Shown here: in pieces, positions 1 to 64,000 of the stretch
How positions within the stretch are numbered: position 1 is the stretch's first letter
Layout of the letters: every line of letters starts with the position of its first letter
Source of the DNA: an uncultured Gemmatimonadales bacterium
GTDB taxonomy: Bacteria; Gemmatimonadota; Gemmatimonadetes; Gemmatimonadales; GWC2-71-9
Length of the DNA stretch: 64,000 nucleotides
Assembly (NCBI GenBank): GCA_963709905.1
Contig: CAVPYI010000005.1
Coordinates: 147,897 to 211,896 of the forward strand
Direction: 5' to 3'
Translations under genes and position numbers: made by a program
The notes under the pieces: model-generated
What the model was told of the DNA's origin: nothing
Databases searched by the model: none
Seen by the model: the letters and a program-made list of their open reading frames with translations, nothing else

Positions 1-614
1 ATGCCCAGGTGCCGGCGGGCGTGATCGTTGATGGCGGGACGACGGTCGACCCAGCGCAGCGCCCCGATCACGATGTAGAGCACCGCGGATCCCACCAGCG
101 CGGTAGTGGTCAGGAGCAGAATGAAGTCCTGGAGGCCGCCCAGGACCGGCAACCGCGCGATGTAGAAGCCCAACTCCCGCCCGAGCAAGGGATCGACTTC
201 GCCGTACCGCACCCCGGCCCAGCCGAGCATGAGGGGACCGGTCCACTTTCCCGTACCGCTACCCACCAGGATGCCGAGCAGCAGCCCGCCGCTGACGCTG
301 AGCCAGACGATGGCTCGCATGTTCACTGCTTCACGAATCTCCAGATTGCCCAGGCGACGGTGCACCTGGACGGATCCGATCGCCTGGTAGACCACCAGCA
401 GGTGGCCGACGAACCAGGCGCACGCGATCAGAATCCCGGCACTCTCGAGCAGCAGGGACACCACCGCCCACTTGGTGACGAATCGGACGGCCTGGGGCGA
501 AAGCTGCCCGGCCCACCAGCGCTCGGCCAGGAGCCCGGCCGTCCACCGCCCGGCGAAGAGCAGGGCGACGAACACCAGGACGATGCTGGTGATTCGGAGT
601 GCGCGAGGGGACAT
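1..614 (-). CDS. UPF0182-family integral membrane protein, N-terminal part (gene runs off the left edge)
   Basis: Minus-strand frame is open from the ATG at 614-612 to the window edge. It is absent from the ORF track because no stop lies in the window. My translation MSPRALRITSIVLVFVALLFAGRW...EVDPLLGRELGFYIARLP shows several TM segments and the DPxxGR(D/E)LGFY motif typical of UPF0182 proteins. Confidence 0.6.
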   Translation of the reverse strand, partial: MSPRALRITSIVLVFVALLFAGRWTAGLLAERWWAGQLSPQAVRFVTKWAVVSLLLESAGILIACAWFVGHLLVVYQAIGSVQVHRRLGNLEIREAVNMRAIVWLSVSGGLLLGILVGSGTGKWTGPLMLGWAGVRYGEVDPLLGRELGFYIARLPVLGGLQDFILLLTTTALVGSAVLYIVIGALRWVDRRPAINDHARRHLG

Positions 615-681
615 GCCGGGAGAAGCTAGCCCCGGAGGGCTCCGAGGGAAGGACGGGCGGGCGATCGCGACCGCGCCGGGG

Positions 682-2052
682 TCACCCGCCGGGTCCCTGT
701 GCGGCCAGCCAGCCCATGACTTCGGTGTGGTACGCGGAGAGCGCCGCCTGATCGGTCGCTTCGAAGCGCAGGACCAGGATGGGCTGGGTGTTCGACGCCC
801 GGATGAGTCCCCACCCGCGGGGAAAAGACATGCGTACGCCGTCCAGCGTGCTGACCGGATACCGGGCCGAGAAATACGCCGCCGCGCGGTCGACCAGCGC
901 CGCTTTTCGCTCATCGGCGCAATCCACCCGGATCTCCGGTGTGGCACAGGTCACCGGCAGGTCGGCCAGCAGCGGGGCAAGCCCGCCTGCCCCGTGCGAC
1001 ACGATCTCCAGCAGCCGGGCGGCGGCGAACAGGGCGTCGTCGAAGCCCAGCCAGTCACCGCCGAAGAACATGTGCCCGCTCATTTCTCCGGCCAGCACGG
1101 CGGCGCGTTCCTTCATGCGTGCCTTGATGAGCGAGTGTCCGGTCTTCCACATCTCGGGGCGGGCACCGGCGGCGGTCAGCGCGTCGGGCAGGACCTGGGA
1201 GCACTTCACATCGAAGATCACCGTGATGCCCGGACCGAAGCGCCGGACGGCGTCCCGTCCGTACAGCACCAGCAGCTGGTCGCCGAAGACTGGCGTGCCG
1301 GTCTCGTCGACCGCGCCGATGCGGTCGGCATCACCATCGAAGGCGATCCCCAGTTCGGCCCCGCTTCGTCGGACCTGACTGCGGAGATCCCTCAGGTTGT
1401 CGATGACCGTCGGGTCGGGATGGTGATTCGGGAAGGTCCCGTCCGACTCGCAGAACAGCGGGACCACGTCGGCGCCCAGGGCGGTCAGTGTGGCGACCGC
1501 GATCGGGCCCGCGACCCCGTTTCCGCAGTCGACTACCACCCGCACCGATCGCTGCAGCCGGTGTCGTTGCACGATGGCATTGCGGTACCTCGCGGCGATA
1601 CTGCCGTCAGCGGTCTCCGCTCCGGTGCCGCTCCGCCAGCGCTCGAGCTGCACCGTCTCGTACAATCGCTCGATCTGTTCGCCGTGCAGGGCCTCGCCGG
1701 CGAGGACCATCTTGAAGCCGTTGAACTCCGGCGGATTGTGCGAGCCCGTGACCTGCAGGCCTCCGTCCGCCGCCAGCGCCTGCTCGGCAAAATACAGCGC
1801 TGGGGTCGGGATCTCGCCGACGTCGATCGCGGTCCCGCCGGCCGCGATGATGCCCGCCCGCACCCCCGCGGCCAGCGCCTGGCCGGACGGACGATTGTCC
1901 CGGCCGACCGCGAGCACCGGGGCCCGCCCGATTCGCTCCCACGCCATGGTGGCGTACGCCCGGCCGAGCCCGCGCGCGAAGACCGGCGTGAGCTCGGACC
2001 CGACCAGGCCACGCACGTCGTACTGTCGGAAGACGTTCCGGGGGACCTGCAT
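682..2052 (-). CDS. phosphomannomutase/phosphoglucomutase (alpha-D-phosphohexomutase family)
   Basis: 456-aa ORF with the N-terminal FRQYDVRG motif and the active-site TGSHNPPEFNGFK phosphoserine loop. Confidence 0.9.
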   Translation of the reverse strand: MQVPRNVFRQYDVRGLVGSELTPVFARGLGRAYATMAWERIGRAPVLAVGRDNRPSGQALAAGVRAGIIAAGGTAIDVGEIPTPALYFAEQALAADGGLQVTGSHNPPEFNGFKMVLAGEALHGEQIERLYETVQLERWRSGTGAETADGSIAARYRNAIVQRHRLQRSVRVVVDCGNGVAGPIAVATLTALGADVVPLFCESDGTFPNHHPDPTVIDNLRDLRSQVRRSGAELGIAFDGDADRIGAVDETGTPVFGDQLLVLYGRDAVRRFGPGITVIFDVKCSQVLPDALTAAGARPEMWKTGHSLIKARMKERAAVLAGEMSGHMFFGGDWLGFDDALFAAARLLEIVSHGAGGLAPLLADLPVTCATPEIRVDCADERKAALVDRAAAYFSARYPVSTLDGVRMSFPRGWGLIRASNTQPILVLRFEATDQAALSAYHTEVMGWLAAQGPGG

Positions 2053-2133
2053 GGTGGGTGTGCCGGAGTGCCGGAAGTCGGAGCAGCGGTGCAGGAGTGT
2101 GGAATCCCTCCCGGCGTGACCGGTGGCCGCGGG

Positions 2134-3642
2134 TTACGGGCCGGCGACCGTCTGCCCCACCGACTGCGCCAGAGAAAAGGCAGCCTCGTCGGTGAGATGC
2201 AGAATTTCGGTGGGCCAGACGCCCAGTACCAGCATGAGAACCACGGCGACCCCGACCGCCACCGCGGCGCTCCCCGGGAGCCCACGATCGTGATAGACCA
2301 GCGGAGCCCGGGCCGGCTGCATGTACATCGACATGATCACCGGCAGATAATAGCCCGCGGAGACCACGCTGGTGATCACCAGGATCACGGCCAGCCCCCA
2401 ATGCCCGGTGACGGCGAGGGACGACAGGATATACCATTTCCCCATGAACCCGACGGTACCGGGGAAGCCAAGCAGGGAGAGCATGCAGAGCGCCATGGCG
2501 AACGCCATCCACGGCCGGGACGCCGCCAGCCCGGCGAGTTCGGCCAGGGTCACGTCCCGCTCGCCATCCCGGCCGAGGGCACCAAGCAGGGCGAACGCGG
2601 CCACGGTGGTCACACCGTAGGCGAGCAGATAGAACGTCATCGCCGAAATCCCGAACGGCGTGCCGGGCCAGGTTGCGGCCAGCAGGTACCCGGCATGCGC
2701 GATCGAGCTGTAGGCGAGCATCCGTTTGACCGACCGCTGGTTGAGCGCCACCAGGTTGCCCAGGATCATGGACGCGGCGGACAGCCCGAAGATGATCGGC
2801 TGCCACTCGACCGTCGCCGCCTGGAATCCGGTGTACAGGACCCGGGCGAACGCCACAAACCCCGCCGTCTTCACCGCGGCCGCCATGAAGCCACTCACCG
2901 GAGTCGGAGCACCATCGTAGACGTCCGGCGCCCACATGTGGAACGGGACCGCCGCCACCTTGAAGCCGAAGCCGATCACCAGCAGGCCGAATCCCAGCCG
3001 GGCCATCAGGGACAGGTCGCCCAGCGAAAACTGGGCCCCGATCAGGACCAGGTTGGTGGTCCCGGCGGCGCCGTACACCAGCGCGATGCCGTACAGCAGG
3101 AAGCCCGACGCGAACGCCCCGATCAGGAAATACTTGAGTGCCGCCTCGGCGGAGAAGATATTGCCCCGATTGTACCCGGCGAGCACGTAGACGGCCACCG
3201 ACATGGTCTCAAGACCGAGGAACAGCACGATGAGATCCTGGGCGTTCACCATGAACAGCATGCCGACCACGGCGAGCAGGACCAGGACGTAATACTCCGG
3301 GGCCACCAGCCGCTCCCGCTCGAGATATCCCAGCGCGGCCAGCACCGACCCCGCCGCCACCAGCAGGATCAGGGCTGAAGTGACGTACCGGAACGCATCC
3401 AGCGCGATCATCTGCCCCAGACCAGGCTCCGCCGGCGTATTGCGCACCAGCCAGAGCAGCGCCAGCGCCGCGAGTCCCAGGCCGCCCAGGCTCAGCCAGC
3501 CGGCCAGGCGGCTGTCCCGCGCATCGGCATGGCGCCAGCTGACCACCAGCAGGACGGCGAGCGCCGCGACCGAGAGCACCACCTCCGGCAGCAGGGCCAG
3601 GACGGTGCCGACCGGCGTGGTTGGATCGATCGGCATGGTCAT
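2134..3642 (-). CDS. nuoN: NADH-quinone oxidoreductase subunit N
   Basis: Polytopic antiporter-like protein, last gene of the nuo operon. Start set at ATG 3642, which forms an ATGA overlap with the nuoM stop. The longer track ORF to 4323 runs through nuoM in another frame. Confidence 0.9.
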   Translation of the reverse strand: MTMPIDPTTPVGTVLALLPEVVLSVAALAVLLVVSWRHADARDSRLAGWLSLGGLGLAALALLWLVRNTPAEPGLGQMIALDAFRYVTSALILLVAAGSVLAALGYLERERLVAPEYYVLVLLAVVGMLFMVNAQDLIVLFLGLETMSVAVYVLAGYNRGNIFSAEAALKYFLIGAFASGFLLYGIALVYGAAGTTNLVLIGAQFSLGDLSLMARLGFGLLVIGFGFKVAAVPFHMWAPDVYDGAPTPVSGFMAAAVKTAGFVAFARVLYTGFQAATVEWQPIIFGLSAASMILGNLVALNQRSVKRMLAYSSIAHAGYLLAATWPGTPFGISAMTFYLLAYGVTTVAAFALLGALGRDGERDVTLAELAGLAASRPWMAFAMALCMLSLLGFPGTVGFMGKWYILSSLAVTGHWGLAVILVITSVVSAGYYLPVIMSMYMQPARAPLVYHDRGLPGSAAVAVGVAVVLMLVLGVWPTEILHLTDEAAFSLAQSVGQTVAGP

Positions 3643-5201
3643 GGGCGCTCCTCTCGAGAGCGCTGAAGGGCGGTTTCGGGGTGCTGTGACAGACCGGGCC
3701 GCACGAGTTCCACATACCGCCTGGCCGCGGCATCCATCCGGTCGAGCACCGGCCCGGGGTACAGTCCCAGCCACACCATCCCCGCGACCAGCGGCAACAC
3801 CACCCAGAGTTCCCGCGGGCTGAGGTCGCGGAGGTGCGCGTTTTCGGTCTTGTCCAACCGGTTGAACAACACCCGCTGCAGGGCCCAGAGCAGGTAGGCG
3901 GCGGCGAAGATCACCCCCGTGGTCGCGATGCCGGTTGCCCAGGGGTGGCGCTCGAAGCTCCCCAGCAGCACCAGGAATTCGCCCACGAATCCGCTCAGCC
4001 CCGGGAGCCCGATCGAAGCGAGCGAGGTGATCACCAGGATGAGCGAGAACACCGGGATCACCGCCGCCAGTCCGCCGTAGGCGTGGATCTCGCGGGTGTG
4101 CCGCCGCTCGTACAGCATTCCGATCAGCAGGAACAGGGCGCCGGTCGACAGGCCGTGCCCGATCATGATCATCAGGGCGCCCTGCACGCTCTGCAGCGTG
4201 GCGGCCCAGATGCCCAACATCACGAATCCCAGGTGGCTGACCGACGAGTACGCCACCAGCTTCTTCACATCCGGCTGGACCATCGCCACCAGCGCGCCGT
4301 ACACCACCCCGATCACGGCGCACCCGATCACGATGGTGGTGACCGCCGGCGACAGCGCCACATCGGGAAAGAACGGCACCGCAAACCGCAGGAATCCGTA
4401 GGTCCCCATCTTGAGCAGGATGCTCGCCAGGATCACCGACCCCGCCGTGGGCGCCTCCACGTGGGCATCGGGCAGCCAGGTGTGGAAGGGAAACATCGGC
4501 ACTTTGATCGCGAAGGCGAGAGCGAAGGCGGCGAAGAGCCAGGGAGCCAGCCCGCCGAGCTGGCGGGCACCGACGAGAAACGCGTCATAGTCGAACGTCG
4601 GGGTCCCCGTGACCTTCGAGATCTGGAACATCATCAGCAGAATCGCCAGCAGCATGAGCAGCGAACCGGCCATCGTGTAGATGAAGAACTTGATCGCCGC
4701 GTACAGCCGGTTCCGGCCGCCCCAGATCCCGATGATGAAGTACATCGGAATCAGCATGAGCTCCCAGAACACGTAGAACAGGAACATGTCGAGGGCCAGG
4801 AACACCCCGAGCATGCCCGTCACGAGCACGAGGAGCAGGCCGTAGTACAGCCGCTCGCGTTCGGTGATGTAGTCATAGCTGCTCAGGACGGCGAGCGGCA
4901 TGATCGTCGTGGTCAGCAGCACCATGAAGAGCGAGATCCCATCGAGGCCGACCCGGTAGCTGATTCCCCACTCCGGCAGCCACGGGATGGTCATCCCGAA
5001 CTGCATCGCCGCGGTCGACGCATCGAACGCCCACCAGAGCCCCAGCGACACCACCAGTTCCACGATGGTGACGGCGAGGGCGATGTACCGCGCCTGCCGC
5101 GCCGGTGCCACCGCTATCGGGATGGCCCCCAGCAGGGGCAGCACGAGCAGCGCGTTCAGGACCCAGCGGTCGTAGCCGATGGCGCTCAGAAGATCGATCA
5201 T
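3639..5201 (-). CDS. nuoM: NADH-quinone oxidoreductase subunit M
   Basis: 520-aa Mrp/antiporter-like membrane protein between nuoL and nuoN. Confidence 0.93.
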   Translation of the reverse strand: MIDLLSAIGYDRWVLNALLVLPLLGAIPIAVAPARQARYIALAVTIVELVVSLGLWWAFDASTAAMQFGMTIPWLPEWGISYRVGLDGISLFMVLLTTTIMPLAVLSSYDYITERERLYYGLLLVLVTGMLGVFLALDMFLFYVFWELMLIPMYFIIGIWGGRNRLYAAIKFFIYTMAGSLLMLLAILLMMFQISKVTGTPTFDYDAFLVGARQLGGLAPWLFAAFALAFAIKVPMFPFHTWLPDAHVEAPTAGSVILASILLKMGTYGFLRFAVPFFPDVALSPAVTTIVIGCAVIGVVYGALVAMVQPDVKKLVAYSSVSHLGFVMLGIWAATLQSVQGALMIMIGHGLSTGALFLLIGMLYERRHTREIHAYGGLAAVIPVFSLILVITSLASIGLPGLSGFVGEFLVLLGSFERHPWATGIATTGVIFAAAYLLWALQRVLFNRLDKTENAHLRDLSPRELWVVLPLVAGMVWLGLYPGPVLDRMDAAARRYVELVRPGLSQHPETALQRSREERP

Positions 5202-5232
5202 CGCTCGCTTTCAGGCGCCGGGCGCCGGCTGC

Positions 5233-7254
5233 TCATCTCCACGCCACCATGCCCAGCACGAACAGCGCGCCCACCAGAAACAGCATCACGTACACCCCCA
5301 CCTGTCCGGTCTGAAGCCGGCTGCCGAGCCAGCCCAGGGCCCGTGACAAGCCGGCGGACCCGTTCACCCCCGCCCCGTCGATGACACCCATGTCCACCTT
5401 CCTCCAGAGGACGTTTCGGGAGAGGCGGACCAGCGGGTCGACGAGGAAGCGATCGTACAGCTCATCCACGTAGTACTTGTGGTACAGCAGCTTCCAGATG
5501 CCGTGTTCGGCCGGCGCTTCGCGCGCCGGGACAGTCCGTCCGCGCAGGGTCGCGGTCCATCCCAGGGCCAGGCCGATCAAGGCGACCGCGATGGCGACCA
5601 CGACCAGCGTGGTCTCGACGCTTCCGTGCGGCGCTTCGGCCACCGTGCCCAGACCGGCCGCAATCTCGGCCCCGCGGGCGGCCACCGGCTCGAGCCAGTG
5701 ATGGAGCCGTTCGGCGTGACCGAGGCCCCCGGCGAACGCCGGCAGATTCAGCCAGCCGCCGACGATGCTCAACAGACCGAGCACCACCAGGGGTCCGGTC
5801 ATGATCCAGGGCGCCTCGTGGAGGTGCTTGCGCTCTTCCGCCCCCGTGCGATTCTCGCCGAAGAACGTCATCGCCACCAGGCGAGCCATGTAGTACGCGG
5901 TGAGGAAGGCCGCCACCACGCCCATGGCCCAGAAGTACCGGAAGATCGGCTGGTGCTCCCCGCGTCCGAACGTGACGGCCAGGATCTCATCCTTCGAGAA
6001 GAAGCCGGCGAAGGGCGGCACCCCGGCGATCGCCAGCGTGGCGACGATCATCAGGCCGGCGGTGACGGGCAGGTACCGGGCCAGGCCGCCCATGTTCCGC
6101 ATGTCCTGGGCGTCGTCGTGTCGATGGGTCGCGTGGTAGGCGTGGTGCATCGCGTGGATCACGCTGCCGGAACCGAGAAACAGCAGCGCCTTGAAGAAGG
6201 CGTGCGTTACCAGATGAAAGATGCCTGCCGTGATCGCCCCGGTCCCGACGCCGAGGAACATGTACCCCAGCTGCGACACGGTGGAATACGCCAGCACCCG
6301 CTTGATGTCGTACTGCCGGAGCCCGATCGTGGCCGCGAACAGCGCGGTGAGCGCCCCGATGCCCGCCACCACCACCTGGCTGGTCGGTGCGAGGGCGAAC
6401 AGCACATTGGTCCGCGCCACCAGGTACACGCCGGCCGTGACCATGGTAGCGGCGTGGATCAGCGCCGACACCGGCGTCGGGCCGGCCATGGCATCAGGCA
6501 ACCAGGTGTACAGCGGAATCTGGGCCGACTTGCCCACACAGCCGAGGAAGAGAAAGAGCGTGATGGCGGTGACCAGCGCGCCGCCCGCGGGGAGCACCTC
6601 GGCGGCCCGCGGAAAGACGTCCCGGTAATCCAGGGCACCGAAGGCCTGCCAGATCATGAACATCGCGATGAGGAAGCCGAAGTCCCCGATCCGGTTGACG
6701 ATGAAGGCTTTCTTTCCGGCATCGGCGTTGGCCTTGTCGGAGAACCAGAATCCGATCAGCAGATACGAGCACAGCCCCACGCCCTCCCAGCCGATGAACA
6801 TCATCGGGAAACTGGCGCCCAGCACCAGCACCAGCATGAAGACGATGAACAGATTCAGGTAGGCGAAATACCGGGCGTACCCCGGGTCCGCCTTCATGTA
6901 CCCGACGCTGAACAGGTGGATCAGGCTCCCCACGCCGGTGACCACCAGCAGCAGGACCATCGAGAGCTGATCGAACTGGAAGGCAAAATTGACCTGCAGA
7001 CCGCCGACCGGAATCCAGGACCAGAGCGACACCACCGGGGCGAGCTCGGGCTCTGTTGCCCACACCGCGGCGAGGTCCCGGAAGCGCAGCAGGCTCGCGG
7101 CGAACGCCCCGAGCAGCACCGCCGGCCCGATGATCGACACGGCCATCTTCGCCTGGGGACGCCACAGCGCGATGGCCCCGTTGAGGAGGAAGCCCAGCAT
7201 CGGCAGGCCGATGATGAGGGCGATGTCGACGGGCCCGAGTGCCTGGGGCATCAT
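5233..7254 (-). CDS. nuoL: NADH-quinone oxidoreductase subunit L
   Basis: Approx. 673-aa antiporter-like subunit. Start chosen at ATGATG 7254, an ATGA overlap with the nuoK stop at 7251-7253. The upstream part of the 739-aa ORF is Arg/Gly-rich and overlaps nuoK. Confidence 0.9.
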
Positions 7255-7546
7255 CCCTTGAGAAGGTTGATGTTCTGGAGGTCCACCGACCGATGATGCC
7301 GGAAGACTGCCAGGATGATCGCCAGTCCGACCGCGGCCTCGGCGGCCGCCACCGTCATGACGAAGAAGACGAAGATCTGGCCGGGCAATCCATAGGCCTG
7401 CGAGAGGGCGATGAACGTCAGGTTCACGGCGTTCAGCATCAGCTCCACGCACATGAAGATCACGATCGCGTTGCGCCGCAGCAGGACGCCCAGGACGCCG
7501 ATGCCGAACAGCACCGCCGACACGCCCAGCGCCGGGCCCACCAGGC

Positions 7547-7550
<4 letters not shown>
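7251..7550 (-). CDS. nuoK: NADH-quinone oxidoreductase subunit K
   Basis: 99-aa three-TM protein, [44 protein letters not shown], in operon position. Confidence 0.93.
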
Positions 7551-8121
<571 letters not shown>

Positions 8122-8125
<4 letters not shown>

Positions 8126-8643
8126 TCGCCTTTCGGGTCGGTGGGATCCCAGAGGGTCGACACCGGATGGGTCTGCGAAGACAGCCGTTCGAGATCGTAG
8201 ACGAACCGGTCGCGACTGTACTCGGCGTTCTCATAGTGCACGCCCACGTGAATCGCTTCCTCGGGACAGACCTCCTGGCAGTACCCGCAGAACACGCAGC
8301 GGAACTCGTCGATCTCGTAGATCAGCGGGTAGCGGTTGCCCTCCTCATCCTCGCCCGGCACCAGCTTGATGCAGTTGGCCGGACAGATCTGCGGGCAGAG
8401 GCCACAGGCCACGCATTTCGAGCGTCCCTGCTCGTCAGTGAGCATGCGATGGGTCCCGCGCCAGCGCGAGGACAGGGTCCAGGCGCCGCGGGCGGCCTCG
8501 GGCGCGCTCTTCTCCTCGGGGTACTGCATCGTCACCTTCGGCTCGAGCATCTTGCGGAAGGTGATCGCCATGCCCTTGAGCGTGGCGCGCACGTAACTCA
8601 CCCCTCGCTCCGGCCGTTTCAGGACCTTCACGCCAATTGCCAT
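8122..8643 (-). CDS. nuoI: NADH-quinone oxidoreductase subunit I (2x[4Fe-4S] ferredoxin)
   Basis: Two CxxCxxCxxxCP motifs (CVACGLCPQICP and CVFCGYCQEVCP). Confidence 0.95.
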
Positions 8644-8650
8644 AGGCTCC

Positions 8651-9880
8651 TCACGCCAGCCGCTCCAGGCTGCGCCGGGGCGCCGGGCCCTGCGACCCGC
8701 TGATCAGCAACCCCCGATCGACGACCCGGAACACGATGTATCCCAGCCCCACGTTGATCAGCGTGAGGATCAGCAGCTTCACCATCGCGGAGCTCGCGGC
8801 GAGCACCGTGTCCGTGAGATAGATCGCGCCGGCGATGAGCATCACGTAGGCCAGCCCGATGGGCATCAGCACCTTCCAGCCGAGCGCCATGAGCTGGTCG
8901 TACCGGAACCGCGGCAGGGTCCAGCGGACCCACATGAACACGAACAGCCAGAAGAACACCTTGAGGAACATCACCGCGCCGGTGACGATCGTCTGCAGCA
9001 CGCCGGGGGTTTCGTCCCAGTGGGTCAGGGGGATGTCCCATCCCCCCAGGAACAGGACGGTGACCATGGCCGACACCGTCACCATGTTGGCATACTCGGC
9101 GATGAAGAACATCGAGAACTTCATGGCCGAGTACTCGGTGTGATACCCGGCGATCAGCTCCGATTCGGCTTCCGGCATGTCGAACGGCAGCCGGTTGGTC
9201 TCCGCAAACCCGGCGACCAGGAAGATGAAGAACGAGAGGAACAGCGGCAGGATGAAGGGCAATCCCTGTTGCTGGGCCCGGATGATCTCGCCGAACGCCG
9301 CGTCGCCGGTCAGCATCAGCACCGGGACGATGGCGAGTCCCATCGCGACCTCGTACGACACCATCTGGGCGCTCGCCCGGAGGCCGCCCAGCAGCGAGTA
9401 CTTGTTGTTGGACGACCAGCCGGCCAGCGCGATCCCGTACACCCCGGTGGAACTCACCGCCAGCACGAACAGGATCCCGATGGGCAGATCCACCACCGCC
9501 ATGGACGTCAGCGCGTCATACGTGAACCGGCCCAGCGGCGGCAGCGTGAAGTCGAACTGGAGCCGCAGCGGCGCGGCCCAGGGAATCAGCGATCCCAGAA
9601 TCAGCGCGGGCGTGAATGCCAGCACCGGCGCCAGCGTGAACAGACCGCGGTTGGCCGTGCCCGGAAAGGTCTCTTCCTTGAGAATGTTCTTGAGGCCATC
9701 GGCGGCGGGCTGCAGCAGCCCCCCGAAACCCACCCGGTTCGGGCCGAGGCGGTACTGCATCCAGGCGGAGACCTTGCGCTCCATCAGGGTCAGCAGTGCC
9801 ACGCCCACCAGCGTGATGGTGAACACCACGATCAGCTTGATCGCGGACACCAGCACCAGGCCCTTGATCTCGGGTGTCAT
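8651..9880 (-). CDS. nuoH: NADH-quinone oxidoreductase subunit H
   Basis: 409-aa polytopic protein with ND1/NuoH-like segments (RKVSAWMQYRLGPNRVG, FAETNRLPFDMPEAESEL). Confidence 0.95.
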   Translation of the reverse strand: MTPEIKGLVLVSAIKLIVVFTITLVGVALLTLMERKVSAWMQYRLGPNRVGFGGLLQPAADGLKNILKEETFPGTANRGLFTLAPVLAFTPALILGSLIPWAAPLRLQFDFTLPPLGRFTYDALTSMAVVDLPIGILFVLAVSSTGVYGIALAGWSSNNKYSLLGGLRASAQMVSYEVAMGLAIVPVLMLTGDAAFGEIIRAQQQGLPFILPLFLSFFIFLVAGFAETNRLPFDMPEAESELIAGYHTEYSAMKFSMFFIAEYANMVTVSAMVTVLFLGGWDIPLTHWDETPGVLQTIVTGAVMFLKVFFWLFVFMWVRWTLPRFRYDQLMALGWKVLMPIGLAYVMLIAGAIYLTDTVLAASSAMVKLLILTLINVGLGYIVFRVVDRGLLISGSQGPAPRRSLERLA

Positions 9881-9883
9881 TGC

Positions 9884-11443
9884 CTAGGCTCCGGCGCCGG
9901 CCGTGGCGCGGACCACGCGGCCGGTCAGCCCGAGGTCGGCGTACGTCAGCCCGCCCAGTGCGGCGCTGGTCGCCGCGACCGCGGCGAACGCCTCGGCCGC
10001 CGTCGCCACCTCCGCCGCGCCGGCCATCGCGGCGACCCACCAGGCCGGCCGGGCCATCCCCGGCGGGGTGCGCGCCTGCTGATAGCGCTGCACCCGGCCA
10101 TCGCGGTTGACGAAGGCCCCGCTCTCTTCGGCGACATTGGTCACCGGCAGCACCAGTTCAGCGCCCGGCAGCTCCTGGCCAACCGTGGTGCCAAGAACGA
10201 CCACGGCGCCGGCCCCCGACACCAGCGTTCTCTCGGCCTCGGTCAGGGTCACGTCGACCAGCACGACGAGGTCGGCGGCGGCGGCGGCGGCCTGCAGCGC
10301 GGCCTCCCAGTCGGTCGAGTAGCCCAGGAGCCGGGCCCCGTCCCCATTCGGTGCGCGCTCCCGGCGGAGCGCGAGTCCCGGGATTCCGGTGAGCGGCTCT
10401 TCCCGGTCGCCCAGCGGCACTTGCACCGCCGCCGTCAGCTGGGTCGATCCCAGCAGCGCCTTGAGCAGGCCGAGGGACTCGACCGACGCACCGCCGGAGG
10501 CGAGCAGCACGGCCCGCCCACCCTTGGCGACCAGCATGCCGAGCCGGGCCAGCGCCGCCTTCCACTCGGTCGCCGCGTGGCGTCCGCCGTCCCGCAGCAG
10601 CGGCGCTTCGATGCGGTCGCCACGATTCATCCAGCGGTAGCTCATCCGGCCATGATCGCACATGAAATGCCGGTTGACCTCCAGATTCGGCCGCGGACGG
10701 AGCCGGACCACGGTGTTGTCCCGGGTGTCGATGGTGATGTTGCAGCCCTGCGAGCAGCCGGAACAGACGCTGGCGGTCTTGTCGAGCTCCCAGGCGCGGG
10801 CCTTGTGCAGGAAATCCTTGGAGATCAGCGAGCCCACCGGACAGAGATCGACCACGTTGCCCGCCCAGGGGTGATCCAGCGGCTGGCCTTCGTCGATGCC
10901 GATGTACGCGCGGTCCCCGCGCTCCGAGACGTTCAGCACCGGCGCCGCGGCGACATCCTCCATGAAACGGACACACCGGGTGCAGAGAATGCAGCGGTTG
11001 GCCACGTACAGCACGTCGGGCCCGAAGTCCTCGACCGGGTTGTAGCGCTTGGCGTACTCGGCATACCGGGTGCCGCTCCGGCCCTCCTGGAACACATAGT
11101 CCTGCAGCTCGCACTCCCCGGCCTGATCGCAGATCGGGCAGTCGAGCGGATGGTTGATGAGCAGGAACTCGAGCACGCTGGTCCGGGCGGATCGGGCCGC
11201 GTCGCTCCCGGTGTGCACCACCTGCCCTTCCGCCACCGCGGTGACGCAGGCCGGCATGAGCTTGGGGGCCTTCTCGACCTCGACCAGGCACATCCGGCAC
11301 ACGGCGGGCGAAGGCAGCGACGGGTGGTAACAGTAGTGCGGCACCAGCACGCCCGCGCTCTTGGCGGCCTCGATGATGGTGGTGCCCTTGGGGACCTGTA
11401 CCACCATGCCGTCGATCGTGACGTTGACGAGGTCTTGGGTCAT
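9884..11443 (-). CDS. nuoG: NADH-quinone oxidoreductase subunit G (short form, about 519 aa)
   Basis: N-terminal 2Fe-2S ferredoxin fold (VTIDG..VPKGTTIIEAA, CYHPSL..AVCRMCLVEV), followed by 4Fe-4S cysteine clusters and a molybdopterin-oxidoreductase-like Fe4S4 motif. Start set at ATG 11443, directly after the nuoF stop. Confidence 0.88.
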   Translation of the reverse strand: MTQDLVNVTIDGMVVQVPKGTTIIEAAKSAGVLVPHYCYHPSLPSPAVCRMCLVEVEKAPKLMPACVTAVAEGQVVHTGSDAARSARTSVLEFLLINHPLDCPICDQAGECELQDYVFQEGRSGTRYAEYAKRYNPVEDFGPDVLYVANRCILCTRCVRFMEDVAAAPVLNVSERGDRAYIGIDEGQPLDHPWAGNVVDLCPVGSLISKDFLHKARAWELDKTASVCSGCSQGCNITIDTRDNTVVRLRPRPNLEVNRHFMCDHGRMSYRWMNRGDRIEAPLLRDGGRHAATEWKAALARLGMLVAKGGRAVLLASGGASVESLGLLKALLGSTQLTAAVQVPLGDREEPLTGIPGLALRRERAPNGDGARLLGYSTDWEAALQAAAAAADLVVLVDVTLTEAERTLVSGAGAVVVLGTTVGQELPGAELVLPVTNVAEESGAFVNRDGRVQRYQQARTPPGMARPAWWVAAMAGAAEVATAAEAFAAVAATSAALGGLTYADLGLTGRVVRATAGAGA

Positions 11444-11444
11444 G

Positions 11445-12752
11445 TCAGGCGCCTGCCATCGCGACCTGCCGGGAGCGATTGAGGTACGCGGCGAACTCAT
11501 CCGGGAACTTCCTGATCGCGCTCACCACCGGGGCGGCGCAGGAGTCGCTCAGCACGCAGATGGTCTTCCCGGTCATGTTCTCCGCGAGATCCAGCAGGAG
11601 ATCGAGGTCCTCGGGCTTGCCGTGCCCCGCCAGGATGCGTTCCAGGATCCGCGTGGTCCAGGCGGTGCCCTCCCGGCACTGGGTGCATTGCGCGCAGGAC
11701 TCGTGGGCGTAGAACCGCGCCAGCCGCATCACCTGGTACACCAGGTCGGTGGAATCGTCCATGACGATCATGCCGCCGGACCCCAGCATCGAGCCGCGGG
11801 CGACGATCCCCTCGTAGTCCATCAGGCACTCGTCCACTTCGGCCGGAGTCATGATCGGCACCGACGACCCGCCCGGGATGACCGCCTTGAGCGTTCGGCC
11901 GGGGAGCATCCCGCCACACATGTCGAAAATGAGGTCCTTCATGGGGGTCCCCATCTCGACCTCGTAGTTCCCCGGCTTCTGGATGTGGCCGCAGACCGAG
12001 AACAGCTTGGTTCCGGTGCTCTGGGGGTTGCCCCGGCACAGCCCCTTGTACCAGGCGGCGCCACGCACCAGGATGTGCGGAACGCACGCCAGCGTTTCGA
12101 CGTTGTTGATCGTGGTCGGCGACGCCCACAGTCCCGCCTGTGCGGGGAACGGGGGCTTGATGCGGGGGTTGCCCCGCTTGCCCTCGATCGAGTTCATCAT
12201 CGCGGTCTCTTCACCGCAGATGTACGCTCCAGCGCCCCGGTGAATGACCACATCGATGCGCTTGCCCGATCCCAGCACGTTCCCGCCCAGGGCCCCGGCC
12301 TTGTACGCCTCGGCTACGGCGGCCTCGAGAATCCGGTGCTCGCCGGTGAATTCCCCGCGAATGTAGATGTAGATCCGTTCGGCGCCGATGGCGTGGGCGG
12401 CGATGGCGCAACCCTCGAGCAGGCCGTGCGGCGTCCATCGCAGGATCTCCCGGTCCTTGAACGTGCCGGGTTCGGATTCGTCGGCGTTGCAGACCAGGTA
12501 GTGGGGCCGGGTCGCGTCCTTGGGCATGAACGACCACTTGAGGCCGGTGGGGAAGCCGGCGCCGCCGCGGCCCCGGAGCCCGGACGCCTTCACCTCGTCG
12601 ATCACCTGATCGCGGCTCTGGCCCAGCGCCTTCTTCAGACCCTCGTATCCGCCGCGCGCGACCCACCCCTCGTAGGTGCGCGCGCCGGCGTCCCCGAAGT
12701 AGCGGGACAGCACCACCTGTTCGCCGGGATGGCTGGGGTGGGGATAGCCCAT
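11445..12752 (-). CDS. nuoF: NADH-quinone oxidoreductase subunit F (FMN/NADH-binding)
   Basis: 435-aa ORF with GRGGAGFPTG, CNADESEPGTFKDR and ESCAQCTQCREG motifs. Confidence 0.96.
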   Translation of the reverse strand: MGYPHPSHPGEQVVLSRYFGDAGARTYEGWVARGGYEGLKKALGQSRDQVIDEVKASGLRGRGGAGFPTGLKWSFMPKDATRPHYLVCNADESEPGTFKDREILRWTPHGLLEGCAIAAHAIGAERIYIYIRGEFTGEHRILEAAVAEAYKAGALGGNVLGSGKRIDVVIHRGAGAYICGEETAMMNSIEGKRGNPRIKPPFPAQAGLWASPTTINNVETLACVPHILVRGAAWYKGLCRGNPQSTGTKLFSVCGHIQKPGNYEVEMGTPMKDLIFDMCGGMLPGRTLKAVIPGGSSVPIMTPAEVDECLMDYEGIVARGSMLGSGGMIVMDDSTDLVYQVMRLARFYAHESCAQCTQCREGTAWTTRILERILAGHGKPEDLDLLLDLAENMTGKTICVLSDSCAAPVVSAIRKFPDEFAAYLNRSRQVAMAGA

Positions 12753-13267
12753 TACCGGTAGCCCTGCAGGATGCCGGGCACCCGCTCCGGGGTCACGCTC
12801 TCGATGAAATCGTCATCGATGAGCGCCGGGGTCGCGAACCCGCAGGCCCCGAGGCACTCGACCTCGATGACGGTGAATCGGCCGTCGGGGCTCGTGGCGC
12901 CGAGCTCGCCACACCCGGTGTGCTTGAGAAACGCCCGGGTCACCTCTTCCGCACCGCAGATGTTGCAGGGGGAGGTGGTGCACACCTGGATGAAATGGCG
13001 CCCGACCGGGTGGGTGTGATACATGGTGTAGAACGTGACCACACCGCGCACGTACGCCGGGGTGAGCCCCAGCACTGCCGCGACCTCGGCTATCGCACCG
13101 TCGGAGACCCAGCCCCGGCGTTCCTGTACCATCCAGAGGGCGGGGAGCAGGCACGACTGCCGCGTGGGATAGTTCGGGAACAGGGCCTCGAGCGCGGCCC
13201 GCGCCTCGCCCACAAACACCGGCTCGTAGGCGGCGTCGTGCCCGGCCGGACGCACGGCGCCGCTCAT
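12752..13267 (-). CDS. nuoE: NADH-quinone oxidoreductase subunit E (2Fe-2S)
   Basis: C-terminal 171 aa of the track ORF match NuoE (QSCLLPALW, VCTTSPCNICG, ECLGACG). ATG 13267 overlaps the nuoD stop, and the nuoE stop overlaps the nuoF ATG (TAATG). Confidence 0.9.
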   Translation of the reverse strand: MSGAVRPAGHDAAYEPVFVGEARAALEALFPNYPTRQSCLLPALWMVQERRGWVSDGAIAEVAAVLGLTPAYVRGVVTFYTMYHTHPVGRHFIQVCTTSPCNICGAEEVTRAFLKHTGCGELGATSPDGRFTVIEVECLGACGFATPALIDDDFIESVTPERVPGILQGYR

Positions 13268-14559
13268 CGGTCGATTTCCCCCATCACGATGTCCACGCTC
13301 GCGTTGATGGCGATCACGTCGGACAGCAGCACTCCTTCGCACAGCTTGGGCAGGCAGGCGAGATTGATGAAGGATGGCGGACGGATGCGCCATCGCACCG
13401 GCTTGGCGGTACCGTCCGAAACGAAGTAGTACCCCAGCTCGCCCTTGGGATTCTCGACGCCGAGGTAGGCCTCGCCCACCGGCGCCGGCACCCCCTCCAT
13501 CACCTGCTTGAAGTGGAAGATCATCGCTTCCATGTCGCTCATCGCCCGGTGCTTGGGCGGGAGGATGACCCGGGGATCGCTCACATTGATCGGCGCGCCG
13601 CGCAGGCGCTCCATCCGGTCGAGCGCCTGGTCGAGGATGCGAACCGACTGGTACATCTCCTCGAGCCGCAGCCGGTAGCGATCGTAGATGTCGCCGTGCT
13701 CGCCCACCGGCACGTCGAATTCGTAGGTCTCGTAGCCCAGATAGGGCCGGTCCTTGCGGACGTCGTAGTCGACCCCGCTGGCCCGGAGCATCGGGCCCGA
13801 CAGGGAGTAGTTGATCGCCTCGGGCCCGCTGATCACCCCGACGCCCTGGGTGCGGCCGCACCAGATGGCGTTCCGGGTGAACATGGCGTCCACCTCGTCG
13901 AGCGTCCGGGGGAAGCTCCCGCAGAACTCCCGGAGCCCCTCCTCGAACCCGTCGGGCACGTCGGCCATCAGCCCGCCCACCCGGGTCAGGCTGGTGGTCA
14001 GGCGGGCGCCGGTCCAGGCCTCCTGCAGGTTGTACAGCCGTTCCCGCTGGTAGAAACACCACAGGAACGGCGTGAAGGCACCGAGGTCGATGCCCGTGGT
14101 CCCCAGCCACACCAGGTGGGAGATGATCCGGCTGATCTCGCAGGCGATCACCCGGAGCACCTGGCAGCGCTCGGTGATCGTGATGCCCATGAGTTTCTCG
14201 GCCGCGAGCGCGAGGCAGACGTTGTTCGCCATCGGGCTCAAGTAGTCGGTGCGGTCGGTGAGCGGGATGATCTGGTTGTAGTGGCGGTACTCGCCCAGCT
14301 TCTCGAAGCCCGAGTGCAGGTATCCGATGTGGGGCACCACCCGCACCACGGTCTCGCCGTCCAGCTGGACGACCAGCCGGAGCACGCCGTGGGTCGCCGG
14401 GTGCTGCGGCCCGATGTTGATGAGCATGTGCTCGCCGCTCAGGTCGTCGGCGGGCGGCTCATAGTCGGGAAGCTGCACGCCCAGCGGAACCCGGGTGGGG
14501 TTCCCGCGGGCATCGAGCCCGGGGGTCGACAGGCTGACGTCCAGCGTACGGGTGGTCAC
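13264..14559 (-). CDS. nuoD: NADH-quinone oxidoreductase subunit D
   Basis: NuoD/49-kDa motifs (NIGPQHPATHGVLRL, C-terminal DIVMGEIDR). GTG start at 14559 forms a GTGA overlap with the nuoC stop. Confidence 0.9.
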   Translation of the reverse strand: MTTRTLDVSLSTPGLDARGNPTRVPLGVQLPDYEPPADDLSGEHMLINIGPQHPATHGVLRLVVQLDGETVVRVVPHIGYLHSGFEKLGEYRHYNQIIPLTDRTDYLSPMANNVCLALAAEKLMGITITERCQVLRVIACEISRIISHLVWLGTTGIDLGAFTPFLWCFYQRERLYNLQEAWTGARLTTSLTRVGGLMADVPDGFEEGLREFCGSFPRTLDEVDAMFTRNAIWCGRTQGVGVISGPEAINYSLSGPMLRASGVDYDVRKDRPYLGYETYEFDVPVGEHGDIYDRYRLRLEEMYQSVRILDQALDRMERLRGAPINVSDPRVILPPKHRAMSDMEAMIFHFKQVMEGVPAPVGEAYLGVENPKGELGYYFVSDGTAKPVRWRIRPPSFINLACLPKLCEGVLLSDVIAINASVDIVMGEIDR

Positions 14560-15185
14560 CGGACCTCGCCCCGCTGGCCGCGCTCGAGCCTTTCCTTCAT
14601 GTCGGCCGGCAACGTGTCGTAGGCCTGGGCGATGGAGAGTTCCGCCAGGGAATAGTGGGCCTCGGGATTGGCCGCCAGCGCCTGCCGGGTCTGTTCGGCC
14701 CGGCTGAAGTGCCCGCGCAGCGGGAAATCCTTCCGCAGGGGGAAGCCCTCGGCGTAGGTCTCCCACATCAGGATCCGGCGCAGGTCGGGGTGTCCCCGGA
14801 ACGAGACGCCGAACATGTCGAAGACCTCACGCTCCAGCCAGTCGGCGCCCTTCCAGAGGTCCCAGACCGAGTCCACCTCCAGCGGCGCGTGCTTGTCGAG
14901 CTCGGCCTTGACCCGCAGGTCGGCACGCCGGGCCAGCGATCGCAGCTGCCAGACGACCTCGAGCGGTCGCTCGACGTCGCGGTACTCGACCGCGGTGACG
15001 TCCGTGAGGTAGTCGAAACGCTGCCCCGGGTCGTCCCGCAACCAGGCGAGCACGTCGTGGGCCCGTGCCGCGGTGACGTAGACGATGGTATCGCCGCAGG
15101 AGATCTGGTGACGCTCGATGGCGGTGCCGAAACGACTGCGGAGAGCTCCGACCGATGGCGAGACCACGGGATCCTGCCCGGTCAC
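14556..15185 (-). CDS. nuoC: NADH-quinone oxidoreductase subunit C
   Basis: 209-aa ORF with 30-kDa subunit features ([21 protein letters not shown]). Confidence 0.93.
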
Positions 15186-15799
15186 GCCGACCTCGTCTGA
15201 TGCACGCTGTTCCCGAAGGGCTCCGAAACCTCGTCGATGGTCCGGGGGTCGAGAAACAGGCCATCAGGCCCGACCAGGTGCTCCTGGCGCAGATCCGGGT
15301 CGAGAAAGGTCTCGCCCTTGATCTTCTTCTGCAGCAGCATGATCCCGTACATCAGCCCTTCGGGCCGGGGCGGACATCCCGGCACATACACGTCCACCGG
15401 GATGATGGTGTCGATGCCCTGCACCATCGTGTAGGTATCGAAAATGCCGCCCGAGGAAGCGCAGGCGCCCATCGAGATCGACCACTTCGGCTGAGGCATC
15501 TGGTCCCAGATCCTGCGGATGACGGGGGCCAGCTTGAACGGCAGCCGGCCGGCACAGATCAGGACGTCGGCCTGGCGGGGCGAGAAGCTCATCCGCTCCA
15601 TACCGAACCGGGCCAGGTCGAACCGGCTGGCCGCCGTCGCCATGAACTCGATGGCGCAGCAGGCCGTGCCGAAGGGCATGGGCCAGAGCGAGTTCGCCCG
15701 GGCCCAATTGGCCAGGAAATCGAGCCGGGTGGTCACCCAGTTGGGCGACATGGTGGAGACTTCCGTCCCCGCTCCGGCCTCGGACGGTGTCAGTCCCAT
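15182..15799 (-). CDS. nuoB: NADH-quinone oxidoreductase subunit B (N2 cluster)
   Basis: [18 protein letters not shown] and VPGCPPRPE motifs. Start at ATG 15799 overlaps the nuoA end by 10 nt; MSPNW 16 codons downstream is an alternative start. Confidence 0.88.
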
Positions 15800-16155
15800 T
15801 GCAGGGCCCCGCGCTTCCAGATGTACACGTAGCCTACCCCGAGTATCACCACGAACACCAGCATTTCGACCAACAGGAATCCCCGGATCTCGGTCAGCTG
15901 GTGGAACGCCGCGGCCCACGGCAGCATGAACACGGTTTCGATATCGAAGATGATGAACAGCATGGCGACCAGGTAGAACTTGACGCTGAACCGCTCGCGG
16001 GCATCGCCGAGCACCGGCATGCCGGATTCGTAGGGCGCGAGTTTGACCGGGGTAAGACGATACGACGAGAGGACATGCGACAGCCCCAGCATCAGGATGG
16101 CGTTGGCCACCACGAAGGCCACCACCAGCAGCAACGGGATGTAGGCCTGCAGCAT
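15790..16155 (-). CDS. nuoA: NADH-quinone oxidoreductase subunit A
   Basis: 121-aa three-TM protein ([24 protein letters not shown]) as first gene of the operon. Confidence 0.93.
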
Positions 16156-16233
16156 CGACGGCCACCTCGCTCGTGAAATCCTTCACTAAGGGGCGCGAAA
16201 AAGGTAACTGCGGCCGGGTCGGGATGGTAGGCG

Positions 16234-16383
16234 GGCGACTCCGCGGCTCGGCGGTTTGCCGGCTCGGCGACCCACCCTCGTTCACGGCGCCGCCGCGGTT
16301 TCACCTGTCGCACCGGCTGAGTCGCTCTATATTCCGTCCGCGAAACGATGCCGCCAGCCCGAGTCCTCCAGCCGCCGAGCCGA
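16234..16383. repeat. degenerate inverted array of GGCTCGGCG-type octamers in the nuoA/dcd divergent spacer
   Basis: Left arm ggcgactccgcggctcggcggtttgccggctcggcga (16234-16270). Right arm gccgccagcccgagtcctccagccgccgagccga (16350-16383). About 79-nt loop. The element ends 4 nt before the dcd ATG. Confidence 0.5.
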
Positions 16384-16387
16384 CCCT

Positions 16388-16966
16388 ATGACAATAAAAT
16401 CCGACCGGTGGATCCGCCGGCTGGCCAAAGAGGCCGGGATGATCGACCCCTATACCGAAGCCCAGGTCCGGCAGACCGATGCCGCGGGCCGCCGGGTGAT
16501 CTCATACGGGGTGTCCTCCTACGGCTACGACATGCGGGTGGCCCCCGAGTTCAAGATCTTCACCAACGCCCTCTCCGCCATCGTGGATCCCAAGGAGTTC
16601 GACAGCCGGAGTTTCGTGGAGTTCGAGGGTGAGGTCTGCATCGTCCCCCCGAACAGCTTCGCCCTGGCCCGCTCGGTCGAGTATTTCCGGATCCCGCGGA
16701 ACGTGCTGACGATCTGCGTGGGGAAGTCCACCTATGCCCGCTGCGGCATCATCACCAACGTGACCCCGTTCGAGCCGGAATGGGAGGGCCACGTCACGCT
16801 GGAGATCAGCAATACCACGCCCCTGCCGGCGAAGATCTACGCCAACGAGGGGATCTGCCAGGTGCTGTTCTTCGAAGCCGACGCCGACGACATCTGCGAG
16901 ACCAGCTACAAGGACAAGGCCGGGAAGTACCAGAAGCAGACCGGGGTGACGCTGCCGCGGCTGTAG
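16388..16966 (+). CDS. dcd: dCTP deaminase
   Basis: [13 protein letters not shown]...SYGYDMRV...[23 protein letters not shown] motifs. ATG at 16388. Confidence 0.93.
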
Positions 16967-17048
16967 CCTCAGCCGCTAGTTGAAATGTGATGTGGACAAA
17001 CTTTCGACAGTGGGCCCGCGGCAATCCGGCAGCCCCCGGGCCACCATA

Positions 17049-18545
17049 TCACGGCACCCCGACCTGCCACAGTCCCGACAGCATGTCCGCCACGTACAGG
17101 TCTGCTCCGGCGAGCATCACCCCCCAGACGTAAGTGTTACCGCCACCCCCCGGACGAATCCGGGCGATCTCCCGGTTGGCCAGATTGCCACTCAGGGTCC
17201 CCGAGACGTCCAGCGCAACCACACCGCCGTCGTAGAAGGCGGCGTACAACCGCTGATTCGGCTCATCCATCCAGAAGTTGTGTGCCCCGGCGCCGGGCGC
17301 CGGGTACCGGTACGTGGCCACTTCCACCGGGTTGCCGAGATCCGACACGTCCACCACGTGGATGTCGCCCGACGAGGAGGAACCGATCGAGCCCGGACCC
17401 TCCTGCCCCACGAACAGATACCGCTTCTCCCCAGTGGTCGGATTCCAGAACCACCAGCCGTTGTGCGCCTGCCCACCCGCCGTCTGCAACCCGCCGACCC
17501 TGACCGGGGTCTGGGGCGTTCCGCCCGCGGTCCCCTTCCCCACGTCGTAGATGTACACCCCCTCGTTCCAGACGAAGCTGAAACAGAGGCCGTCCCGGAC
17601 GAAGTTGTCGTGGATGCCGTAGAACGGCGGGATCGGGGTCGAGCTCGCCAGCGTGATATTCCCGGTGGCCGCGTCCGAAAGATCGAAAATCACCAGTGCC
17701 GGACTGGGCGGGTTCTTGGCGGTGAAGGCGTAGAGAACCCCATCGACCACACCGAGTGACCCCGTGTGCAGTCCGGCGCTCACCGGGGCATAGGCCGACT
17801 GCACCGGCGCAGCCGGGCTTGCCAGGCTGTAGAGATAGATGCCCTGGTTGGTACCGCCTTCCGCTGTGGCGAGCAGCCACTGCCCGTCCGGCGATACCTC
17901 GAGGTCGCTGATGGTATTGACCCCGGCGACGATGATCGAATCCAACAGCACCGGGGCCCCGGTGCCGCTCAGCTGGAAGACCTTGATCGCCCCGGTGACC
18001 CCGGTGGTCCGTTGAAGGTGATTCCACGTCCCAACGTAGGCGTAGCCGTTGGCGACCCACAGGTCCGAACTGAACCGTTCGGGGAGGTTGTTCCCGCCGC
18101 CGAGTACCACCAGCGCGCCGGTGCCGGTGGCATGTACTACCGCGGTGTCGAGGCCATCCACTATGGCCAGTATTTCCTGACCCCCGACCAGCGGTCCGAG
18201 AGTCCAGACCGCTTCGGTCGTCCCGTCGACCGCGGTCGTGGTGCCTGCGGCCGACAGGCTCCCGCCACCCGCCCGGACCAGCCAGCCCACACTCGTTCCG
18301 GCGCCGACGTTGTCGCCCAACGAGTCGATGACCCGGACCCGGATCGGCAGCGGGAGCGCCGCCAACGGCGGACCCTGCTGATCGTCGCCCGCCACGACGG
18401 TGACGCCGACCGGATCGGGCCCGGGGTCGGGCCCGGTGCCTTTTCCGTCCCCACAGGCGACCAGCAAGGCGACGGCCAGCAACCCGGCAAAGGGTCTCGG
18501 CTTCCACTCACTTGTCCCGGGAGATCGATGGCGCTGCAGTTGCAT
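17049..18545 (-). CDS. lipoprotein with LVIVD-type beta-propeller repeats
   Basis: Signal peptide with lipobox LLVAC. Repeated motifs LVIFDLSDAATGN, IHVVDVSDLGNPVEV, VVALDVSG and YVADMLSGLW resemble LVIVD repeats. Confidence 0.7.
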   Translation of the reverse strand: MQLQRHRSPGTSEWKPRPFAGLLAVALLVACGDGKGTGPDPGPDPVGVTVVAGDDQQGPPLAALPLPIRVRVIDSLGDNVGAGTSVGWLVRAGGGSLSAAGTTTAVDGTTEAVWTLGPLVGGQEILAIVDGLDTAVVHATGTGALVVLGGGNNLPERFSSDLWVANGYAYVGTWNHLQRTTGVTGAIKVFQLSGTGAPVLLDSIIVAGVNTISDLEVSPDGQWLLATAEGGTNQGIYLYSLASPAAPVQSAYAPVSAGLHTGSLGVVDGVLYAFTAKNPPSPALVIFDLSDAATGNITLASSTPIPPFYGIHDNFVRDGLCFSFVWNEGVYIYDVGKGTAGGTPQTPVRVGGLQTAGGQAHNGWWFWNPTTGEKRYLFVGQEGPGSIGSSSSGDIHVVDVSDLGNPVEVATYRYPAPGAGAHNFWMDEPNQRLYAAFYDGGVVALDVSGTLSGNLANREIARIRPGGGGNTYVWGVMLAGADLYVADMLSGLWQVGVP

Positions 18546-18549
18546 CGAA

Positions 18550-19800
18550 TCACATCTTCGAGTGATGGTGACGGTCCCCGTTCAGGCTATCGGGAACCAG
18601 GCCGCCGTAACGGCCCATCCGGTGGCCGCTCAGGCGCCAGCTGGCCCGGAGCCCGAGTGAGACCGAATTGAACGATTCTCTCCCGTAGAATACGCTGGGC
18701 TGGAAGATTCCGCCGTCGATGTTTCGCATTGTACCGAAGGTCACCTCGACGAATGGCCGCAAATCGAGACCACCGGGCCCCGTCACCCGAACCGAATAGC
18801 CCAGAGTCTGGAGGGTCCAGCGGGTCGTTCCCGCGATCGAGTTCTCCAGGTGAGGCCGGATCGAGCGGAAGGGATCACTGGTTCGGAGGTCCTCCGGCCG
18901 ATCGCTCCGTTCGAAGCGGGCGTACGGCCGGTGGCGCCCGCGGGTCCACGCCGTTTCCAGCAGCACGCTCCGGAACACGAAGAAGCCGAACGCTTCCTCG
19001 GTGCGGGCCCATTCCGCCAGGGCATAGACGCGACCGCCGGCGAGTCCCCGCTCGATCCGGGCGGCGACGTGCCATTTCCAGGCGGTGGTCCCTGCGCCTG
19101 GGCGATGTTCGGGCGAATGGACCTTGGCCCGGGAGCCGGACACCTCCACACCGGACGCTGGATAGGCCGACAGCCGGGCCGACCAGGAATCCCCGAATCG
19201 CTCCCAATTGGGCCACTGTCCCGGGCGCTCCGGTTCGTCCCCGTTGAACAAGCCCGCCTCGAGCGCCACCGGGCCGGCGCGGACTCCGGCAATCACCACC
19301 GCCCGCTCGAGGATGTGCGCCAGGTGGTGGTTCACCGGATATCGGACGGGGGGACGGCTCATGGGATCGTCCGAGCCGAAGGGGGCGAATCCCTTCCCGG
19401 CGCTGATGGAAACCCGGATGGGTCCATCCCGGCGACCGAGTGGAGACGCCGCCGAGACCATCAGTTCATGGACGTAGGTGTGCGGGTGCCTCCGATCGTT
19501 GAACCCTTCCCCCCACGCACCGGGCGTCAGCTCCCCGTCGGGGATGGTCTGGCCCTCGAGATTCAGGGTTCCGAGTCCGCTCAGCCTGCCCTGCAGGGCC
19601 TGGGCGTGCACCATGACGACCGGCTGTACCAGCCGCGCTTCGGTGAGGTGGTTTCCGCCGGGGATCGGCTCCGCCCGGGTGAGCACGGCGACAGCCTGGC
19701 CGCTCACCGTCAGGGATGCCGCCTGCTGGGCCGCCAGAGCAGCGGAACCGGGAAGCAGCAGCAGGGTGGCGAGAACAGCAGGCGAAACGAGGGAGCTCAC
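18550..19800 (-). CDS. hypothetical secreted protein, probably outer-membrane beta-barrel
   Basis: GTG 19800 gives the signal peptide VSSLVSPAVLATLLLLPGSAALAAQ. Alternating-hydrophobicity strands throughout; several His-rich patches. The portion of the track ORF upstream of 19800 overlaps sdhB. Confidence 0.6.
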   Translation of the reverse strand: MSSLVSPAVLATLLLLPGSAALAAQQAASLTVSGQAVAVLTRAEPIPGGNHLTEARLVQPVVMVHAQALQGRLSGLGTLNLEGQTIPDGELTPGAWGEGFNDRRHPHTYVHELMVSAASPLGRRDGPIRVSISAGKGFAPFGSDDPMSRPPVRYPVNHHLAHILERAVVIAGVRAGPVALEAGLFNGDEPERPGQWPNWERFGDSWSARLSAYPASGVEVSGSRAKVHSPEHRPGAGTTAWKWHVAARIERGLAGGRVYALAEWARTEEAFGFFVFRSVLLETAWTRGRHRPYARFERSDRPEDLRTSDPFRSIRPHLENSIAGTTRWTLQTLGYSVRVTGPGGLDLRPFVEVTFGTMRNIDGGIFQPSVFYGRESFNSVSLGLRASWRLSGHRMGRYGGLVPDSLNGDRHHHSKM

Positions 19801-19807
19801 GCAGCGT

Positions 19808-20581
19808 TCAGGTGGCGGACTCGGCAACGGGTGCCGGCTCACGGGTCGCGCTCGCCCTGATGTAGTCACGGAACAGGCCCGCGATCCAGTCGATGGAGAT
19901 CTCCTTGGGACAGGCCTCCTGGCACTCGCCATGCCAGGTACAGCCACCGAACCCTTCGGCGTCCATCTGCTCGACCATGCTGAGCGCCCGCCGCATCCGT
20001 TCGGGCTGCCCCTGCGGCAGCCGGGCGAGGTGGCCCGCCTTGGCCGACGTGAACAGCATGGCGGAGGCGTTGGGGCAGGCGGCGACGCAGGCGCCGCACC
20101 CGATGCACTGAGCCGCGTCCATCGCCGCATCGGCGTCGCCTTTTGGCACCAGGACGGTGTTCCCGTCCGGGGCGCTGCCGGTGGAGACGCTCACGAACCC
20201 GCCGGCAGCGATGATCCGATCGAACGCGCTGCGGTCGACGACGAGGTCCTTCAGGACCGGGAAGGCCCGGGCCCGCCAGGGCTCGATGTAGATGGTATCG
20301 CCATCCCGGAAACTCCGCATGTGCAGCTGGCAGGTGGCCGTGCCCCGCATGGGCCCATGAGCGATGCCGTTGATCATCATGCCACAGGAACCGCAGATCC
20401 CCTCACGGCAATCGTGGTCGAAGGCGATCGGAATCTCGCCACGCTGAATGAGACCTTCGTTCACCACATCGAGCATCTCGAGGAACGACATATCCGGGCT
20501 CACACCCGTCGCGTCGTAGTGTACCAGGCGGCCCGGAGCGGCAGCGGTGGGTTGGCGCCAGACGTAGAGGATGAGGTTCAT
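19808..20581 (-). CDS. sdhB: succinate dehydrogenase/fumarate reductase iron-sulfur subunit
   Basis: 257-aa ORF with [22 protein letters not shown] and [11 protein letters not shown] cluster motifs. Confidence 0.95.
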
Positions 20582-20591
20582 TGGACCGCGC

Positions 20592-22506
20592 CTACTTGTA
20601 GCTCCGTGTGCTCAAATGCACGTTTTCGAACACCAGGGGCTCCTTGTGGAGCCGCGGCGCCTTGTCGGTCCCCTGGTGCTCCCAGGCCGCGACATAGCAG
20701 AAGTTCTCGTCATCCCGTCGAGCCTCGCCCTCGGGCGTCTGATACTCCACCCGGAAATGCCCGCCGCAGGATTCCTCGCGGTGCAACGCGTCGAGCGACA
20801 TCAGCTCGGCGAACTCCAGAAAGTCCGCGACCCGGCCGGCCTTCTCCAGGGCCTGGTTGAGCTCCTCGCCGCTGCCCGGCACGTTCACGCTGTCCCAGAA
20901 TTCCTCCCGGAGCGCCGGGATCCTCTGCAGATTCGCCTTGAGCCCTGCCGCGCTCCGGGTCATGCCGCAGTGGTCCCACAAGAGCTTGCCCAGTTCGCGG
21001 TGGAACGAATCCACGGTCCTCACCCCCTTGGCGGCGAGCAGTTTCCGGGTTCGCCCGGCCACCTCGGCCTCGGCGGCGCGGAACGCGGGATGGGTCGGGT
21101 CGATCGGATCGAGCCGCGCCCGGGCCAGATAGTCCCCGATGGTGTAGGGAATCACGAAATAGCCGTCGGCCAGTCCCTGCATCAGGGCGCTGGCGCCCAA
21201 CCGGTTGGCGCCGTGATCCGAAAAATTGGCCTCCCCGAGGACGTGCAGACCGGGGATGGTGCTCATCAGGTTGTAATCCACCCAGAGCCCGCCCATGGTG
21301 TAGTGCACGGCGGGGAAGATCCGCATCGGTGTGCGATAGGGGTTGTCATCGGTGATCCGCTGGTACATCTGGAACAGGTTGCCGTAGCGCTCGCGGATCT
21401 GCTGCTCTCCCACGCGCACGATGGCGTCGGCGAAATCGAGGTAGACGCCGAGCTCGCCGGGCCCGACTCCACGGCCCTCGTCGCAGACCTCCTTGGCGGC
21501 CCGGCTGGCGATATCGCGGGGCGAGAGATTGCCGAAGCTGGGGTATTTCCGCTCGAGGTAGTAGTCGCGTTCCGCCTCGGGGATCTCGTGCGGCGGGCGC
21601 CGGTCGCCTCGGGCCTTCGGGACCCAGACCCGGCCGTCGTTGCGCAGCGACTCGCTCATCAGGGTGAGCTTGGATTGGTACTCCCCGCTCATGGGGATGC
21701 AGGTCGGGTGGATCTGGGTGAAGCAGGGATTGCCGAACGCGGCGCCGCGCTTGTACGCCCGGTAGCTGGCCGTGACGTTCGATCCCTTGGCGTTGGTGGA
21801 GAGGTAGAACACGTTGCCGTACCCGCCGGTGGCCAGGAGGACGGCGTCGGCGACATGGGAGTCAATCCGCCCGGTCACCAGGTCCCGGGTGATGATGCCC
21901 CGGGCCGCGCCGTCGACCACCACCAGATCGAGCATCTCGCCGCCGGGGGAACATCGTCACCGCGCCGGCCGCCACCTGGCGCTCGAGCGCCTGATAGCAG
22001 CCCAGCAGCAGTTGCTGGCCGGTCTGCCCCCGGGCGTAGAACGTCCGGGACACCTGGGCACCGCCGAACGACCGGTTGGCGAGCGTGCCGCCATATTCGC
22101 GGGCGAACGGCACCCCCTGGGCAACGCACTGATCGATGATGTTGACGCTGATCTGGGCGAGGCGGTAGACGTTGGCCTCGCGGGAACGAAAATCGCCTCC
22201 CTTGACCGTATCGTAGAACAACCGCCAGATGGAGTCGCCGTCGTTCTGATAGTTCTTGGCCGCATTGATCCCGCCCTGGGCGGCGATCGAATGGGCCCGC
22301 CGCGGAGAATCCTGGAAGCAGAAACAGGCCACGTTGTAGCCCAGCTCCCCGAGGGTCGCCGCCGCCGCGCCACCGGCCAGTCCGGACCCGACCACGATGA
22401 TCGAGTACTTCCGTTTGTTGGCGGGATTCACCAGCCGCATCTCGAACCGGTGGCGGTCCCATTTCTCCGCCAGCGGTCCGGCGGGAATGCGGGAGTTCAG
22501 CTCCAT
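20592..22506 (-). pseudogene. sdhA: succinate dehydrogenase/fumarate reductase flavoprotein subunit, interrupted by a single frameshift near 21936-21950
   Basis: Two ORFs together cover one SdhA. 21862-22506 has the N-terminal FAD domain ([26 protein letters not shown]). 20592-21935 starts [14 protein letters not shown] and runs through HPTCIP and the C-terminal domain. The frames switch at the run TTCCCCCGGCGGCGAG. This could be a real lesion or a sequencing/assembly indel. Confidence 0.85.
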
Positions 22507-22594
22507 GGTCAGGTCCGTTCCCTGCGGATGATGAACGGCGCCCGGGGCGGGAGCGTCCCGGCTGGCTGCACCGTTCCCGGTTCACGGTTCCCCG

Positions 22595-23290
22595 TCATCG
22601 TATCCACCTCAGCAGCACCGCCACCGGCACGATCGAGAACCCCAGCCAGATCGCCAGCGTCACCAAGGCCGCCACCGGCCGCCGCGCCGGGTTGGGGTCG
22701 GGCCGTGCCGCGCCCAGCGAGCGCAAGCTGCTCCACGTGCCGTGATAGAGATGCAGCCCCAGGGCCATCATGGCGACCAGGTAGAAGATCGCAACCACCG
22801 GTCGCCGGAGCCCGGTGACGAGGTTGTGGTACGCGTCTCCGGGGATGTAGTCCGGATGGGCCTGCCCCGTGGTGAAGTGCAGCAGGTGGTACACGATGAA
22901 CACCAGCAGCAGCACTCCGCCGACCCGGAGGCTCCGCGCGGCGACGGTGGATCGCTGCATCTCGTGCCGGGCATACCCGACCGGCCGGGCGGCGCGGTCG
23001 AGCCGGGTGAGCTGCACCGCCGCGACGATGTGCAGGACGACGCTCACCAGCAGCACGATTCTGAGGGAGAGGGTCACCTGGTGCAGCGGTCCGTGAAGCA
23101 GCGCCGCATAGGCATTGAGCTTCTCGGGTCCCTGAAACGCCTGCAGGTTGCCCAGCATGTGCACCGCGACGAATCCGATCATGACGAGGCCCGTCGCCCC
23201 CATCACGACCTTCTTGCCGAGGCTCGATCGCCAGAACGCCAGCACTCCGCTCACCGGGGCTCCCGCTGGCGGCCCCGCGCCTGATCCCAC
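22595..23290 (-). CDS. sdhC: succinate dehydrogenase cytochrome b subunit (b558-type, five TM)
   Basis: 231-aa membrane protein directly upstream of sdhA with conserved His in TM helices (FVAVHMLGN, HIVAAV, YHLLHF). The start codon is uncertain. Confidence 0.8.
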   Translation of the reverse strand: MGSGAGPPAGAPVSGVLAFWRSSLGKKVVMGATGLVMIGFVAVHMLGNLQAFQGPEKLNAYAALLHGPLHQVTLSLRIVLLVSVVLHIVAAVQLTRLDRAARPVGYARHEMQRSTVAARSLRVGGVLLLVFIVYHLLHFTTGQAHPDYIPGDAYHNLVTGLRRPVVAIFYLVAMMALGLHLYHGTWSSLRSLGAARPDPNPARRPVAALVTLAIWLGFSIVPVAVLLRWIR

Positions 23291-23303
23291 GGCCGTGACA
23301 CCC

Positions 23304-24230
23304 CTAGCCCAGCGCTTTCATGGTGTCGGTCACGGCGGCGGCGCTCTTGTGCAGATCGGCGCGCTCCTGGTCGGTCAGAACGACCTCCACGATCTGCTCC
23401 AGCCCGCGACGGCCGAGCTTGCACGGCACCCCGCAGAACACGTCCTTGAGGCCGTACTCGCCCGTGAGCCAGGCGGCGCAGGGCAGAATCCGCTTCTTGT
23501 CGTGGACGATGGCCTCGGCCATCTGGACGGCGGCGGCGCTCGGCGCGTAATATGCCGAACCGGTCTTGAGGAAATTCACGATCTCGGCCCCGCCGTTCCG
23601 GGTGCGCTGCACGATCGCGTCGAGCTTCTCCCGGTCGAGCAGCTGGGTGACGGGGATGCCGGAGACGGTGGTGTACGAGATCAGCGGGACCATGGTGTCG
23701 CCATGCCCGCCGAGAACCATCGCCTGGATGTCCTCGACCGACACGTCCATCGCCTCGGCGAGAAAGGCCCGGTAACGCGCCGTGTCCAGCACGCCGGCCA
23801 TGCCCAGGACCCGTTCGCGCGGGAATCCGGTGGCCTTCAGAGCCACGTAGCACATCACGTCGAGCGGGTTCGAGACCACGATGACGATGCTTCCCGGGGC
23901 CACACGTTTGATTTCCTGGGAGACCGAGGTCACGATCCCGGCGTTGGTCTTCACCAGGTCGTCGCGGCTCATTCCCGGTTTCCGCGCGATGCCGGCGGTC
24001 ACGATGAACAGCTCGGACCCGGCGGCCGCCTCGTACCCATTGCTGCCTGTTACCCGGGTGTCGAAGCCCTCGACCGGGGCCGACTGCCACTGATCGAGTC
24101 CTTTGCCCTGGGGCACTCCTTCGATCACGTCGACCATGACGACGGTGCGGGCCAGGTTCTTCTCGGCGACACGCTGCGCGGCGGTGGCGCCCACGTTGCC
24201 CGCGCCAACCACGGTGATCTTGTTGAACAT
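23304..24230 (-). CDS. mdh: malate dehydrogenase (LDH-like family)
   Basis: [18 protein letters not shown] Rossmann motif, [13 protein letters not shown] and [12 protein letters not shown] at 24230. Confidence 0.95.
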
Positions 24231-24716
24231 ATCGTTCTGGGAGGCTGTGAGTTGATTCGAGGTGCGAGCCGGGAACGCCCCGACCGCTCGGTAAAGTAGC
24301 CGCACTCAGTATCTGGAGCTAGGTACATCGAGCGCGCCGGCGCGTTGGACGCAGCGACGCCCGGCCTCTTGCGGGGCCGTGTACCGGACGCTAACTCACG
24401 CCCACCCCACACGCCCGCGGCTTCGCCAATGGACTTCACGTCCGATCGGCTCAGGCCCCTCTCCAGGGCAACCGGAGATCTCCCGCCTCCGGATCCGATT
24501 CCATTGCCCTGCCCGGCTGCCGAGAGCGATGGCCCGCTCTCACTCAGTCCCACGATTGCTCAAACCTTCCCCGGCGAAGCCGGACTCGCCCGGCGTCGCG
24601 TCGAACGCTCCAATCCCTGCTACCATGTGCCCCCTCGCGCCGTGGTCCTGGACGACCCGTCGCGCCGAACCGGACACCTGGTGGCGCCAGTCGCCCAGTC
24701 ACAGGTAGGAGGCCTC

Positions 24717-25463
24717 ATGAGTCGTTTGTCCGGTTGCGCCATGGTCCTTGCCTTCGTCGCGCTGGCGAGCTGCGGCGGAGATGGTGGAAGTGGAGGCACA
24801 GGACCGGCCCTCACCGCCCTCACCGGGACCTATTCAGGGACCGCGACCATCACCAACCAGGCGAATCCCAGCCAGCCGTTCACGGTCAACTTCACGGTAG
24901 TCGGCAACGGCTCGGGAAACACCCTGTCCGGGATCTGGGTCGTCGGTGGCAGTGCTGGAACCTTGAGCGGGACCGTCAGCGGATCGGCCGCAACGTTTTC
25001 CCTCCTCGAAACCAGCCCGTGCTCCGGGAGTTTCACCGGTACCGCCACCATATCCGACGATGGCAACCACGCCGAAGGTACCTTCTCCGGCTCCGACTGC
25101 GATGGCGTGCAGACCGCCACTTTCGTCCTTGACCGTACCGGAGGCGGCGCCAGCCTGACCGGAGATTTTGTCGGCACGGCGGACGTGAGTGGAGCCGGAC
25201 AGTTCGACGTACAGATCACGATCATACAGACCGGCACGAGCCTGACGGGAACGTGGGCGAGCTCCGCTGGCGGTTCCGGCACGGCGGCAGGCGTCGTGAA
25301 CGGGACGACCGTACAATTCACGCTGACGCAGACCGACCCCTGCGATGGCCTCTACACCGGCTCAGCGCAGGTGCAGAGCGGCGGCAATCGGATCTCGGGA
25401 TCGTACAGCGGAAATGACTGCGGGTTCGCGCTCAGCGCGACGTTCAGCGTGAATCGGCGGTAG
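24717..25463 (+). CDS. lipoprotein made of two tandem copies of a ~100-aa Gly/Thr/Ser-rich two-cysteine domain
   Basis: GGAGG Shine-Dalgarno 6 nt before ATG 24717. Lipobox LASC. Internal duplication is visible in the translation (details in findings). Confidence 0.75.
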   Translation: MSRLSGCAMVLAFVALASCGGDGGSGGTGPALTALTGTYSGTATITNQANPSQPFTVNFTVVGNGSGNTLSGIWVVGGSAGTLSGTVSGSAATFSLLETSPCSGSFTGTATISDDGNHAEGTFSGSDCDGVQTATFVLDRTGGGASLTGDFVGTADVSGAGQFDVQITIIQTGTSLTGTWASSAGGSGTAAGVVNGTTVQFTLTQTDPCDGLYTGSAQVQSGGNRISGSYSGNDCGFALSATFSVNRR

Positions 25464-25543
25464 TGCAGAACGGTCGCCCTCGGTCCCGGGCAACCCCCGT
25501 CCCGCCGGCGCCGCCGACCTCGCCGGCAAGACGGGCTGCGGCG

Positions 25544-26776
25544 TTACGCTGTGCTGCGGCCGCGACGAGCCATCGCCTCGGTCTGGTCCACGGCGTTGAG
25601 CAACCGCGCCGAGTCCAGCTCCCAATTGTACCGGGTCGCGATCGCCGCCCGCCCGGCCTCACCGAAACGACGCCGCGCATCAGGGTCGCGGAGCTGAGCG
25701 AGCGCGCCCGCCAGATCCACCGGATCGCGATCCTTGAACACGATTCCGCAGCGGGTCTCGTGGATGACCCGATCCACCGGTACGGCGTTCGAGGCCACGA
25801 CCGGTAACCCGGCCGCCATGTAGTCGAAGAGTTTGTTGGGAATGGTGCTGTTCCAGCTGGCGTCGGCGTGGTGCGGGATGATCCCGACGTCGGCGCTCAA
25901 CAGCATCCGCAACGCGTCGCGATTCGGGACCCTCCCGAGAAACCGCACCCGGGCCGAGTCGAGACCCAGGGTCTGGGCGAGGCGCTCGAGGTCGGCGCGG
26001 TCCCGGCCATCGCCCATCAGCGTGAGCCGCAACGGTACCCCCTGCCCGGTGCACATGGCGCAGGCCCGGAGCAGCGTCTCGATCCCGCGCGGTGCTTCCA
26101 TCAGGCCGAGGTAGGTCAGCTCCAGCGGGTCCGCGGGGTTCCGGCTCCCGGTGAACTGACCCTTCGTTGCGGCGAGTTCCTGCAGTCGGTCGAGTGGCGG
26201 TGTATTGCCGACCACGGTCAGGCGATCGGCCGGGACACCCATCCCCGCCAGGCGATCGCGTGATTCCTCCACTACGACCAGCGCGTGGTCGACCCGGCGG
26301 ATGGTCCAGCGCTCGACCGCGGACACCACCCGGGGGTTCCGTACCACGTAATCGATGAGCCGCTGGCGGTCATTCTCGTAGATCCCGGCGATCATGGCCG
26401 GGTAGTTCTCCGCCATGTCCAGCATCACGGCCAAGCCGAGCGATCGGGCCACTCCGAATGCGGTGGGTGCCAGCGGCAGATCCCGAACCATGATCAGATT
26501 GGCGCGAATCCGGGCCGCAACCTCGCGGATCCTGCCCCACCACCGCGGATTGAAGAACGCCGGGAACATGCTGGCGGCACTCACCCGCTCCCCCACGCCC
26601 TTCAGGGGGGCCAGCCGGTGCACGGTGCATTCAGGCAGCCGCTCTTTGAGGGGCTGGTTGTCGCGATTGCGGGCGACGAGATGCACGTCGTGGCCGGCCT
26701 CGGTCAGCGTCCGGCACACCTTCTCGGCGCGGACGTCCCAGGGGTACTCCGAGTCCCAGATCTTGCAGATTCTCAC
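25544..26776 (-). CDS. glycosyltransferase, GT4 (group 1) family
   Basis: 410-aa ORF with GT-B C-terminal features (FLGRVP...ADVGIIPH...NKLFDYMAAGLPVVAS). GTG start. Confidence 0.85.
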   Translation of the reverse strand: MRICKIWDSEYPWDVRAEKVCRTLTEAGHDVHLVARNRDNQPLKERLPECTVHRLAPLKGVGERVSAASMFPAFFNPRWWGRIREVAARIRANLIMVRDLPLAPTAFGVARSLGLAVMLDMAENYPAMIAGIYENDRQRLIDYVVRNPRVVSAVERWTIRRVDHALVVVEESRDRLAGMGVPADRLTVVGNTPPLDRLQELAATKGQFTGSRNPADPLELTYLGLMEAPRGIETLLRACAMCTGQGVPLRLTLMGDGRDRADLERLAQTLGLDSARVRFLGRVPNRDALRMLLSADVGIIPHHADASWNSTIPNKLFDYMAAGLPVVASNAVPVDRVIHETRCGIVFKDRDPVDLAGALAQLRDPDARRRFGEAGRAAIATRYNWELDSARLLNAVDQTEAMARRGRSTA

Positions 26777-26872
26777 AGGGTGATCGAATGCGCTAAGGTG
26801 AACCTGACTGATGATGCTCGGAAGCTCCTTCCATACCGCAAACGGCTGCCAATCCTGCCTTGCGAGTCGGCG

Positions 26873-27433
26873 TCACTTGGGTCGCGACCGCCGGCCCCGA
26901 CGGCGGCGGGTACTGGCGGTGCCCTCGGCCGGTGCTTCCTCGACCGGATCGTCGACCATCGATTCGGGGGGCAGTCCGTCCGTCACGCCAAGTTGCCGGA
27001 GCCCCTCGTAGAGCACGATGCTCACGGCGTTGGCCAGATTGAGGCTGCGCACCTCGCCCGGCATCGGGATCCGGAAGCAGCGCTCCGGGTGTTTCTCCAG
27101 GATCTTCGCCGGCATGCCATCGTTCTCATTGCCGAAGATCAACACGCTATTCGGCATGAAGGGAGCTTCGCGATAGTCCCGCTCGGCGTTGGCCGAGAAA
27201 TACAGGCAGCGCTCCCGGCTGATCGCATCCCGGAACCGGAACCAGTTGGGGTGCACCCAGAGATCCACCCGGTCCCAGTAGTCCAAGCCGGCCCGCCGGA
27301 CCTCGCGGTCATCCAGGCTGAAACCGAGCGGCTCGATCAGGTGCAGCGGCGTGTCGGTGGCCGCGCACAACCGGGCGATGTTCCCGGTATTGGGCGGGAT
27401 CTTCGGTTCGATCAGGGCGACGTGCAGAGCCAT
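26873..27433 (-). CDS. trmL: tRNA (cytidine/uridine-2'-O)-methyltransferase TrmL (SpoU/TrmH class) with a basic C-terminal tail
   Basis: ALIEPKIPPNTGNIARLCAAT, LIFGNE..G and SLNLANAVSIVLYE motifs. Confidence 0.88.
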   Translation of the reverse strand: MALHVALIEPKIPPNTGNIARLCAATDTPLHLIEPLGFSLDDREVRRAGLDYWDRVDLWVHPNWFRFRDAISRERCLYFSANAERDYREAPFMPNSVLIFGNENDGMPAKILEKHPERCFRIPMPGEVRSLNLANAVSIVLYEGLRQLGVTDGLPPESMVDDPVEEAPAEGTASTRRRRGRRSRPK

Positions 27434-27443
27434 CGGTCGGTGG

Positions 27444-28508
27444 TCACCCGCCTCGGGTGTGCATTTCCTTCAATGGGTCGCGCCGCAGTTCCTCGAGCTG
27501 GAACAACACGCCCCGGCCCGGACGGGCGGCACGGTCCTCCGCGCCACGGTCGTCCCGCTCAGCCCAGGCCTGGCGGACGAGGCTACCGAGTTCGTCATCG
27601 CTCGCCCCGTCACGCAGGGGCGTCCGCAGATCGAGACCCGCGTCGGAATAGAGGCACAGCAGGAAGTGCCCGTCGGCCGTCAGCCTGGCGCGATCGCAGG
27701 TGCGGCAGAACGGTTCGGTGGTGGAGGCGATGATCCCGAACACCGTGCCATCGGGCAACCGGAACCGGTCGGCCGGCGCTGCGCTCACGGCGTTCTCGGC
27801 CAGCGGCTCGACCCGACCATAGGTTCGCGCCAGCCGTTCCAGCATCTCCCGCCGCGAGACCACGTCGGCCATCCGCCAGCCGGTCGCGCCGCCAACGTCC
27901 ATGTACTCGATGAACCGGACTTCCACGCCATGCGATCGCCCGAACTCGATCAGGTCGACCAGCTCGTCGTCGTTGAAGCCCCGGGTCACCACGGTGTTGA
28001 GCTTGATGACCGTGAAGCCGGCGGCCTTCGCCGCCGTGATGCCGGCCAACACGTCGCCGTGGCGGTGCGACCGGGCCTGTGCCTGCATGCGGTCCGGTTG
28101 GAGGGTGTCGAGGCTGATGGTGACGCGGGTCAGGCCGGCTTGCTGCAGAGTCTCCGCCTGTTCCGAGAGCAGTATCCCGTTCGTGGTGAGGGCCAGGTCG
28201 GCCAGCGCCGGTCGTCCCGCCAGCATGCGCACCAGGGTGGCGAGATCCTGGCGCAGCAACGGCTCGCCACCTGTCAGCCGGAGCCGGCTCACTCCCAGGC
28301 CGGTCAGCACACCGACCAGCCGGTCGATTTCCTCGAACGAGAGAATCGAACTGCGGGGCAGCCAGACGTACTCGTCCTCCGGCATGCAGTAGCGGCATCG
28401 CATGTTGCAGCGATCGGTGACGGAGACGCGCAGGCTGGTGAGCGGTCTGCCGAGGCGGTCAGAGACCGGTGGCTCGGCGGCTCGGCGGCTCGATCCCTCC
28501 TTCATCAT
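27444..28508 (-). CDS. moaA: GTP 3',8-cyclase MoaA (radical SAM)
   Basis: LRVSVTDRCNMRCRYCMP radical-SAM motif and C-terminal CxxCxR..L cluster region. The ATG overlaps the moaE stop (ATGA). Confidence 0.92.
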   Translation of the reverse strand: MMKEGSSRRAAEPPVSDRLGRPLTSLRVSVTDRCNMRCRYCMPEDEYVWLPRSSILSFEEIDRLVGVLTGLGVSRLRLTGGEPLLRQDLATLVRMLAGRPALADLALTTNGILLSEQAETLQQAGLTRVTISLDTLQPDRMQAQARSHRHGDVLAGITAAKAAGFTVIKLNTVVTRGFNDDELVDLIEFGRSHGVEVRFIEYMDVGGATGWRMADVVSRREMLERLARTYGRVEPLAENAVSAAPADRFRLPDGTVFGIIASTTEPFCRTCDRARLTADGHFLLCLYSDAGLDLRTPLRDGASDDELGSLVRQAWAERDDRGAEDRAARPGRGVLFQLEELRRDPLKEMHTRGG

Positions 28509-28981
28509 GGCCCACCCCCTCGCCGCGACACTCCTTCTTCGATGACCACCGAGCCGACCAGCCGCCCAGCCGCCGAGCCGTCTACCCAGGCCACCGATCC
28601 ATCCTCGAAGTGCTCCTTCTTCCAGATCGGCACTCGCCGCTTGGTCTGCTCAATCACATATCGACAGGCTTCGAAGGCCTCGTCCCGGTGGGCTCCCGCC
28701 GCGGCGACACCAACCGCCGTATCACCGACTTCGAGCGTTCCCAGCCGGTGCTGGAACGCGATCCCGACCGGCCAACGACCCTCGGCCTCCGCGACGATGC
28801 GGGCGGCCTCAGCCTCCGCCATCGGCTCGTACGCCGAGTACTCGAGTCGGCGCACTCGGCGCCCCTCGTGGTGGTCCCGCACCAGGCCGAGGAAGGTCGC
28901 GACGCCTCCTCGGTCGGGTGCCGCAGTCGCGGCCACCAGGGTCGCGATATCGATTGGCTCGCGGGTCAGGAAGCGGGACAT
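28505..28981 (-). CDS. moaE: molybdopterin synthase catalytic subunit MoaE
   Basis: 158-aa ORF with GAVATFLG.VRD-like and PIWKKE motifs, located between moaD and moaA. Confidence 0.88.
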   Translation of the reverse strand: MSRFLTREPIDIATLVAATAAPDRGGVATFLGLVRDHHEGRRVRRLEYSAYEPMAEAEAARIVAEAEGRWPVGIAFQHRLGTLEVGDTAVGVAAAGAHRDEAFEACRYVIEQTKRRVPIWKKEHFEDGSVAWVDGSAAGRLVGSVVIEEGVSRRGGGP

Positions 28982-28985
28982 GGCC

Positions 28986-29231
28986 TCAGCCGCCCGCCAT
29001 GGGTGGGAGGATCGCGACCTCGTCGCCGTCCGCGACCCGGGTTTCCGGTCCTGCCTGGACCAGATTGACCGCCACCAGCGGGCGCGGCGGAAGCCGTTCC
29101 GCCCCCGGTACGGCGGCTCTCAGATGCCGGAGCACGTCGTCGACAGTGGCCTCCGCTCGCACCGGGATTTCGACCGATTCCCGGCCGGCGAGTTCGGCAT
29201 AACTGGCGAAGAGCAGCACCCGTACGGTCAT
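28986..29231 (-). CDS. moaD: molybdopterin synthase sulfur carrier MoaD
   Basis: 81-aa ubiquitin-like protein ending in PPMAGG. Confidence 0.88.
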   Translation of the reverse strand: MTVRVLLFASYAELAGRESVEIPVRAEATVDDVLRHLRAAVPGAERLPPRPLVAVNLVQAGPETRVADGDEVAILPPMAGG

Positions 29232-29268
29232 GAACGGAAGATAACGTCCCGAGGGGCCGGAAATACGG

Positions 29269-29294
29269 CGGGGTGGGCCAAGGAGCCCACCCCG
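29269..29294 (-). terminator. GC-rich stem-loop downstream of the IHF/HU gene
   Basis: cggggtggg-ccaaggag-cccaccccg: 9-bp perfect stem with 8-nt loop, 29 nt after the stop. On the transcribed strand it is followed by ccgtatttcc. Confidence 0.45.
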
Positions 29295-29322
29295 TGAAGG
29301 ACCATCGGTCGGGCCGGGCGTT

Positions 29323-29658
29323 CTAGTCGTCGCTGCCCGATGCGCTGCGGTCAGCCTCGAACGGCTCGTCCGCCACGAGGGCCCGCAACTCCTTGCTGGG
29401 CTTGAACACGGGAACCGGCCGGGCGGCTACCTCGACCGGATCGCCGGTGCGGGGGTTCCTGGCCATCCGGGTCTTCCGGCGCCGGATCTTGAAGGTGCCG
29501 AAACCGCGTACCTCGATGTTGTGCTGGTTCTTAAGCGCCTCCTTGACCGCCTCCAGGAACGCATCCACCACCCGCGCGCAGTCCTTTTTGGAGATCATGG
29601 GACCGGCGGTGCGGGCGATCGACTCGGTCACCCGTTCGACGAGATCGGCCTTGGTCAT
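29323..29658 (-). CDS. HU/IHF-family DNA-binding protein
   Basis: MTKADLVERV...VEVRGFGTFKIRRRKTRMARNPRTGDPVEV matches the IHF/HU beta-arm signature. ATG at 29658. Confidence 0.9.
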   Translation of the reverse strand: MTKADLVERVTESIARTAGPMISKKDCARVVDAFLEAVKEALKNQHNIEVRGFGTFKIRRRKTRMARNPRTGDPVEVAARPVPVFKPSKELRALVADEPFEADRSASGSDD

Positions 29659-29770
29659 GCTTTCCCCCGGGGGTCTTCGCGCCCGGCGCCCCTTCAATGG
29701 GGCGCCGGAATGCTTGAGACACTATGGCCTTACCCGTTGACTGTCAAGGGGTTGGGCCACCGGGGCCGGG

Positions 29771-30862
29771 TCAGACCCCCATCAGCCTGATGAATTCCCG
29801 AAAGTGGGGGTAGGCATCGTGGGGTCCCGGAGCGGCTTCGGGGTGGTATTGGACGGCAAAAACCGGAAGTTCTTTGTGGCGAACGCCTTCCACCGTTCCG
29901 TCGTTCAGATTGATGTGGGTGACTTCGAGTCCGCTCGCTCCCGGGACAGAGTCGCGATCCCCGGCCACCGAAAAACCGTGGTTCTGCGACGTGATAAGTA
30001 CTTGACCGGTACGCACATCCCGCACGGGATGGTTGCCACCGCGGTGACCGTAGGGGAGCTTCACGGTGTGGCCCCCAAAGGCGAGACCGAGAAACTGGTG
30101 GCCGAGGCAAATGCCGAAGGTCGGCAGGCCGGTGGCGGTCAGCTCCTGGATGGTCTTGATCGCATATCCTACTGCGGCGGGGTCGCCGGGGCCGTTGGAG
30201 AGGAACAGGCCATCCGGTTTGAGTTCGCGCACCTTTGCCGCCGGGGTCGAGGCCGGCACCACCGTCACCTGACAGCCGTGCGAGACCAGCATCCGCACGA
30301 TGTTGCGCTTCATGCCGTAGTCATAGGCGACGACGTGGGGCCCATGCTTGCCTTCGGTCCAGCTCTCCCTGGTAGTAGCCCGGGAGGCGAGGTCCAGACC
30401 CTCCATCGACGGGGATTCCATCAGGCGCAGAGTCAGGGCGGGGGTGGGTTCGCGGCCTTCGGCGACCACCCCACGCATGGCGCCCCGCTCCCGGATGTGG
30501 CGGGTGAGGCGGCGGGTATCGACCCCTTCGAGGACCGGAATGCGGAACTCGGCCAGCCAGTCGTCCAGGCTCCCGGTGGCGCGCCAGTTGGACGCCCGCC
30601 GGGCCATCTCGCGCACCACCACCCCGACGACCTTGGGAGAGGCGGATTCGAGGTCCTCCTGATTCACGCCGTAGTTCCCGATCATCGGCGCCGTCATGAC
30701 CACGATCTGGCCGAGGTAACTCGGATCGGTGAAGACTTCCTGATAGCCGCTCATGTTGGTGGTGAACACCACCTCACCGAACGCGGCTTCCAGGGGGCGG
30801 TCGCTCGTTCCCGCGTACCAGGTCCCGTCCTCCAGCAACACGAACGCGGGGCGCCCCGTCAT
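29771..30862 (-). CDS. carA: carbamoyl-phosphate synthase small (glutaminase) subunit
   Basis: N-terminal VLEDGT...GEVVFTT.M.GYQE..TDPSY motif and GATase triad region GICLGHQ...HGFSV. ATG at 30862. Confidence 0.93.
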
Positions 30863-30899
30863 GCTGGCGCCCCGCGCGGAGTGTAGACCGTCATCTCGA

Positions 30900-31265
30900 T
30901 CAGTTGCCGGGCGCCGGCACCGGCACCTTGGGCCCCGAATCGGTCGGGACCGGGATCGCCTCGATGGGGAGGCTCGAGGGTTGATTGGCCGGGGCCGTCT
31001 GGCGCAGCCGCTCGAGCACTTCACTGCTTCCGGTGCCGACGGCCGGTGAGACCAGGGAGAGGAGCAGCGCGAGGATCAGGAACGCCGCCCCGCAGATCCA
31101 GCTCATCTTGGTCAGCAAGGTGGCCGCCTGACGTCCGCCGACCACCAGGTCGGTCGTGCCACCGCCCAGCGAGGCGAGCCCGCCCCCCTGCCCGGCCTGG
31201 AGCAACACGACGGCTGTGAGGAGCAGCGCGTCGAGAATGATCAGAGTCAGCAGAAACGCGTACAT
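30900..31265 (-). CDS. secG: preprotein translocase subunit SecG
   Basis: N-terminus [36 protein letters not shown] is a typical SecG. Confidence 0.88.
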
Positions 31266-31338
31266 GGCATACCTGGTTGAGGCGCGCGTATTTTAACGGG
31301 CCCGCACCCCGAACGGAAGGCGGAAAATTGCCGTTCGG

Positions 31339-32085
31339 CTAGGTGGTGCCGACTATCGCGGCCCACCCCTCCGGGTCGAGACTCGCCCCGCCAACCAGCA
31401 CGCCGTCGATCGCCGGCTCCGCGAGCAGGTCCCTGACATTGCCCTGGTTGACACTGCCACCATACAGGACGGGAACCCGACCTGGAGCACCCAGCCGGGC
31501 GAGCTCGGCCCGGATGGCCCCGTGCACCAGGGCCGCATCCTGGGGTGTGGCGTTCTTCCCCGTCCCGATGGCCCAGACCGGCTCGTACGCGATCAGTACG
31601 CGGTCCCAGGCATCGGCGGCCACCTCTGCCAGTCCGGCTCCGAGCTGACGCAGGCAGATCCGTTCGGTCTCGCCGCGCTCACGCTCGGCCAGCTGCTCTC
31701 CGACGCACAGGATGGCAGTAAGCCCGGCGCCCAGCAGCGCCCGCACTTTTCGGCTGGTCTCCGCGTCGGTTTCGCCAAAGACATGCCGCCGTTCCGAATG
31801 CCCAACCAGCGCCCCCTGGGCTCCGGCGCCCTGAGCCAGCGGGATCGAGGTCGCGCCGGTGAAGGCACCCTTGGGCTCCCAGTGGACGTCCTGCGCACCG
31901 ACCCGGATGTCGGGGCGTCCGGCGAAGGCGAGGGTGGTTGCTTCGATCGACACCGCCGGGGGAAAGAACCAAAGCCCGCGGCCGGGCACCGGAGGCGCCA
32001 GGGCAAGGAACCGGGCCGCGAAGGCCCGGGCGTCCGCCGGCGGGACGTGCATCTTCCAGTTGGCGGCGAAGTTCAGCGGCCGCAT
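31339..32085 (-). CDS. tpiA: triose-phosphate isomerase
   Basis: ANWKM, GHSERR and AYEPVWAIGTG motifs. Confidence 0.95.
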   Translation of the reverse strand: MRPLNFAANWKMHVPPADARAFAARFLALAPPVPGRGLWFFPPAVSIEATTLAFAGRPDIRVGAQDVHWEPKGAFTGATSIPLAQGAGAQGALVGHSERRHVFGETDAETSRKVRALLGAGLTAILCVGEQLAERERGETERICLRQLGAGLAEVAADAWDRVLIAYEPVWAIGTGKNATPQDAALVHGAIRAELARLGAPGRVPVLYGGSVNQGNVRDLLAEPAIDGVLVGGASLDPEGWAAIVGTT

Positions 32086-33272
32086 CAGGCGTCGTCCAGG
32101 GCGGCCACGCCCGGCAGCGGCTTGCCTTCGAGGAATTCGAGCGACGCGCCGCCGCCGGTCGACACATGGCTCATGCGGGACTCCAATCCTGCCTGGGCGA
32201 CCGCCGCCGCCGAATCGCCACCGCCCACCACGGTGGTCACCCCCTTCCCGGTCGCCTCCGCCATGGCCCGCGCCACGGCCAGCGTTCCGTGATCGAACGG
32301 CGGAGTCTCGAATACGCCCATCGGGCCGTTCCAGACCACCGTCTTCGCCCGCGCAATCCGTTTCGCGAACTCATTCTCGGTAGCGGCATCGATATCGTAC
32401 ATCGCCCACCCGGGGGGAATGCCGGTGCGGGGCACGGACTGGGTGGGCGCACCGGTCTCCAGCCGCTGAGCGATCACCGCGCCGGCGGGCAGGACCAGTT
32501 TCGCGCCGGCCCGCGCCATGAGGGTCTTGCCCATGTCGACTCGATCCTGCTCGACCAGTGACGTGCCGGTCTCCAGGCCCATGGCCCGAAAGAAAGTGCA
32601 CGCCATCGCGCCGCCTACCAGAATCTCGTCGATGCGGGGAAGCAGATGCTCGATCAGGTCGATCTTTCCCGAGACCTTGGCGCCGCCCAGGACGGCGACG
32701 AACGGGCGGGCAGGCCGGTCGAGCGCGCCACCGAGGTACTCGAGTTCCTTCTCCATCAGGAATCCGGCAACGGCCGGTTTCAGCAGTTTGGCGACGGCCT
32801 CGGTGCTCGCGTGGGCCCGGTGAGCCGACCCGAACGCGTCGTTGACGTAGAGGTCGCCCAGCGCGGCAAAGCCCTGGGCGAGGCCCGGGTCGTTCTTTTC
32901 TTCGCCGGTGTGGAACCGGGTGTTCTCCACCACCGCGACCCCACCCCGGGGAAGCCGCTTGGTGGTCGTCACCGCCTGGGCACTGAGCGGATCGGCGATG
33001 AACGTGACCGGTGCTCCGAGGAGGCGCTCCAGCTCGGTGGCGCAGGGCTGCAGGCTCTGGCCGGGGTCCGGGCCCTTGGGCCGCCCCAGATGGGAGAGCA
33101 GGACGACCCGCGCCCCTTTCTCGCGGAGATAGCGGATGGTCGGCAGCGAGGCACGGATCCGGGTGTTGTCGGTGATCGCGCCGTTCTTCACCGGGCAGTT
33201 GAAATCCACCCGGACCAACGCGCGCTGACCGTCGAGGGCCCGGGCGTCGAGAGAGCGGAGTGAGCGTTTCAT
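32085..33272 (-). CDS. pgk: phosphoglycerate kinase
   Basis: RVDFNCPV, LLSHLGRPKG, FLMEKELE and GGGDS motifs. Confidence 0.96.
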   Translation of the reverse strand: MKRSLRSLDARALDGQRALVRVDFNCPVKNGAITDNTRIRASLPTIRYLREKGARVVLLSHLGRPKGPDPGQSLQPCATELERLLGAPVTFIADPLSAQAVTTTKRLPRGGVAVVENTRFHTGEEKNDPGLAQGFAALGDLYVNDAFGSAHRAHASTEAVAKLLKPAVAGFLMEKELEYLGGALDRPARPFVAVLGGAKVSGKIDLIEHLLPRIDEILVGGAMACTFFRAMGLETGTSLVEQDRVDMGKTLMARAGAKLVLPAGAVIAQRLETGAPTQSVPRTGIPPGWAMYDIDAATENEFAKRIARAKTVVWNGPMGVFETPPFDHGTLAVARAMAEATGKGVTTVVGGGDSAAAVAQAGLESRMSHVSTGGGASLEFLEGKPLPGVAALDDA

Positions 33273-33280
33273 GGTCGGGT

Positions 33281-33353
33281 CTCGGCGCCTCGGCGACTCG
33301 GCGACTCGGCCGTGCCATCTAGCCGCCGAGCCGCCGAGCCGCCGAGCCGCCGG
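33281..33353. repeat. hairpin element with tandem-octamer arms that fills the gap-pgk spacer
   Basis: (CTCGGCGM)x3.75 at 33281-33310, 11-nt loop, (GCCGCCGR)x4 at 33322-33353. The arms are reverse complements apart from one position per unit. Confidence 0.85.
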
Positions 33354-34516
<1,163 letters not shown>

Positions 34517-34543
34517 CTCCTTGCCGACCGCCGACTCCCCCCC

Positions 34544-35260
34544 TTACACCACTGGCGGCCTGGCCCGGGCAAAAGTAACCGCCTCCACCGTGCCGGCTCC
34601 AGCCTCGAGCAGCGTGGCGGCCGCTTCCGCCAGGGTGGCACCGGTGGTAAACACGTCGTCCACCAGCACCAGCCGTGCGCCGGACGGCACATCGCCGGCA
34701 ACGAACGCGCCGGCGATGTTGGCCTGCCGGGCCTCGGGGGCCAGGGCGGTCTGGGTCCGGGTATCGCGACAGCGGGATAGCAGCCCGGGCTCCACCGGCT
34801 GGCCGGTTCTCCGACCGAGCTGCGAGGCCAGCTGGAAGGCCTGGTTGTAGCCCCGGCCCCGGGTGCGCTTGGGGGTGAGCGGTACGGGCACCAGCAGCGC
34901 GAGGGTTGCCGGCCGCAGACGCGCCATGAGCCGGGCCATCGGCTCCGCGACCCGTCGCCAGCCGCCGTACTTGAGCTGGTGGACCGCCGCTCGAGCGGCG
35001 TCATCGAGCCAGACCGCGCTGCGCACCGGGCCGAACCCGTCCGGCCAGCCGGAGCAGACGCGACAGACATCCGCCATTCCGCCGTCCGGCTGGCCACACC
35101 GGGCGCACTGCGGCTCGGGGAGACGGCGCCAGCGCGATTGACAGGGTGGACAGACCAGCGGGTCCTCGTCCCCGACCGGCTCGCGGCACGACAGGCACTC
35201 GCCCGGGAGAAGCCAGCGCTCCGCCAGCCGCGCCAGTTCCGGCAGCTCAGCGAAGCGCAC
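34544..35260 (-). CDS. comF: ComF-family protein (phosphoribosyltransferase fold with N-terminal Cys4 zinc finger)
   Basis: CLSC..(x)..CPPC...CARCG cysteine pairs and the PRTase loop LVLVDDVFTTGATL. Confidence 0.85.
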   Translation of the reverse strand: MRFAELPELARLAERWLLPGECLSCREPVGDEDPLVCPPCQSRWRRLPEPQCARCGQPDGGMADVCRVCSGWPDGFGPVRSAVWLDDAARAAVHQLKYGGWRRVAEPMARLMARLRPATLALLVPVPLTPKRTRGRGYNQAFQLASQLGRRTGQPVEPGLLSRCRDTRTQTALAPEARQANIAGAFVAGDVPSGARLVLVDDVFTTGATLAEAAATLLEAGAGTVEAVTFARARPPVV

Positions 35261-36050
35261 GGTCCACGGCGGCCCGCATCACCTCCGCCGGCGGGTCTTC
35301 CTGTGGGAACCAGTGCTGAAACGCGGCCACGCCCTGTGCCACCAGCATCAGGCGTCCGTCCGCGGCGCGCAGTCCTTCCTGCCGCATGAGCCGGACCCAC
35401 GCCGTTTCGCCGCGGTGGTACACCATGTCCAGTGCCACCAGCGCGTGCGGCGCGTCCTCCAGCGCCAGCGGAAGATGATCCCCGGTCTGAAGGCCGAGCG
35501 GGGTGGTGTTGATGAGCACCTCGCACGCCGACGCCCCGATGATGGTCGCCCCCTGGGCCCGGCACCAGTCCTCGAACGCCTGTCGGCGGCCGGCATCGCG
35601 CGAGCGGATCGCCACGCCCGCGCCGCAGGCGATGGCGGCCGCGACGGCGGCCCGGGCACCACCGCCGGTCCCCGCCACCAGCCAGGCGGTGGATGGGGCC
35701 TCCAGCCGGCCCAAGGCCTCGAGAACGCCGAAGACGTCGGTATTCTCACCGGCGGAACCCCGGTCGATACCCCAGAAGGTGTTGCAGGCCCCGAGGGCTT
35801 TCACCCGTCCGCTCGGTTGGTCGACCGCCGTGGCGGCGAGCTCCTTGTGGGGCACGGTCACGTTGCCGCCCCCGCCGGCGCGGGTGAGGGCCCGGATCAG
35901 CGCCGGGACATCCGCCGGCAGCGAGCGCAGCGCCACATAGGCCGCGTCGAGGCCGAGCGCCTGAAACGCGGCATTGTGCATCGCGGGGGAAAGCGAGTGC
36001 GCCACCGGATCGCCCAGAATGGCGAACACCCGCGTGCTACCGCCGATCAC
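35247..36050 (-). CDS. aroE: shikimate dehydrogenase
   Basis: GDPV.HSLSP.MHNAAF, NVTVPHK, NTD..G and GTGG.ARA motifs. Confidence 0.92.
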   Translation of the reverse strand: MIGGSTRVFAILGDPVAHSLSPAMHNAAFQALGLDAAYVALRSLPADVPALIRALTRAGGGGNVTVPHKELAATAVDQPSGRVKALGACNTFWGIDRGSAGENTDVFGVLEALGRLEAPSTAWLVAGTGGGARAAVAAAIACGAGVAIRSRDAGRRQAFEDWCRAQGATIIGASACEVLINTTPLGLQTGDHLPLALEDAPHALVALDMVYHRGETAWVRLMRQEGLRAADGRLMLVAQGVAAFQHWFPQEDPPAEVMRAAVDRALR

Positions 36051-36510
36051 CGAGCCGCTCCCGTTCCAACCGGCTCACGGCCACATCGAGCAGCGCATCC
36101 AGCTCGTCGAAGGTCTCACGATACGCCTCGAGTTCTCCGCCGAACGGATCGCGCACCTCAGCCGCGTCCCGGTCCCGCCCGGCATACTCTCCCAGCAGGT
36201 GGGCCTTGCCCCCGGCCCCGAGCTCTTCGACCCGGGCCAGGTGGTGGCGCGCCAGGGTGAGCACCAGATCGGCCGCACTCACCAACTCGCGAGTGAGCAG
36301 CTGGGCCCGGTGCCACGAGAGGTCGAGACCGTGTTCGAGACCCACCAGGTAGGCGCCTTCGCTTGCCGGCGCACCATCCCAGGCGCCGGTGCCGCCCGAC
36401 ACCACCGTGATGTCACCGAGGGCGCGGTCCGCCAGTTTGCGTCGAAGCAGGGCTTCGGCCAAGGGGCTCCGGCAGGTGTTCCCGGTGCAGACCAGCAGAA
36501 TCTGCTTCAC
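36037..36510 (-). CDS. low-molecular-weight protein tyrosine/arginine phosphatase
   Basis: LLVCTGNTCRSPLAE is the CX5R(S/T) P-loop; DPFG Asp loop lies near the C-terminus. Confidence 0.9.
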   Translation of the reverse strand: MKQILLVCTGNTCRSPLAEALLRRKLADRALGDITVVSGGTGAWDGAPASEGAYLVGLEHGLDLSWHRAQLLTRELVSAADLVLTLARHHLARVEELGAGGKAHLLGEYAGRDRDAAEVRDPFGGELEAYRETFDELDALLDVAVSRLERERLGDRR

Positions 36511-37184
36511 AGCAGCCGCTCCGCGATTCGCAGGTCTTCCTCCGTGGTGACCTTCAGATTGAACGCCGAGCCGGGCACGATCCGCACAGTGGCGCCGAGG
36601 CGTTCGACCAGCGCCGCATCGTCGGTCGCCGACGCCCCCTCACGCCGGGCCCGTGCATGGGCCTCCTCGAGTAGCCCGCGCGGAAACCCCTGCGGCGTCT
36701 GCGCACGCCAGAGCCGTTCTCTGGGCACCGTCCGCGTCACCCTCCGGTCCGGGTCGCCCTCCTTGAGCGTATCATCGAGCGGCAGCGCCGGAACCGCGCC
36801 TTCGCCCTGCCGTGCCACGGCAATGACCCCGTCGATCGTCGCTCGATCCACGAACGGGCGGGCGGCGTCGTGCACCAGGACGATGCTGCAGGTGGCCGGC
36901 AGGCTGGCGAGACCATGAGCCACCGAATCGCTCCGGGCGGAACCTCCGGCGACCAGGCTCAGCGCTCCGCCCAGCAGTTCGCTCAACCAGGGCGGCGGGC
37001 TGGCGGCGTCGGCCGGCGGCAGCGCGACGACCGTGTGGGCCACCTCCGGATGAGCGGTAAAGGGGCGCAACGCGCGCAGCAACATCGGGACGCCACCCAG
37101 CGGGTAATACTGCTTGAGCACCGCACCGCCGATCCGGGTGCCCTGCCCCGCGGCAACGACCACCACACCTACGTCACGCGGCAA
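36507..37184 (-). CDS. ispD: 2-C-methyl-D-erythritol 4-phosphate cytidylyltransferase
   Basis: VVVAAGQGTRIG...K and VLVHDAARPFV motifs. Confidence 0.92.
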   Translation of the reverse strand: MPRDVGVVVVAAGQGTRIGGAVLKQYYPLGGVPMLLRALRPFTAHPEVAHTVVALPPADAASPPPWLSELLGGALSLVAGGSARSDSVAHGLASLPATCSIVLVHDAARPFVDRATIDGVIAVARQGEGAVPALPLDDTLKEGDPDRRVTRTVPRERLWRAQTPQGFPRGLLEEAHARARREGASATDDAALVERLGATVRIVPGSAFNLKVTTEEDLRIAERLL

Positions 37185-38526
37185 GGGTCGGTACCAGCTG
37201 CTCGACGTGATCGAGCCCCACCAGGGTCAAGCCCTGCACCTGGCCCGTCGTCCGGCCGGACACGAAGACCCGCCGGAACCCGAGCCGCTCGGCCTCCCCC
37301 AGCCGCCGTTCCAGCCCCCCGACGGGCCGAATCTCGCCCCCCAGGCCCAGCTCCCCCAGAAACAGCGCGTCGGGGGGCGAGGGCCGGTTGTGAACGCTCG
37401 AGAGCAGCGCCGCAGCCACCGCCAGATCCGACGCCGGCTCGGTGAGGCGGAGGCCCGCCGTCACCTGCACGAAGACATCGAGATCGGCGAACGCCGTCCC
37501 GCCGCGCCGTTCGAGCACCGCCAGCAGCACCGCCAGCCGTTTCTGCTCCAGTCCGGCCGCCACCCGCTGGGGGGTTCCGTAGCCGCTCCGCGCCGCCAGG
37601 GCCTGGATCTCGACCAGCACCGGACGGGTCCCCTCCATCAGCGCCGTCACGGCGCTACCCGCGGTACCGGCGGATCGCGCGGCCAGGAACACCGCCGACG
37701 GATTCGGGACCGGGACAAGACCGTGCCCGGTCATCGTGAAGACGCCCAGCTCGTCAACCGAACCGAATCGGTTCTTGGTGGCCCGGAGCAGGCGGTGGTC
37801 GAGGCTCGCTTCCCCCTCGAAGTACAGCACGGTATCGACGATGTGCTCGAGGGTCTTGGGGCCGGCGATGCCGCCGCCCTTGGTGACGTGCCCCACGACG
37901 ATGACCGCCGAGCCGGTCTGCTTGGCGAATCGCATGAGCCGGGCGGCACATTCACGCACTTGCCCCACGTTGCCCGGGGCGCCTTCGAGCAGCTCCGTGT
38001 ACACCGTCTGAATCGAATCGAGGATCAGGAGATCGGCGCCCAGCGCCTGGGCCGCTTCGAGAATGGTCTCCAGCCGGGTCTCGCCCAGCACGTGCACCGG
38101 CCCGGCGTCCTCCTCCAGCCGCTCCGAGCGGAGCCGCAGCTGCTCCGGCGATTCCTCCCCGCTGGCGTAGAGCACCTTCCGGCCCTGCCCCTCCAGACGG
38201 GCGGCGACCTGCAGCAGGAGGGTGGATTTGCCGATGCCGGGTTCGCCGCCCACCAACGTCATCGAGCCGGGGACCAGACCGGACCCGAGCACGAAGTCCA
38301 GCTCGGGGAGCCCCGTGCTCCAGCGGACCAGCCGCGACGGCGCGATGTCCTGCAGGCGGTTCGGCGGCGCGACCGCATGGCGGCCCGCCCGCGGCTTGCC
38401 GGCCACCGCGACGACGGGTTCCTCCGCCACGCTGTTCCAGGCCCCGCACGCCTCACACTTCCCCACCCACTTGGGATGATCGTGGCCGCACTCGGTGCAG
38501 CGGTAGACGGAGCGGGATCTAGCCAT
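37174..38526 (-). CDS. radA: DNA repair protein RadA/Sms
   Basis: N-terminal zinc finger YRCTECG...W.GKC..CG.WN, Walker A GGEPGIGKSTL, the KNRFG motif and a Lon-like C-terminal domain. Confidence 0.96.
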   Translation of the reverse strand: MARSRSVYRCTECGHDHPKWVGKCEACGAWNSVAEEPVVAVAGKPRAGRHAVAPPNRLQDIAPSRLVRWSTGLPELDFVLGSGLVPGSMTLVGGEPGIGKSTLLLQVAARLEGQGRKVLYASGEESPEQLRLRSERLEEDAGPVHVLGETRLETILEAAQALGADLLILDSIQTVYTELLEGAPGNVGQVRECAARLMRFAKQTGSAVIVVGHVTKGGGIAGPKTLEHIVDTVLYFEGEASLDHRLLRATKNRFGSVDELGVFTMTGHGLVPVPNPSAVFLAARSAGTAGSAVTALMEGTRPVLVEIQALAARSGYGTPQRVAAGLEQKRLAVLLAVLERRGGTAFADLDVFVQVTAGLRLTEPASDLAVAAALLSSVHNRPSPPDALFLGELGLGGEIRPVGGLERRLGEAERLGFRRVFVSGRTTGQVQGLTLVGLDHVEQLVPTLAA

Positions 38527-38657
38527 CGGCGGCTCGGCGGCTCGGCGGCTCGGCGGCTCGACCGGTCAAGACCGGAGCAGGAGAGCCGCGGACCCCTGGG
38601 CCACGCAATCCGCGGCGGCGTCTTCCAGCCGCCGAGCCGCCGAACCGCCGAGCCGCC
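38527..38657. repeat. hairpin element with tandem-octamer arms that fills the entire dnaB-radA spacer
   Basis: (GGCGGCTC)x4 at 38527-38560 and gccgccgagccgccgaaccgccgagccgcc at 38628-38657 are reverse complements with one mismatch. About 67-nt loop containing an inner CCGCGGA/TCCGCGG stem. Confidence 0.9.
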
Positions 38658-40112
38658 CTACCCATGCTCGGGTTCCTCCCGGTCACTCAGACTGGCAAAC
38701 CGGGTGAACTGCTTGTGGAAGTACAGCTCGAGGTGCCCGGTCGGGCCGTTGCGGTGCTTGGCCACGATCAGCTCGGCCTTGCCCTCGTTGCTGTTGCCCT
38801 CCTTGTCCACCGGCTCGTACATCACGGGTCGATGGATGAACAGCACCAGGTCGGCATCCTGTTCGATGGCCCCGGAATCGCGCAGATCGGACAGAATCGG
38901 CTTGCGCTCCCCGCCGCGCTGCTCCGACGCGCGCGAGAGCTGAGACAGCGCGATCACCGGGACCTCGAGTTCGCGGGCGAGCGCCTTGAGCGAGCGCGAA
39001 ATGTCGGAGATCTCCTGGACCCGGTTGTCGGCGTAGGCCGGACTCCGCATGAGCTGGAGGTAGTCGACGATCACCAGCTGGACGTCGTTCTCCAGCCGCA
39101 GGCGCCGGGCCTTGGAGCGCATCTCGAGCAGGCTGATCGAGGGGCTGTCGTCGACCCAGATCGGGCAGGTCGAGAGCACCCCGGCGGCCCGCGCCAGCAT
39201 CGTGAAATCGGTGTCCGACAGGGTTCCCCGGCGGACCCGCTGGCTGTCCACCCGGGCTTCGGCGCAAAGCAGCCGCTGGACCAGCGATTCCTTCGACATC
39301 TCCATCGAGAAGATCGCCACCCCCGCCCCGGTCTCCGCCGCGTGCGCCGCGATATTGAGGCACAGGGCGGTCTTTCCCATCGAGGGCCGAGCCGCCACGA
39401 TCACCAGGTCGGAGCCCTGGAACCCGGTGGTGATCTCGTCCAAGTCTTTGAATCCACTGGGGACCCCGGTAACCTGTTTCCCCTGCTGATGGAGCTTTTC
39501 GATGCGCTCCATCGTCGGCCAGAGCATCTCCTTGAGTCGGCTGAAGTCTTCGGCCTTCCGGTACTGGGAAATCTGGAAGATCCGGGATTCGGCTTCATCC
39601 AGCAGCTGGCTGGCCGCCAGACTGCCTTCATAGGCCCGCGACACGATCGCGGTCGACGCCTCGATGAGATTGCGCAGGACCGCCTTCTCGCGGACGATGC
39701 CGGCATGGGCATCGAGATTCGCGGCGGTCACGGCCGCATCGATCAGCTCGGCGAGATACACCTCCCCGCCGGCGGCCTCCAGTTCTCCCTTGCGGTCCAG
39801 CTCGTCGCGCAGGGTGATGTGGTCGATCACCACCCGCCGCTCGGTCAGCCGCCGCATGGCCCGGAACAGCCGGCGATGGCCCTCGCGGTAGAACAGCGCA
39901 TCGTCCAACAGCTCCACGGCGCGGAGCGCGGCGTCCTGATCGAGGAGCATGGCGCCGAGCACCGCCTGCTCGGCCTCATTGCTCCACGGGGCGCCCCGCA
40001 CGGGGGCCACCGCGGGAGCGGCGGAATCGGTCTCGGAGAAAGTGCCGGGCGAGAACTGGGTCATTGCCGTGGATGGTGCCGGGAAGGAGGCCGAATCACC
40101 GGGGCGGCGCAA
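38658..40112 (-). CDS. dnaB: replicative DNA helicase DnaB
   Basis: N-terminal P.S.EAEQAVLGAML motif, Walker A ARPSMGKTA, IVDYLQLM and LSQLSR motifs. Confidence 0.96.
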   Translation of the reverse strand: MRRPGDSASFPAPSTAMTQFSPGTFSETDSAAPAVAPVRGAPWSNEAEQAVLGAMLLDQDAALRAVELLDDALFYREGHRRLFRAMRRLTERRVVIDHITLRDELDRKGELEAAGGEVYLAELIDAAVTAANLDAHAGIVREKAVLRNLIEASTAIVSRAYEGSLAASQLLDEAESRIFQISQYRKAEDFSRLKEMLWPTMERIEKLHQQGKQVTGVPSGFKDLDEITTGFQGSDLVIVAARPSMGKTALCLNIAAHAAETGAGVAIFSMEMSKESLVQRLLCAEARVDSQRVRRGTLSDTDFTMLARAAGVLSTCPIWVDDSPSISLLEMRSKARRLRLENDVQLVIVDYLQLMRSPAYADNRVQEISDISRSLKALARELEVPVIALSQLSRASEQRGGERKPILSDLRDSGAIEQDADLVLFIHRPVMYEPVDKEGNSNEGKAELIVAKHRNGPTGHLELYFHKQFTRFASLSDREEPEHG

Positions 40113-40348
40113 CGAGGATCTCGCGCGTGCGGGTGATCATCAACAGCGAAACTCGGTGGAAGCCGGCGGCGCTGTCAAGCACTTGCCGGAGCTCCGGCCG
40201 CATCGCGCGGGTCGCGGCAGTTTCCCCACAATTACCCACAGCAATTCAGACTCTCCACCTGCTCCACATTCCGTCCGTTTCCGCGGGGGCCGCCCCGGGA
40301 CCCGGTCGATTTCGGTAGCCGATTTGTGACGTGGATAACCCTGGCCGG

Positions 40349-41248
40349 CTACTGGTCGAGTAACTGCCGGGCGATCCGGACATCATCCCAGGTCGGCTGC
40401 TTCCAGTTCGGATTGCGCAGTAACGCCGCCGGATGATAGGTGACGACCAGCGGCGTGGTCCCGTACCGGTGCACCCGGCCGCGCAGCTCGCCCAGGCTCT
40501 TCTTCACGCCCAGCAGCCATTCGGCGGCCGTGCCGCCCAGCGCCAGCAGCACTCGGGGACGGACCAGGGCGATCTGTCGGTGCAGATACGGAAGGCAGGC
40601 GAGTGCTTCGTCAGGCAGGGGCTTCCGATTCTGCGGCGGCCGGCACTTGACGATATTGGCGATGAACACCGTTTCCCGCGGACACTCGATCGACGCCAGG
40701 ATCTGATCGAGGAGTTGCCCGGCCGCTCCCACGAACGGCCGTCCGGTTTCGTCTTCCTTGGCTCCGGGCCCTTCCCCGACACACATCAGGCGGGCCGTGG
40801 GGTTTCCTTCCCCAGGCACCGCCAGGTTCCGCCCCTCGCACAGCCGGCACTTGCGGCAGCCGCGGACCAGTTCGTCTATCTGATCCAGCGAATCCGACCT
40901 CCAGACCTCGTCACCGAGCAATCCGACTTCGGGCGGAGCGACCACCAGTCCGGGACCGGGGATCGGCGGCGGGTCTTTGCGCCACTTGGCCTGGCGGCTC
41001 GGCGGCTCACCCTGGCGGCTCGGCGGCTCGGCGGCTGGTGACTCGGCGGCCTGTCCGCTGATCTCCGGGTCGTCCACCTTCACCGGCCCTGACTCCCCCA
41101 CCGGAACACCAGCCGCCGAGTCGCCGAGCCGCCGGGCCGCCGAGTCATCTGCCGCCGAGTCGCCGAGCGACCGAGCCGCCGAGCGATACACCTCGGGCCC
41201 ACCCAGTTCGGCTTGCTGCCGCAGGTAGCGGTCGCGTCTATCGTCCAA
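40349..41248 (-). CDS. uracil-DNA glycosylase, family 4, with a ~110-aa repeat-derived N-terminal extension (start uncertain)
   Basis: Catalytic core CRKCRLCEGR...GEGNP.ARLMCVGEGPGAKED..G.PFVG.AG. The maximal ORF starts at 41248 and overlaps the coaBC end. In-frame GTG 40945 or TTG 40921 would give a canonical-length enzyme. Confidence 0.8.
   Translation of the reverse strand: MDDRRDRYLRQQAELGGPEVYRSAARSLGDSAADDSAARRLGDSAAGVPVGESGPVKVDDPEISGQAAESPAAEPPSRQGEPPSRQAKWRKDPPPIPGPGLVVAPPEVGLLGDEVWRSDSLDQIDELVRGCRKCRLCEGRNLAVPGEGNPTARLMCVGEGPGAKEDETGRPFVGAAGQLLDQILASIECPRETVFIANIVKCRPPQNRKPLPDEALACLPYLHRQIALVRPRVLLALGGTAAEWLLGVKKSLGELRGRVHRYGTTPLVVTYHPAALLRNPNWKQPTWDDVRIARQLLDQ
40993..41184. repeat. 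inverted arrays of GGCGGCTC-type octamers overlapping the 5' part of the UDG ORF
   Basis: Left arm 40993-41050 (ggcggctcggcggctc...ggcggctcggcggctcggcggct). Right arm 41111-41184 (gccgccgagtcgccgagccgcc...gccgccgagtcgccgagcgaccgagccgccgagc). About 60-nt loop. Confidence 0.8.
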
Positions 41249-42434
41249 GCTGTGCCTCGACCGCGTCCAGGATCCGCTCGGCCACCTCGCGTTTCGGGGC
41301 CAGCGGCACCGCCTGCGCGCGACCCTGCCGATCCAGTATCACGACCCGATTGGTTTCGACCTCGAATCCGGCGCCGGCCTCCAGGGCGTCGTTGACCACG
41401 ATGAGGTCGACGTTCTTCCGTTCGAGCTTGGCCTTCCCCTTGGCGACGGCGTCGCCGGTCTCCAGCGCGAAACCCACGATCAGGCTGCCCGGTTTCCTGA
41501 CCCCGAGCGTGCTCTGGAGAATGTCCGCCGTGGGCGTCATCTGGAGCATGACGTTGCCCTCCTGCCGTTGGCGCTTGGTGGTGCTCGGTTCCGCGGGGCG
41601 ATAGTCGGCCGGCGCGGCGGCCATGATCAGGATGTCGGCGGCCGGCAGCGCGGCCCGCACCGCCGCCTCCATGTCCGTGGTGCTTTCGACCCGCCGCAGG
41701 ATCACTCCCACCGGTGCCGGCAGGGTGACCGGTCCGCTTACCAGCAGGACGTCCGCCCCTCGCTCCCAGGCCACTTCGGCCAGCCGGTACCCCATCCGGC
41801 CGCTGGAGCGGTTGGTCACCACGCGGACCGGGTCGATCGCCTCGCGAGTCGGTCCGGCGGTGACCAGAACCCGCTTTCCGGCCAGCGTCGCGCGGCCCGG
41901 AAGCAATCGGGCGGCGTAGGCCAGGATGGTCTCCGGTTCACTCATCCGGCCGGGACGATCCGACGGCCCTTCGGCCAGGGGCCCGTTCTCGGGGCCGACG
42001 AACGCGCAGCCACGCTCCGCCAGCACCGCCAGATTCGCCCGGGTCGCCGGGTTGGCGTACATGGTGTCGTTCATGGCCGGGGCAAAGAGCACCGGGGCGG
42101 TCCGCGCGAGCAGGAGTGTGGTCAGGAGATCATCGCCCAGGCCCTGCGCCACCCGGGCCAGCAGGTGGGCGGTGGCGGGCGCCACGATGACGAGGTCGGC
42201 GCGCTGGGGGAGGCGCACGTGGTCGAGCGCGGATCCCGGGGCCCAGAGCGACGTCAGGACGGGGCGGCCCGACAGCGCCTCAAACGTCAGGGGCCGCACG
42301 AATTCGGCGGCCCCTTCGGTGAGGATCACGTCGACCAGCGCGCCCGCTTCGGCCAGCCGCCGGACCAGAATGCAACTCTTGTAGCTGGCGATCCCGCCCG
42401 ACACGCCCACGACGACGTGGCGGCCCTCCCACAC
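41238..42434 (-). CDS. coaBC: bifunctional phosphopantothenoylcysteine decarboxylase / phosphopantothenate-cysteine ligase
   Basis: N-terminal flavoprotein motif VGVSGGIA.YK, PAMN..M, and C-terminal CoaB domain V.N.SSG.MG. Confidence 0.94.
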   Translation of the reverse strand: MWEGRHVVVGVSGGIASYKSCILVRRLAEAGALVDVILTEGAAEFVRPLTFEALSGRPVLTSLWAPGSALDHVRLPQRADLVIVAPATAHLLARVAQGLGDDLLTTLLLARTAPVLFAPAMNDTMYANPATRANLAVLAERGCAFVGPENGPLAEGPSDRPGRMSEPETILAYAARLLPGRATLAGKRVLVTAGPTREAIDPVRVVTNRSSGRMGYRLAEVAWERGADVLLVSGPVTLPAPVGVILRRVESTTDMEAAVRAALPAADILIMAAAPADYRPAEPSTTKRQRQEGNVMLQMTPTADILQSTLGVRKPGSLIVGFALETGDAVAKGKAKLERKNVDLIVVNDALEAGAGFEVETNRVVILDRQGRAQAVPLAPKREVAERILDAVEAQLGR

Positions 42435-42436
42435 GG

Positions 42437-42649
42437 TCAGGCCTCGGAGCGGCGGCGGCGGGAGATCTTGTACTGGAGATCACCGACCACCAGCGCCTCC
42501 AGCGCCTGGGTGGTGAGTTTCTGCTCCTTCAGCAGGATACGCTCCCGGGGCAGCTCATTGATGTAGCGCGCGAACTTGGCCGCCACCAGCACGCCGAGGT
42601 ACTTGTTGCCTGCCTGACGAGCCGCTTCCGTGGGGGTGTAGATCTTCAT
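42437..42649 (-). CDS. rpoZ: DNA-directed RNA polymerase subunit omega
   Basis: 70-aa ORF between gmk and coaBC, the conserved gmk-rpoZ arrangement. NKY.LV..AAKFAR-like motif. Confidence 0.8.
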   Translation of the reverse strand: MKIYTPTEAARQAGNKYLGVLVAAKFARYINELPRERILLKEQKLTTQALEALVVGDLQYKISRRRRSEA

Positions 42650-42715
42650 TCGAATGCTCCGATAGGTCCGTGTGTGGCCGCCTCCGCCCCTGCCTGGCCC
42701 GGAAACGACGCCTGG

Positions 42716-43351
42716 TTACAGTTTGTCCGCCGCCAGGCGGATCCCGCGGCGGATCTCGCCGACCATACCGCCGAGGTCCTCCTGGCGGGCCACCCGGCGT
42801 CGTTCCGCATCGAGGATCGTCGAGATCTCCGACACCGCGCGCCGGCGATCGTCATTGACGACCAGGTAGTCATATTCGCGGGCGGCGCCGAGCTCGTCGC
42901 TCGCGATCGCCAGTCGCCGGCGCAGGGCCGCGGCGGGCTCCGTCTCCCGGGCGGCCAGCCGGGTCACCAGCGCCTCGCCGGACGGCGGCAGCAGGAAGAC
43001 CAGCACCGCGCCGGGGAACTGCCGGCGGATCTCGCGGGCCCCCGCCACCTCGATCACCAGCAGCGCATGCCGGCCCGACTCACGCAGCCGTGCAACCTCC
43101 GCCTTGAGCGTCCCGTAGCGCTGACCGCCGTAGCTGGCGGTTTCGAGGAAATCTCCGGCCGCTTCCCTCCGGGCGAACTCGTCGGCGCCGAGGAAGTAAT
43201 AGTCCCGACCGTCGGCTTCGCCGGGCCGCGGCGCGCGGGTGGTCGCCGATACCGACCGCCCGACATCGGGGCGAGCGGCGATCAGGTCTTCCGCGATCGT
43301 CGTCTTGCCGGCGCCGGACGGCGAGGACAGCACGAGCAGGAGCGGCGTCAC
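42716..43351 (-). CDS. gmk: guanylate kinase
   Basis: P-loop LSSPSGAGKTT, SATTR.PR.GE..G.DY.F. Confidence 0.94.
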   Translation of the reverse strand: MTPLLLVLSSPSGAGKTTIAEDLIAARPDVGRSVSATTRAPRPGEADGRDYYFLGADEFARREAAGDFLETASYGGQRYGTLKAEVARLRESGRHALLVIEVAGAREIRRQFPGAVLVFLLPPSGEALVTRLAARETEPAAALRRRLAIASDELGAAREYDYLVVNDDRRRAVSEISTILDAERRRVARQEDLGGMVGEIRRGIRLAADKL

Positions 43352-44226
43352 TCGAGATTCTCGAGCTGCTCCCGGAACTTCTCCAGCTCGCCCTTCATGC
43401 CAATCACCTGCTGGACGATCTCGGCGTCGTTCCCCTTGGAGCCCATGGTATTCACCTCGCGCCCCAGCTCCTGCGCGAGAAAGCCAAGGTGCTTGCCGAC
43501 CGGCCCGGATCCCGCGAGCGCCTCGCGGCAGGCGGCCAGGTGAGCGCCGAAGCGCACCAGTTCCTCGGTGATATCCAGCCGGTCGGCCAGCAGGGCGATC
43601 TCCTGCGCCACCCGTTGCTCATCCACCGGGGTGCCGTCCAGCAGGTCGGTGACCGCCTTTCGCAACCGGTCCCGCTCCCGGATCACCCGCTCAGGGGCCC
43701 GGGTCGCGATCACCTGACCGGCCGATTCGAGCGCCGCCAGCCGTCGTTCCAGCTCTTCGGCCAGTACCCGGCCTTCGCGCGCGCGCATCCCCTTGCACTC
43801 GACCATCGCCGCGGCCACCACCCGCTCGACCTCGGGCCACGGCACCTCGGGCGGCGCCTCATGCCCTGGGGTGACCACATCCGCCTGACGAACGATCATT
43901 CCCAGGTCCACTTCGCCCGGAACGCCAAGCGCCCGCTTCAGATCGGACAGGGCGGCTGCGACCGCGCGAGCCCGGTCCAGGTCCACCGTGAACCCGGCGG
44001 AGCGCCGCTCCGCCGTTTCGATCCAGCGGGCGGTCACCGCGACGTGGCCGCGGTCAAACTCCTTGCGCAGCAACTCCCGGACTTCTCCCTCCAGCGCGGC
44101 CAACTCGGGCGGCAGCTTGAGCGACGGGTTGAAGTGCCGGTGATTCACCGTGCGGATCTCGACCCGGAGGCGACCGCCCGCCGCCGGGCCGTCCGCGGCC
44201 CCGAAGCCCGTCATGCTGTAGGGCAA
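43348..44226 (-). CDS. yicC: YicC-family stress-induced protein
   Basis: MTGFG...IRTVNHR N-terminus and C-terminal REVNT.GSK...K.ELEK.REQ..N.E motif. Confidence 0.9.
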   Translation of the reverse strand: MPYSMTGFGAADGPAAGGRLRVEIRTVNHRHFNPSLKLPPELAALEGEVRELLRKEFDRGHVAVTARWIETAERRSAGFTVDLDRARAVAAALSDLKRALGVPGEVDLGMIVRQADVVTPGHEAPPEVPWPEVERVVAAAMVECKGMRAREGRVLAEELERRLAALESAGQVIATRAPERVIRERDRLRKAVTDLLDGTPVDEQRVAQEIALLADRLDITEELVRFGAHLAACREALAGSGPVGKHLGFLAQELGREVNTMGSKGNDAEIVQQVIGMKGELEKFREQLENLE

Positions 44227-44302
44227 CGACTGCCTCCGTACCCGAGGTCCGGGAAAGGGGCGAAGTATAGTGGGGAAAGGGGGTTAGGGGTAGGGTGCGG
44301 CG

Positions 44303-44400
44303 GGCGTCAAGGCGTCAAGGCGTCAAGGCGTCAAGGCGTCAAGGCGTCGGCCACCGGGAAACTAAGCAAACGACGCCTCGACGCCTCAACGTCTCACCGC
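44303..44400. repeat. hairpin element with tandem-octamer arms (GGCGTCAA type) between the TonB-type receptor gene and yicC
   Basis: (GGCGTCAA)x5 + GGCGTCGG at 44303-44350, 20-nt loop, cgacgcctcgacgcctcaacgtctcaccgc at 44371-44400. The right arm abuts the receptor stop codon. Confidence 0.88.
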
Positions 44401-46272
44401 CTAGTTCGCAAACTCCCACCGCACTCCGAACGTGCTCCCGAAATTGAGCAACCGGAAACCGGGCACATAGCTCTTGCGGGTGGCCTGGAGGTTGTAGCGC
44501 TGCCAGTACAACAGGAAGCTGTCCAGGCGAATCTCGATCTCGGTGCGCCAGAACGAGGCCCCGTCGAGCGCGATCGGCAGGCCGAGCGTGTCACGCCCGA
44601 TGATGCCGTCGCCCCAGGTCTCGTACGAGAGCTGGGCCTTGAAATCGAAGATCCCGCTCGGGAAGGTGCGCCAGAATTTGGAGCGGATCGTCCCGCTGGT
44701 GAGGGAGTGGGTGGCGGGGAGGCCGTCTGGCGTACTGGCTCCGGTCGGGTCGCTGACCCAGCCCTCGAAGGTGAGCCACTTCCTGGGCGCCAGCCGCCAG
44801 TTCACCGTCACCCAATCGGTGCGCGGGGCGGCCCCCAGAGCCGCCACGCTCGGCGTAAAGGACCGAAACGCGAACGGCCGGAACGCGTCGGTCCGCGCGA
44901 AACCCACCTCGACCGCTGCCCACGGTCGCTCCCAGCGCGCGCTGGCCTGCCAGTCTGTGATCGATTGGGCGCGATCGGCGATGATCGCCGGCGCCGCGAC
45001 CATTGACCCCGATCGCAGCGTGCCTTGCAGCTCGAGCCCGAGCAGCAGAGACAGCCCGACCCGGCCGGCTACCCAGTCGCTGTGGCGGCCGCCATCGTGC
45101 GTACGGTAGCCCGCCTCGGCTCCGAAACTGAGCGCTGCGACCGGCGTCCACCCCGCCGTACTGAGCAAGTCCCAGGGCGTGATCCGCGACCGACTGAGCC
45201 CGCGGATAGTCAGGCCGACGGTCGGGCTCCGCCACCCGAGGATGAGGCCGCCCTGCCGGACCTCGTCGTCCACCCCGGTGCCCTTCCAGGTGGTCAGACC
45301 CGCCAGCCCATCGACCCGGAATCCGAGATTGCCGGGCCGACTTCGCCAGAACAGCCGGAGCTGGGCATCGTTCCGCTTTCCCGTCGTCGCCAATTCCAGG
45401 GTGTCGGGGTTCTCGACGAACGCCTTGCGGTCGGGGCTGGAGCTGATCAGCTGGGCCTGTACGCCGAATCGGTCGCTCGGAACGAAGCCGAGCTGCAGCC
45501 AGATGTTGGTGACGTCGAAATCACTGGCCGTTCCCGTGGCGGTCGGAGCGACCATCCGTTCGCCGCCGAGGCCGAAACCCAGTCCGGAAGGGAAGCGCCG
45601 TTCCAGGGCCCCGACGTACCGGGCGATCTCCTTGTCCCCGGATGAGACTCCGACCCGCGACGAGGGCGCCTGTCGCTCGTGCCGTCGGGTGAACAGGTGG
45701 ACCCGGAGCAGCTCCGGCCAGCGCTCGATTTCGATGCGATCGAACAGACTCACCGAAAAGAAGGACGGGTCCACGCCGATTGAATCGGGACCGATCGGCA
45801 GATAGGGGATGCCGTCGACCAGATATTCAACCCCGGTCGCCCCGCGAGCGCGGAAGTTCGGATACTCGGTCCGGCCGAGCCATCCGCCGCGCCAGAGATA
45901 GACCCCGGGCACCCGTTGGAGCAGGTCGGACACGGTCTCCGCCATGACCCATTCCAGGGAATCCCGGTCGAGTACGATCCGGCTCATCGGCGAGCGCGGG
46001 CCTTCCACTCCGACCAGGGGCATCGCAGACAGGCGGATGGCGTTCGCCTTCTGGGCCTCCAGATAGCGTTCGGTGGTGTTGACGGTGTCGCGGGGCAGGG
46101 AGTCGGGAGGCAGCGAGTCGTAGGGAATCTGAGCCGCCACCCCCTGGGCAACGAGGATGAGCCCAGCGGCGGCGGTGAGCAGTGAACGGTGAGTGGTGCG
46201 CCGTGAATGAACGGACGATGGAGCAGTGTCCCTACCCCAGTGCCACCGGCGCTTCAGAGGCGACCCGCTCAC
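44401..46272 (-). CDS. TonB-dependent-receptor-like outer-membrane protein (plug plus beta-barrel); start uncertain
   Basis: Plug-domain motifs (ETVSDLLQRVPGVYL, GATGVEYLVDGIPY, IEIERWPE), a long strand-rich barrel and a C-terminal aromatic ...VRWEFAN. The maximal ORF (to 46422) overlaps the pepA 3' end, so in-frame GTG 46272 is used. Confidence 0.75.
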   Translation of the reverse strand: MSGSPLKRRWHWGRDTAPSSVHSRRTTHRSLLTAAAGLILVAQGVAAQIPYDSLPPDSLPRDTVNTTERYLEAQKANAIRLSAMPLVGVEGPRSPMSRIVLDRDSLEWVMAETVSDLLQRVPGVYLWRGGWLGRTEYPNFRARGATGVEYLVDGIPYLPIGPDSIGVDPSFFSVSLFDRIEIERWPELLRVHLFTRRHERQAPSSRVGVSSGDKEIARYVGALERRFPSGLGFGLGGERMVAPTATGTASDFDVTNIWLQLGFVPSDRFGVQAQLISSSPDRKAFVENPDTLELATTGKRNDAQLRLFWRSRPGNLGFRVDGLAGLTTWKGTGVDDEVRQGGLILGWRSPTVGLTIRGLSRSRITPWDLLSTAGWTPVAALSFGAEAGYRTHDGGRHSDWVAGRVGLSLLLGLELQGTLRSGSMVAAPAIIADRAQSITDWQASARWERPWAAVEVGFARTDAFRPFAFRSFTPSVAALGAAPRTDWVTVNWRLAPRKWLTFEGWVSDPTGASTPDGLPATHSLTSGTIRSKFWRTFPSGIFDFKAQLSYETWGDGIIGRDTLGLPIALDGASFWRTEIEIRLDSFLLYWQRYNLQATRKSYVPGFRLLNFGSTFGVRWEFAN

Positions 46273-46292
46273 CGCTAACCGCTCACCGCTTA
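46174..46292. repeat. hairpin element with tandem-heptamer arms (GGTGAGC / CCGCTCA type) over the 5' end of the receptor gene
   Basis: ggtgagc agtgaac ggtgagt ggtgcgc cgtgaat (46174-46208) faces ccgctca ccgctaa ccgctca ccgctta (46265-46292). About 80 percent complementarity by eye. Confidence 0.75.
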
Positions 46293-47783
46293 CCCCAACA
46301 CCCCGGCGCGCCCCAGCACAAACTCGGCGAACAGTCGCGTACAGACCCCGGTAGGCCCCTTCACGCGGGTCGGGTCCTCGCGGTCGCTGTAGGCCGTACC
46401 GGCGATATCGATGTGAGCCCACGGAAACCCGCTGACGAACTCCCGCAGGAACCAGCCCGCCGAGATGCTCCCGGCCGGCCGACCGCCCGAGTTCTTGACG
46501 TCCGCGATCTCCGACTTGATCAGGTCGCGGTACTCATCCCACATCGGCAGCGGCCAGACCCGTTCCCCCGCCCGGTCGCCGGCCCGACGCAGCTCCTCGA
46601 CCAGGCCGTCGTCGCTTCCCATCACGCCGGACGCGGCATGTCCCAGGGCGACCACCACCGCTCCGGTCAGGGTCGCGGCATCGACCACGCAGGCCGGCTC
46701 GTACCGCCGGGCATACGACAGGGCGTCGCACAGAATCAGCCGCCCTTCCGCGTCGGTGTTGATGATCTCGATCGTCTTGCCCAGGTGGCTCCGGACGACA
46801 TCGCCGGGCTTGACCGCCTTGCCGCTCGGCATGTTTTCGACCGCGGGCACCAGCCCGATGACCCGGAGCTTCGGCTTCAGTCGCCCCAGCATCTCGAACG
46901 TGCCGAGCACCGCGGCCGCGCCCGACATGTCGTATTTCATGTCCTCCATCTTGTCGGAAGGCTTGATGGAGATCCCCCCGGTATCGAAGGTGACGCCTTT
47001 TCCCACCAGCACGATCGGCGCGCCGGCAGTTCCCTCGTACTCGAGCACGATGAACTTCGGCTCTTCCGCGCTGCCCTGCCCCACCGCCAGCAGGCCACCC
47101 ATTTTTTCCGCCCGAATGGCCGGGAGATCGAGGACGGTCCCCTTCAGGCCATGGCGGCGCGCCAGCTCACCGGCCTGGGCCGCCAGATAGCTCGGGGTGC
47201 ATGTGTTTCCCGGGAGCACCTGGAGATTCCGGGCCAAGCTCTGGCCCGCGGCGACCGCCGCGCCCAGCTCGTGTCCGGCCCGCACGTCAGCGGTGTCCGC
47301 GGGGGCCAGGACCTCGGCCTGCACCAGCGGTGGTTTGATATCCTCGGGCGGTGCCTTGAGCTCCGCGTAATGCCACTGCCCGTAGGCCAGCCCCTCGGCG
47401 ATCACCTGCCCCTGTTCCCGCGCCGTCACCGGGCCGCGTGCCTCCGGCGTCAGAAAGAATCCCATCGCGGAAGCGCCAACCGTTCGTGCCCGTTTGGCCG
47501 CCGCTGCCGCCGCGCGGCGGAGGGTGTTGCGGCCGAACTCCTCCGGCTTGCCCAGCCCGAGGAGCAGCACCCGGGTCGCGGGCCCCGGCACGTGCAGCAG
47601 CGCCTGTTCATCCTTCTTGCCGGCGAAGTCGCCCGAGCCGTACAGCCGACCGATGGCGCCGGCGGTCTGGGCATCGACCGGAGTGAGTGAGGCAGGCATC
47701 GGGCCCATGGATACCGCCAGCGCAAGCAGTGGCGTGGCATAGCCGGCGGGCTGGGCGGAACTCACCGATGTGGTGAAGGGCAT
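46290..47783 (-). CDS. pepA: leucyl aminopeptidase (M17)
   Basis: VGKGVTFDTGGISIKP, NTDAEGRL.L.D and DIAGTA motifs. Confidence 0.95.
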   Translation of the reverse strand: MPFTTSVSSAQPAGYATPLLALAVSMGPMPASLTPVDAQTAGAIGRLYGSGDFAGKKDEQALLHVPGPATRVLLLGLGKPEEFGRNTLRRAAAAAAKRARTVGASAMGFFLTPEARGPVTAREQGQVIAEGLAYGQWHYAELKAPPEDIKPPLVQAEVLAPADTADVRAGHELGAAVAAGQSLARNLQVLPGNTCTPSYLAAQAGELARRHGLKGTVLDLPAIRAEKMGGLLAVGQGSAEEPKFIVLEYEGTAGAPIVLVGKGVTFDTGGISIKPSDKMEDMKYDMSGAAAVLGTFEMLGRLKPKLRVIGLVPAVENMPSGKAVKPGDVVRSHLGKTIEIINTDAEGRLILCDALSYARRYEPACVVDAATLTGAVVVALGHAASGVMGSDDGLVEELRRAGDRAGERVWPLPMWDEYRDLIKSEIADVKNSGGRPAGSISAGWFLREFVSGFPWAHIDIAGTAYSDREDPTRVKGPTGVCTRLFAEFVLGRAGVLG

Positions 47784-47789
47784 GAGGAT

Positions 47790-48929
47790 TCAGCGCCGCT
47801 GGCGCACGGAGCGATACTCCAGGTCCACGGGGCCGATATACTCCGCGCGGGGACGCAGGAGCCGGTCCTCCCCGTATTGCTCGAGCACGTGGGCCACCCA
47901 GCCCGCCATCCGGCTCACCGCAAAGACCGCAGTGAACAGGTCGGTCGGGATTCCCAGGGCGCGGTACAGCGGTGCCAGGTAGAAATCCACGATCGCGTGC
48001 TCCCCCGTCTCGCGCGCCACGGCGAGTTCCAGTTCCCGGGCCGTCCGAAACAGGGGCCATAGACCGGCACGCTGACATTCGGCCTCCGCCAGGGCCCTCA
48101 GCACGCCGGTGCGCGGGTCCTCGCCCTGATACACCACGTGACCGAAGCCCGGGACTTTCAACTTCTGCATCAGTCGCCGGCGCACCCACTCGCCCGCCCC
48201 CTCTGGTAATCCGATCTCGTCGAGTGCCGCGATCACGTTGCGGGTATGCCAGCCATGCCGTGGGCCCGAGAGGGCCGACACCGCCGCGATCACGCTGGCG
48301 AACACATCGGCCCCGGTCGCCGCGGTAACCCGGGCCGCGAAGGTAGACGGGTTGAGTTCGTTTTCGGCGCGCAGAATCATCGCCGTGTCGAACGCCCGCT
48401 CCGCGTCCCGGCCCGGCGCGGTCCCAGTCACCATCGCCAGGAAGTTGGCCGCCAGGCTGAGGCTCTTTTTCGGCAGGATCGGCTTTTGCGCCGTTCGCAG
48501 GCGGTGCTGGGTCGCGACGATCGTCGGGGTGGCCGCGACCAGCCTCAGCCCCTGCGCCAGGGCATCCTCGCGCGCGGGCGGCAGCTTCACGACGTGCTCG
48601 AGCGACAGCGCCGCCAGCGCGGAACGCAGCCCGCTCATGCTGTCGGTGCCGGCCGGGAGCACTTTGAGCGTCCGCAGGACGGCCGGGGACAGTTTCTGCA
48701 TCGCGCGCATCTGCCCGGTGACCAGCCGGAGCTCGGCCGCCGTGGGCAGATGGCCGGACATAAGGAGCAGGGCGGTCTCCTCATAGGTCGACTTCTCCCC
48801 GAGCTCCCGGACGTCATACCCGCGATAGGACAAGGCTCCATCCTCCGCCGAGAGCCGGCAGATGGAGGATTGGAGCGCGATGACGTTGTCGAGTCCGCGA
48901 GTCGGTTCGGTGGTATTTCCGAGGCTCAT
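47790..48929 (-). CDS. citrate synthase family protein (short ~380-aa type; citrate or 2-methylcitrate synthase)
   Basis: S.I...DG..G.L.YRGY....L, GPRHGWH (for GPLHGGA) and PGFGH.VY motifs. Confidence 0.88.
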   Translation of the reverse strand: MSLGNTTEPTRGLDNVIALQSSICRLSAEDGALSYRGYDVRELGEKSTYEETALLLMSGHLPTAAELRLVTGQMRAMQKLSPAVLRTLKVLPAGTDSMSGLRSALAALSLEHVVKLPPAREDALAQGLRLVAATPTIVATQHRLRTAQKPILPKKSLSLAANFLAMVTGTAPGRDAERAFDTAMILRAENELNPSTFAARVTAATGADVFASVIAAVSALSGPRHGWHTRNVIAALDEIGLPEGAGEWVRRRLMQKLKVPGFGHVVYQGEDPRTGVLRALAEAECQRAGLWPLFRTARELELAVARETGEHAIVDFYLAPLYRALGIPTDLFTAVFAVSRMAGWVAHVLEQYGEDRLLRPRAEYIGPVDLEYRSVRQRR

Positions 48930-49000
48930 TCTTGCACCGTGTGAGTGCGTGAAAGACTACCCATCTCCGGTCAGCGCCGGAAGAGCCGGGTACTCCGCGG

Positions 49001-50029
49001 CTACGGGCCGCCGCCCGCGGCCACCGGGGCGGCCTCGGTCGGGTGCAGGTACTCCATTCGGTACATCCGAATGAGTTCGAAGAAGTAGGAAAGTGCCAGC
49101 GGCCCGACCAGGATGCCCAGCAGCCCGAAGTAGCTCACTCCGCCGATCGCCCCCACCAGCGTCACCAGTGGGTGCACCTGGGCGAACCGGCGAAAGACCG
49201 CCGGGCGGATGACGATGTCCACGTTGCCGACCAGGACCAGGCCGATCAGCAGCAGGGCGACGGCGGCGCCGTATCGGGCGTCGAGAATCAGGGCGATCGC
49301 GCCGGGACCCCAGACCAGGGCCGAGCCCACCACCGGAAGGATGGAGACAACCACGGTCACGACCCCCCAGAACACGGCGTTGGACAGTCCGGTCGCCCAG
49401 AATCCGAGCGCGACGAAGACTCCCTGGACCACCGCCACCAGGCCGGTGCCGATCACGGTGGAAATGGTGACGTCCCGGAACCGATCGCGCAGCCGATCCG
49501 CGCTCGCCGGGGAGAACGGAATGTACGGCTTGACCGCCCCCCAGATCTGGGTGGGACGGAGCAGCAGATAGAACAGAATAAAGAGCGAGATCGTGAGGTT
49601 GAGGCCCAGGCGGGTGGCGTGGCCGATCAGGCCGAAGGCGGTGGCGCCGAGCCAGGCGATCGCCTTTTCGCCCAGTCCGGCAAGCCGTGGTCCGACTTCC
49701 AGCGTGCCGATTGTGAGGCCGGACAGTCGTTCTCGCAGTGGGCCGCGCAACACGCCGCTCGCGATGGACTGGGCCTGGTCCACCAGCAAGCCGGCAAACC
49801 AGATCGTGGGAACCACCAGCAGCATCAACGCGAGCAGAACCATGATTCCGGCGGAGAGCTGGAGCGGCAGCCGCCGGGAGAGCCACTCATGGACCGGGAC
49901 GAGAATGACGAACAGCACCAGGCCGCCAATGAGGCCGGTGGCGTAGGGTGCCAGCGCGTACAGAATGACCGACCCGAGGACCAGGATCAGCACTGAGGCG
50001 CGCTGCCTGGTGGTGTCCATGAATGGCAT
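49001..50029 (-). CDS. AI-2E family transporter (PerM/UPF0118)
   Basis: 342-aa polytopic membrane protein with C-terminal PL..L......G..G.LG...G.P motif. Confidence 0.8.
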   Translation of the reverse strand: MPFMDTTRQRASVLILVLGSVILYALAPYATGLIGGLVLFVILVPVHEWLSRRLPLQLSAGIMVLLALMLLVVPTIWFAGLLVDQAQSIASGVLRGPLRERLSGLTIGTLEVGPRLAGLGEKAIAWLGATAFGLIGHATRLGLNLTISLFILFYLLLRPTQIWGAVKPYIPFSPASADRLRDRFRDVTISTVIGTGLVAVVQGVFVALGFWATGLSNAVFWGVVTVVVSILPVVGSALVWGPGAIALILDARYGAAVALLLIGLVLVGNVDIVIRPAVFRRFAQVHPLVTLVGAIGGVSYFGLLGILVGPLALSYFFELIRMYRMEYLHPTEAAPVAAGGGP

Positions 50030-50110
50030 GGTACTGGAAACCTAGGCGGGGACCGACCCCGACGGCCAGATTGATGGTAGCGACCGCACTGCCGGCTGCG
50101 AACTCGTCCA

Positions 50111-50193
50111 TGCCCGAGGCGAGAGTCGAACTCGCACGGGGTTGCCCCCGGCGGATTTTGAGTCCGCTGCGTCTGCCATTCCGCCACTCGGGC
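50111..50193 (-). tRNA. tRNA-Leu (anticodon CAA)
   Basis: Manual cloverleaf of GCCCGAGTGGCGGAATGGCAGACGCAGCGGACTCAAAATCCGCCGGGGGCAACCCCGTGCGAGTTCGACTCTCGCCTCGGGCA. It has a 7-bp acceptor stem, anticodon stem GCGGA/TCCGC with loop CTCAAAA, a long variable arm, and T-arm GCGAG-TTCGACT-CTCGC. CCA is not encoded. Confidence 0.9.
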
Positions 50194-50247
50194 CGAGCGG
50201 GAGTATCGTCGGGCGGCATGGGGATGGCAAGGATGTGGCGACGCCCT

Positions 50248-51354
50248 TCAAATGGTTCGCCACGCCCGGTATGCCCCTCGCGCGGCCAGCGCGGCCAGCC
50301 GGCGCCGGAGGCGCACGACAGGAGAGGTCCCGCGTACCCCAGGCACGATCGGCCAGCCGACCTCCGCCCGGGTGCCTTCCTCGATGAGCTTGTCGACTAC
50401 TCGCGGATAGCCGACTCCGTGACGATGCACGGCCAGCCGCCACCGGAGCGTTCGGCCCAGATCGAATGGCGTCCGGGGCATGTCCAGCACCCGCTGGCGG
50501 CCCGCGAGCCACTCGGCCGCGCCCAGCCAGGTCAGGGCCAGATCCCGCGACGGCACCTCGGACGAGTCCAGCCGGCCTTCAATCACATCCCACGCAATCG
50601 GCTCGGCACTCGCCAGAATCACGCTCGCGTCCAGGAAGTAGCGCAGGCGGAACGCAGCGGATCCCTGTATCAGACCATGGGTGATACTGTGCCAGAGCAG
50701 TTCCGTCGCACAGGGAATCGGAAACTCCAGCCCGTTCCGGGCCACCGATACCGCTGCGGACGTCGCCCGGCGCCAGGCCTCCTCCGGCGATTCATGTTTC
50801 GACGTCGACAGGTGCAATTCGACGGCCACCCGGTCCGTGCCCCAGAGCGGAGTCAGGTGAAAATGGTTGAGTGGGGTCCGGTCCTCGGCGCCGGCCGGCT
50901 GGTAGCCCGCGCGTTGCATATGGTTCCAGACTTCCGTGGCACGATCGTGAGGCACGATCAGGTCGACATCACCGGTGGCTCTGGCATCGGCGTAAGGATA
51001 GCGGGCGGCACCCACGCGCCGGGCGACGCCCTTGAGCCACACATGCGGATAGCGGTTGCTGGTGAGCCAGTCGCTGAGCCGGGCAACCTGCGCGTCTACC
51101 AGGAGGTTCCGGGCGACGTGATCGCGAGCCAGCTGCGACAGCCAGGCGGCGAACACCGGGTCAGGGGCATCCTCGGCTCCGGCGCCCTTGAGCCGACGGT
51201 AGAGCCACAACCCACAGCCCTCCTGGCGAACCACCGACGCAAGCCCGGCCGTCCTGAGCCCGCGCCAGGCCGACCGCAGCGCGACCGGATCCGGCTCGCT
51301 GCCGAAATGCAGGGTTTCGAGCAGCACCGCGACCGGATCTCTCACCGCCCCCAT
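50248..51354 (-). CDS. nucleotidyltransferase-family protein of the type found in lasso-peptide/PqqD cassettes
   Basis: 368-aa ORF with W.KG...........R..GDVDLIVP and HL(T/S)PLW-like motifs that I associate with the 'uncharacterised nucleotidyltransferase' family. Last gene of the RiPP-like operon. Confidence 0.7.
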   Translation of the reverse strand: MGAVRDPVAVLLETLHFGSEPDPVALRSAWRGLRTAGLASVVRQEGCGLWLYRRLKGAGAEDAPDPVFAAWLSQLARDHVARNLLVDAQVARLSDWLTSNRYPHVWLKGVARRVGAARYPYADARATGDVDLIVPHDRATEVWNHMQRAGYQPAGAEDRTPLNHFHLTPLWGTDRVAVELHLSTSKHESPEEAWRRATSAAVSVARNGLEFPIPCATELLWHSITHGLIQGSAAFRLRYFLDASVILASAEPIAWDVIEGRLDSSEVPSRDLALTWLGAAEWLAGRQRVLDMPRTPFDLGRTLRWRLAVHRHGVGYPRVVDKLIEEGTRAEVGWPIVPGVRGTSPVVRLRRRLAALAARGAYRAWRTI

Positions 51355-51430
51355 CGTCGCCCTCCATGTCTCTGCTCAAGACCCCGCGCGGGCGAATCCC
51401 CGGCGCCCCGGGCAGGCCCGCCTCGGGTGC

Positions 51431-51859
51431 TCAACCTCCCGGATCCTGCTGCTCTGGAAACCTGGCGATCATCGTGTGGGTCGTGCTCGGAGAGGACGCC
51501 CGCTCAAGGTACGGCACCCCGGCGTAGAGGAGCCAGGCGTGGGCGGTGAGCGGCCCGTCCGGCTCCCGCCGGACGCCAATGCACAACTCCACCGGAATAC
51601 CGTCTCGACGAAGCAGATAATAGAGGATGGCCGACCGCTTGAGACAGGTGTGCCGCCATGGCCCGGGGAGAGTATACAGCAGATCGTCCACCCACACGGC
51701 GAGCTCCGCCGGATCATTGGCCGTGGTAATCACCCGTGGCCCGCTCCGCCCCAGCCAGGCGCAGAGACGGCTGAACGAGATCAGGGACAAGAGCGGCGGA
51801 ATGACCAAGGCGCTGATGGAGGCACGCAATTTGAGGGCGATCGGCAGAGGAGAGCTCAC
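51431..51859 (-). CDS. lasso peptide biosynthesis B2-type protein (transglutaminase-like cysteine protease)
   Basis: PGPWRHTCLKRSAILYYLLRRDGIPVELCIGV...LTAHAWLLYAG carries the McjB-type Cys...His core. GTG 51859 overlaps the PqqD stop (GTGA); the track ORF extends to 51901. Confidence 0.8.
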   Translation of the reverse strand: MSSPLPIALKLRASISALVIPPLLSLISFSRLCAWLGRSGPRVITTANDPAELAVWVDDLLYTLPGPWRHTCLKRSAILYYLLRRDGIPVELCIGVRREPDGPLTAHAWLLYAGVPYLERASSPSTTHTMIARFPEQQDPGG

Positions 51860-52134
51860 CCAACTCCCTCCTCCTCCGTGATCAGACTCGCCTGGCTGCA
51901 CAGATCCAGAAAGGCGCGCACGCTGGCCGTGGCGTGCTCGGGAGTCACTTCATACCGCTGGACCAGCACGGCCACCAGCTCCTCGAGCGTCCTGGGAGTC
52001 GAAAGCGCCTCCAGGATGACGACGCCAGTCTTGCTGACCGTGAAGTAGCGCCGAGTACCGAGGTGCAGCACGACACCCTCTCCCTCGATCGCGCTGAGTC
52101 GGAGGTCGGGATGGGGCCGGTAGCGGATGGTCAT
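51856..52134 (-). CDS. PqqD-family RiPP recognition element (lasso B1-like)
   Basis: 92-aa ORF: ...EGEGVVLHLGTRRYFTVSKTGVVILEAL..PRTLEELVAVLVQRYEV..E.A...V..FL..L is a typical PqqD fold sequence. Its ATG overlaps the kinase stop. Confidence 0.85.
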   Translation of the reverse strand: MTIRYRPHPDLRLSAIEGEGVVLHLGTRRYFTVSKTGVVILEALSTPRTLEELVAVLVQRYEVTPEHATASVRAFLDLCSQASLITEEEGVG

Positions 52135-53045
52135 CGGATCAATTCCGACAGGAGATCGGGCCTCCCGAACAGATCAGGCCCCAGGAAGACCCGGTACGCC
52201 CGACTCTGGCGACCGAGTCGGGTCAGCAGCTCCAGGTGCTCCTGGGCGAGTCCGGGTTCGACAATGACCCAGGCGGACCAGCGCACCAGTTCGGCGAGGG
52301 CCTGGCCGGGGCTCAGCAGTTCGGCCCGGGTGCGGTCGCCGCTCACGGTGGTAAACACGATGATCTCGGGCTCGACTCTGGCCACCCAGCTTCCCCCCAG
52401 CTCGTCCGGCCAGTATCCCACTTTGCCCCGGTCGGGAAGCGAGATTCCACCCGAGTGGGCCAACAGCTCCTGGCCCCCGGGGCGGAGCGCGATCCGACTT
52501 CGAAATGCGTGGGCTCCGACCCGATCTCCCGCCGAAACCAGGAAGGTGATGTCGTCGGTGCCGATGGCCCACCCCCACGAGCACACCAGCGCGGTGGTGG
52601 TCGATTTGCCCGAGCCCGAGTCACCTGCCAGGAGCCAGCCCCTGCCCTGAGGATCTACGGCGGTTCCCCCGTGCACATGATGCCAACCGGCCCGGCGCAG
52701 GAGAAAAATGAGCACGCTGAGAAAGAAAGTGCGCGTACTCTCTTCGATGCGTTCGGCCGCTTCGGGCGACAGCACTACCCGGGCGGAGGGTTCTCCGGGA
52801 CCCAGCTCCGCCACCGCGGGGGCAACCCCCCAGCGGATCGAGAGTCTATTATCAGGGGGAAGGACGTGGAAGGAAACGCCGGGCTGCTGAAACGCGGCCG
52901 GAGTCCCGTCCGGCGGTGCGACGGCTTCGATTCGAACGTCGATACGGAGGGGCACCGGCGGAACGATCCGGCCTTCGACCAGCCACGACTGCAGATGACC
53001 CCGGATGGCGGCGTCCGCGCAGCTGACCTGGATTTCAGGGGACAT
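52131..53045 (-). CDS. HPr-kinase-like serine/threonine kinase (RiPP-associated)
   Basis: 304-aa ORF. HGGTAVDPQGRGWLLAGDSGSGKSTTTALV resembles the HPrK/P C-terminal domain P-loop, as in kinases of phosphorylated lasso-peptide clusters. Confidence 0.75.
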   Translation of the reverse strand: MSPEIQVSCADAAIRGHLQSWLVEGRIVPPVPLRIDVRIEAVAPPDGTPAAFQQPGVSFHVLPPDNRLSIRWGVAPAVAELGPGEPSARVVLSPEAAERIEESTRTFFLSVLIFLLRRAGWHHVHGGTAVDPQGRGWLLAGDSGSGKSTTTALVCSWGWAIGTDDITFLVSAGDRVGAHAFRSRIALRPGGQELLAHSGGISLPDRGKVGYWPDELGGSWVARVEPEIIVFTTVSGDRTRAELLSPGQALAELVRWSAWVIVEPGLAQEHLELLTRLGRQSRAYRVFLGPDLFGRPDLLSELIR

Positions 53046-53067
53046 GCCAGTAAGATGGGCACGAGAG

Positions 53068-53106
53068 CCCCCACGTGCCGGTCTGCCTTACGGCCGACAC
53101 GTGGGG
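53068..53106 (-). terminator. stem-loop between the precursor gene and the kinase gene (possible attenuator or processing site)
   Basis: cccccacgtgccg...cggccgacacgtgggg: about 12 bp of pairing with one mismatch. No U-tract follows. Confidence 0.3.
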
Positions 53107-53193
53107 TTCACGTTCGCTAACCGACGCCTATCCCTCCAGGTCCGGCCAGTTCAGCGCCTGCGCCGAACCGCCTCATCCTGGATTAGCCTAAGC

Positions 53194-53310
53194 TCAGGTA
53201 GGGATGCCGCCGCCGCCGTCGTTCGGTCCCGAAATCAGCGTCACCGCTGCGAGCGAGCCCTGCTCGGTCAGTGTGGGCTCTTCGAACTGCTGCCGGCTCT
53301 CGTTTGACAT
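53194..53310 (-). CDS. 38-aa RiPP precursor peptide with lasso-type leader
   Basis: MSNESRQQFEEPTLTEQGSLAAVTLISGPNDGGGGIPT. AAGGA Shine-Dalgarno sits 7 nt before ATG 53310. First gene of the operon, preceded by about 200 bp of unusually AT-rich DNA. Leader motif match is described in findings. Confidence 0.75.
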   Translation of the reverse strand: MSNESRQQFEEPTLTEQGSLAAVTLISGPNDGGGGIPT

Positions 53311-53552
53311 GGTCGTTTCCTTGGCATCGGTCAGGGCAAAAGGTACCTGCTCGTAGTGCAAGACTCGGCCCAACAGTGCAACACTCTCCCTCGTTTGTAA
53401 GTCGTTGTCAGCAGCATGAATCGCGACGCCGCACAGAACAAGACCCCCCAAAGCGTAGCTTTGGCGCAACACATTCCGCTGAAACTGTGTGTGTCCGGTA
53501 TCACCAATGTACGGTCTTATGATGTCCGTGCAAGACCGGGTGCGCGCGTGGG

Positions 53553-54038
53553 TCAGTGACCCGCTGGAACACAGCTCACTCTGGCAAAGGGAAACTCGAC
53601 CCGGCGACGGGTCCCTCCGGTCGGCCCGTCGATCCAGGCCAGAACCGAGTCCCGGTTCACCCGACGGTAGCCGATCTCCTGCGGGTAGTCGTGCGCCGGG
53701 TTGGCAAAGCGTAATTCTTCCCCGGACGGGACCCCCACAGTGCGGAAGGTGGCCGGTGCCTGGCCGGAAGGGTGGGCTTCGAGTGACCAGCCATCGGCTC
53801 GCATCCGCAGAATCAGAAACTCATACTCAACCACCGAGTCTCCCCGAACGGTTCGACTGGTGCCGAGCATCATCCCGCCCCGCGGCAGCGACCACTGCTC
53901 TTCCACGACCCTCCCATTCCGTTCCCGCCGCCAGCAGCCGGCGAGCCACCCGGGAGAGATTGGAGTAGTGTACGGGGCTCCCAGAAACATCGCCACCAGA
54001 ATGAGCGTCATCTGTCGAAGCATTGATCCTCCGGGCAC
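53553..54038 (-). CDS. hypothetical secreted protein
   Basis: 161-aa ORF with an N-terminal signal-like segment MTLILVAMFLGAP. No motif I can name with confidence. Confidence 0.55.
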   Translation of the reverse strand: MPGGSMLRQMTLILVAMFLGAPYTTPISPGWLAGCWRRERNGRVVEEQWSLPRGGMMLGTSRTVRGDSVVEYEFLILRMRADGWSLEAHPSGQAPATFRTVGVPSGEELRFANPAHDYPQEIGYRRVNRDSVLAWIDGPTGGTRRRVEFPFARVSCVPAGH

Positions 54039-54084
54039 GGTGTTGGATCGCCGACTCTACCCGATTCTCAGCCGCTGGTCTTGA

Positions 54085-54927
54085 ATGAACCCGACCTCCG
54101 CCTCGACCCCGGAGTTTCACGAACTCAGCCCGCGCGGAGAGCTGGCACTCTGGGTTCGGCGTCTCTGGGCACTCCGGGTTCCCGCCGGCGACCTCGCGAC
54201 CTTCGAGCCGGTCCTACCCGACGGCTGTCCTGAGCTGGTTTTCAACCTGGCCGACCCGTTCGAACGCCTGCATCCCGACCGCACTGAACGCCAGCCGGGG
54301 GTTCTGCTGGCGGGTCAGATGCTTGGTCCTCTGCTGATCCGTCCTACCGGCGCCATCGACCTCGTGGGAGTGCGCTTTCACCCCTGGGGGACCCTTCTGC
54401 TCGGAACCCTGCCGGCGCGGGATCTGGTGAACCGGATCGTTCCCGACGACGCCGTCCCGCGCATCGATGGACTGCGCGGCGCGTTGGCGGCGACTCCGTA
54501 CCTGGCTCAACGCCTTGGTCTGCTGGCGGAACGGTTGGCCACTGGCCTCCGGACCAGGGCCGTCACGCCGCCGTCGGCCCTTCGAGCGATCGGTACCGGG
54601 ACCGTTGGCTCGGTCTCACTGGCTGCCCGGCTGGCGGGGATCTCCCCACGCCATCTCGAGCGGCTCAGCGAGGCCTGGGTTGGCCTTCCGCCAGGACAGC
54701 TGGTTCGGCTCATCCGGTTCCAGCGCGCCCTCCGCAGCCTGCGGCATCGACCGGCCACGCCGCTGGCCCGCCTGGCGCTGGAATGCGGGTACGCCGATCA
54801 GGCCCACCTGACCAGGGAGATTCGCCGCTACAGCGGCATGACTCCATCAGCCGTTCGCACCGGGGTCGGAGCCCTCACCGAGAGCTTCATTGAGACCACC
54901 GCTGTCCTCCCGGTGGAGTCCAGCTAG
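54085..54927 (+). CDS. AraC-family transcriptional regulator
   Basis: C-terminal HTH region ...LARLALECGYADQAHLTREIRRYSGMTPSA is the AraC/XylS signature. Confidence 0.85.
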   Translation: MNPTSASTPEFHELSPRGELALWVRRLWALRVPAGDLATFEPVLPDGCPELVFNLADPFERLHPDRTERQPGVLLAGQMLGPLLIRPTGAIDLVGVRFHPWGTLLLGTLPARDLVNRIVPDDAVPRIDGLRGALAATPYLAQRLGLLAERLATGLRTRAVTPPSALRAIGTGTVGSVSLAARLAGISPRHLERLSEAWVGLPPGQLVRLIRFQRALRSLRHRPATPLARLALECGYADQAHLTREIRRYSGMTPSAVRTGVGALTESFIETTAVLPVESS

Positions 54928-54936
54928 CTTTCGGCG

Positions 54937-55509
54937 ATGCCTCGCTCCCCGGTCCTCGGCCTGCACCCCTGGCACGACCTTCCCACCGGCACGAAACCGC
55001 CGGAGATAGTCAGCGCCATCATCGAAATTCCCACCAACGAGCGCAACAAGTACGAGCTGGACAAGGAATACGGCATCTTCCGGCTGGACCGGGTGCTGCA
55101 CAGTGCCGTGCACTACCCCGGCGACTACGGATTCCTGCCCCGCACCCTGGGCGACGACGACGATCCGCTCGATGTCCTGGTGATCACCACCATTCCGGTG
55201 TTCGTGGGCTGCCTGGTCGAATGCCGGCCGATCGGGCTCTTTCACCTGGTGGATCGCGGCAGGGCCGACGAAAAGGTGCTGGCCGTCCCGCTCAACGACC
55301 CCTATTCCGACGGCATCGACGAGCTGCAGGACATCCCCAAGCATTCGCTCAAGGAGATCGAACATTTCTTCCAGGTCTACAAGGACCTCGAAGGAGTGAC
55401 TACGCGGACTCGGGGCTTTGAAGGAGTAAAGGAGGCGCGGGAGGCGATCACCTACGCCATGGGGTTGTACCGCAAGAAGTTCGGTGGGGGAAAGAAGGCG
55501 CGGCGCTAG
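54937..55509 (+). CDS. ppa: inorganic pyrophosphatase (family I)
   Basis: IIEIP..ERNKYELD, YP.DYGF.P.T.G.DDDPLDVLV motifs. Confidence 0.95.
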   Translation: MPRSPVLGLHPWHDLPTGTKPPEIVSAIIEIPTNERNKYELDKEYGIFRLDRVLHSAVHYPGDYGFLPRTLGDDDDPLDVLVITTIPVFVGCLVECRPIGLFHLVDRGRADEKVLAVPLNDPYSDGIDELQDIPKHSLKEIEHFFQVYKDLEGVTTRTRGFEGVKEAREAITYAMGLYRKKFGGGKKARR

Positions 55510-55522
55510 CGGGGCGCAGCGC

Positions 55523-56236
55523 CTATTCGAACGCCTTGGGGGGGCCGATGATTTCCCGCCAGATCACCGCCTCCCGGAGCCGGGCCGTGCTGTAACGCTG
55601 CGGTGATCCCGGCGTAGGGTCTCCCTGGCGAATCCGGGCATGGAACGCCTGGTGGTCCACTTCGCGGTGCTCGCGGTTGCGGGCTTCCGCGGCCTGAATC
55701 CTCCGTTGAACGACGGCCTCGGCTTCGTCGTCCCGAGCGATCACCGGACGACGGCGGTGGATATCGTCGAAGTTCTCCAGGCTCTCCGGCTGCTCGAGCG
55801 ATCCACCCTCCAGGCTGGTCCGGTCCTCCACCTCCTCCGCCGACGGCAGCCGCACTCTGCTCTGCCGACCCATCGGTCCACGCTCGTCCTGCACGACCTC
55901 CTGGCGACGTGGTGGAGCCGGGCGACGGGACGGCAGCGGTCTGGCCAGCACCGGCTTCGGCGGGGCCCGGAGCGGCGGTGGCGGTTTTCGGGTCGGCTCC
56001 GGCCTCGGGGGTTCCTCTTTCTGCTGCTTGACCCGGTCCATCCCCCGGAGGATGTGCTCGAGCGAGAGCGCTTCCTCCTGGGTTGCGGTGTCTTCGACGG
56101 GCTCGGGCGGTGACGGCGCCCCGCGTCGTGTCTGCTCGGCCTTCTTCCCCGCCTTCTGCAGCAGGTTCAGGACAAAATAGATGACGGCAAGGACGACGAG
56201 CCCTTCCCAGCTCGCCGCCTCGCGCAGGCCGTCCAC
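55523..56236 (-). CDS. hypothetical membrane-anchored Pro/Arg/Glu-rich protein
   Basis: One N-terminal TM (GLVVLAVIYFVLNLL), then a low-complexity proline-rich linker. Abuts the floA stop (56236/56237). Confidence 0.55.
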   Translation of the reverse strand: MDGLREAASWEGLVVLAVIYFVLNLLQKAGKKAEQTRRGAPSPPEPVEDTATQEEALSLEHILRGMDRVKQQKEEPPRPEPTRKPPPPLRAPPKPVLARPLPSRRPAPPRRQEVVQDERGPMGRQSRVRLPSAEEVEDRTSLEGGSLEQPESLENFDDIHRRRPVIARDDEAEAVVQRRIQAAEARNREHREVDHQAFHARIRQGDPTPGSPQRYSTARLREAVIWREIIGPPKAFE

Positions 56237-57235
56237 TCAGCCTCCGCCGGTCGAGGTTTCCGACTGGCCGGCGATGGCTTGACGCATCGTGGTATCGGCC
56301 TGGATGTTCTTGTACCGCTGGAAATCCATCACACCCAGGTTACCACTGCGGAACGCATCGGCCATCGCCAGCGGGATCTGGGCCTCGGCGGCGATCACGG
56401 CCGCCCGTTGCTTCTGGGCCTCGGCCTTGAACTCCTGTTCCGCCGCGACCGCCATGGCCCGCCGCTCTTCGGCTTTGGCCTGTGCGATCCGCTTGTCAGC
56501 TTCCGCCTGATCGGTCTGGAGCTCGGCACCGATATTCTTGCCGACGTCCACGTCGGCGATGTCGATCGACAGGATCTCGAACGCCGTCCCGGCATCCAGT
56601 CCCTTGGCCAGCACGGTCTTGGAGATCATGTCGGGGTTCTCCAGGACCTTCTTGTGGCTCTCCGCGGAGCCGATGGTGCTCACGATTCCTTCACCGACCC
56701 GGGCCAGAATGGTCTCTTCCCCTGCGCCGCCGACCAGCCGGTTGATGTTGGCACGCACGGTGACCCGGGCCAACGCCAGCAGCTGAATCCCGTCCTTGGC
56801 CATGGCGGCCACCTTCGGGGTCGTGATCACCTTGGGATTCACGCTCACCTGCACCGCTTCGAACACGTCGCGGCCCGCCAGGTCGATCGCGGTGGCCTGC
56901 TTGAGGGTGAGCGGGATGCCGGCCTTGTCGGCCGAAATCAGCGCCCTGACCACCCGCTCGACATTGCCGCCCGCCAGGAAATGCCCCTCGAGGTCGTTGA
57001 TCGGCACCGAGAGCCCGGCCTTGTGGGCGTTGATCAGGGGATTGACGATCGCGGCCGGATTGACCTTCCGGAATCGCATGCCGAACAGCGTCAGAAACGA
57101 AACCCGGACCCCGGAGGCCCAGGCGGTGATCCACAGCCCGATCGGGATGAACCGGAAGAAGATGACCAGGACAATGAAGCCAATGAAGAAAAGGGCCAGC
57201 AGCAGCCCTGGAGCCAGCTGTTCGATCTGGAGCAC
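56237..57235 (-). CDS. floA: flotillin-like protein FloA (UPF0365/YqfA)
   Basis: N-terminus [33 protein letters not shown]... and a C-terminal Ala/Glu-rich coiled region. Confidence 0.88.
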
Positions 57236-57252
57236 GCTCGGAGTCTCCTCGG

Positions 57253-58584
57253 TTAAAGCTTCGACACCCGGACCACGTGCCGATACCCTTCGGCGCGCAC
57301 CACCTCGACGCGCGCCCCGCTCTTGATGAACTCCCCGTCCGCGACGACGTCGATCCGTTCACCGTCGATCGTCGCGACACCCGAAGGCCGCAGGTCGGTA
57401 GTGGCGATGCCGAGCTTGCCGACCAGCTCGGCCCGCGGCAGCGCCGACACGTACCCCTCCGCGGCCAGCGCCGTCTCCTTGTGAATGAGGCCGCTGAATC
57501 GCCGACTGTTGGGCAGGTGCCGCAGCCAGGTGTAGGCAATCGCGAAGGTGATGAAAATGCTCGCGCCCAGGACCAGCATGGCCTGGACCACGTCACCGGT
57601 CGTCGGGAAACTGCCCAGCATGGCCAGGACCACGGCGGCCCCGATGAGCAGCGCTCCAAGCACACCGGCGATGCCGAATCCCGGCAGCAGGAACACTTCG
57701 ACTGCGACCGCCAGCAGCCCCAGGCCGAGCAGTATGACCTCCTCCATGCCGGCCAAACCCAGGAGGAGACTCGAACCAAAGAACAGCCCCAGCGAGGACA
57801 ATCCGAGGATCAGCCCGACGCCGTGCGCGCCGGCCTTGATCTCGGCCAGCAGGGCCAGCACCCCGACCGACAGCAACAGCGGAGATACGATCGGGTTGGT
57901 GAGGAACCGGACCACCAACTCGGCCCAATTGATCCCGACCTGGACAACCTCCGCACCCGGAAATCCCACCGTAGTCAGCAGGTCGGCTTCGTTCTCGACC
58001 TGGCCCTTGGCATACTTGACCCGAATCGCCTCGCTGGTGCTCAGCGTGACGAGCTGGCCGGGTTCGGCGAGGCCCGGGACACCGATGCTCTCGTCCACCA
58101 TGGCCTCGGCGATCCGGGGATCGAGCCCCTGTTCCTCGGCCAGGGCGCGGAACTCGGCCCGCATCGCCGATACGTACTTCTCCGGCGCCTTCGTGCCTTG
58201 GCCGTCCACCGGGGTCGCGGCGCCAAGCACCGCCCCCGCGCGCATGTAGATCCCGTCGGTGGCCAGCGCGATCAGGGCGCCGGCGCTGTAGGCCCGGGGA
58301 TTCACGAAGGCGTAGACCGGTATCCGGGAGGCCCGGACCGCGTCGGCAATCCGTTCGGCGGCGTCGACTCGACCGCCGGGAGTATCCAGATCGAGGTAGA
58401 TCGCGGACGCCTTGGCCGCGTTGGCTTCGCGGACGCCGCGTGCGATGTACGGGGCGAGGCCGTTCTCAATAGTGCCGTGCACGTCGAGGCGGTAGACCAC
58501 CTGGCGCGGACTGGACTCCTGGGCGAGCCCCCCCACGCCCACGACGATGAGCGAAAGGCCGTACAGCCCGAAGGGGAACCGCAT
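57253..58584 (-). CDS. NfeD-family membrane protein with ClpP-class serine protease domain
   Basis: Periplasmic ClpP-like domain ([10 protein letters not shown]....A......PVYAFV...A.SAGALIA), several TM helices and a C-terminal NfeD OB domain. ATG 58584 is preferred over TTG 58632. Confidence 0.85.
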
Positions 58585-58643
58585 TCGATCTCCTGGAGTA
58601 GCTCGGGGTGAAGCTAGCGCCCGGCGCCTCAAAAAGCATGGCC

Positions 58644-59141
58644 CTAGGGACGGGGCCTTCGCCTCAACCCCTGGCCGCCTCCATCTCCACCTTCCTGGAC
58701 CGCGCGGATCCGGTCGAGCAGGCGCTCCCGCAGCACCAGAAACTGGGCCACCTGAACCGGATCAAGAAAGACGGCCAGGTCCCGGACCTCGTCCTTGTAA
58801 CTCTGGGTGTAACGGATCTTCCCGTCCAGCAACTCGTTGGTCAGCCGTGAGACATTCTCCTTGTTGGCGGCCACCCCGGGCCTCAACTCCCCGGCCAGGG
58901 CCTGTCGCAGGCGGCGCTCCTCGGCTTCCATGTTGCGACGTTTGACGGCGTAGCCCCCGACCACATCCCGCATCCGGGAGGCCTGCTGGTCGGTGAGCCC
59001 CAGCTCTTCCTGGACCCTTGCGGCGAAGCGATCGGCGATCTGCTGGCGCAGCACGCCCGGTTCGGTCCCGTCCTGCTGCGCCCGGAGCGGCACCGCTCCG
59101 GCAAGCATGGCGATGAGAATCAGCCCGGTGTTTCGCATCAT
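58644..59141 (-). CDS. periplasmic Spy/CpxP-family (LTXXQ motif) protein
   Basis: Signal peptide MMRNTGLILIAMLAGAVPLRAQ, an LTDQQ motif and a helical, charged composition. Confidence 0.7.
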   Translation of the reverse strand: MMRNTGLILIAMLAGAVPLRAQQDGTEPGVLRQQIADRFAARVQEELGLTDQQASRMRDVVGGYAVKRRNMEAEERRLRQALAGELRPGVAANKENVSRLTNELLDGKIRYTQSYKDEVRDLAVFLDPVQVAQFLVLRERLLDRIRAVQEGGDGGGQGLRRRPRP

Positions 59142-59638
59142 CCCTCCAGAGAGCGCAGAACACGCTCGAGTTCCTGCTGCTCGAGATCGCCGAGGCCCGG
59201 GACATCCGGGGAGGCGCTAGCGCCGAACGGCCCGTCCATATCGTCCAGGACGGCTCGCAGTTGGCGGGTATCGAGGTCGTCGAGTTCGGCCAGCGGAAGA
59301 CGGAATCCCGGTGCCGAAACAGCCAGCTCAGGCTGCCGACCAGTCGGCAGCTGGGTCCAGACGAGGATGGCGAGAGCCGCGGCTGCGGCCATCGCCACCC
59401 AGGTCGCGCGCCTCCATCGCCGTCCTGCCTCGAGACCCGCGAGCACCTTCCGGGCTACCCGGTCCGGCTCGACCCGACGAGCCTGAGCCGAGCCCAGTCG
59501 GCTGGCGGCCTGAACGACTGGCCACTCCGCGCCGCAGACGGTGCACGTCCGAAGGTGGGCGAGTTCTTCATCGGTCCAGCTGTCCCGACCGTGGGCAACC
59601 AGGGCCATTTTGTCCGTCATGGATTCGCAGTCTGTCAT
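59138..59638 (-). CDS. zinc-binding anti-sigma factor (ZAS type), single-pass membrane
   Basis: HLRTCTVC is the Hx3Cx2C motif. One TM (ATWVAMAAAAALAILVW). Overlaps the ECF sigma stop. Confidence 0.75.
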   Translation of the reverse strand: MTDCESMTDKMALVAHGRDSWTDEELAHLRTCTVCGAEWPVVQAASRLGSAQARRVEPDRVARKVLAGLEAGRRWRRATWVAMAAAAALAILVWTQLPTGRQPELAVSAPGFRLPLAELDDLDTRQLRAVLDDMDGPFGASASPDVPGLGDLEQQELERVLRSLEG

Positions 59639-60192
59639 GCTACCAGCTCCTTGAGCCGTTTCACCGCGTGATGGTAGTGCACCCGGGCGGCGCCGGGAGT
59701 CGTTCCGAGCGACTCGGCGATCTCGTCATACTCCCATCCCTGCTGGGCCCGGAGCAGGAACACCTCCCGCTGCAACCTGGGTAGCCCTCCCAGACCTGCC
59801 TGGAGTTTTCGCTCGGTCTCTTTCGCCTCGAGGGTGGCGGCCGGGTCGTCCCCGGCCTCGAGCCCGCTCTCCTCGATGGGCACGAACCGACGCCCCCGGC
59901 GCCGCCGGTATTGGTCTTTCAGCAGATTGCCCGCGATCCTGAACAGCCAGCTGCGAAAGGCCGCCTCTCCCCTCCAGCCCTGCAGCGCCCGAAACGCTCG
60001 GATGAACGTCTCCTGCACCAGGTCGTCCAGGTCCGCGTGATCGGCCCCGGCGCCGGTGAGGAAGCGGGCGATGGCGCCGGCATGTCGGCCGACCAGCGCC
60101 GTGGCTCCGCGCTCGTCTCCACCCCGATAGGCGCGGACAAGATCGGCATCCGAGCTGGAGACGGAGGTACTGGCGGCCGGCGCGTGCATCAT
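59635..60192 (-). CDS. ECF-family RNA polymerase sigma-70 factor
   Basis: Region 2 [11 protein letters not shown]......F..WLFRIA.N and region 4 LP...REVFLL....G..Y.EIAE.LG...G....H.A. ATGATG start at 60192. The rest of the 597-aa track ORF is antisense to the thiolase gene. Confidence 0.9.
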
Positions 60193-60321
60193 CAAAGCGG
60201 AGGACGCCTCTCGGGACGGGTTGTTAAGTTGGCACTCCGCAGGAGGATGGGTCCGCCCGGTGCCGCCCGCAAGCAGGGACCGGCTAGATTCTCCCCATTC
60301 CCGAGCCCGCGAGACCTCCCC

Positions 60322-61521
60322 GTGCGCGACGTCGTGATCACCGCTGCGGTGCGAACCCCCGTCGGCCGCGCCGGCGGCGCACTGGCCGAAGTCCGGCCGG
60401 ACGACCTGGCGGCCGTCGCCCTCAAGGGTCTGGTGGAACGGGCAGGCATCCCCGTGGAACGGATCGAGGACGTGATCCTCGGCTGCGCCAACCAGGCGGG
60501 CGAGGACAACCGGAACGTGGCCCGGATGGCGGCGCTGCTCGCCGGACTCCCGGTGGAAGTGCCCGGCCAGACGATCAACCGGCTGTGTGGCTCGGGGCTT
60601 CAGGCCGTGGTGAGCGCCGCCCAGGCGATCCGCGCGCACGAAGGCGACCTGTTCATCGCCGGCGGGGTCGAGAGCATGACCCGCGCTCCCTACGTCGTGC
60701 TCAAGACCGGAACGCCCTGGAGTCGAACTCCGCCTCCGATGGCCGATACGACGGTCGGGTGGCGGTTCACGAATCCCCGGATGCCATCGGACTGGACCAT
60801 CGCGCTGGGCGAGACGGCCGAGCGCGTAGCCCGGCAATACGGGATCTCGCGCGCCGAGCAGGATGCGTTCGCGGTCGAGAGCCAGCGCCGGACTCAGGAG
60901 GCGCTCGCCAGGAATCTGTTCGCCGAGGAGCTCGTGCCAGTCCCCGTCCCCGACGGCAAGGGCGGGATGACGATGGTCACCGCCGACGAGCATCCCCGGG
61001 CCGGCGTGACCGTGGCGGCCCTTGGGAAAATGAAGCCGGCCTTCGTGCAGGACGGCACGGTGACCGCCGGAACCTCGAGCGGCATCAACGACGGCGCGGC
61101 GGCGCTCAGCGTAATGGACGCCGAGACGGCGCGATCGCTGGGCCAGAAGCCGCTGGCCCGGATCGTGACCAGTGCCGTGGCCGGCGTGGATCCGGCAGTG
61201 ATGGGCCTCGGGCCCATTCCCGCCACCCGGAAGGCGCTGGCTCGAGCCGGGCTCAAGCCGGGTGACCTCGACCTGATCGAACTCAATGAGGCCTTCGCGG
61301 CCCAGGCCATCGCCTGCATTCGCGACCTCGGTCTTGACCCGGCACGCGTCAATCCACACGGCGGCGCGATCGCACTCGGCCACCCGCTCGGCGCCAGCGG
61401 ATCGAAGGTCCTGACCACCCTGGTACACGCCCTCCGCCGGTCCGGCGGGAGGTACGGCCTGGCCACGATGTGTATCGGTGTTGGACAGGGGATCGCCCTG
61501 GTGGTGGAACGGGTGGAGTGA
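60322..61521 (+). CDS. acetyl-CoA C-acetyltransferase (thiolase II)
   Basis: [16 protein letters not shown], active-site [18 protein letters not shown] and [14 protein letters not shown]...CIGVGQG motifs. GTG start at 60322. Confidence 0.93.
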
Positions 61522-61540
61522 GGGGTAGGTTACGGTTGAG

Positions 61541-61673
61541 AATCAGCGTCAGCCGTCAGCCATCAGCAACCAGCTATCAGTCATCAGCGATCAGGCCGGC
61601 GGTGATGCGAATGCCTGACTGCGACGGATCTGGCGCCCGAAAGCTGACAACTGACGGCTGATGGCTGACGGCT
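61541..61673. repeat. hairpin element with tandem-heptamer arms (TCAGC core) in the thiolase-GDPD spacer
   Basis: Eight heptamers aatcagc gtcagcc gtcagcc atcagca accagct atcagtc atcagcg atcaggc (61541-61596) face gctgaca actgacg gctgatg gctgacg (61643-61670) across a ~46-nt loop. Confidence 0.85.
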
Positions 61674-61717
61674 AGTACCTGAAACCAAACAACTCAAAAG
61701 AACCCGGCACATTCGCC

Positions 61718-62431
61718 ATGCTCCCCCTGGTCATCGCCCATCGCGGCGCATCCGGACACGCCCACGAGAATTCGCTCGCGGCATTCCGCCGCGCGGTCGA
61801 GCTCGGCGCCGACGCGGTCGAGCTGGACATCCATGCCACGGCGGACGGCGTTCTGCTGGTGCATCACGACGCGGAAGTGCCCGGCATCGGAGTCATCGGG
61901 GCCCTGCCGGCCGCGGCCTTCGCCGGCCACCGCCTGCCAAACGGCGAACCGATCCCGACCTTGGCGGATGCCCTTCGCGCGCTCAATGGCCTGGATGTGT
62001 GGGTCGAGCTCAAGACCCTCGCCCCGGGAGCGGACCTGGTTCTGCTCGACACGCTGGACGCCGGACCGACGCCGAAGCGGTATGCCGTGCACGCTTTCGA
62101 CCATCGGATCATCGCCCGTCTGGGCGATCGGCGACTCGAGCTCCGCCGCGGGGTGCTGTTGGCATCCTATCTCCTCGACACCCTTCCGATCCTCCACGGC
62201 GTCGGCGCGGACACTCTGTGGATGGCCACCGACCTGATCGACGAGAGGCTGGTGGCAGACCTCCATGAGGACGGCATGCAGATCATCGCCTGGACCGCGA
62301 ATGACGATCGCGAGGTCCGGCGCCTGGTCGGACTCGGTGTGGATGGCATCTGCACCAACTTCCCGGACCGCGCGCGGGCCACGATAGCCTCTGCGGCGAA
62401 GGAAGTCGCGGGCCGGGTCCCAACCAGGTAG
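61718..62431 (+). CDS. glycerophosphodiester phosphodiesterase
   Basis: IAHRGASG.A.ENSL.AF..A...GAD.VELD...T.DG..VV.HD motif. Confidence 0.9.
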   Translation: MLPLVIAHRGASGHAHENSLAAFRRAVELGADAVELDIHATADGVLLVHHDAEVPGIGVIGALPAAAFAGHRLPNGEPIPTLADALRALNGLDVWVELKTLAPGADLVLLDTLDAGPTPKRYAVHAFDHRIIARLGDRRLELRRGVLLASYLLDTLPILHGVGADTLWMATDLIDERLVADLHEDGMQIIAWTANDDREVRRLVGLGVDGICTNFPDRARATIASAAKEVAGRVPTR

Positions 62432-62499
62432 CTTGTCCTCCCCGCCGGGATGCTCCCGGGAACGAAACCGCCCCTTTCGAACTGTGTCGTAGACCCATA

Positions 62500-63885
62500 G
62501 TGACACTTCACCTCGATCGCATTTCCCCCCGGCTGGGACCACGGCGTATGGTGACCGCCGGCCTCCTCGCCGTTCTGCCGGTCGTAGCGTTCCCGGCCCT
62601 CAATGCTCAGGCCGCAGGTCGTATCGCGGCAGAGCGTTTCATCCTGCCCAACGGCCTCGAGGTCGTGCTCTCCCCCGACCGGAGCGTGCAAGTCGTCTCG
62701 GTCGAGGTGTGGTATGGGGCCGGATCGCGGACCGAGCCGTCGGGCAAGGCCGGGCTCGCGCGGCTGTTCGAGCGCCTGATGTTCGCGGGCTCGGCTAGTG
62801 CGCCCCGTGGAAGCCATGCGGCGATCGTCGATCGGGTGGGTGGGGTGCTCGCCGCCGAGGTCGACGAGGAGGTCGCCCGCTTCGGCACGACCGTCCCCTC
62901 GAATCGCCTGAGTCTCGGGTTGTGGCTGGAAGCCGATCGAATGCGCTCCGTCACCATCAACGACACCACGGTTGCCCAGGCGCGCCTGGCCATGCTCGAC
63001 GACTTGAGTCGGCTGGTGAACGACGACCCGAATGAGGCGGCGATCATCGATGCCGTGGCGGGCGTCTACGATTCCCTGACCTGCCCGGGCTATTCGCATC
63101 CGACGATCGGCCGGGTCCCGACGATCGCGAACCTCACGACCGCCGACGCCGTGGCCTTCTTTCGCGAGCGCTTCGGCCCGAACAACGCGCGGCTCGTGCT
63201 CGCCGGTGATTTCGACCCAGCCGACGCCCGAAGGCTCATCGGCGAGTATTTCGGCGGAATACCTCGCGGTCCGGATCCCCCACCGTCACCGTGCTCGCCA
63301 GACGCGGGTCCTGGTGTCCGACTCAAGTCGGTGACGGAGAATCGGGCCAGACGAGTTGCGGTCGGCCAGTTCTACCGAATACCGGCCCATGATCACCCCG
63401 ACACCCCGGCGCTCGAACTGCTGGGCGTGATTCTGAGCCAGGGTTCGGGTTCCCGTCTGGTCACGCGACTCATCCAGGAACTCCGCGCCGCAGCCGGCGC
63501 CCAGGGCGGCATCCTGGCCAATCGCCGCGGTCCCGCCGTTTTCGGCCTCTTCGCGGTCGGGGCGCCCGGGATCACGTCCGATTCACTCGGCGCCCTGATG
63601 GTGGCCCAGGCTCGCTGGGCGGCGAGCGACGAGCTGACGGAGGCCGATCTGGCCCGGGCTCGGAGCATCTACCTGGCCACCGCCGTTGCGGCCCGGGAGC
63701 GCCCGGCGGACATCGCCGCCCTGCTTCAGCACGCGGCGGCATTTCACGGTGACGCCGAGGCGGTCAACGCGGAAGTGGATCGCGTGCTCGCGGTGACCCT
63801 CGCCGACGTGCGCCGGGTCGCCCGGACCCGGCTCGGCGGCGAGCCTGCGCTGACGCTGGTGATCCGTCCGAGGGCCGAACCGTGA
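62500..63885 (+). CDS. M16-family (pitrilysin-like) protein lacking the zinc-binding HxxEH motif
   Basis: L.NGL.V.......V.V.VWY..GSR.E..GK.GLARLFERLMF.GS aligns to the M16 active-site region, but reads ARLFER instead of AHxxEH. GTG start at 62500; ATG 62548 (MVTAGLLAVL signal peptide) is an alternative. Confidence 0.8.
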   Translation: MTLHLDRISPRLGPRRMVTAGLLAVLPVVAFPALNAQAAGRIAAERFILPNGLEVVLSPDRSVQVVSVEVWYGAGSRTEPSGKAGLARLFERLMFAGSASAPRGSHAAIVDRVGGVLAAEVDEEVARFGTTVPSNRLSLGLWLEADRMRSVTINDTTVAQARLAMLDDLSRLVNDDPNEAAIIDAVAGVYDSLTCPGYSHPTIGRVPTIANLTTADAVAFFRERFGPNNARLVLAGDFDPADARRLIGEYFGGIPRGPDPPPSPCSPDAGPGVRLKSVTENRARRVAVGQFYRIPAHDHPDTPALELLGVILSQGSGSRLVTRLIQELRAAAGAQGGILANRRGPAVFGLFAVGAPGITSDSLGALMVAQARWAASDELTEADLARARSIYLATAVAARERPADIAALLQHAAAFHGDAEAVNAEVDRVLAVTLADVRRVARTRLGGEPALTLVIRPRAEP

Positions 63886-64000
63886 AGCCATTATTGATTG
63901 GGGCCGTGGCGGTCTGGCCCCTGGCCGCCGCACTCCACGGCCAGACCCCACCGATCGATCCGCCGCCGCCCGGTCCGGTACTGCCCCTGCCGTTGGCCCA
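63882..64000 (+). CDS. probable second M16 peptidase subunit, N-terminal fragment (runs off the right edge)
   Basis: GTG overlaps the upstream stop (GTGA). The translation VKPLLIGAVAVWPLAAALHGQ is a signal peptide. M16 genes commonly occur in pairs. Confidence 0.45.
   Translation, partial: MKPLLIGAVAVWPLAAALHGQTPPIDPPPPGPVLPLPLA

Follow-up and report, generated by a model that had tools for sequence, protein, structure and literature searches.

The spacer between dnaB and radA in this Gemmatimonadales genome is occupied from end to end by a hairpin, in which two inverted arrays of one short unit are arranged around a loop, and the same design recurs at other junctions of the 64-kb window (the whole stretch of DNA that was analysed) and of related genomes. 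Such paired-array elements are abundant in some Gemmatimonadales lineages and are sited at gene junctions. The reading favoured here, which we hold with about even confidence, is that the dnaB/radA spacer is a locus-bound paired-array hairpin, that is, a self-homogenising structural repeat consisting of two inverted arrays of one 7- or 8-nt unit around a changeable loop.

Both of the genes that flank the focal element, DnaB (Pfam DnaB and DnaB_C) and RadA, are encoded on the minus strand, and because the arrays and their loop run from the dnaB stop codon to the radA start codon, the 131-nt element is the whole spacer. The stop codon (TAG, plus-strand CTA, 38658-38660) forms the 5′ foot of the stem and the start codon (ATG, plus-strand CAT, 38524-38526) its 3′ foot. 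Read in the mRNA sense, the 5′ arm (38624-38657) begins one base after the dnaB stop codon and has the sequence GGCGGCTC GGCGGTTC GGCGGCTC GGCGGCTGGA, the loop (38562-38623) is 62 nt long, and the 3′ arm (38528-38561), which is (GAGCCGCC)x4, finishes one base ahead of the radA ATG, with no Shine-Dalgarno sequence between the stem and this ATG. On the plus strand the same spacer presents (GGCGGCTC)x4 at 38528-38559 and the complementary array CCAGCCGCCGAGCCGCCGAACCGCCGAGCCGCC at 38625-38657. Tandem Repeats Finder (TRF) reports the two arrays as 4.4 copies with 100% matches and 3.9 copies with 91% matches, and an inverted-repeat scan returns arms of 34 nt each that are 94% complementary and 62 nt apart. 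The sequence, TRF and the inverted-repeat scan thus agree with the original prediction that a hairpin of complementary tandem octamers fills this spacer. Two further details of that prediction are borne out, as one of the two small internal stems of the loop is the CCGCGGA/TCCGCGG stem (~38586-38592 with 38609-38615; the other is at 38561-38575), and the single arm mismatch, an A (38644) opposite a C on the plus strand, is a G-U pair on the minus strand.

The predicted hairpin also stands well apart from shuffled controls, a comparison that the original prediction had proposed. The sense strand of the focal element folds with an energy of −111.3 kcal/mol, compared with −75.0 ± 4.6 kcal/mol for 200 dinucleotide shuffles (z = −7.95), and the antisense strand with −101.2 kcal/mol (z = −7.39). 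The sense fold contains a 31-bp stem without interruption, and this predicted stem has the near-perfect double-stranded RNA of at least ~20 bp that is characteristic of RNase III sites, which is a matter of structural eligibility only. The focal element does not have the form of an intrinsic terminator (GC-rich stem, short loop and U-tract), as the ATG follows directly after the stem and the loop is 62 nt long, and a scan of positions 38000-39200 gave no promoter-like or terminator-like site and no U-tract. A search of the 64-kb window against Rfam gave no match at the focal element, the sole match being a tRNA at 50111-50193. The focal unit GGCGGCTC contains GG runs only and so does not provide the four or more G3+ tracts looked for as a mark of G-quadruplex potential.

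All nine of the elements in the window lie at gene junctions, and seven of the ten junctions of a syntenic gene cluster are occupied. In addition to the dnaB/radA element, those on the minus strand are found at moaE/moaA (28467-28588; unit GGCGGCTC; z = −3.2), at gap/pgk (33281-33352; units GGCGGCTC and GAGTCGCC; loop of 10 nt; z = −6.7), where the element fills the junction, between a comF-like gene and gap (34381-34533; 7-nt unit (G/T)ATCAGC; z = −5.8), between coaBC and the uracil-DNA glycosylase gene udg (40988-41184; long degenerate GGCGGCTC arms), between a TonB-dependent receptor gene (tbdr) and yicC (44303-44402; unequal arms of GGCGTCAA x6 and GACGCCTC x3; z = −6.3), and at pepA/tbdr (46172-46294; 7-nt unit GCGGTGA; z = −5.2), the last of which has orthologous elements in three relatives (L006, L002 and L021). 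On the plus strand there is a member at thiolase/GDPD (61541-61673; 7-nt unit TCAGCC(A/G); z = −6.0) and a degenerate, marginal one between the divergent genes nuoA and dcd (16244-16382), which has 24-nt arms that are 79% complementary and folds no better than its shuffles (z = −1.0). The further sites named in the original prediction are real paired arrays, with z values from −3.2 to −6.7, apart from the one placed at 16234, which is the degenerate nuoA/dcd case.

Four unit types are used within the window, and GGCGGCTC is present at five junctions of this genome. At these GGCGGCTC junctions, the relatives L002 and L006 have other units (coaBC/udg and dnaB/radA) or no element (gap/pgk and moaE/moaA), with nuoA/dcd lying outside the comparison. 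Both arms of the moaE/moaA element are translated, the G-rich arm as part of the C-terminal tail of MoaE and the C-rich arm as an N-terminal extension of MoaA, and the ATGA stop/start overlap of the two genes sits in the loop. In the coaBC/udg element, irregularities of one arm are mirrored in the other, and the same is seen in L021, while the elements at 33281 and 44303 have a one-base mismatch that is repeated in every unit and is a G-U pair on the sense strand. A Pfam scan of the 17 ORFs that flank paired-array elements in the window revealed no transposase.

By its RadA homologues, the window belongs to an uncultured lineage of the Gemmatimonadales. The wider family was assembled from 80 RadA-bearing metagenome loci, 120 genome loci matching GGCGGNNC x3, and 13 loci that fall into the same RadA cluster at 90% identity. 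Members were called by TRF arrays combined with local alignment of the arms, with the reversed sequence as control. A 24-nt ungapped partner search around pattern matches was dropped in favour of this procedure, since in GC-rich DNA even its background scored 14-18 of 24, and a 'complement, not reversed' control is invalid for GGCGGCTC as complementing this unit simply gives the opposite arm in rotated form. The ~860 kb of Gemmatimonadota DNA yielded 47 non-redundant paired arrays with units of 7 or 8 nt (period 8 in 26, period 7 in 19), the arms being ~32 nt long and the loop having a median length of 51 nt. Of the 16 period-7/8 arrays of the window, 13 have a reverse-complement partner no more than 300 nt away (reversed-sequence control, 1), and 66 of the 120 such arrays in the RadA loci are likewise partnered (control, 2), which puts the paired share at 55-81% in these two sources. 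Arrays of period 6, 9 or 10 never have a partner in either source (0 of 42), and in 740 kb from Streptomyces and other high-GC taxa there is no excess of paired arrays over the control (4 versus 3).

What the members of this family have in common is their design rather than their sequence, just as was originally predicted for a multi-locus family. Across 46 elements, 41 different consensus units are used (18 distinct 7-mers in 19 elements and 23 distinct 8-mers in 27), and Watson-Crick complementarity between the consensus units of the two arms is 96% and 91%, compared with 32% and 42% (maxima 51% and 57%) if partners are shuffled between elements. The arms differ by at least one unit in 17 of the 47 elements, and an arm with at least four G3+ tracts is present in 13 of the 47. 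The loops have no sequence in common, in line with the original view that these elements differ from REP/BIME and MITE families. In an all-vs-all BLAST of 35 loops, substantial similarity was seen solely between L007 and L071, which are near-identical strains, and the 12-nt exact matches in two further loop pairs (E 0.005-0.009) are at chance level. The paired-array design is also present in a Phycisphaerae MAG (L086), which includes a nested case with outer 9-mer and inner 8-mer arms. That the arrays might be assembly artefacts was a concern raised at the outset and can be set aside, as the same architecture is found in independent assemblies from JGI, ENA and NCBI, including two loci (L138 and L195) from MFD-labelled MAGs, which we take to be long-read assemblies. 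Element density reaches 7 per ~20-21 kb in the window and in L002, and no paired-array element was found in the loci L003, L028, L037, L047 and L065.

A gene order of ~20 kb is kept in the relatives (pepA, tbdr, yicC, coaBC, udg, dnaB, radA, ispD, aroE, comF-like, gap, pgk, moaE, moaA), and this makes it possible to compare the elements junction by junction. The dnaB and radA genes of most relatives abut or overlap, their spacers being 0-2 nt long, and gap and pgk have a GTGA stop/start overlap in 18 of 22, where the window has a paired array of 72-83 nt. On a tree of RadA, a minimum of three fillings of the dnaB/radA junction has to be assumed, one in the clade that unites the window with L001 and L002, one in that of L011, L013, L025, L016 and L032, and one in L035, and in all of the dnaB/radA cases the feet of the stem are 0-10 nt from the stop and start codons. 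The window and L209 both use GGCGGCTC/GAGCCGCC at this junction, and L212 (identical to L001) uses GGCGGTTC/GAACCGCC, a difference by which C-G pairs become U-A in most units on the two arms alike. In L002 the 5′ arm is built of GGCGGACG and the 3′ arm, when reverse-complemented, of GGCGGACC, so that one position is mismatched in every unit. At dnaB/radA, no alignment is possible between the loops of the window, of L209 and of L212, genomes in which radA is 81-87% identical at the nucleotide level. The conservation of the stem beside a loop that is free to vary would be compatible either with selection for pairing or with a mechanism that matches the arms at the DNA level.

Orthologous junctions elsewhere in the cluster have units that resemble each other, as is seen at pepA/tbdr (GCGGTGA, GACGTGA and GTGAAGA), at tbdr/yicC (GGCGTCAA, GGCGACAA and GGAGTCA) and in the ispD to aroE region (GCGGGGAA and GCGGGACA), and these three junctions together with coaBC/udg are filled, with related units, in lineages of only 74-83% RadA identity. 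Best-rotation unit identity is 0.73 for orthologous and 0.61 for non-orthologous junctions (p = 5.5e-6, from pairs that are not independent). Loss of an element can be seen in L201-L208, in which the dnaB/radA spacer is reduced to 8 nt (TAG AGACGTCC ATG) and which are sister to the element-bearing L209 (radA 91.5% nucleotide identity), with L212 and the window, outside this pair, both carrying the element. The dnaB/radA spacers of 11-30 nt in other relatives look like single leftover units, such as GCCGGTCCCGC in L004 compared with the arm GCCGGTCCGCC of L002. No target-site duplications are visible when filled and empty sites are compared. These comparisons show that the elements pass vertically at one and the same junction, that their arms stay homogeneous and complementary as the unit changes, that gains have taken place where stop and start codons once overlapped or abutted, and that clean loss is possible. 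The variable linker of RadA (residues 37-66) is itself written as a paired array in several lineages. The possibility that this linker had a conserved hairpin beforehand was rejected, as its mean z of −0.37 is to be compared with −0.19 and −0.02 for control segments, and it is structured only in the array-bearing lineages.

In the original prediction, the focal G-U pair was taken as a sign of selection on RNA structure, and it is on this point that the family as a whole gives a different answer. Transition mismatches across the family would be G-U pairs on the sense strand in 30 cases and on the antisense strand in 32, and the folding energies of the two strands are mixed, with several elements folding better on the antisense strand. 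These include the closest orthologue of the focal element (L001/L212), which folds with −128.9 kcal/mol on the antisense strand and −115.6 kcal/mol on the sense strand, a difference of 13 kcal/mol. Given the 30 and 32 wobbles and the antisense preference of this orthologue, the focal G-U carries no weight for selection at the RNA level. The elements do have a polarity, which is strand-symmetric, with the G-rich arm coming first in 37 and with 7 being weakly reversed (p = 5e-6), and the strongly C-first cases occur only inside the RadA ORF. Avoidance of Rho/rut sites was considered as the cause of this G-first polarity and is unsupported, as the unpaired intergenic arrays comprise 6 that are G-rich and 6 that are C-rich on the sense strand.

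If the dnaB/radA element is a locus-bound paired-array hairpin, replication slippage would expand and homogenise each of its arms separately, as suggested by the 17 of 47 elements in which the arms differ by at least one unit and by the mismatches in every unit at 33281 and 44303. The match between the arms would then be restored through templated correction from one arm to the other (template switching of the quasipalindrome type), through selective removal of variants that do not pair, or through a combination of the two, and the mirrored irregularities in the element at 40988-41184 and in L021 fit this. Quasipalindrome correction by intramolecular template switching, as in the Ripley model and later work in E. 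coli, rewrites an imperfect inverted-repeat arm such that it matches the other arm, and has been described for point mutations and short templated mutations in reporter genes. It is not known to preserve arrays on an evolutionary timescale, and it is by analogy that this known DNA-level route is proposed here for arm matching. Once transcribed as part of a polycistronic mRNA, the arms would close into a GC-rich stem of ~25-35 bp with the insert folded away, and the closed stem would set the upstream stop codon beside the downstream start codon, so that the insert would be tolerated inside operons. Bringing stop and start side by side in this way would explain how inserts survive in junctions that were previously coupled. 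The translated arms at moaE/moaA and the arrays in the RadA linker suggest that elements arise wherever they are tolerated, and a dedicated function is probably absent at most loci. A near-perfect duplex of 25-35 bp would be a substrate for RNase III, and going by their predicted folds the paired-array stems may be substrates of this enzyme.

The following points tell against the locus-bound hairpin. The conservation of positions and units beside loops that cannot be aligned would also be expected if there were selection for a functional stem, the G-arm-first polarity (37 versus 7) is not predicted, the occurrence of GGCGGCTC at five junctions looks like spread between loci rather than simple growth in place, and loops of 50-110 nt at junctions that formerly overlapped are not accounted for. 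The first of these leads to a reading that we regard as possible but on the whole unlikely, in which the stem is a selected RNA regulatory module, either a site of processing or stability between the cistrons (RNase III) or a device that makes the translation of radA depend on that of dnaB, with the repeats being only the way in which the stem evolves. It would fit the filling of the same junctions across 74-83% RadA identity, with unit sequence and period conserved while the loops drift, as well as the position of the stem feet 0-10 nt from stop and start in every dnaB/radA case. The focal element would also conform to it, with its G-U in the sense orientation and a sense fold that is better by 10 kcal/mol, and so would the per-unit mismatches at 33281 and 44303, which are likewise G-U pairs on the sense strand. 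The family, however, is without strand asymmetry (30 sense versus 32 antisense wobbles), and for several elements besides the L001/L212 orthologue, as for that orthologue itself, the antisense strand gives the better fold. Moreover, these junctions are without any spacer in most relatives, the element has disappeared altogether from a sister lineage, some arms lie within coding sequence, where ribosomes would melt them, and the density of elements is very uneven between lineages, from 7 per 20 kb in the window and L002 to none in L003, L028, L037, L047 and L065.

The polarity, being equal on both strands (37 versus 7) and matching that of convergent repeat pairs in Xanthomonas, would be more at home with a structural or binding element at the DNA level, of the kind put forward for the GGGAATC repeats of that genus, in which G-quadruplexes (with i-motifs on the C-rich strand) or protein-bound arrays affect replication or transcription, and the 13 of 47 elements that have an arm with at least four G3+ tracts are in agreement with this. 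We nevertheless consider such an element improbable, as the G runs of the focal GGCGGCTC are no longer than GG, a G-quadruplex cannot be formed by many of the units (among them GATCAGC, GAGTACC and GCCTATA), one sequence-specific protein cannot have 41 different units as its sites, and the complementarity of the arms, which is not required, is kept all the same. Spread between loci would be explained by a MITE- or REP-like mobile element with terminal inverted repeats built of short tandem repeats, and the lineage-specific bursts, of which GGCGGCTC at five junctions of one genome is an example, the GGCGGCTC arrays in other Gemmatimonadales MAGs, and a true REP-like palindrome in the loops of some relatives all point in this direction. 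This is a quite improbable origin, given that the loops of different copies are unrelated, target-site duplications are not visible, units differ among loci while orthologous positions are vertically inherited, and the REP-like motif is absent from the window. As candidates in their own right, the REP-like palindrome CATCCCGAGCG.AGCGAGGGATC was rejected as the driver, as it is not found in the window even with 3 mismatches allowed and occurs in only 6 of 200 loci, and a shared mobile core was rejected because the all-vs-all comparison of loops finds only near-identical strains. High-GC bacteria use long terminator stems without U-tracts, and very stable GC-rich hairpins right after stop codons bring to mind U-tract-less intrinsic terminators of a high-GC organism. 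It is very hard to believe that the elements are of this kind, as there is neither a U-tract nor a terminator-like call, the elements separate gene pairs whose counterparts in relatives overlap by 1-4 nt (for example gap/pgk and dnaB/radA), the arms of the moaE/moaA element are inside both ORFs with the ATGA overlap in the loop, and loops of 50-110 nt are atypical. Our assessment is that the element is not a terminator and does not represent a copy of a mobile element.

The original prediction named the short tandemly repeated repeats (STRR) of heterocystous cyanobacteria as the closest phenomenon and took paired complementary arrays to be undescribed, and neither of these views holds. In Xanthomonas there are ~185 GGGAATC arrays with 70-75 convergent inverted pairs per genome, to which no function could be assigned (Rehm et al. 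2015, PLoS One, PMC4692102). The arrays of Xanthomonas campestris and X. axonopodis are mostly of ~4 units, ~90% of them are intergenic, mainly between co-directional genes and near the upstream ORF, and close species have them at conserved positions but with different lengths and sequences (PMC4692102). The pairs consist of essentially one 7-nt unit genome-wide (GGGANTN), which was chosen and studied for its G-quadruplex potential (PMC4692102). Only a few paired cases were found in Nostoc, which has GGGGA(C/T)T repeats (Rehm et al. 2015, PMC4692102), and the TAACTGA repeats of Beggiatoa are direct arrays and not pairs (PMC4679880). The elements described here resemble the Xanthomonas pairs in having two close, short arrays of one unit, one on each strand, that are convergent with the G-rich array first (37 of 47 in Gemmatimonadota), and in their strong intergenic bias, with all nine elements of the window at gene junctions. 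They differ in that there are at least 4 units in one genome and at least 41 in the clade, of 7 or 8 nt, most of which are unable to form a canonical G-quadruplex, and in that the Gemmatimonadota elements, which are from another phylum, fill whole operon junctions and can have coding arms. GGGAATC arrays were found in none of the fetched loci, including two that are related to Xanthomonadaceae, and literature searches retrieved no description of paired arrays in Gemmatimonadota. The convergent GGGAATC array pairs of Xanthomonas are the closest described system, and are closer than STRR.

Like STRR and the Nostoc repeats, the present arrays are intergenic tandem arrays of a ~7-nt unit with several unit types in one genome, and unlike STRR, the focal array has a period of 8, the arrays are paired in inverted orientation, the host is a member of the Gemmatimonadales and the unit sequences are others. 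The STRR are intergenic direct arrays of ~7-nt units that are mainly single, with several unit types per genome. REP families have a consensus that is common to hundreds of copies and are linked to RAYT transposases. The elements have an intergenic niche within operons in common with REP/BIME, the hairpins of which can stabilise upstream segments of an mRNA, but there is no shared palindromic consensus here, the loops are unrelated and the units differ between loci. Neither are they like MITEs, as they have no duplications at filled compared with empty sites and, with unrelated loops, no conserved internal sequence. Mycobacterial interspersed repetitive units (MIRU) are direct tandem repeats of 40-100 bp with short ORFs that are located in the intercistronic gaps of operons. 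The intercistronic position and the preservation of the flanking stop/start relationship are features that MIRU and the present elements share, while the inverted arrays of 7-8-nt units are a difference.

It is tempting to generalise from the locus-bound hairpin, and we offer the following as a tentative proposal that is rather unlikely to hold in full. Gemmatimonadota and at least one Phycisphaerae genome would have a general system of locus-bound, self-homogenising hairpin repeats, the arms of which co-evolve by an intramolecular templating process that is undescribed at an evolutionary scale and that would amount to concerted evolution across a hairpin. The repeats would also serve as operon punctuation, either as RNase III modules or as translation-coupling modules, and the G-first polarity would be a mechanistic rule that is common to them and the Xanthomonas repeats.

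Paired arrays occupy a considerable part of the intergenic space in some Gemmatimonadales, and hold seven of the ten junctions in a conserved 20-kb housekeeping cluster. They rewrite junctions that are translationally coupled in relatives and can add coding sequence to the tails and linkers of proteins. Gene callers are misled by them, such that the annotated length of RadA is 420, 450/452 or 493 residues according to the way in which the caller handles the element. The same junction filled with different units in different lineages provides a natural dataset on how the arms of a hairpin stay matched during sequence turnover, and the paired repeats of Xanthomonas now fall under a wider design that is strand-symmetric. 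Should the stems be cleaved, or should they bridge translation, they would represent a common layer of control over operon expression in an abundant and little-studied soil phylum.

The paired-array design, two complementary tandem arrays enclosing a loop, also occurs outside Gemmatimonadota, in the Phycisphaerae MAG JBDKRA010000029.1 (locus L086), which carries two such elements (620-770 and 7395-7453). One is a nested hairpin with 9-mer outer arms (CGCTGAGGN x3) and 8-mer inner arms (NTGGAATA x3), while the other sets AGTTGTG x4 against CACAACT. Other genomes contain long arrays of GGCGGCTC, GGCGGAAC or GGCGGACC that are unpaired and have at least 15 units, namely a Chloroflexia MAG (L178 7573-7692), Streptomyces (L185 3695-3854) and Gemmatimonadota (L099, L100 and L200). 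No partner arm was found for the arrays from Streptomyces and other phyla.

A REP-like palindrome, GTCATCCCGAGCG(N)AGCGAGGGATCT and its inverse, is distinct from the paired arrays and is repeatedly present in relatives (L013 1457-1528; L016 61-78; L021 16986-17003; L046 4285-4302; L050 1-18; L165 6020-6037), where the loop of a paired-array hairpin is a frequent site for it. A variant, GTCACCCTGAGCGAAGCGAAGGGGACC, lies in the spacer between pepA and a TonB-dependent receptor gene in L047, and the window has no copy of GTCATCCCGAGCG(N)AGCGAGGGATCT.

Short tandem arrays, paired or unpaired, also lie in coding sequence. In the window, paired arrays span the moaE-moaA junction (28467-28588). Their arms are translated, as GSAAGRLVGS... 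in the tail of MoaE and as SSRRAAEPP at the N-terminus of MoaA, and the loop holds two AAGGAG motifs together with the ATGA overlap. In many lineages, 8-nt repeats have a hot spot in the variable linker following the RadA zinc ribbon (radA codons 37-66) (L019, L026, L039/L043/L044, L048 and L122), with unpaired arrays at the same codons in about 14 further loci and (AGCCGCCG)x4 in the linker of L201-L208, relatives with an 8-nt dnaB-radA spacer. These linker repeats translate into low-complexity sequence rich in Gly/Arg/Ala/Pro and in some cases show hairpin pairing.

Near the dnaB-radA element, automatic gene calls mis-set the radA start, the window ORF (37174-38565) being among the cases. 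The call in L209-L211 (P0122, 493 aa) reads through the repeat and gains 43 residues, while that in L201-L208 (P0121, 420 aa) starts downstream and loses 30. The udg-dnaB spacer of the window (40113-40348, ∼236 nt) contains no repeat element, and the udg and dnaB alignments overlap at this point in many relatives. Rfam gave a single match in the window, a minus-strand tRNA gene (50111-50193).

Between ispD and aroE, a paired-array element (L027 4465-4615; L036 2847-2985; L046 9046-9180) has conserved flanks, TTGGCACC(A/G)TGA(G/A)GG upstream and GTATTATCTTCTGACAATG downstream. These flanks resemble the two hexamers, -35-like and -10-like, of a promoter that would serve a near-leaderless gene and would be split by the hairpin.

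Follow-up and report, generated by a model that had tools for sequence, protein, structure and literature searches.

A cyclase-less, lasso-like RiPP operon of Gemmatimonadota proposed to yield a linear phosphopeptide

What can be made by an operon that holds leader-processing genes of the lasso type, a kinase and a nucleotidyltransferase-fold enzyme, and no cyclase? The question is raised by five genes on the minus strand (53310-50248) of the window, i.e., the whole 64,000-nucleotide stretch of DNA that was analysed, which encode, in order, a precursor, a kinase of the HprK/PEPCK fold, a PqqD-type RRE (B1), a lasso B2 protease and an NTP_transf_5 protein (N). We consider it rather probable (about 0.7) that the operon is a functional, cyclase-independent RiPP pathway, Gemmatimonadota-wide, which would combine the logic of the linear polyphosphorylated peptides (LPPs) of Bacillota with lasso-type B1 and B2 proteins and act through a (poly)phosphorylated Ser27. 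The product is most likely a short, leader-cleaved, uncyclised, phosphorylated peptide.

The operon, its enzymes and its surroundings

The five co-directional genes, their families and their start-stop overlaps, as given in the earlier note, were all confirmed by coordinates and by Pfam and NCBIfam profile matches (Table 1). In the profile search, the ORFs do belong to the PqqD, B2 and NTP_transf_5 families, and the kinase sequence matches Hpr_kinase_C and ScmC weakly.

Table 1. Features of the operon and the adjoining tRNA gene
Feature	Position	Strand	Details
Precursor gene	53310-53194	minus	38 aa, MSNESRQQFEEPTLTEQGSLAAVTLISGPNDGGGGIPT; lasso-type leader
Precursor-kinase intergenic region	53193-53046	minus	two stable GC-rich hairpins
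HprK-like P-loop kinase, ScmC-family, PEPCK/HprK fold	53045-52131	minus	304 aa; Walker A GDSGSGKST
Discrete RRE, PqqD family, lasso B1 type	52134-51856	minus	92 aa; Pfam PqqD 5.9e-15
B2, lasso-type leader peptidase, transglutaminase-like Cys protease	51859-51431	minus	142 aa from GTG 51859
NTP_transf_5 nucleotidyltransferase-fold enzyme, PsmN/LppN type	51354-50248	minus	368 aa; Pfam PF14907 3.8e-26
tRNA-Leu(CAA)	50193-50111	minus	directly downstream of the operon; neighbour, outside the pathway

The kinase and B1 genes share a 4-nt overlap (ATGA, 52134-52131), as do the B1 and B2 genes (GTGA, 51859-51856). Because of the latter overlap with the B1 stop, and because relatives use the same start, GTG 51859 and not the longest-ORF start at 51901 is taken from the sequence as the true B2 start. 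The precursor gene is preceded by a Shine-Dalgarno-like AAGGAAA about 7 nt upstream, and the region upstream of the operon, described earlier as AT-rich, has in fact about 62% GC against 68% for the window. Between the precursor and kinase genes, the RNA folds with an MFE of -74 kcal/mol (z = -3.9, none of 200 shuffles equally stable) and its main stem-loop lies at 53106-53069. A perfect hairpin of 12-18 bp occupies the equivalent place in all six relatives tested, and it probably sets the ratio of precursor to enzymes, either as a partial terminator or by stabilising the mRNA.

The AlphaFold model of the kinase (pLDDT 89.7) is closest in Foldseek to PEPCK (1e-7) and HprK/P (2e-5), its homologues carry the precomputed PF27840 ScmC annotation, and 45 homologues show at least 97% conservation at H123/H125, K147, D164 and D165; the protein is predicted to be a Ser kinase whose substrate is the leader-bound precursor. 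B1 matches the NCBIfam profile lasso_PqqD_Bac at 1.1e-11, which is under the cutoff, and its best PDB sequence matches are 9x90_B (PbaB1, a paeninodin-like lasso RRE; 6.7e-5) and TbiB1 (0.01). B2 scores 69.7 bits against lasso_biosyn_B2 (cutoff 33) and 1.2e-17 against Transglut_core3, and its C86, H121 and E133 (numbering of the 156-aa ORF), with a His-to-acid spacing of 12, are at least 97% conserved. The metal site D129-x-D131 of N is invariant in 24-42 homologues, and its model (pLDDT 93.5) resembles the nucleotidyltransferases MenT, ANT(2'')-Ia and LnuA and, weakly, FKRP; N is predicted to elaborate phospho-Ser. The intact and conserved gene families and catalytic residues point to a functional operon.

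The tRNA gene has its own promoter-like site (50230-50202), and the nearest downstream gene beyond it encodes an AI-2E-family transporter; the "small secreted protein" of the earlier note belongs to DUF6265. In a 72%-identical relative (L001), the cassette likewise adjoins tRNA-Leu(CAA) and the chromosomal flanks are syntenic. The GC content of the cassette is native, no compositional anomaly was found, and the reported absence of an att duplication holds, with no att-like repeat found.

Recurrence of the cassette, and genes it goes without

The K-B1-B2-N order, with one to three precursor genes ahead of it, is found again in some 50 species genomes of Gemmatimonadota, in several chromosomal settings and never with a cyclase. 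About 45 of these loci, among the 50 species genomes, are complete, and their flanks differ. The order is kept amid these differing flanks, which speaks for selection acting on the whole cassette, and the existence of in-frame B2-N fusion proteins points the same way. Translational coupling persists, as does the precursor leader, down to kinase identities of 41-50%.

The absence of a cyclase from the window proved genuine: there was no Asn_synthase match among 20 ORFs of 400 aa or more, no ORF with an SGGxDS PP-loop, and nothing at E<=10 in a phmmer search with E. coli AsnB, a method that recovered its positive control. An Asn-synthase-like gene is also absent from the related loci of about 50 species, each with 10-kb flanks. 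The claim that there is no exporter stands for the window, where tblastn with Wzt or an MsbA-like exporter found no ABC ATPase, and fails for the family. A convergent Wzt/Wzm ABC-2 pair (Wzt with ABC_tran and Wzt_C, Wzm with ABC2_membrane) directly follows N in 24 of the 41 related loci with enough downstream DNA, in several synteny contexts, and an MsbA-like pump is found in three loci; Wzt/Wzm does not adjoin the cassette in the window, in L001 or in about 15 further loci. In most relatives, the adjacent ABC transporter, whether Wzt/Wzm or MsbA-like, is likely the exporter.

Precursor family and proposed pathway

The window precursor consists of the leader MSNESRQQ-F9-E-E-P12-T-L14-T-E-Q-G18-S-L-A-A-V-T24-L25 and the predicted core I26-S27-GPNDGGGGIPT38, and scores 18.2 bits against NCBIfam lasso_leader_L3, just below the cutoff of 19. 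Homologous small ORFs precede the kinase gene in more than 40 related loci. Across 56 precursors of the Gemmatimonadota family, the leader pattern F-x-x-P-x-L...T-L is conserved, with the Thr (Thr24 in the window) invariant, Phe at -15 and Pro at -12 from it, Leu at +1 in 54 and Ser or Thr at +3 (Ser27 in the window) in 53. This register is identical to that of the LPP motif YxxPxVLxHQxIxFETxxS and the lasso motif YxxPxLx3Gx5Tx. The cores are hypervariable, start with Ile or Val in 38 of 56 and range from 6 to 37 aa, as against 45 aa in LppA; only nine of 56 have Asp or Glu at core positions 7-9, and the window core has its Asp at position 6. Since the family cores are too short and too variable, with so few acidic residues at 7-9, an uncyclised product is likely. 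Thus the earlier idea of a linear, leader-cleaved, phosphorylated product gains support from the core features together with the lack of Asn-synthase-like genes in the related loci.

Two described systems inform the scheme, in which every chemical step is drawn from homology. The LPP clusters of Bacillota (lppA-K-B-S-D-N; Popov et al., Nat Commun 2026, PMC13381572) give, by kinase-dependent polyphosphorylation of Ser3 and leader cleavage, a linear product with no cyclase, and LppN was inactive in the sole LPP reconstitution (PMC13381572). In pseudomycoidin biosynthesis, PsmK phosphorylates and PsmN then adds a hexose to the phosphate, by a chemistry that is incompletely defined (PMC6993621; PMC9266682). 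We hypothesize that B1, by its homology to lasso and LPP RREs, would bind the F-x-x-P-x-L of the precursor, and that the HprK-like kinase would then (poly)phosphorylate Ser27, a site suggested by its conservation and by the mapped Ser3 of LppA. B2, with its Cys-His-Glu triad, would cut the leader, most likely after Thr24-Leu25 in parallel with lasso precursors that have Thr at -2, and release I-pS-GPNDGGGGIPT. Finally, and this is the least certain of the four steps, N may use the phosphate or polyphosphate to form an adduct linked by a phosphodiester, e.g., with a hexose as by PsmN, possibly with the Ser-polyphosphate as a surrogate for NTP. No macrolactam ring would be made, and an exporter is not encoded at the window locus. 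A second conserved leader Ser at -5 (50 of 56 precursors) and the semi-conserved Pro-Thr motif of the cores could be alternative modification sites.

Alternative products and relation to known systems

The earlier note placed the phosphate at the C-terminus, and a linear, leader-cleaved peptide phosphorylated (and phosphoglycosylated) on Thr38 in the manner of paeninodin is an improbable product. The paeninodin, ThcoK and PsmK kinases do target a C-terminal Ser, the window peptide ends in Thr within a C-terminal Pro-Thr motif, and (I/V/L/T)-P-T recurs as an ending or internal motif in 23 of 51 cores, in six of them C-terminally. However, Ser or Thr is the last residue of just 28 of the 56 precursors (elsewhere it is G, A, L, V, N, M, P, H, Q, I or D), as against the 53 with a hydroxyl at +3, the register of the mapped LPP site; the C-terminal Ser of kinase-containing lasso clusters is "extremely conserved" (PMC6993621; PMC9266682), and LppK does not accept Thr at its site (PMC13381572). 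Somewhat less improbable, though still doubtful, is that the phosphopeptide is no free end product but a handle that N links by a phosphodiester bond to a sugar or a glycan, with a polysaccharide ABC transporter of the Wzm/Wzt type exporting the conjugate as a peptide-capped or peptide-primed surface glycoconjugate. This would suit the Wzt/Wzm pairs after N across several synteny contexts, the capsular-polysaccharide loci that house Bacillota LPP clusters (PMC13381572), a Polysacc_synt flippase beside an outgroup K+B1+B2 trio, the hexose transfer by PsmN, the triphosphate-like NTP surrogate used by FzmU, and the weak structural resemblance of N to FKRP, a phosphodiester-forming ribitol-phosphate transferase of the NTase fold. 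Yet the cassette has no glycosyltransferase, the loci without adjacent Wzt/Wzm include that of the window, the MsbA-like pump of three loci is of a peptide type, and the Wzt/Wzm linkage could partly reflect the common ancestry of related genomes.

Two further readings are much less probable. That the operon supplies the precursor and the tailoring enzymes to a genuine lasso pathway, with cyclase and exporter elsewhere in the genome, is very unlikely even though the operon has every lasso component but the cyclase and a leader in keeping with the lasso consensus: it is at odds with cores down to 6 aa, their frequent Ile/Val start, the scarcity of acidic residues at 7-9 and the related loci free of Asn-synthase-like genes within 10-kb flanks. 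An N homologue (43% identity) of another lineage, L061, does adjoin an Asn_synthase-like gene, but the peptide there has no acceptor at positions 7-9 and the locus no B1/B2. Least credible of all is that a lasso cluster has lost its cyclase and is now decaying without making anything, which would account for the missing cyclase and exporter of the window but not for the intact ORFs, the conserved catalytic residues, translational coupling and leader, or the conserved intercistronic hairpin.

The preferred reading, a cyclase-independent phosphopeptide pathway, bears on the suggestion that this would be no characterised RiPP class, which has been overtaken by the description in May 2026 of linear polyphosphorylated peptides made without a cyclase. 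The LPPs share with our family an HprK-like kinase, a discrete PqqD-type RRE, an NTP_transf-type enzyme, the lack of a macrolactam cyclase, one to three precursors that are conserved towards the N-terminus and hypervariable towards the C-terminus, and the leader register aromatic-x-x-P ... T-x-x-S with Ser three residues past Thr. In contrast, their leader peptidase is an SpI/SipW-type serine peptidase, and ours is the lasso B2 Cys protease; no MsbA-like pump is encoded in the window, and relatives mostly have Wzt/Wzm; Phe takes the place of the Tyr of YxxP in the leader here, which also misses the HQ and FE residues. LPPs are also stated to be restricted to Bacillota (PMC13381572), unlike these Gemmatimonadota loci. 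Because the B1 match is to the lasso RRE PbaB1 and not to LppB, the likeness may be convergent. The Gemmatimonadota family thus appears as a cousin of the Bacillota LPPs, distinguished by its lasso B2 protease.

The window order A-K-B1-B2-N equals that of psm (C-A-K-B1-B2-N-D; PMC6993621; PMC9266682) minus C and D, and the DxD site of N is equivalent to PsmN D134/D136. With pseudomycoidin and paeninodin clusters the cassette also shares the His-Lys-Asp-Asp kinase signature, the split B1/B2 pair and a lasso-type leader with penultimate Thr, but it differs in having neither cyclase C nor a conserved C-terminal Ser, in cores unable to form 7-9-membered rings and in a conserved hydroxyl that adjoins the leader-core junction. 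In fosfazinomycin assembly, where kinases first build a triphosphate-like intermediate, the RRE-adjacent nucleotidyltransferase FzmU acts on a ribosomal peptide (PMC13622209, preprint 2026), which sets a precedent for an NTase that works on a polyphosphorylated compound other than a nucleotide, although in that case it is a small-molecule phosphonate that carries the polyphosphate, with the peptide as acceptor. The nearest kinase outgroups lie in radical-SAM or polysaccharide contexts and not in characterised phospho-lasso or LPP clusters. These ScmC-type (SynChlorMet-like) and other uncharacterised cassettes likewise combine a PF27840-family kinase, a PqqD RRE and a B2-like (Transglut_core3) protease with no Asn_synthase, but radical SAM enzymes, an MFS transporter or polysaccharide-synthesis genes accompany them, NTP_transf_5 is absent, and their kinases, of 320-350 aa, reach no more than about 100-115 bits with the family profile.

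Organisation and enzymes of the cassette

HMM searches recovered all five families named in the earlier note, a precursor (A), a kinase (K), a PqqD-family recognition element (B1), a leader protease (B2) and an NTP_transf_5 protein (N), and the 4-nt overlaps it described within the operon are exact. All five genes run in one direction. B2 scores above the cutoff curated by NCBI for its 'lasso peptide biosynthesis B2 protein' model, and its GTG start was chosen because of the GTGA overlap with B1; relatives have the same start. The window has a GC content of 68%, the cassette has the same GC as its surroundings, and the flanking genes are chromosomal housekeeping genes (citrate synthase, AI-2E-family transporter, DUF6265, AraC regulator, inorganic pyrophosphatase, FloA/NfeD).

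Coordinates of the features discussed (window positions, or the own numbering of the related loci designated L)
Feature	Sequence	Coordinates	Strand	Remarks
Precursor A, 38 codons, MSNESRQQFEEPTLTEQGSLAAVTLISGPNDGGGGIPT	window	53310-53194	minus	NCBIfam lasso_leader_L3 18.2 bits (cutoff 19)
K, 304-aa P-loop kinase	window	53045-52131	minus	weak matches to Hpr_kinase_C, TIGR00679, ScmC
B1, 92 aa, PqqD family	window	52134-51856	minus	PqqD 5.9e-15
B2, transglutaminase-like Cys protease, 142 aa	window	start GTG 51859	minus	NCBIfam lasso_biosyn_B2 69.7 bits (cutoff 33)
N, NTP_transf_5, 368 aa	window	51354-50248	minus	3.8e-26
Whole cassette	window	53310-50248	minus	
K/B1 overlap	window	52134-52131		ATGA
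B1/B2 overlap	window	51859-51856		GTGA
A-K hairpin	window	53046-53193		main stem-loop 53106-53069
A-K hairpin regions	L001; L002; L004; L007; L010; L039	9915-10000; 9918-10000; 9873-10000; 9863-10000; 9900-10000; 9921-10000		
tRNA-Leu(CAA)	window	50193-50111		downstream of N; promoter-like site of its own
tRNA-Leu(CAA)	L001	12850-12933		downstream of N
tRNA-Leu(CAA)	L002	8712-8797		upstream
tRNA-Leu(UAA)	L004	9050-9134		upstream (L004-like clade)
AraC(DUF6597)-DUF6265 pair	window; L001	53553-54927; 13630-15056		
AI-2E transporter	window	49001-50029		
ORFs of 498 aa; 526 aa	window	17049-18545; 18550-20130	minus	adjacent
Wzt/Wzm pair	L004; L010	12613-14677; 12745-14825		
Wzt/Wzm pair	L014, L016, L019, L021, L023-L027, L030, L031, L033, L037, L041, L047, L053, L055, L056			
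MsbA-like pump after N	L032; L020	12869-14581; 6802-8223		order A-K-B1-B2-N-D
A-K-B1-pump	L054	11322-13172		without B2 and N
K-B1-N	L009	10001-12656		without B2; precursor gene downstream of N
Kinase, Transglut_core3, small ORF, radical SAM, PqqD, MFS	L057	10001-14551		
Polysacc_synt flippase, PqqD, Transglut_core3, kinase	L059	5971-8972		
N homologue locus	L061	9001-13091		'Chloroflexi' MAG GCA_005880915.1
His- or Arg/Asn-rich tails	L018, L021, L022, L023, L025, L027, L029, L031, L036, L055			

The precursor and kinase genes are separated by a GC-rich, very stable hairpin (z = -3.9), an equivalent of which was found in 6/6 relatives tested; its stem sequence is kept in relatives (GCGCGCCAGGC...GCCUGGCGCGC), after some of which comes a short U-rich run. 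Hairpins between precursor and enzyme genes are common in RiPP operons and keep the precursor mRNA in excess, and this one probably acts as a leaky terminator or stabilises the mRNA.

No more than about 1 kb separates the cassette from a tRNA-Leu gene in the window, in L001, L002 and L004 and in 11 further loci, in three arrangements, which may reflect chance or a recombination hotspot. Neither an integrase nor an att repeat was seen at this adjacency, in agreement with the earlier note, and a genomic island at the tRNA was ruled out given the lack of att-like repeats, the native GC, the position of the cassette 5' of the tRNA, and the same adjacency in a 72%-identical relative (L001). The AraC(DUF6597)-DUF6265 pair, which precedes the precursor in the window and lies downstream of the tRNA in syntenic L001, marks a local rearrangement around the cassette.

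Conserved residues and structural models suggest that the cassette enzymes are active. Across 42-49 aligned homologues, with a threshold of at least 97% conservation, B2 retains Cys86, His121 and Glu133 (numbering of the 156-aa ORF), with a His-to-acid spacing of 12, the same as that of His182-Asp194 in McjB. Conserved at the same level are H123/H125, K147, D164 and D165 of K, which agree with the His-Lys-Asp-Asp signature known from lasso-tailoring kinases, and D129-V-D131 of N, corresponding to D134/D136 of PsmN from the pseudomycoidin cluster, the mutation of which inactivates that enzyme (PMC6993621). The AlphaFold model of K (pLDDT 89.7) matches PEPCK and HprK/P, and that of N (pLDDT 93.5) matches the nucleotidyltransferases MenT, ANT(2'')-Ia and LnuA and, more weakly, FKRP, which has the NTase fold and forms phosphodiester links. 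A PDB sequence search with B2 and N returned no matches. Metagenomic homologues include in-frame B2-N fusions (database proteins P0287, of 511 aa, and P0324, of 579 aa), a Rosetta-stone argument for B2 and N acting in one pathway.

Distribution, cyclase and exporter

The earlier note had proposed to check whether the cyclase-less cassette recurs across taxa, and it does so in about 50 species genomes: when one genome per GTDB species was scanned, 50 loci emerged, every one in Gemmatimonadota, and public data hold more than 400 kinase homologues, the majority of them in soil metagenomes and Gemmatimonadales MAGs. The relatives' kinases are 41%-72% identical to that of the window, and tblastn found the order K-B1-B2-N in essentially all loci that were long enough. 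Because the flanking genes vary between locus groups, the cassette appears to be kept as a unit; the same cassette is also present on one contig binned as Rokubacteria. The K family is discrete, since searching 1.84 billion representatives with its profile gave 43 clusters at E<=1e-30, then a gap, and beyond it some 1,300 ScmC-like kinases that are more distant. No mention of the K-B1-B2-N cassette was found in the literature on PF14907, SynChlorMet or Gemmatimonadota lasso peptides.

The nearest kinase outgroups sit in other cyclase-less cassettes. L057 combines the kinase with a radical SAM and an MFS protein, the contig of database protein P0165 carries a similar gene set, and in L059 the kinase is accompanied by a flippase. 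Locus L061 has an N homologue (43% identity) and, after it, a 646-aa protein of the Asn_synthase family with the SGGIDS motif, a distant ScmC-like kinase and the peptide MKRPYETPRLVEYGPIADRTLQTPGQSALTRNETGTSKARPSHR, which has a lasso-type leader and no Asp/Glu at core positions 7-9; B1 and B2 are absent from this locus, and it may represent another uncharacterised RiPP type with an AS-like (Asn-synthetase-like) enzyme. The cassette modules are reshuffled across lineages.

The earlier note saw no cyclase in the 64-kb window, and this stood up to Pfam, motif and phmmer searches. By Pfam scan, the 20 window ORFs with a length of 400 aa or more include no Asn_synthase (PF00733); among them are complex I, succinate dehydrogenase, glycosyltransferase, CarA, RadA, DnaB, TonB receptor, M17 peptidase, NfeD, thiolase, M16 peptidase and two without a Pfam match. 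The SGGxDS PP-loop motif occurs in no window ORF, and a phmmer search with E. coli AsnB against six-frame window ORFs with a minimum length of 120 aa gave nothing at E<=10, the same query finding a genuine AS-like gene as the positive control. Searches of the kinase-family loci (about 50, up to 10 kb on each side) with AsnB or AS-like queries likewise revealed no AS-like gene: the match of L042 to the L061 protein is PurF, reached through its GATase domain, and the SGGVDS match in L042/L043 is a 521-aa GuaA-like ORF. As a side observation, two adjacent window ORFs (498 and 526 aa) show a GC3 resembling that of coding sequence and belong to no Pfam family at E<=1e-5.

The absence of an exporter fared differently. 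Within the 64-kb window, tblastn with Wzt-type and MsbA-type queries found no ABC ATPase, as the earlier note had it, but the absence is not a trait of the system. A convergent pair of Wzt (ABC_tran + Wzt_C) and Wzm (ABC2_membrane) genes directly follows N in 24/41 loci with enough downstream DNA, in several synteny contexts, although not in the window, and an MsbA-like pump is encoded in L020, L032 and L054. Since many relatives carry one or the other, we assign the absence to the clade of the window, L001 and L007. The order in L032 and L020 is the full pseudomycoidin order minus the cyclase gene C, and shortened variants occur in L054 and L009. The AI-2E transporter was rejected as a dedicated exporter, as it adjoins the cassette in the window alone, lies about 4 kb off in L001 and is not conserved elsewhere.

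Precursor peptides and relation to known systems

More than 40 loci have, upstream of the kinase, small precursor-like ORFs with a common leader, often in 2-3 copies, and 56 sequences were used for the statistics. The window leader, F9-x-x-P12-x-L14-x-x-x-G18-x5-T24-L25, fits the YxxPxLx3Gx5Tx type with Thr penultimate, and its register is kept in the set of 56 precursors, with the consensus (K/R)-P-F-V-(E/A)-P-x-L-x-E-E-A-S-L-A-x-V-T-L. The leader Thr is invariant (56/56), Leu follows it in 54/56, and the third residue after it is Ser (45/56) or Thr (8/56). Beyond this residue the precursors are hypervariable, with short Gly-rich tails (GGGGIPT, GGGGGTPT), long Arg/Asn/His-rich ones (...RRRGHGHGHGHSS) or, at the shortest, four further residues (VSPPPV, QSPGPT, FTGLNT). 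The computed monoisotopic [M+H]+ is 1141.548 for the window core ISGPNDGGGGIPT and 1254.632 for the alternative core LISGPNDGGGGIPT.

A lasso ring needs a small N-terminal residue, an Asp/Glu acceptor at position 7-9 and a tail long enough to thread. The cassette shares with lasso clusters the leader type, the PqqD-family B1 and the B2 Cys protease, but the Asn-synthetase-like cyclase C is missing from the window and the approximately 50 loci searched, and the family cores lack the small first residue and the acceptor pattern. When cleaved by the lasso rule (Thr at -2), they comprise 6-37 aa, start with Ile/Val in 38/56 and have Asp/Glu at positions 7-9 in 9/56; the sole acidic residue of the window core is Asp at position 6. 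Because of these core sequences, the family precursors are very unlikely to be lasso substrates, regardless of where in a genome a cyclase gene might lie. The cassette order A-K-B1-B2-N equals that of the pseudomycoidin cluster, psmC-A-K-B1-B2-N-D (PMC6993621), less cyclase and pump, and the kinase signature and the NTase DxD site of paeninodin and pseudomycoidin clusters are both present. However, the C-terminal Ser, which is 'extremely conserved' as the target in paeninodin-type kinase clusters (PMC9266682), is not strictly conserved in the family (Ser 16/56, Thr 12/56), and phosphorylation of the paeninodin type is disfavoured because only half of the precursors end in Ser/Thr. The linear, phosphorylated product proposed in the earlier note is retained as probable, the cores being unlike those of lasso peptides, whereas its C-terminal site is not, with Ser/Thr there in 28/56. 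SynChlorMet systems pair ScmC and the PqqD protein ScmD with radical SAM/SPASM enzymes, none of which occur in the window cassette or its flanks, and K scores 18.9 bits against TIGR04249 ScmC (cutoff 125).

By analogy, the closest functional counterpart of the cassette is the linear polyphosphorylated peptides (LPPs) of Bacillota (Popov et al., Nat Commun May 2026; PMC13381572), so that the earlier statement that such a product is not a characterised RiPP class no longer applies. LPP clusters lack a cyclase and encode the precursor LppA, the HprK kinase LppK, the RRE LppB, the SpI-like peptidase LppS, the pump LppD and the NTP-transferase LppN; their 1-3 precursors have the N-terminal motif YxxPxVLxHQxIxFETxxS and variable C-termini, the leader is cut after Thr, kinase-dependent (poly)phosphorylation occurs on Ser3, three residues after that Thr, and the authors regard them as restricted to Bacillota (PMC13381572). 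The cassette likewise combines an HprK-like kinase, a discrete RRE and an NTP transferase without a macrolactam cyclase, and the leader spacing is equal (F-15, P-12, L-10, T0, S+3), although the LPP Tyr, HQ and FE are not in the family leader. The peptidase differs: it is a lasso B2 here, in place of the SpI-like (SipW-type) LppS, the marker that defines the LPP family, and no signal-peptidase homologue was found among the five cassette genes or in the Pfam-annotated related loci. B1 is also nearer to lasso RREs by PDB match scores (PbaB1 of the paeninodin type, 9x90_B, 6.7e-5; TbiB1, 0.01) than to LppB (9x8z), with no match at E<=1, and the MsbA-like LppD of the LPP core cluster has counterparts in three loci of the family and none in the window. 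As far as the sequences tell, the family is a B2-dependent parallel to LPPs outside the LppS-defined family, and is most simply viewed as a phospho-lasso-type cluster working without a cyclase.

Proposed product and significance

Drawing on homologous experimental systems, we propose that B1 would bind the FxxPxL motif of the precursor and that K would (poly)phosphorylate Ser27 on the full-length precursor, this residue being the predicted target because the leader register equals that of LPPs (S+3). B2 would then remove the leader after Thr24-Leu25 (lasso rule) or after Thr24 (LPP precedent), and N might, more speculatively, turn the phosphate into a phosphodiester adduct. The product is thus probably linear and phosphorylated, and by the LPP analogy the modification site is likely Ser27 beside the cleavage site, not the C-terminus. 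A Pro-Thr motif was rejected as a universal second modification site, as it occurs in only 23/51 cores.

The pseudomycoidin kinase PsmK phosphorylates its precursor, after which PsmN adds a hexose to the phosphate (PMC6993621), and the RRE-adjacent nucleotidyltransferase FzmU takes, in place of an NTP, a triphosphate-like surrogate that a kinase has made (PMC13622209, preprint). By analogy with FzmU, N could couple a polyphosphate-activated peptide to a sugar hydroxyl. We regard it as an outside chance that the Ser-O-polyphosphate serves as such a peptidyl 'NTP surrogate', with N joining the phosphopeptide to a sugar or glycan hydroxyl in NMPylation-like chemistry under release of PPi, and Wzm/Wzt-type transporters exporting the phosphodiester-linked peptide-glycan conjugate. 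If true, this would explain the polyphosphorylation by the kinases, the role of PsmN/LppN-type enzymes and the location of such cassettes next to genes for polysaccharide export in two phyla, would rationalise the hexose-on-phosphate product of PsmN together with the Wzt/Wzm and capsule-locus associations, and would establish a novel type of surface polymer, tagged with a ribosomal peptide.

What is newly seen, in loci searched with up to 10-kb flanks, is a Gemmatimonadota-wide, B2-dependent, cyclase-less pathway to a putative phosphopeptide. The logic of linear phosphorylated RiPPs would reach beyond Bacillota into a poorly studied soil phylum, with about 50 species genomes and hundreds of metagenomic homologues, and use of the lasso B1/B2 pair alone, cyclase-free, would be a conserved strategy. 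This is relevant to the purpose of 'orphan' lasso-type B1/B2 pairs and to the discrete 'lasso' RREs of RRE-Finder, about half of which have no peptidase and cyclase nearby and were treated as possible false positives (PMC7470986); genome miners currently discard them. With five genes and a predicted product of 13 residues, the cassette offers a tractable test bed for the chemistry of NTP_transf_5 enzymes (PsmN/LppN) and for B2 action without cyclisation.

Two features hint at a role at the cell surface or one related to metals: the hypervariable cores, Gly-rich or His/Arg/Asn-rich, and the frequency with which Wzt/Wzm is linked to the cassette. In many cores, long His-rich (GHGHGHGH, HGHGHNS) or Arg/Asn-rich tails follow a conserved x-S-G-G-G start, and 13/51 cores contain at least three His; such tails suggest metal binding or a charge-based function.

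Follow-up and report, generated by a model that had tools for sequence, protein, structure and literature searches.

The open reading frame at positions 53194..53310 (minus strand) of the 64-kb window, the whole stretch of uncultured Gemmatimonadales DNA that was analyzed, is a real gene (A) for the precursor of a short RiPP with a lasso-type leader. It is the first gene of a five-gene, operon-like cassette in the order A-K-B1-B2-N. We consider it probable that A is the precursor of a linear, leader-dependent RiPP and that the cassette descends from phosphorylated-lasso pathways, without a macrolactam cyclase. This reading builds on the gene and its conservation, the make-up of the cassette, the absence of a cyclase from the sequence covered, and the inability of the core to form a ring, and from these we infer all of the chemistry.

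The initial annotation had the coordinates and the 38-aa peptide right. The gene lies on the minus strand, and a plus-strand reading of 53194-53310 gives a meaningless translation. The peptide, MSNESRQQFEEPTLTEQGSLAAVTL|ISGPNDGGGGIPT, is listed in public gene calls as a 38-aa hypothetical protein and is divided into a leader of residues 1 to 25 (53310..53236) and a 13-aa core of residues 26 to 38 (53235..53197), followed by the stop codon (53196..53194). Lasso B1 proteins recognize the leader motif YxxPxLx3Gx5Tx, with Thr at position -2. All five positions that had been read from A are indeed there on the minus-strand translation (F-17, P-14, L-12, G-8, and T-2), with Phe in place of Tyr. Among 57 unique precursors, which we used for leader and core statistics alongside wider sets of 123 and 160 unique cores, P-14, L-6, T-2, and L-1 were each present in every sequence, position -17 was Phe in 54/57 and Phe or Tyr in 57/57, and E-10 and S-7 each occurred in 54/57. 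Position -8 was Ala in 50/57 and Gly in only 6/57, and thus the G-8 taken as a motif position is present in the window gene but is not a feature of the family.

Behind this nearly invariant leader, the core is hypervariable, ranging from 6 to 57 aa. Ten cores are shorter than 10 aa, and the shortest, of 6 aa each, are VSPPPV, QSPGPT, and QTSAVL. Canonical lasso cores have Gly, Ala, Ser, or Cys at position 1 and Asp or Glu at positions 7 to 9. The window core fails this rule: as had been noted, it starts with Ile, and its single acidic residue is at position 6. The same is true of the family in general, as Asp and Glu are entirely missing from 35 of the 57 and 63 of the 123 cores, and just one core in either set (SSGGGYDLGKNGGA) fits the rule. 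The earlier claim that the core is unable to form a canonical lasso ring thus extends well beyond the window.

About 50 of the 54 Gemmatimonadota loci keep the order of the cassette, whereas conservation does not extend to the flanking genes, and homologues are all from Gemmatimonadota save one labelled Rokubacteria. Among the carriers are genomes that are complete or nearly so (OZ252109.1, 5.19 Mb; CAVQSR010000001.1, 2.47 Mb; CAVVHO010000005.1, 1.37 Mb). An HprK-like enzyme and a PqqD protein do adjoin A, as the initial annotation had it. The first of these, K (52131..53045, minus strand, 304 aa), is an HprK/PEPCK-fold P-loop kinase-like protein. By sequence its resemblance to HprK is weak, with HprK, ScmC, and HprK_rel_A matches under every curated cutoff and a profile match to the HprK structures 1jb1 and 2qmh at E 0.0065. 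Its AF2 model (pLDDT 92) retrieves PEPCK (E 1e-7) and HprK/P 1knx and 2qmh (E 2e-5 to 5e-5) as best Foldseek hits, at modest TM-scores of 0.26-0.49. The weak sequence likeness and the modest TM-scores weigh against our explanation. The Walker A motif (G141-x4-G146-K147-S148-T149-T150) and the D164-D165 pair are invariant among homologues, and the latter corresponds to the D158/D159 metal site of PsmK (PMC6993621). The kinase has more than 400 homologues; these and the 433 database proteins matched by the A family profile are all annotated as hypothetical.

The remaining enzymes are also encoded on the minus strand. B1 (51856..52134, 92 aa) is a discrete PqqD-type RRE (Pfam PqqD, 5.9e-15) whose start shares 4 nt with the K stop. 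Its best NCBIfam models are the Lasso_PqqD ones, at sub-cutoff scores, and its nearest solved relative is 9x90 (E 6.7e-5), which is PbaB1, a paeninodin-like lasso RRE, followed by TbiB1 (E 0.01); LppB (9x8z) was not retrieved in this search of solved structures. B2 (51431..51859, 142 aa) is a lasso-type, transglutaminase-fold Cys leader peptidase that scores 69.7 bits on NF033537 (lasso_biosyn_B2; cutoff 33) and also matches Transglut_core3. The mechanical ORF runs to 51901, and the start is placed at GTG 51859, where a GTGA joins it to the B1 stop; the public gene model likewise has 142 aa, under the NCBI name 'lasso peptide biosynthesis B2 protein'. Across 46 homologues, Cys86 and His121 (ORF numbering) are 100% conserved and Glu133 is 98% conserved. 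A search for B2 homologues returned same-family members only, and no cyclase-containing ancestors surfaced. N (50248..51354, 368 aa) is an NTP_transf_5 nucleotidyltransferase (PF14907, Pfam 3.8e-26) with a T-x-DVD motif; in 46 homologues, conservation of its DVD, KGxARR, and VExH motifs is 90% or higher. PDB sequence searches with N and with B2 gave no solved relative. The window's cassette has no dedicated exporter, which also weighs against our explanation.

The closest described system is that of the Linear Polyphosphorylated Peptides (LPPs) of Bacillota (Popov et al., Nat Commun 2026, PMC13381572), which combines a discrete RRE with an HprK-like kinase and an NTP transferase, lacks a cyclase, and makes linear peptides that are polyphosphorylated on core Ser3. 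The Gemmatimonadota cassette is likewise without a cyclase and shares the HprK-like kinase, the PqqD-type RRE, and the NTP transferase. K and N can be likened to LppK and LppN by family only, and all three enzyme types also occur in phosphorylated lasso pathways. The precursors of both systems have an aromatic-xx-P leader and a hypervariable C-terminal core, and they come in 1-3 copies per cluster. Compared with the LPP leader consensus, YxxPxVLxHQxIxFETxxS (PMC13381572), the spacing of aromatic (0), P (3), T (15), and S (18) residues is identical here, as are V/L (5) and I/L (11), and in both systems a conserved Thr near the cleavage site is followed by a Ser three residues later. Not shared are the H-Q and F-E positions, with the middle of the leader reading E-E-A-S-L here versus H-Q-x-I-x-F-E. 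The phosphorylated Ser is at +3 in LPPs, whereas B2-type cleavage would place the corresponding Ser at +2.

There are further differences. The leader peptidase that defines the LPP class is LppS, a SpI/SipW-like serine enzyme, whereas the cassette has a lasso B2 cysteine protease, and clustering of ORFs found no other gene family conserved in the flanks apart from Wzm/Wzt. The MsbA-like LPP exporter LppD is absent from the window's cassette and from most loci and is present only in one variant locus (L053). The core of LppA is 45 residues long, versus 6-57 aa in this family and 13 in the window's A. Finally, LPPs are described as confined to Bacillota (PMC13381572), whereas the cassette belongs to Gemmatimonadota. 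Because the sequence of B1 resembles that of the lasso RRE PbaB1 more than that of LppB, the comparison suggests that the cyclase was lost independently in the two systems.

In the pathway that we propose, B1 would bind the FxxPxL part of the leader, as its homology to lasso B1 proteins indicates. K would phosphorylate a hydroxyl of the core, possibly repeatedly, and conservation together with positional equivalence to LPP Ser3 points to Ser27 (core +2; codon 53232..53230, minus strand) as the likeliest site. B2, from the lasso rule of Thr at -2 and its conserved Cys, His, and Glu, is predicted to cut after the invariant Thr-Leu, which would free the 13-residue core. N may add a hexose or a nucleotide-derived group onto the phosphate, by family analogy with PsmN of pseudomycoidin. 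The product would remain linear and would most likely be decorated with phosphate. In the pseudomycoidin system, PsmK phosphorylates and PsmN subsequently hexosylates the peptide (PMC6993621), while the LPP NTP transferase had no detectable effect in a heterologous host (PMC13381572). LPP precursor that had not been phosphorylated was a poor substrate for cleavage.

The choice of acceptor residue bears on an alternative that is unlikely, namely the same linear pathway with a kinase that targets the C-terminal residue (Thr38), as PadeK and PsmK do with a C-terminal Ser and as the initial annotation had suggested. Characterized lasso-associated HprK-like kinases recognize a C-terminal Ser and show little other specificity (PMC8498205; PMC6993621), and B1 is nearer in sequence to paeninodin-type PbaB1 than to LppB. 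Cores end in Ser or Thr in 93/160 cases (58%, versus an 18% background, in a statistic that ignores the relatedness of the sequences), and on account of this enrichment we count a paeninodin-like C-terminal site, at a low but real probability, against our explanation. However, the remaining 42% of cores have Gly, Ala, His, Val, Leu, or another residue in last place, which means that the family can do without a C-terminal hydroxyl, and C-terminal Ser is found in only 61/160. By contrast, core +2 is Ser or Thr in 154/160 (96%), matching the phospho-Ser3 of LPPs, and every one of the 160 cores has Ser or Thr somewhere between +1 and +4 (56% expected by chance). The alignment of homologues that had been proposed as a check thus bore out the conserved leader and the variable core, while the conserved hydroxyl turned out to be at core +2 and not at the C terminus. 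Ser27 is, as far as sequence can tell, a better candidate kinase target than Thr38 in the window's A, because the +2 hydroxyl is near-invariant and its spacing equals that of LPP phospho-Ser3. Our assignment has its own difficulties. The S3T substitution abolished phosphorylation in an LPP (PMC13381572), which counts against our model since Thr replaces Ser at core +2 in 11/160 cores. Alternatively, the conservation of Ser at +2 could reflect recognition of the cleavage site by B2.

We also considered a different fate for the modified peptide, which we regard as rather improbable: that it carries or primes a phospho-linked glycan, or is a surface- or polysaccharide-associated component, handled by polysaccharide export machinery. 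In 23/54 loci the cassette adjoins an ABC-2 exporter of the Wzm/Wzt type that has a Wzt_C carbohydrate-binding domain, mostly in convergent orientation directly after N. Polysaccharide-export genes are frequent neighbors of LPP loci as well, and LPP and paeninodin gene clusters of Bacilli sit inside capsular polysaccharide loci (PMC13381572). PsmN, moreover, puts hexoses on phosphate. On the other hand, Wzm/Wzt genes are absent from the entire window and from 31/54 loci, their adjacency is convergent and not operonic, and the conserved core of the cassette encodes no glycosyltransferases. The idea is purely associative.

The question of whether the peptide is linear at all depends on the cyclase. 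Neither the 64-kb window nor the 7-10 kb around ~56 cassettes yielded a lasso cyclase. No ORF with an SGGxDS PP-loop was present in the window or in 54 loci, except for one 521-aa ORF in L040/L041, and none of the 20 window ORFs scanned for the Asn_synthase Pfam domain, all of at least 484 aa, gave a match. All-versus-all clustering of flanking ORFs revealed no conserved extra gene family except Wzm/Wzt, and no cyclase, and the divergent cassettes L055 to L058 had no cyclase either. The product is therefore most likely linear, and the cassette is a cyclase-less descendant of a lasso pathway and not the source of an odd lasso peptide. Since no lasso cyclase was found, it is no longer puzzling that a lasso leader precedes a core unable to form a ring.

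A true noncanonical lasso peptide, with its ring closed by a cyclase encoded elsewhere in the genome, for example between Ile1 and Asp6, or formed after cleavage at another site, is accordingly very improbable. It would account for the fit of the leader to the B1 recognition motif and for the lasso-type character of B1 and B2 (B2 passes the NCBIfam lasso B2 cutoff, and the nearest solved relative of B1 is a lasso RRE), and lasso gene clusters have been reported in marine Gemmatimonadota MAGs (PMC11316326). The sequence examined is also part of each genome, 64 kb here and flanks of 7-10 kb elsewhere. Nevertheless, core chemistry argues against a cyclase acting in trans, given how many cores lack an acidic residue, how short some of them are, and that 1/123 is ring-competent. 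The tight, phylum-wide conservation of a four-enzyme cassette without C likewise places C outside the pathway. As for cleavage elsewhere that would yield a ring-competent core, which had been raised as a way in which the proposed site might fail, it is not supported: Thr at -2 and Leu at -1 never vary, and an acceptor residue is missing from most cores.

That the small ORF arose by chance or is a noncoding leader region, with the enzymes acting on something else, is effectively refuted by the comparative data, even though the peptide is short, matches no Pfam family, scores 18.2 on NCBIfam lasso_leader_L3 (just under the cutoff of 19 bits), and has no sigma-70-like promoter found in a scan of its 5' side. 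Its absence from homologous loci would have told against a gene, but 58 homologous small ORFs lie 5' of the kinase gene in 43 sources, and amino acids are conserved over 160 unique homologues. Pairwise differences per site among 58 distinct motif DNAs are 0.26, 0.21, and 0.56 at codon positions 1, 2, and 3, a third-position-biased divergence, and the GC3 of A (0.79) is that of the neighboring genes (0.76-0.81). A scan of all six frames of the window for the strict motif [YF]xxPxLx3Gx5Tx gives a single match, versus a mean of 0.07 matches in Markov-1 random windows and 0.00 in small-ORF context. The precursor is always on the strand of the kinase gene, usually ~100 nt 5' of it, in 1-3 copies per locus. 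The ribosome-binding site that had been noted before the ATG, AAGGA (53318..53322, minus strand), is there on reading the sequence, 7 nt 5' of the ATG (-12..-8), and a Shine-Dalgarno-like tetramer precedes 43/45 homologues with an ATG start. A longer, 92-aa ORF from GTG 53472 was rejected: we favor the ATG because the in-frame upstream extension has a GC3 of only 0.61; in addition, homologues start near the conserved motif and the Shine-Dalgarno sequence precedes the ATG. A lone terminator-like match 5' of A (53362..53346, minus strand) is within chance expectation.

Beyond LPPs, the cassette resembles several known systems in part. The phosphorylated lasso peptides paeninodin and pseudomycoidin (Zhu et al. 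2016; Zyubko et al. 2019, PMC6993621) have the same set of K (with its DD site), split B1/B2, and N, and a leader with Thr at -2; phosphorylation before leader removal would, by analogy, be common to them and the cassette. Their clusters additionally own a macrolactam synthetase C, an ABC exporter D, ring-competent cores, and a C-terminal Ser acceptor, none of which is conserved in the cassette. Canonical split-B1/B2 lasso clusters (such as TbiB1/B2 and FusB1/B2) share the YxxPxLx3Gx5Tx recognition, the RRE, and a transglutaminase-fold protease with a Cys/His/acidic triad. Compared with these, the cassette has no cyclase, Phe for Tyr, mostly Ala for Gly at -8, Glu as the acid of the triad, and cores that cannot cyclize. 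It thus has two features of lasso clusters, the B1-motif leader and the PqqD RRE with B2, and lacks the ring-competent core and, in the sequence covered, the cyclase. SynChlorMet (HprK-like ScmC with PqqD-like ScmD) and the HprK-related kinase A systems have the same pairing of an HprK-like with a PqqD-like protein. However, K scores 18.9 against ScmC/PF27840 (cutoff 125) and 16.8 against HprK_rel_A (cutoff 200), radical-SAM partners are missing, and the cassette is unrelated to these systems beyond the superfamily.

Taken together, these comparisons show that the leader peptidase of lasso pathways, in its split B1/B2 form, can be a stable component of a cyclase-free pathway, contrary to the usual premise of genome mining that B1 plus B2 means a lasso peptide. 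RRE-Finder reported lasso-type RREs without a co-occurring cyclase (PMC7470986), and the cassette may explain some of them. We found no earlier description of the Gemmatimonadota A-K-B1-B2-N cassette in the literature, in a search whose incomplete coverage does not amount to proof of absence. The proposed pathway would extend linear phosphorylated RiPPs from Bacillota to a soil phylum with few cultured members, in which another kind of leader peptidase is used, and it implies more than one origin of cyclase-less derivatives from phosphorylated lasso pathways. More tentatively, and as a speculation that we hold to be less probable than the linear pathway itself, the cassette might define a distinct, phylum-wide RiPP class in which lasso leader recognition and cleavage were repurposed, independently of LPPs, for ultrashort linear Gly-rich peptides (down to 6 residues) with a phosphate-linked modification on an N-proximal Ser. 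Subfamilies may have His-Gly-repeat tails for metal binding or use Wzm/Wzt-type export as phosphoglycosyl-peptide conjugates. Cores of 6-13 aa are very small, easily synthesized substrates with which to study the HprK-like kinase and NTP_transf_5.

It is also worth pointing out the 148-nt spacer between A and K (53046..53193, minus strand), which is predicted to fold into two G+C-rich hairpins with an MFE of -74 kcal/mol (z = -3.9), a value equalled by 0/200 shuffles. The stronger stem is CCCCACGUGUCGGCC...GGCACGUGGGGG (~53106..53069, minus strand). Equivalent spacers have a median length of 99 nt, and 78% of those from 40 loci have z < -2 with mononucleotide shuffles, consistent with an attenuator or mRNA-stabilizing element that would set the ratio of precursor to enzymes.

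The precursor gene, A, occupies 53194-53310 on the minus strand, where the reverse complement translates to MSNESRQQFEEPTLTEQGSLAAVTLISGPNDGGGGIPT followed by a stop codon; the plus-strand reading of this interval gives a meaningless translation. The initial annotation had located this ORF correctly, and all five leader-motif positions that it listed (F-17, P-14, L-12, G-8, and T-2, counted back from the proposed cleavage site) are present, as is an AAGGA read in the sequence 7 nt 5' of the ATG. The strict pattern [YF]xxPxLx3Gx5Tx matched once across the six frames of the 64-kb window, compared with a mean of 0.07 matches in Markov-1 random windows, or 0.00 if a small-ORF context was required. 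Across all six frames of all homologous cassette loci, small ORFs with the leader pattern numbered 58, from 43 sources, showing that a small ORF is conserved at this position; all 58 share the strand of the kinase-like gene K, and nearly all lie ~100 nt 5' of it. The 17-codon motif was present as 58 distinct DNA sequences, which differed pairwise by 0.26, 0.21, and 0.56 per site at the first, second, and third codon positions. GC3 was 0.79 in A versus 0.76-0.81 in neighboring genes, falling to 0.61 in the in-frame extension 5' of A, and a Shine-Dalgarno (SD)-like tetramer was found in 43/45 ATG-start homologues. A precursor profile retrieved 433 proteins from a large database, each unnamed or called "hypothetical protein"; every taxon label present among them was Gemmatimonadota, and the window's peptide had already been gene-called in public data. 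Judged from the homologues, codon-position divergence, GC3, SD sequences, and profile matches, A is a real coding gene and a conserved one. Between A and the DUF6265 gene (53553-54038, minus strand), ~40 nt 5' of the ATG, lies a weak hairpin that resembles a terminator and has a T-tract (53346-53362, minus strand); such hits are at chance level (1 found versus 0.5 expected). A sigma-70-like promoter for A was looked for and not found.

Four genes lie directly downstream of A on the same strand (minus). These are K (53045..52131), a P-loop protein of 304 aa whose similarity to HprK, ScmC, and HprK_rel_A is weak; B1 (52134..51856), a 92-aa PqqD protein; B2 (51859..51431), a lasso B2 protease (NF033537, 69.7 bits versus a cutoff of 33) whose start was taken from a 142-aa public gene model; and N (51354..50248), a 368-aa NTP_transf_5 protein. 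Overlaps of 4 nt at both the K/B1 and B1/B2 junctions suggest that K, B1, and B2 are translationally coupled. Between A and K, a 148-nt spacer folds into two strong hairpins (z = -3.9), and a structured spacer is recurrent: z is below -2 in 78% of 40 loci. A tRNA-Leu(caa) gene (50193..50111, minus strand), 55 nt downstream of N, marks the end of the cassette and is followed by an AI-2E-family transporter gene. The remaining window is ordinary chromosome (nuo operon, DnaB, M17 aminopeptidase, citrate synthase, thiolase, and a sigma factor); G+C content is uniform across the region, and since neither an integrase nor a composition shift was seen, nothing points to the cassette being a mobile island. 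Several long ORFs (498-648 aa) at 17049-22139, 27351-29297, and 37114-38943 had no Pfam match at E <= 1e-5 and, in this 67% G+C sequence, may be opposite-strand shadow ORFs or truly uncharacterized proteins.

K has more than 400 homologues, and a profile-guided scan of reference genomes yielded 54 loci, all from Gemmatimonadota. The order K-B1-B2-N is kept in ~50 of the 54, with flanks that are not conserved; clustering of flanking ORFs gave no additional conserved family apart from Wzm/Wzt. We compared the leaders of 57 unique precursors from these loci, bearing in mind that the search pattern fixed some positions; it did not dictate E-10, nor that -6 and -1 should be Leu only and -2 Thr only. 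Pro-14, Leu-6, Thr-2, and Leu-1 were present in 57/57, with F (54) or Y (3) at -17, L/V/I at -12 (56), E at -10 (54), A (50) or G (6) at -8, and S at -7 (54). After Thr-Leu the core is hypervariable, Gly-rich, and 6 to 57 residues long, so the expected pattern of a conserved leader and a varying core was borne out in these precursors.

The initial annotation had also held that the core of A cannot form a canonical ring, and this proved true family-wide. Only one core satisfies the canonical ring rule (G/A/S/C at position 1 plus D/E at 7-9), ten have fewer than 10 residues, and any Asp or Glu is absent from 35/57 cores from the loci and 63/123 from the database. No asparagine-synthetase PP-loop ORF was found in the window or the loci, save a 521-aa ORF in L040 and L041, two close relatives; no Asn_synthase domain was present in the 20 window ORFs scanned (each at least 484 aa), and no cyclase was found in separately fetched divergent cassettes. 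We attribute this family-wide incompetence to a pathway that most likely lacks a ring-forming step, and the product of A is most likely not a lasso peptide. We keep the lasso-type leader and ring-incompetent core but recast A as the precursor of a cyclase-less linear RiPP resembling the Linear Polyphosphorylated Peptides (LPPs), rather than of an odd lasso peptide.

The part of the initial annotation that fared less well is the acceptor. In paeninodin-type lasso precursors, the residue that HprK-like kinases phosphorylate is the C-terminal Ser (PMC8498205; PMC6993621), and the C-terminal Thr of A had been put forward as the site for K. A C-terminal Ser/Thr is enriched across the family when sequence relatedness is ignored, but it is not conserved, occurring in only 93 of 160 pooled unique cores versus Ser in 143 and Thr in 11 at core position +2; Ser/Thr falls within +1 to +4 in 160/160 cores against a chance expectation of 56% (relatedness again ignored). 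Ser+2 is the likely phospho-acceptor and the C-terminal Thr the less likely one, the site being the main uncertainty of the scheme.

The likely activity of the enzymes was judged from conserved residues and a fold model. The AlphaFold2 model of K (pLDDT 92) matched PEP carboxykinases (E about 1e-7) and the HPr kinase/phosphorylases 1knx and 2qmh (E 2e-5 to 5e-5); the folds of these two groups are related. The Walker A residues of K, G141, G146, K147, S148, T149, and T150 and the D164-D165 pair are invariant, the latter corresponding to the D158/D159 metal site of PsmK, mutation of which inactivates that kinase (PMC6993621). In B2, neither Cys86 nor His121 varies among 46 homologues, in which Glu133 is 98% conserved, and N keeps the T-x-DVD nucleotidyltransferase motif. 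The pseudomycoidin NTP transferase, PsmN, extends the kinase-installed phosphate with one or two hexoses (PMC6993621). We propose that B1 would bind the FxxPxL leader, K would phosphorylate the core with the leader still attached, most likely at Ser27 (core +2), B2 would cleave after Thr24-Leu25, and N would decorate the phosphate, giving a modified linear 13-mer; the A-K hairpins would probably raise the precursor:enzyme transcript ratio.

LPPs were described in Bacillota, to which their authors state they are restricted (Popov et al. 2026; PMC13381572). Their clusters, often inside capsule loci, encode no cyclase; alongside an HprK-like kinase, a discrete RRE, and an NTP transferase, they carry an MsbA-like exporter and a leader peptidase of the SpI/SipW-like type; the products are linear and polyphosphorylated on core Ser3, and the leader consensus YxxPxVLxHQxIxFETxxS is cleaved after Thr (PMC13381572). 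The Gemmatimonadota cassette shares this logic, three enzyme types, and identical precursor landmark spacing (aromatic 0, Pro 3, V/L 5, I/L 11, Thr 15, Ser 18); lasso-type cleavage one residue past Thr would place the conserved Ser at +2 rather than +3. It differs in its phylum, its far shorter cores, its lasso B2 cysteine protease in place of the SpI-like peptidase that defines LPPs, and its lack of an MsbA-type exporter. The nearest solved relative of B1 is 9x90 (E 6.7e-5), the PbaB1 RRE of a paeninodin-like lasso cluster, followed by TbiB1, and LppB (9x8z) was not retrieved in this search. Because a lasso RRE, and not LppB, is the closer relative of B1, we regard the cassette, from sequence comparison, as a probable independent cyclase-less offshoot of phosphorylated lasso pathways, and by analogy as functionally LPP-like but outside the LPP family as delimited. 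No prior description of it was found in the searchable literature, whose coverage is incomplete.

There was some diversity among cores and cassettes. Cores of the window's sub-family are acidic or Gly-rich and end in [IVL]-P-[TGVM]. A second, large sub-family has basic cores with His-Gly-repeat tails ending ...GHGHGHSS or ...GHNS, unlike the window's acidic, Gly-rich core ending IPT; repeats of this kind after basic stretches occur in 47/123 database precursors, with ends ...RRGHGHGHGHSS or ...GHGHNS (examples at L023 6745-6897, L024 5500-5661, and L026 5036-5194), and their composition suggests metal binding. The L027 precursor (6770-6904; MAEPKKRYVKPVLIDEGTLEDVTLQSGGLVALEDVILPSGGLLS) repeats a leader-end plus core-start module (LEDVTLQSGGL/LEDVILPSGGL) and could be either a precursor with two cores or the outcome of a recent duplication within the gene. 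In L028 and L032 (6030-6909), and likewise in L017, L020, L021, L025, L029, L031, L036, L038, L042, L045, and L052, one enzyme set is preceded by two or three precursor genes in tandem that share a leader but differ in their cores, a typical RiPP diversification; the window has one copy.

A Wzm/Wzt-type ABC-2 polysaccharide exporter (ABC2_membrane plus ABC_tran with a Wzt_C carbohydrate-binding domain) directly follows N in 23/54 loci, usually convergently (minus strand in L005 9730-11825, L013 9717-11765, and L057 8820-10800), paralleling the capsule-locus context of LPP and paeninodin clusters in Bacilli; the window has no such genes. L004 (7001-9656) has the order K-B1-N-A, with the precursor (9537-9656) downstream of N and no B2 detected between B1 (ending at 8184) and N (starting at 8230); in L010, K is followed directly by N, and L011 and L012 have K plus little else. 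These four may be decaying or rearranged cassettes. In L053 (6634-10172), the precursor, K, and B1 are followed by a 616-aa MsbA-type ABC exporter (ABC_membrane plus ABC_tran), which brings this locus nearer to LPP clusters in exporter content; it has no B2, NTP_transf_5, or evident leader peptidase. The most divergent cassette, L055 (1238-13209), is preceded by genes for TetR, OEP-like, and HlyD-like proteins, two ABC ATPases, and two ABC-2 permeases; a gene after it, on the same strand, encodes a 471-aa protein that carries retropepsin-like aspartic protease domains (Asp_protease_2, gag-asp_proteas), and it is possible that these flanking genes supply accessory export and processing functions.
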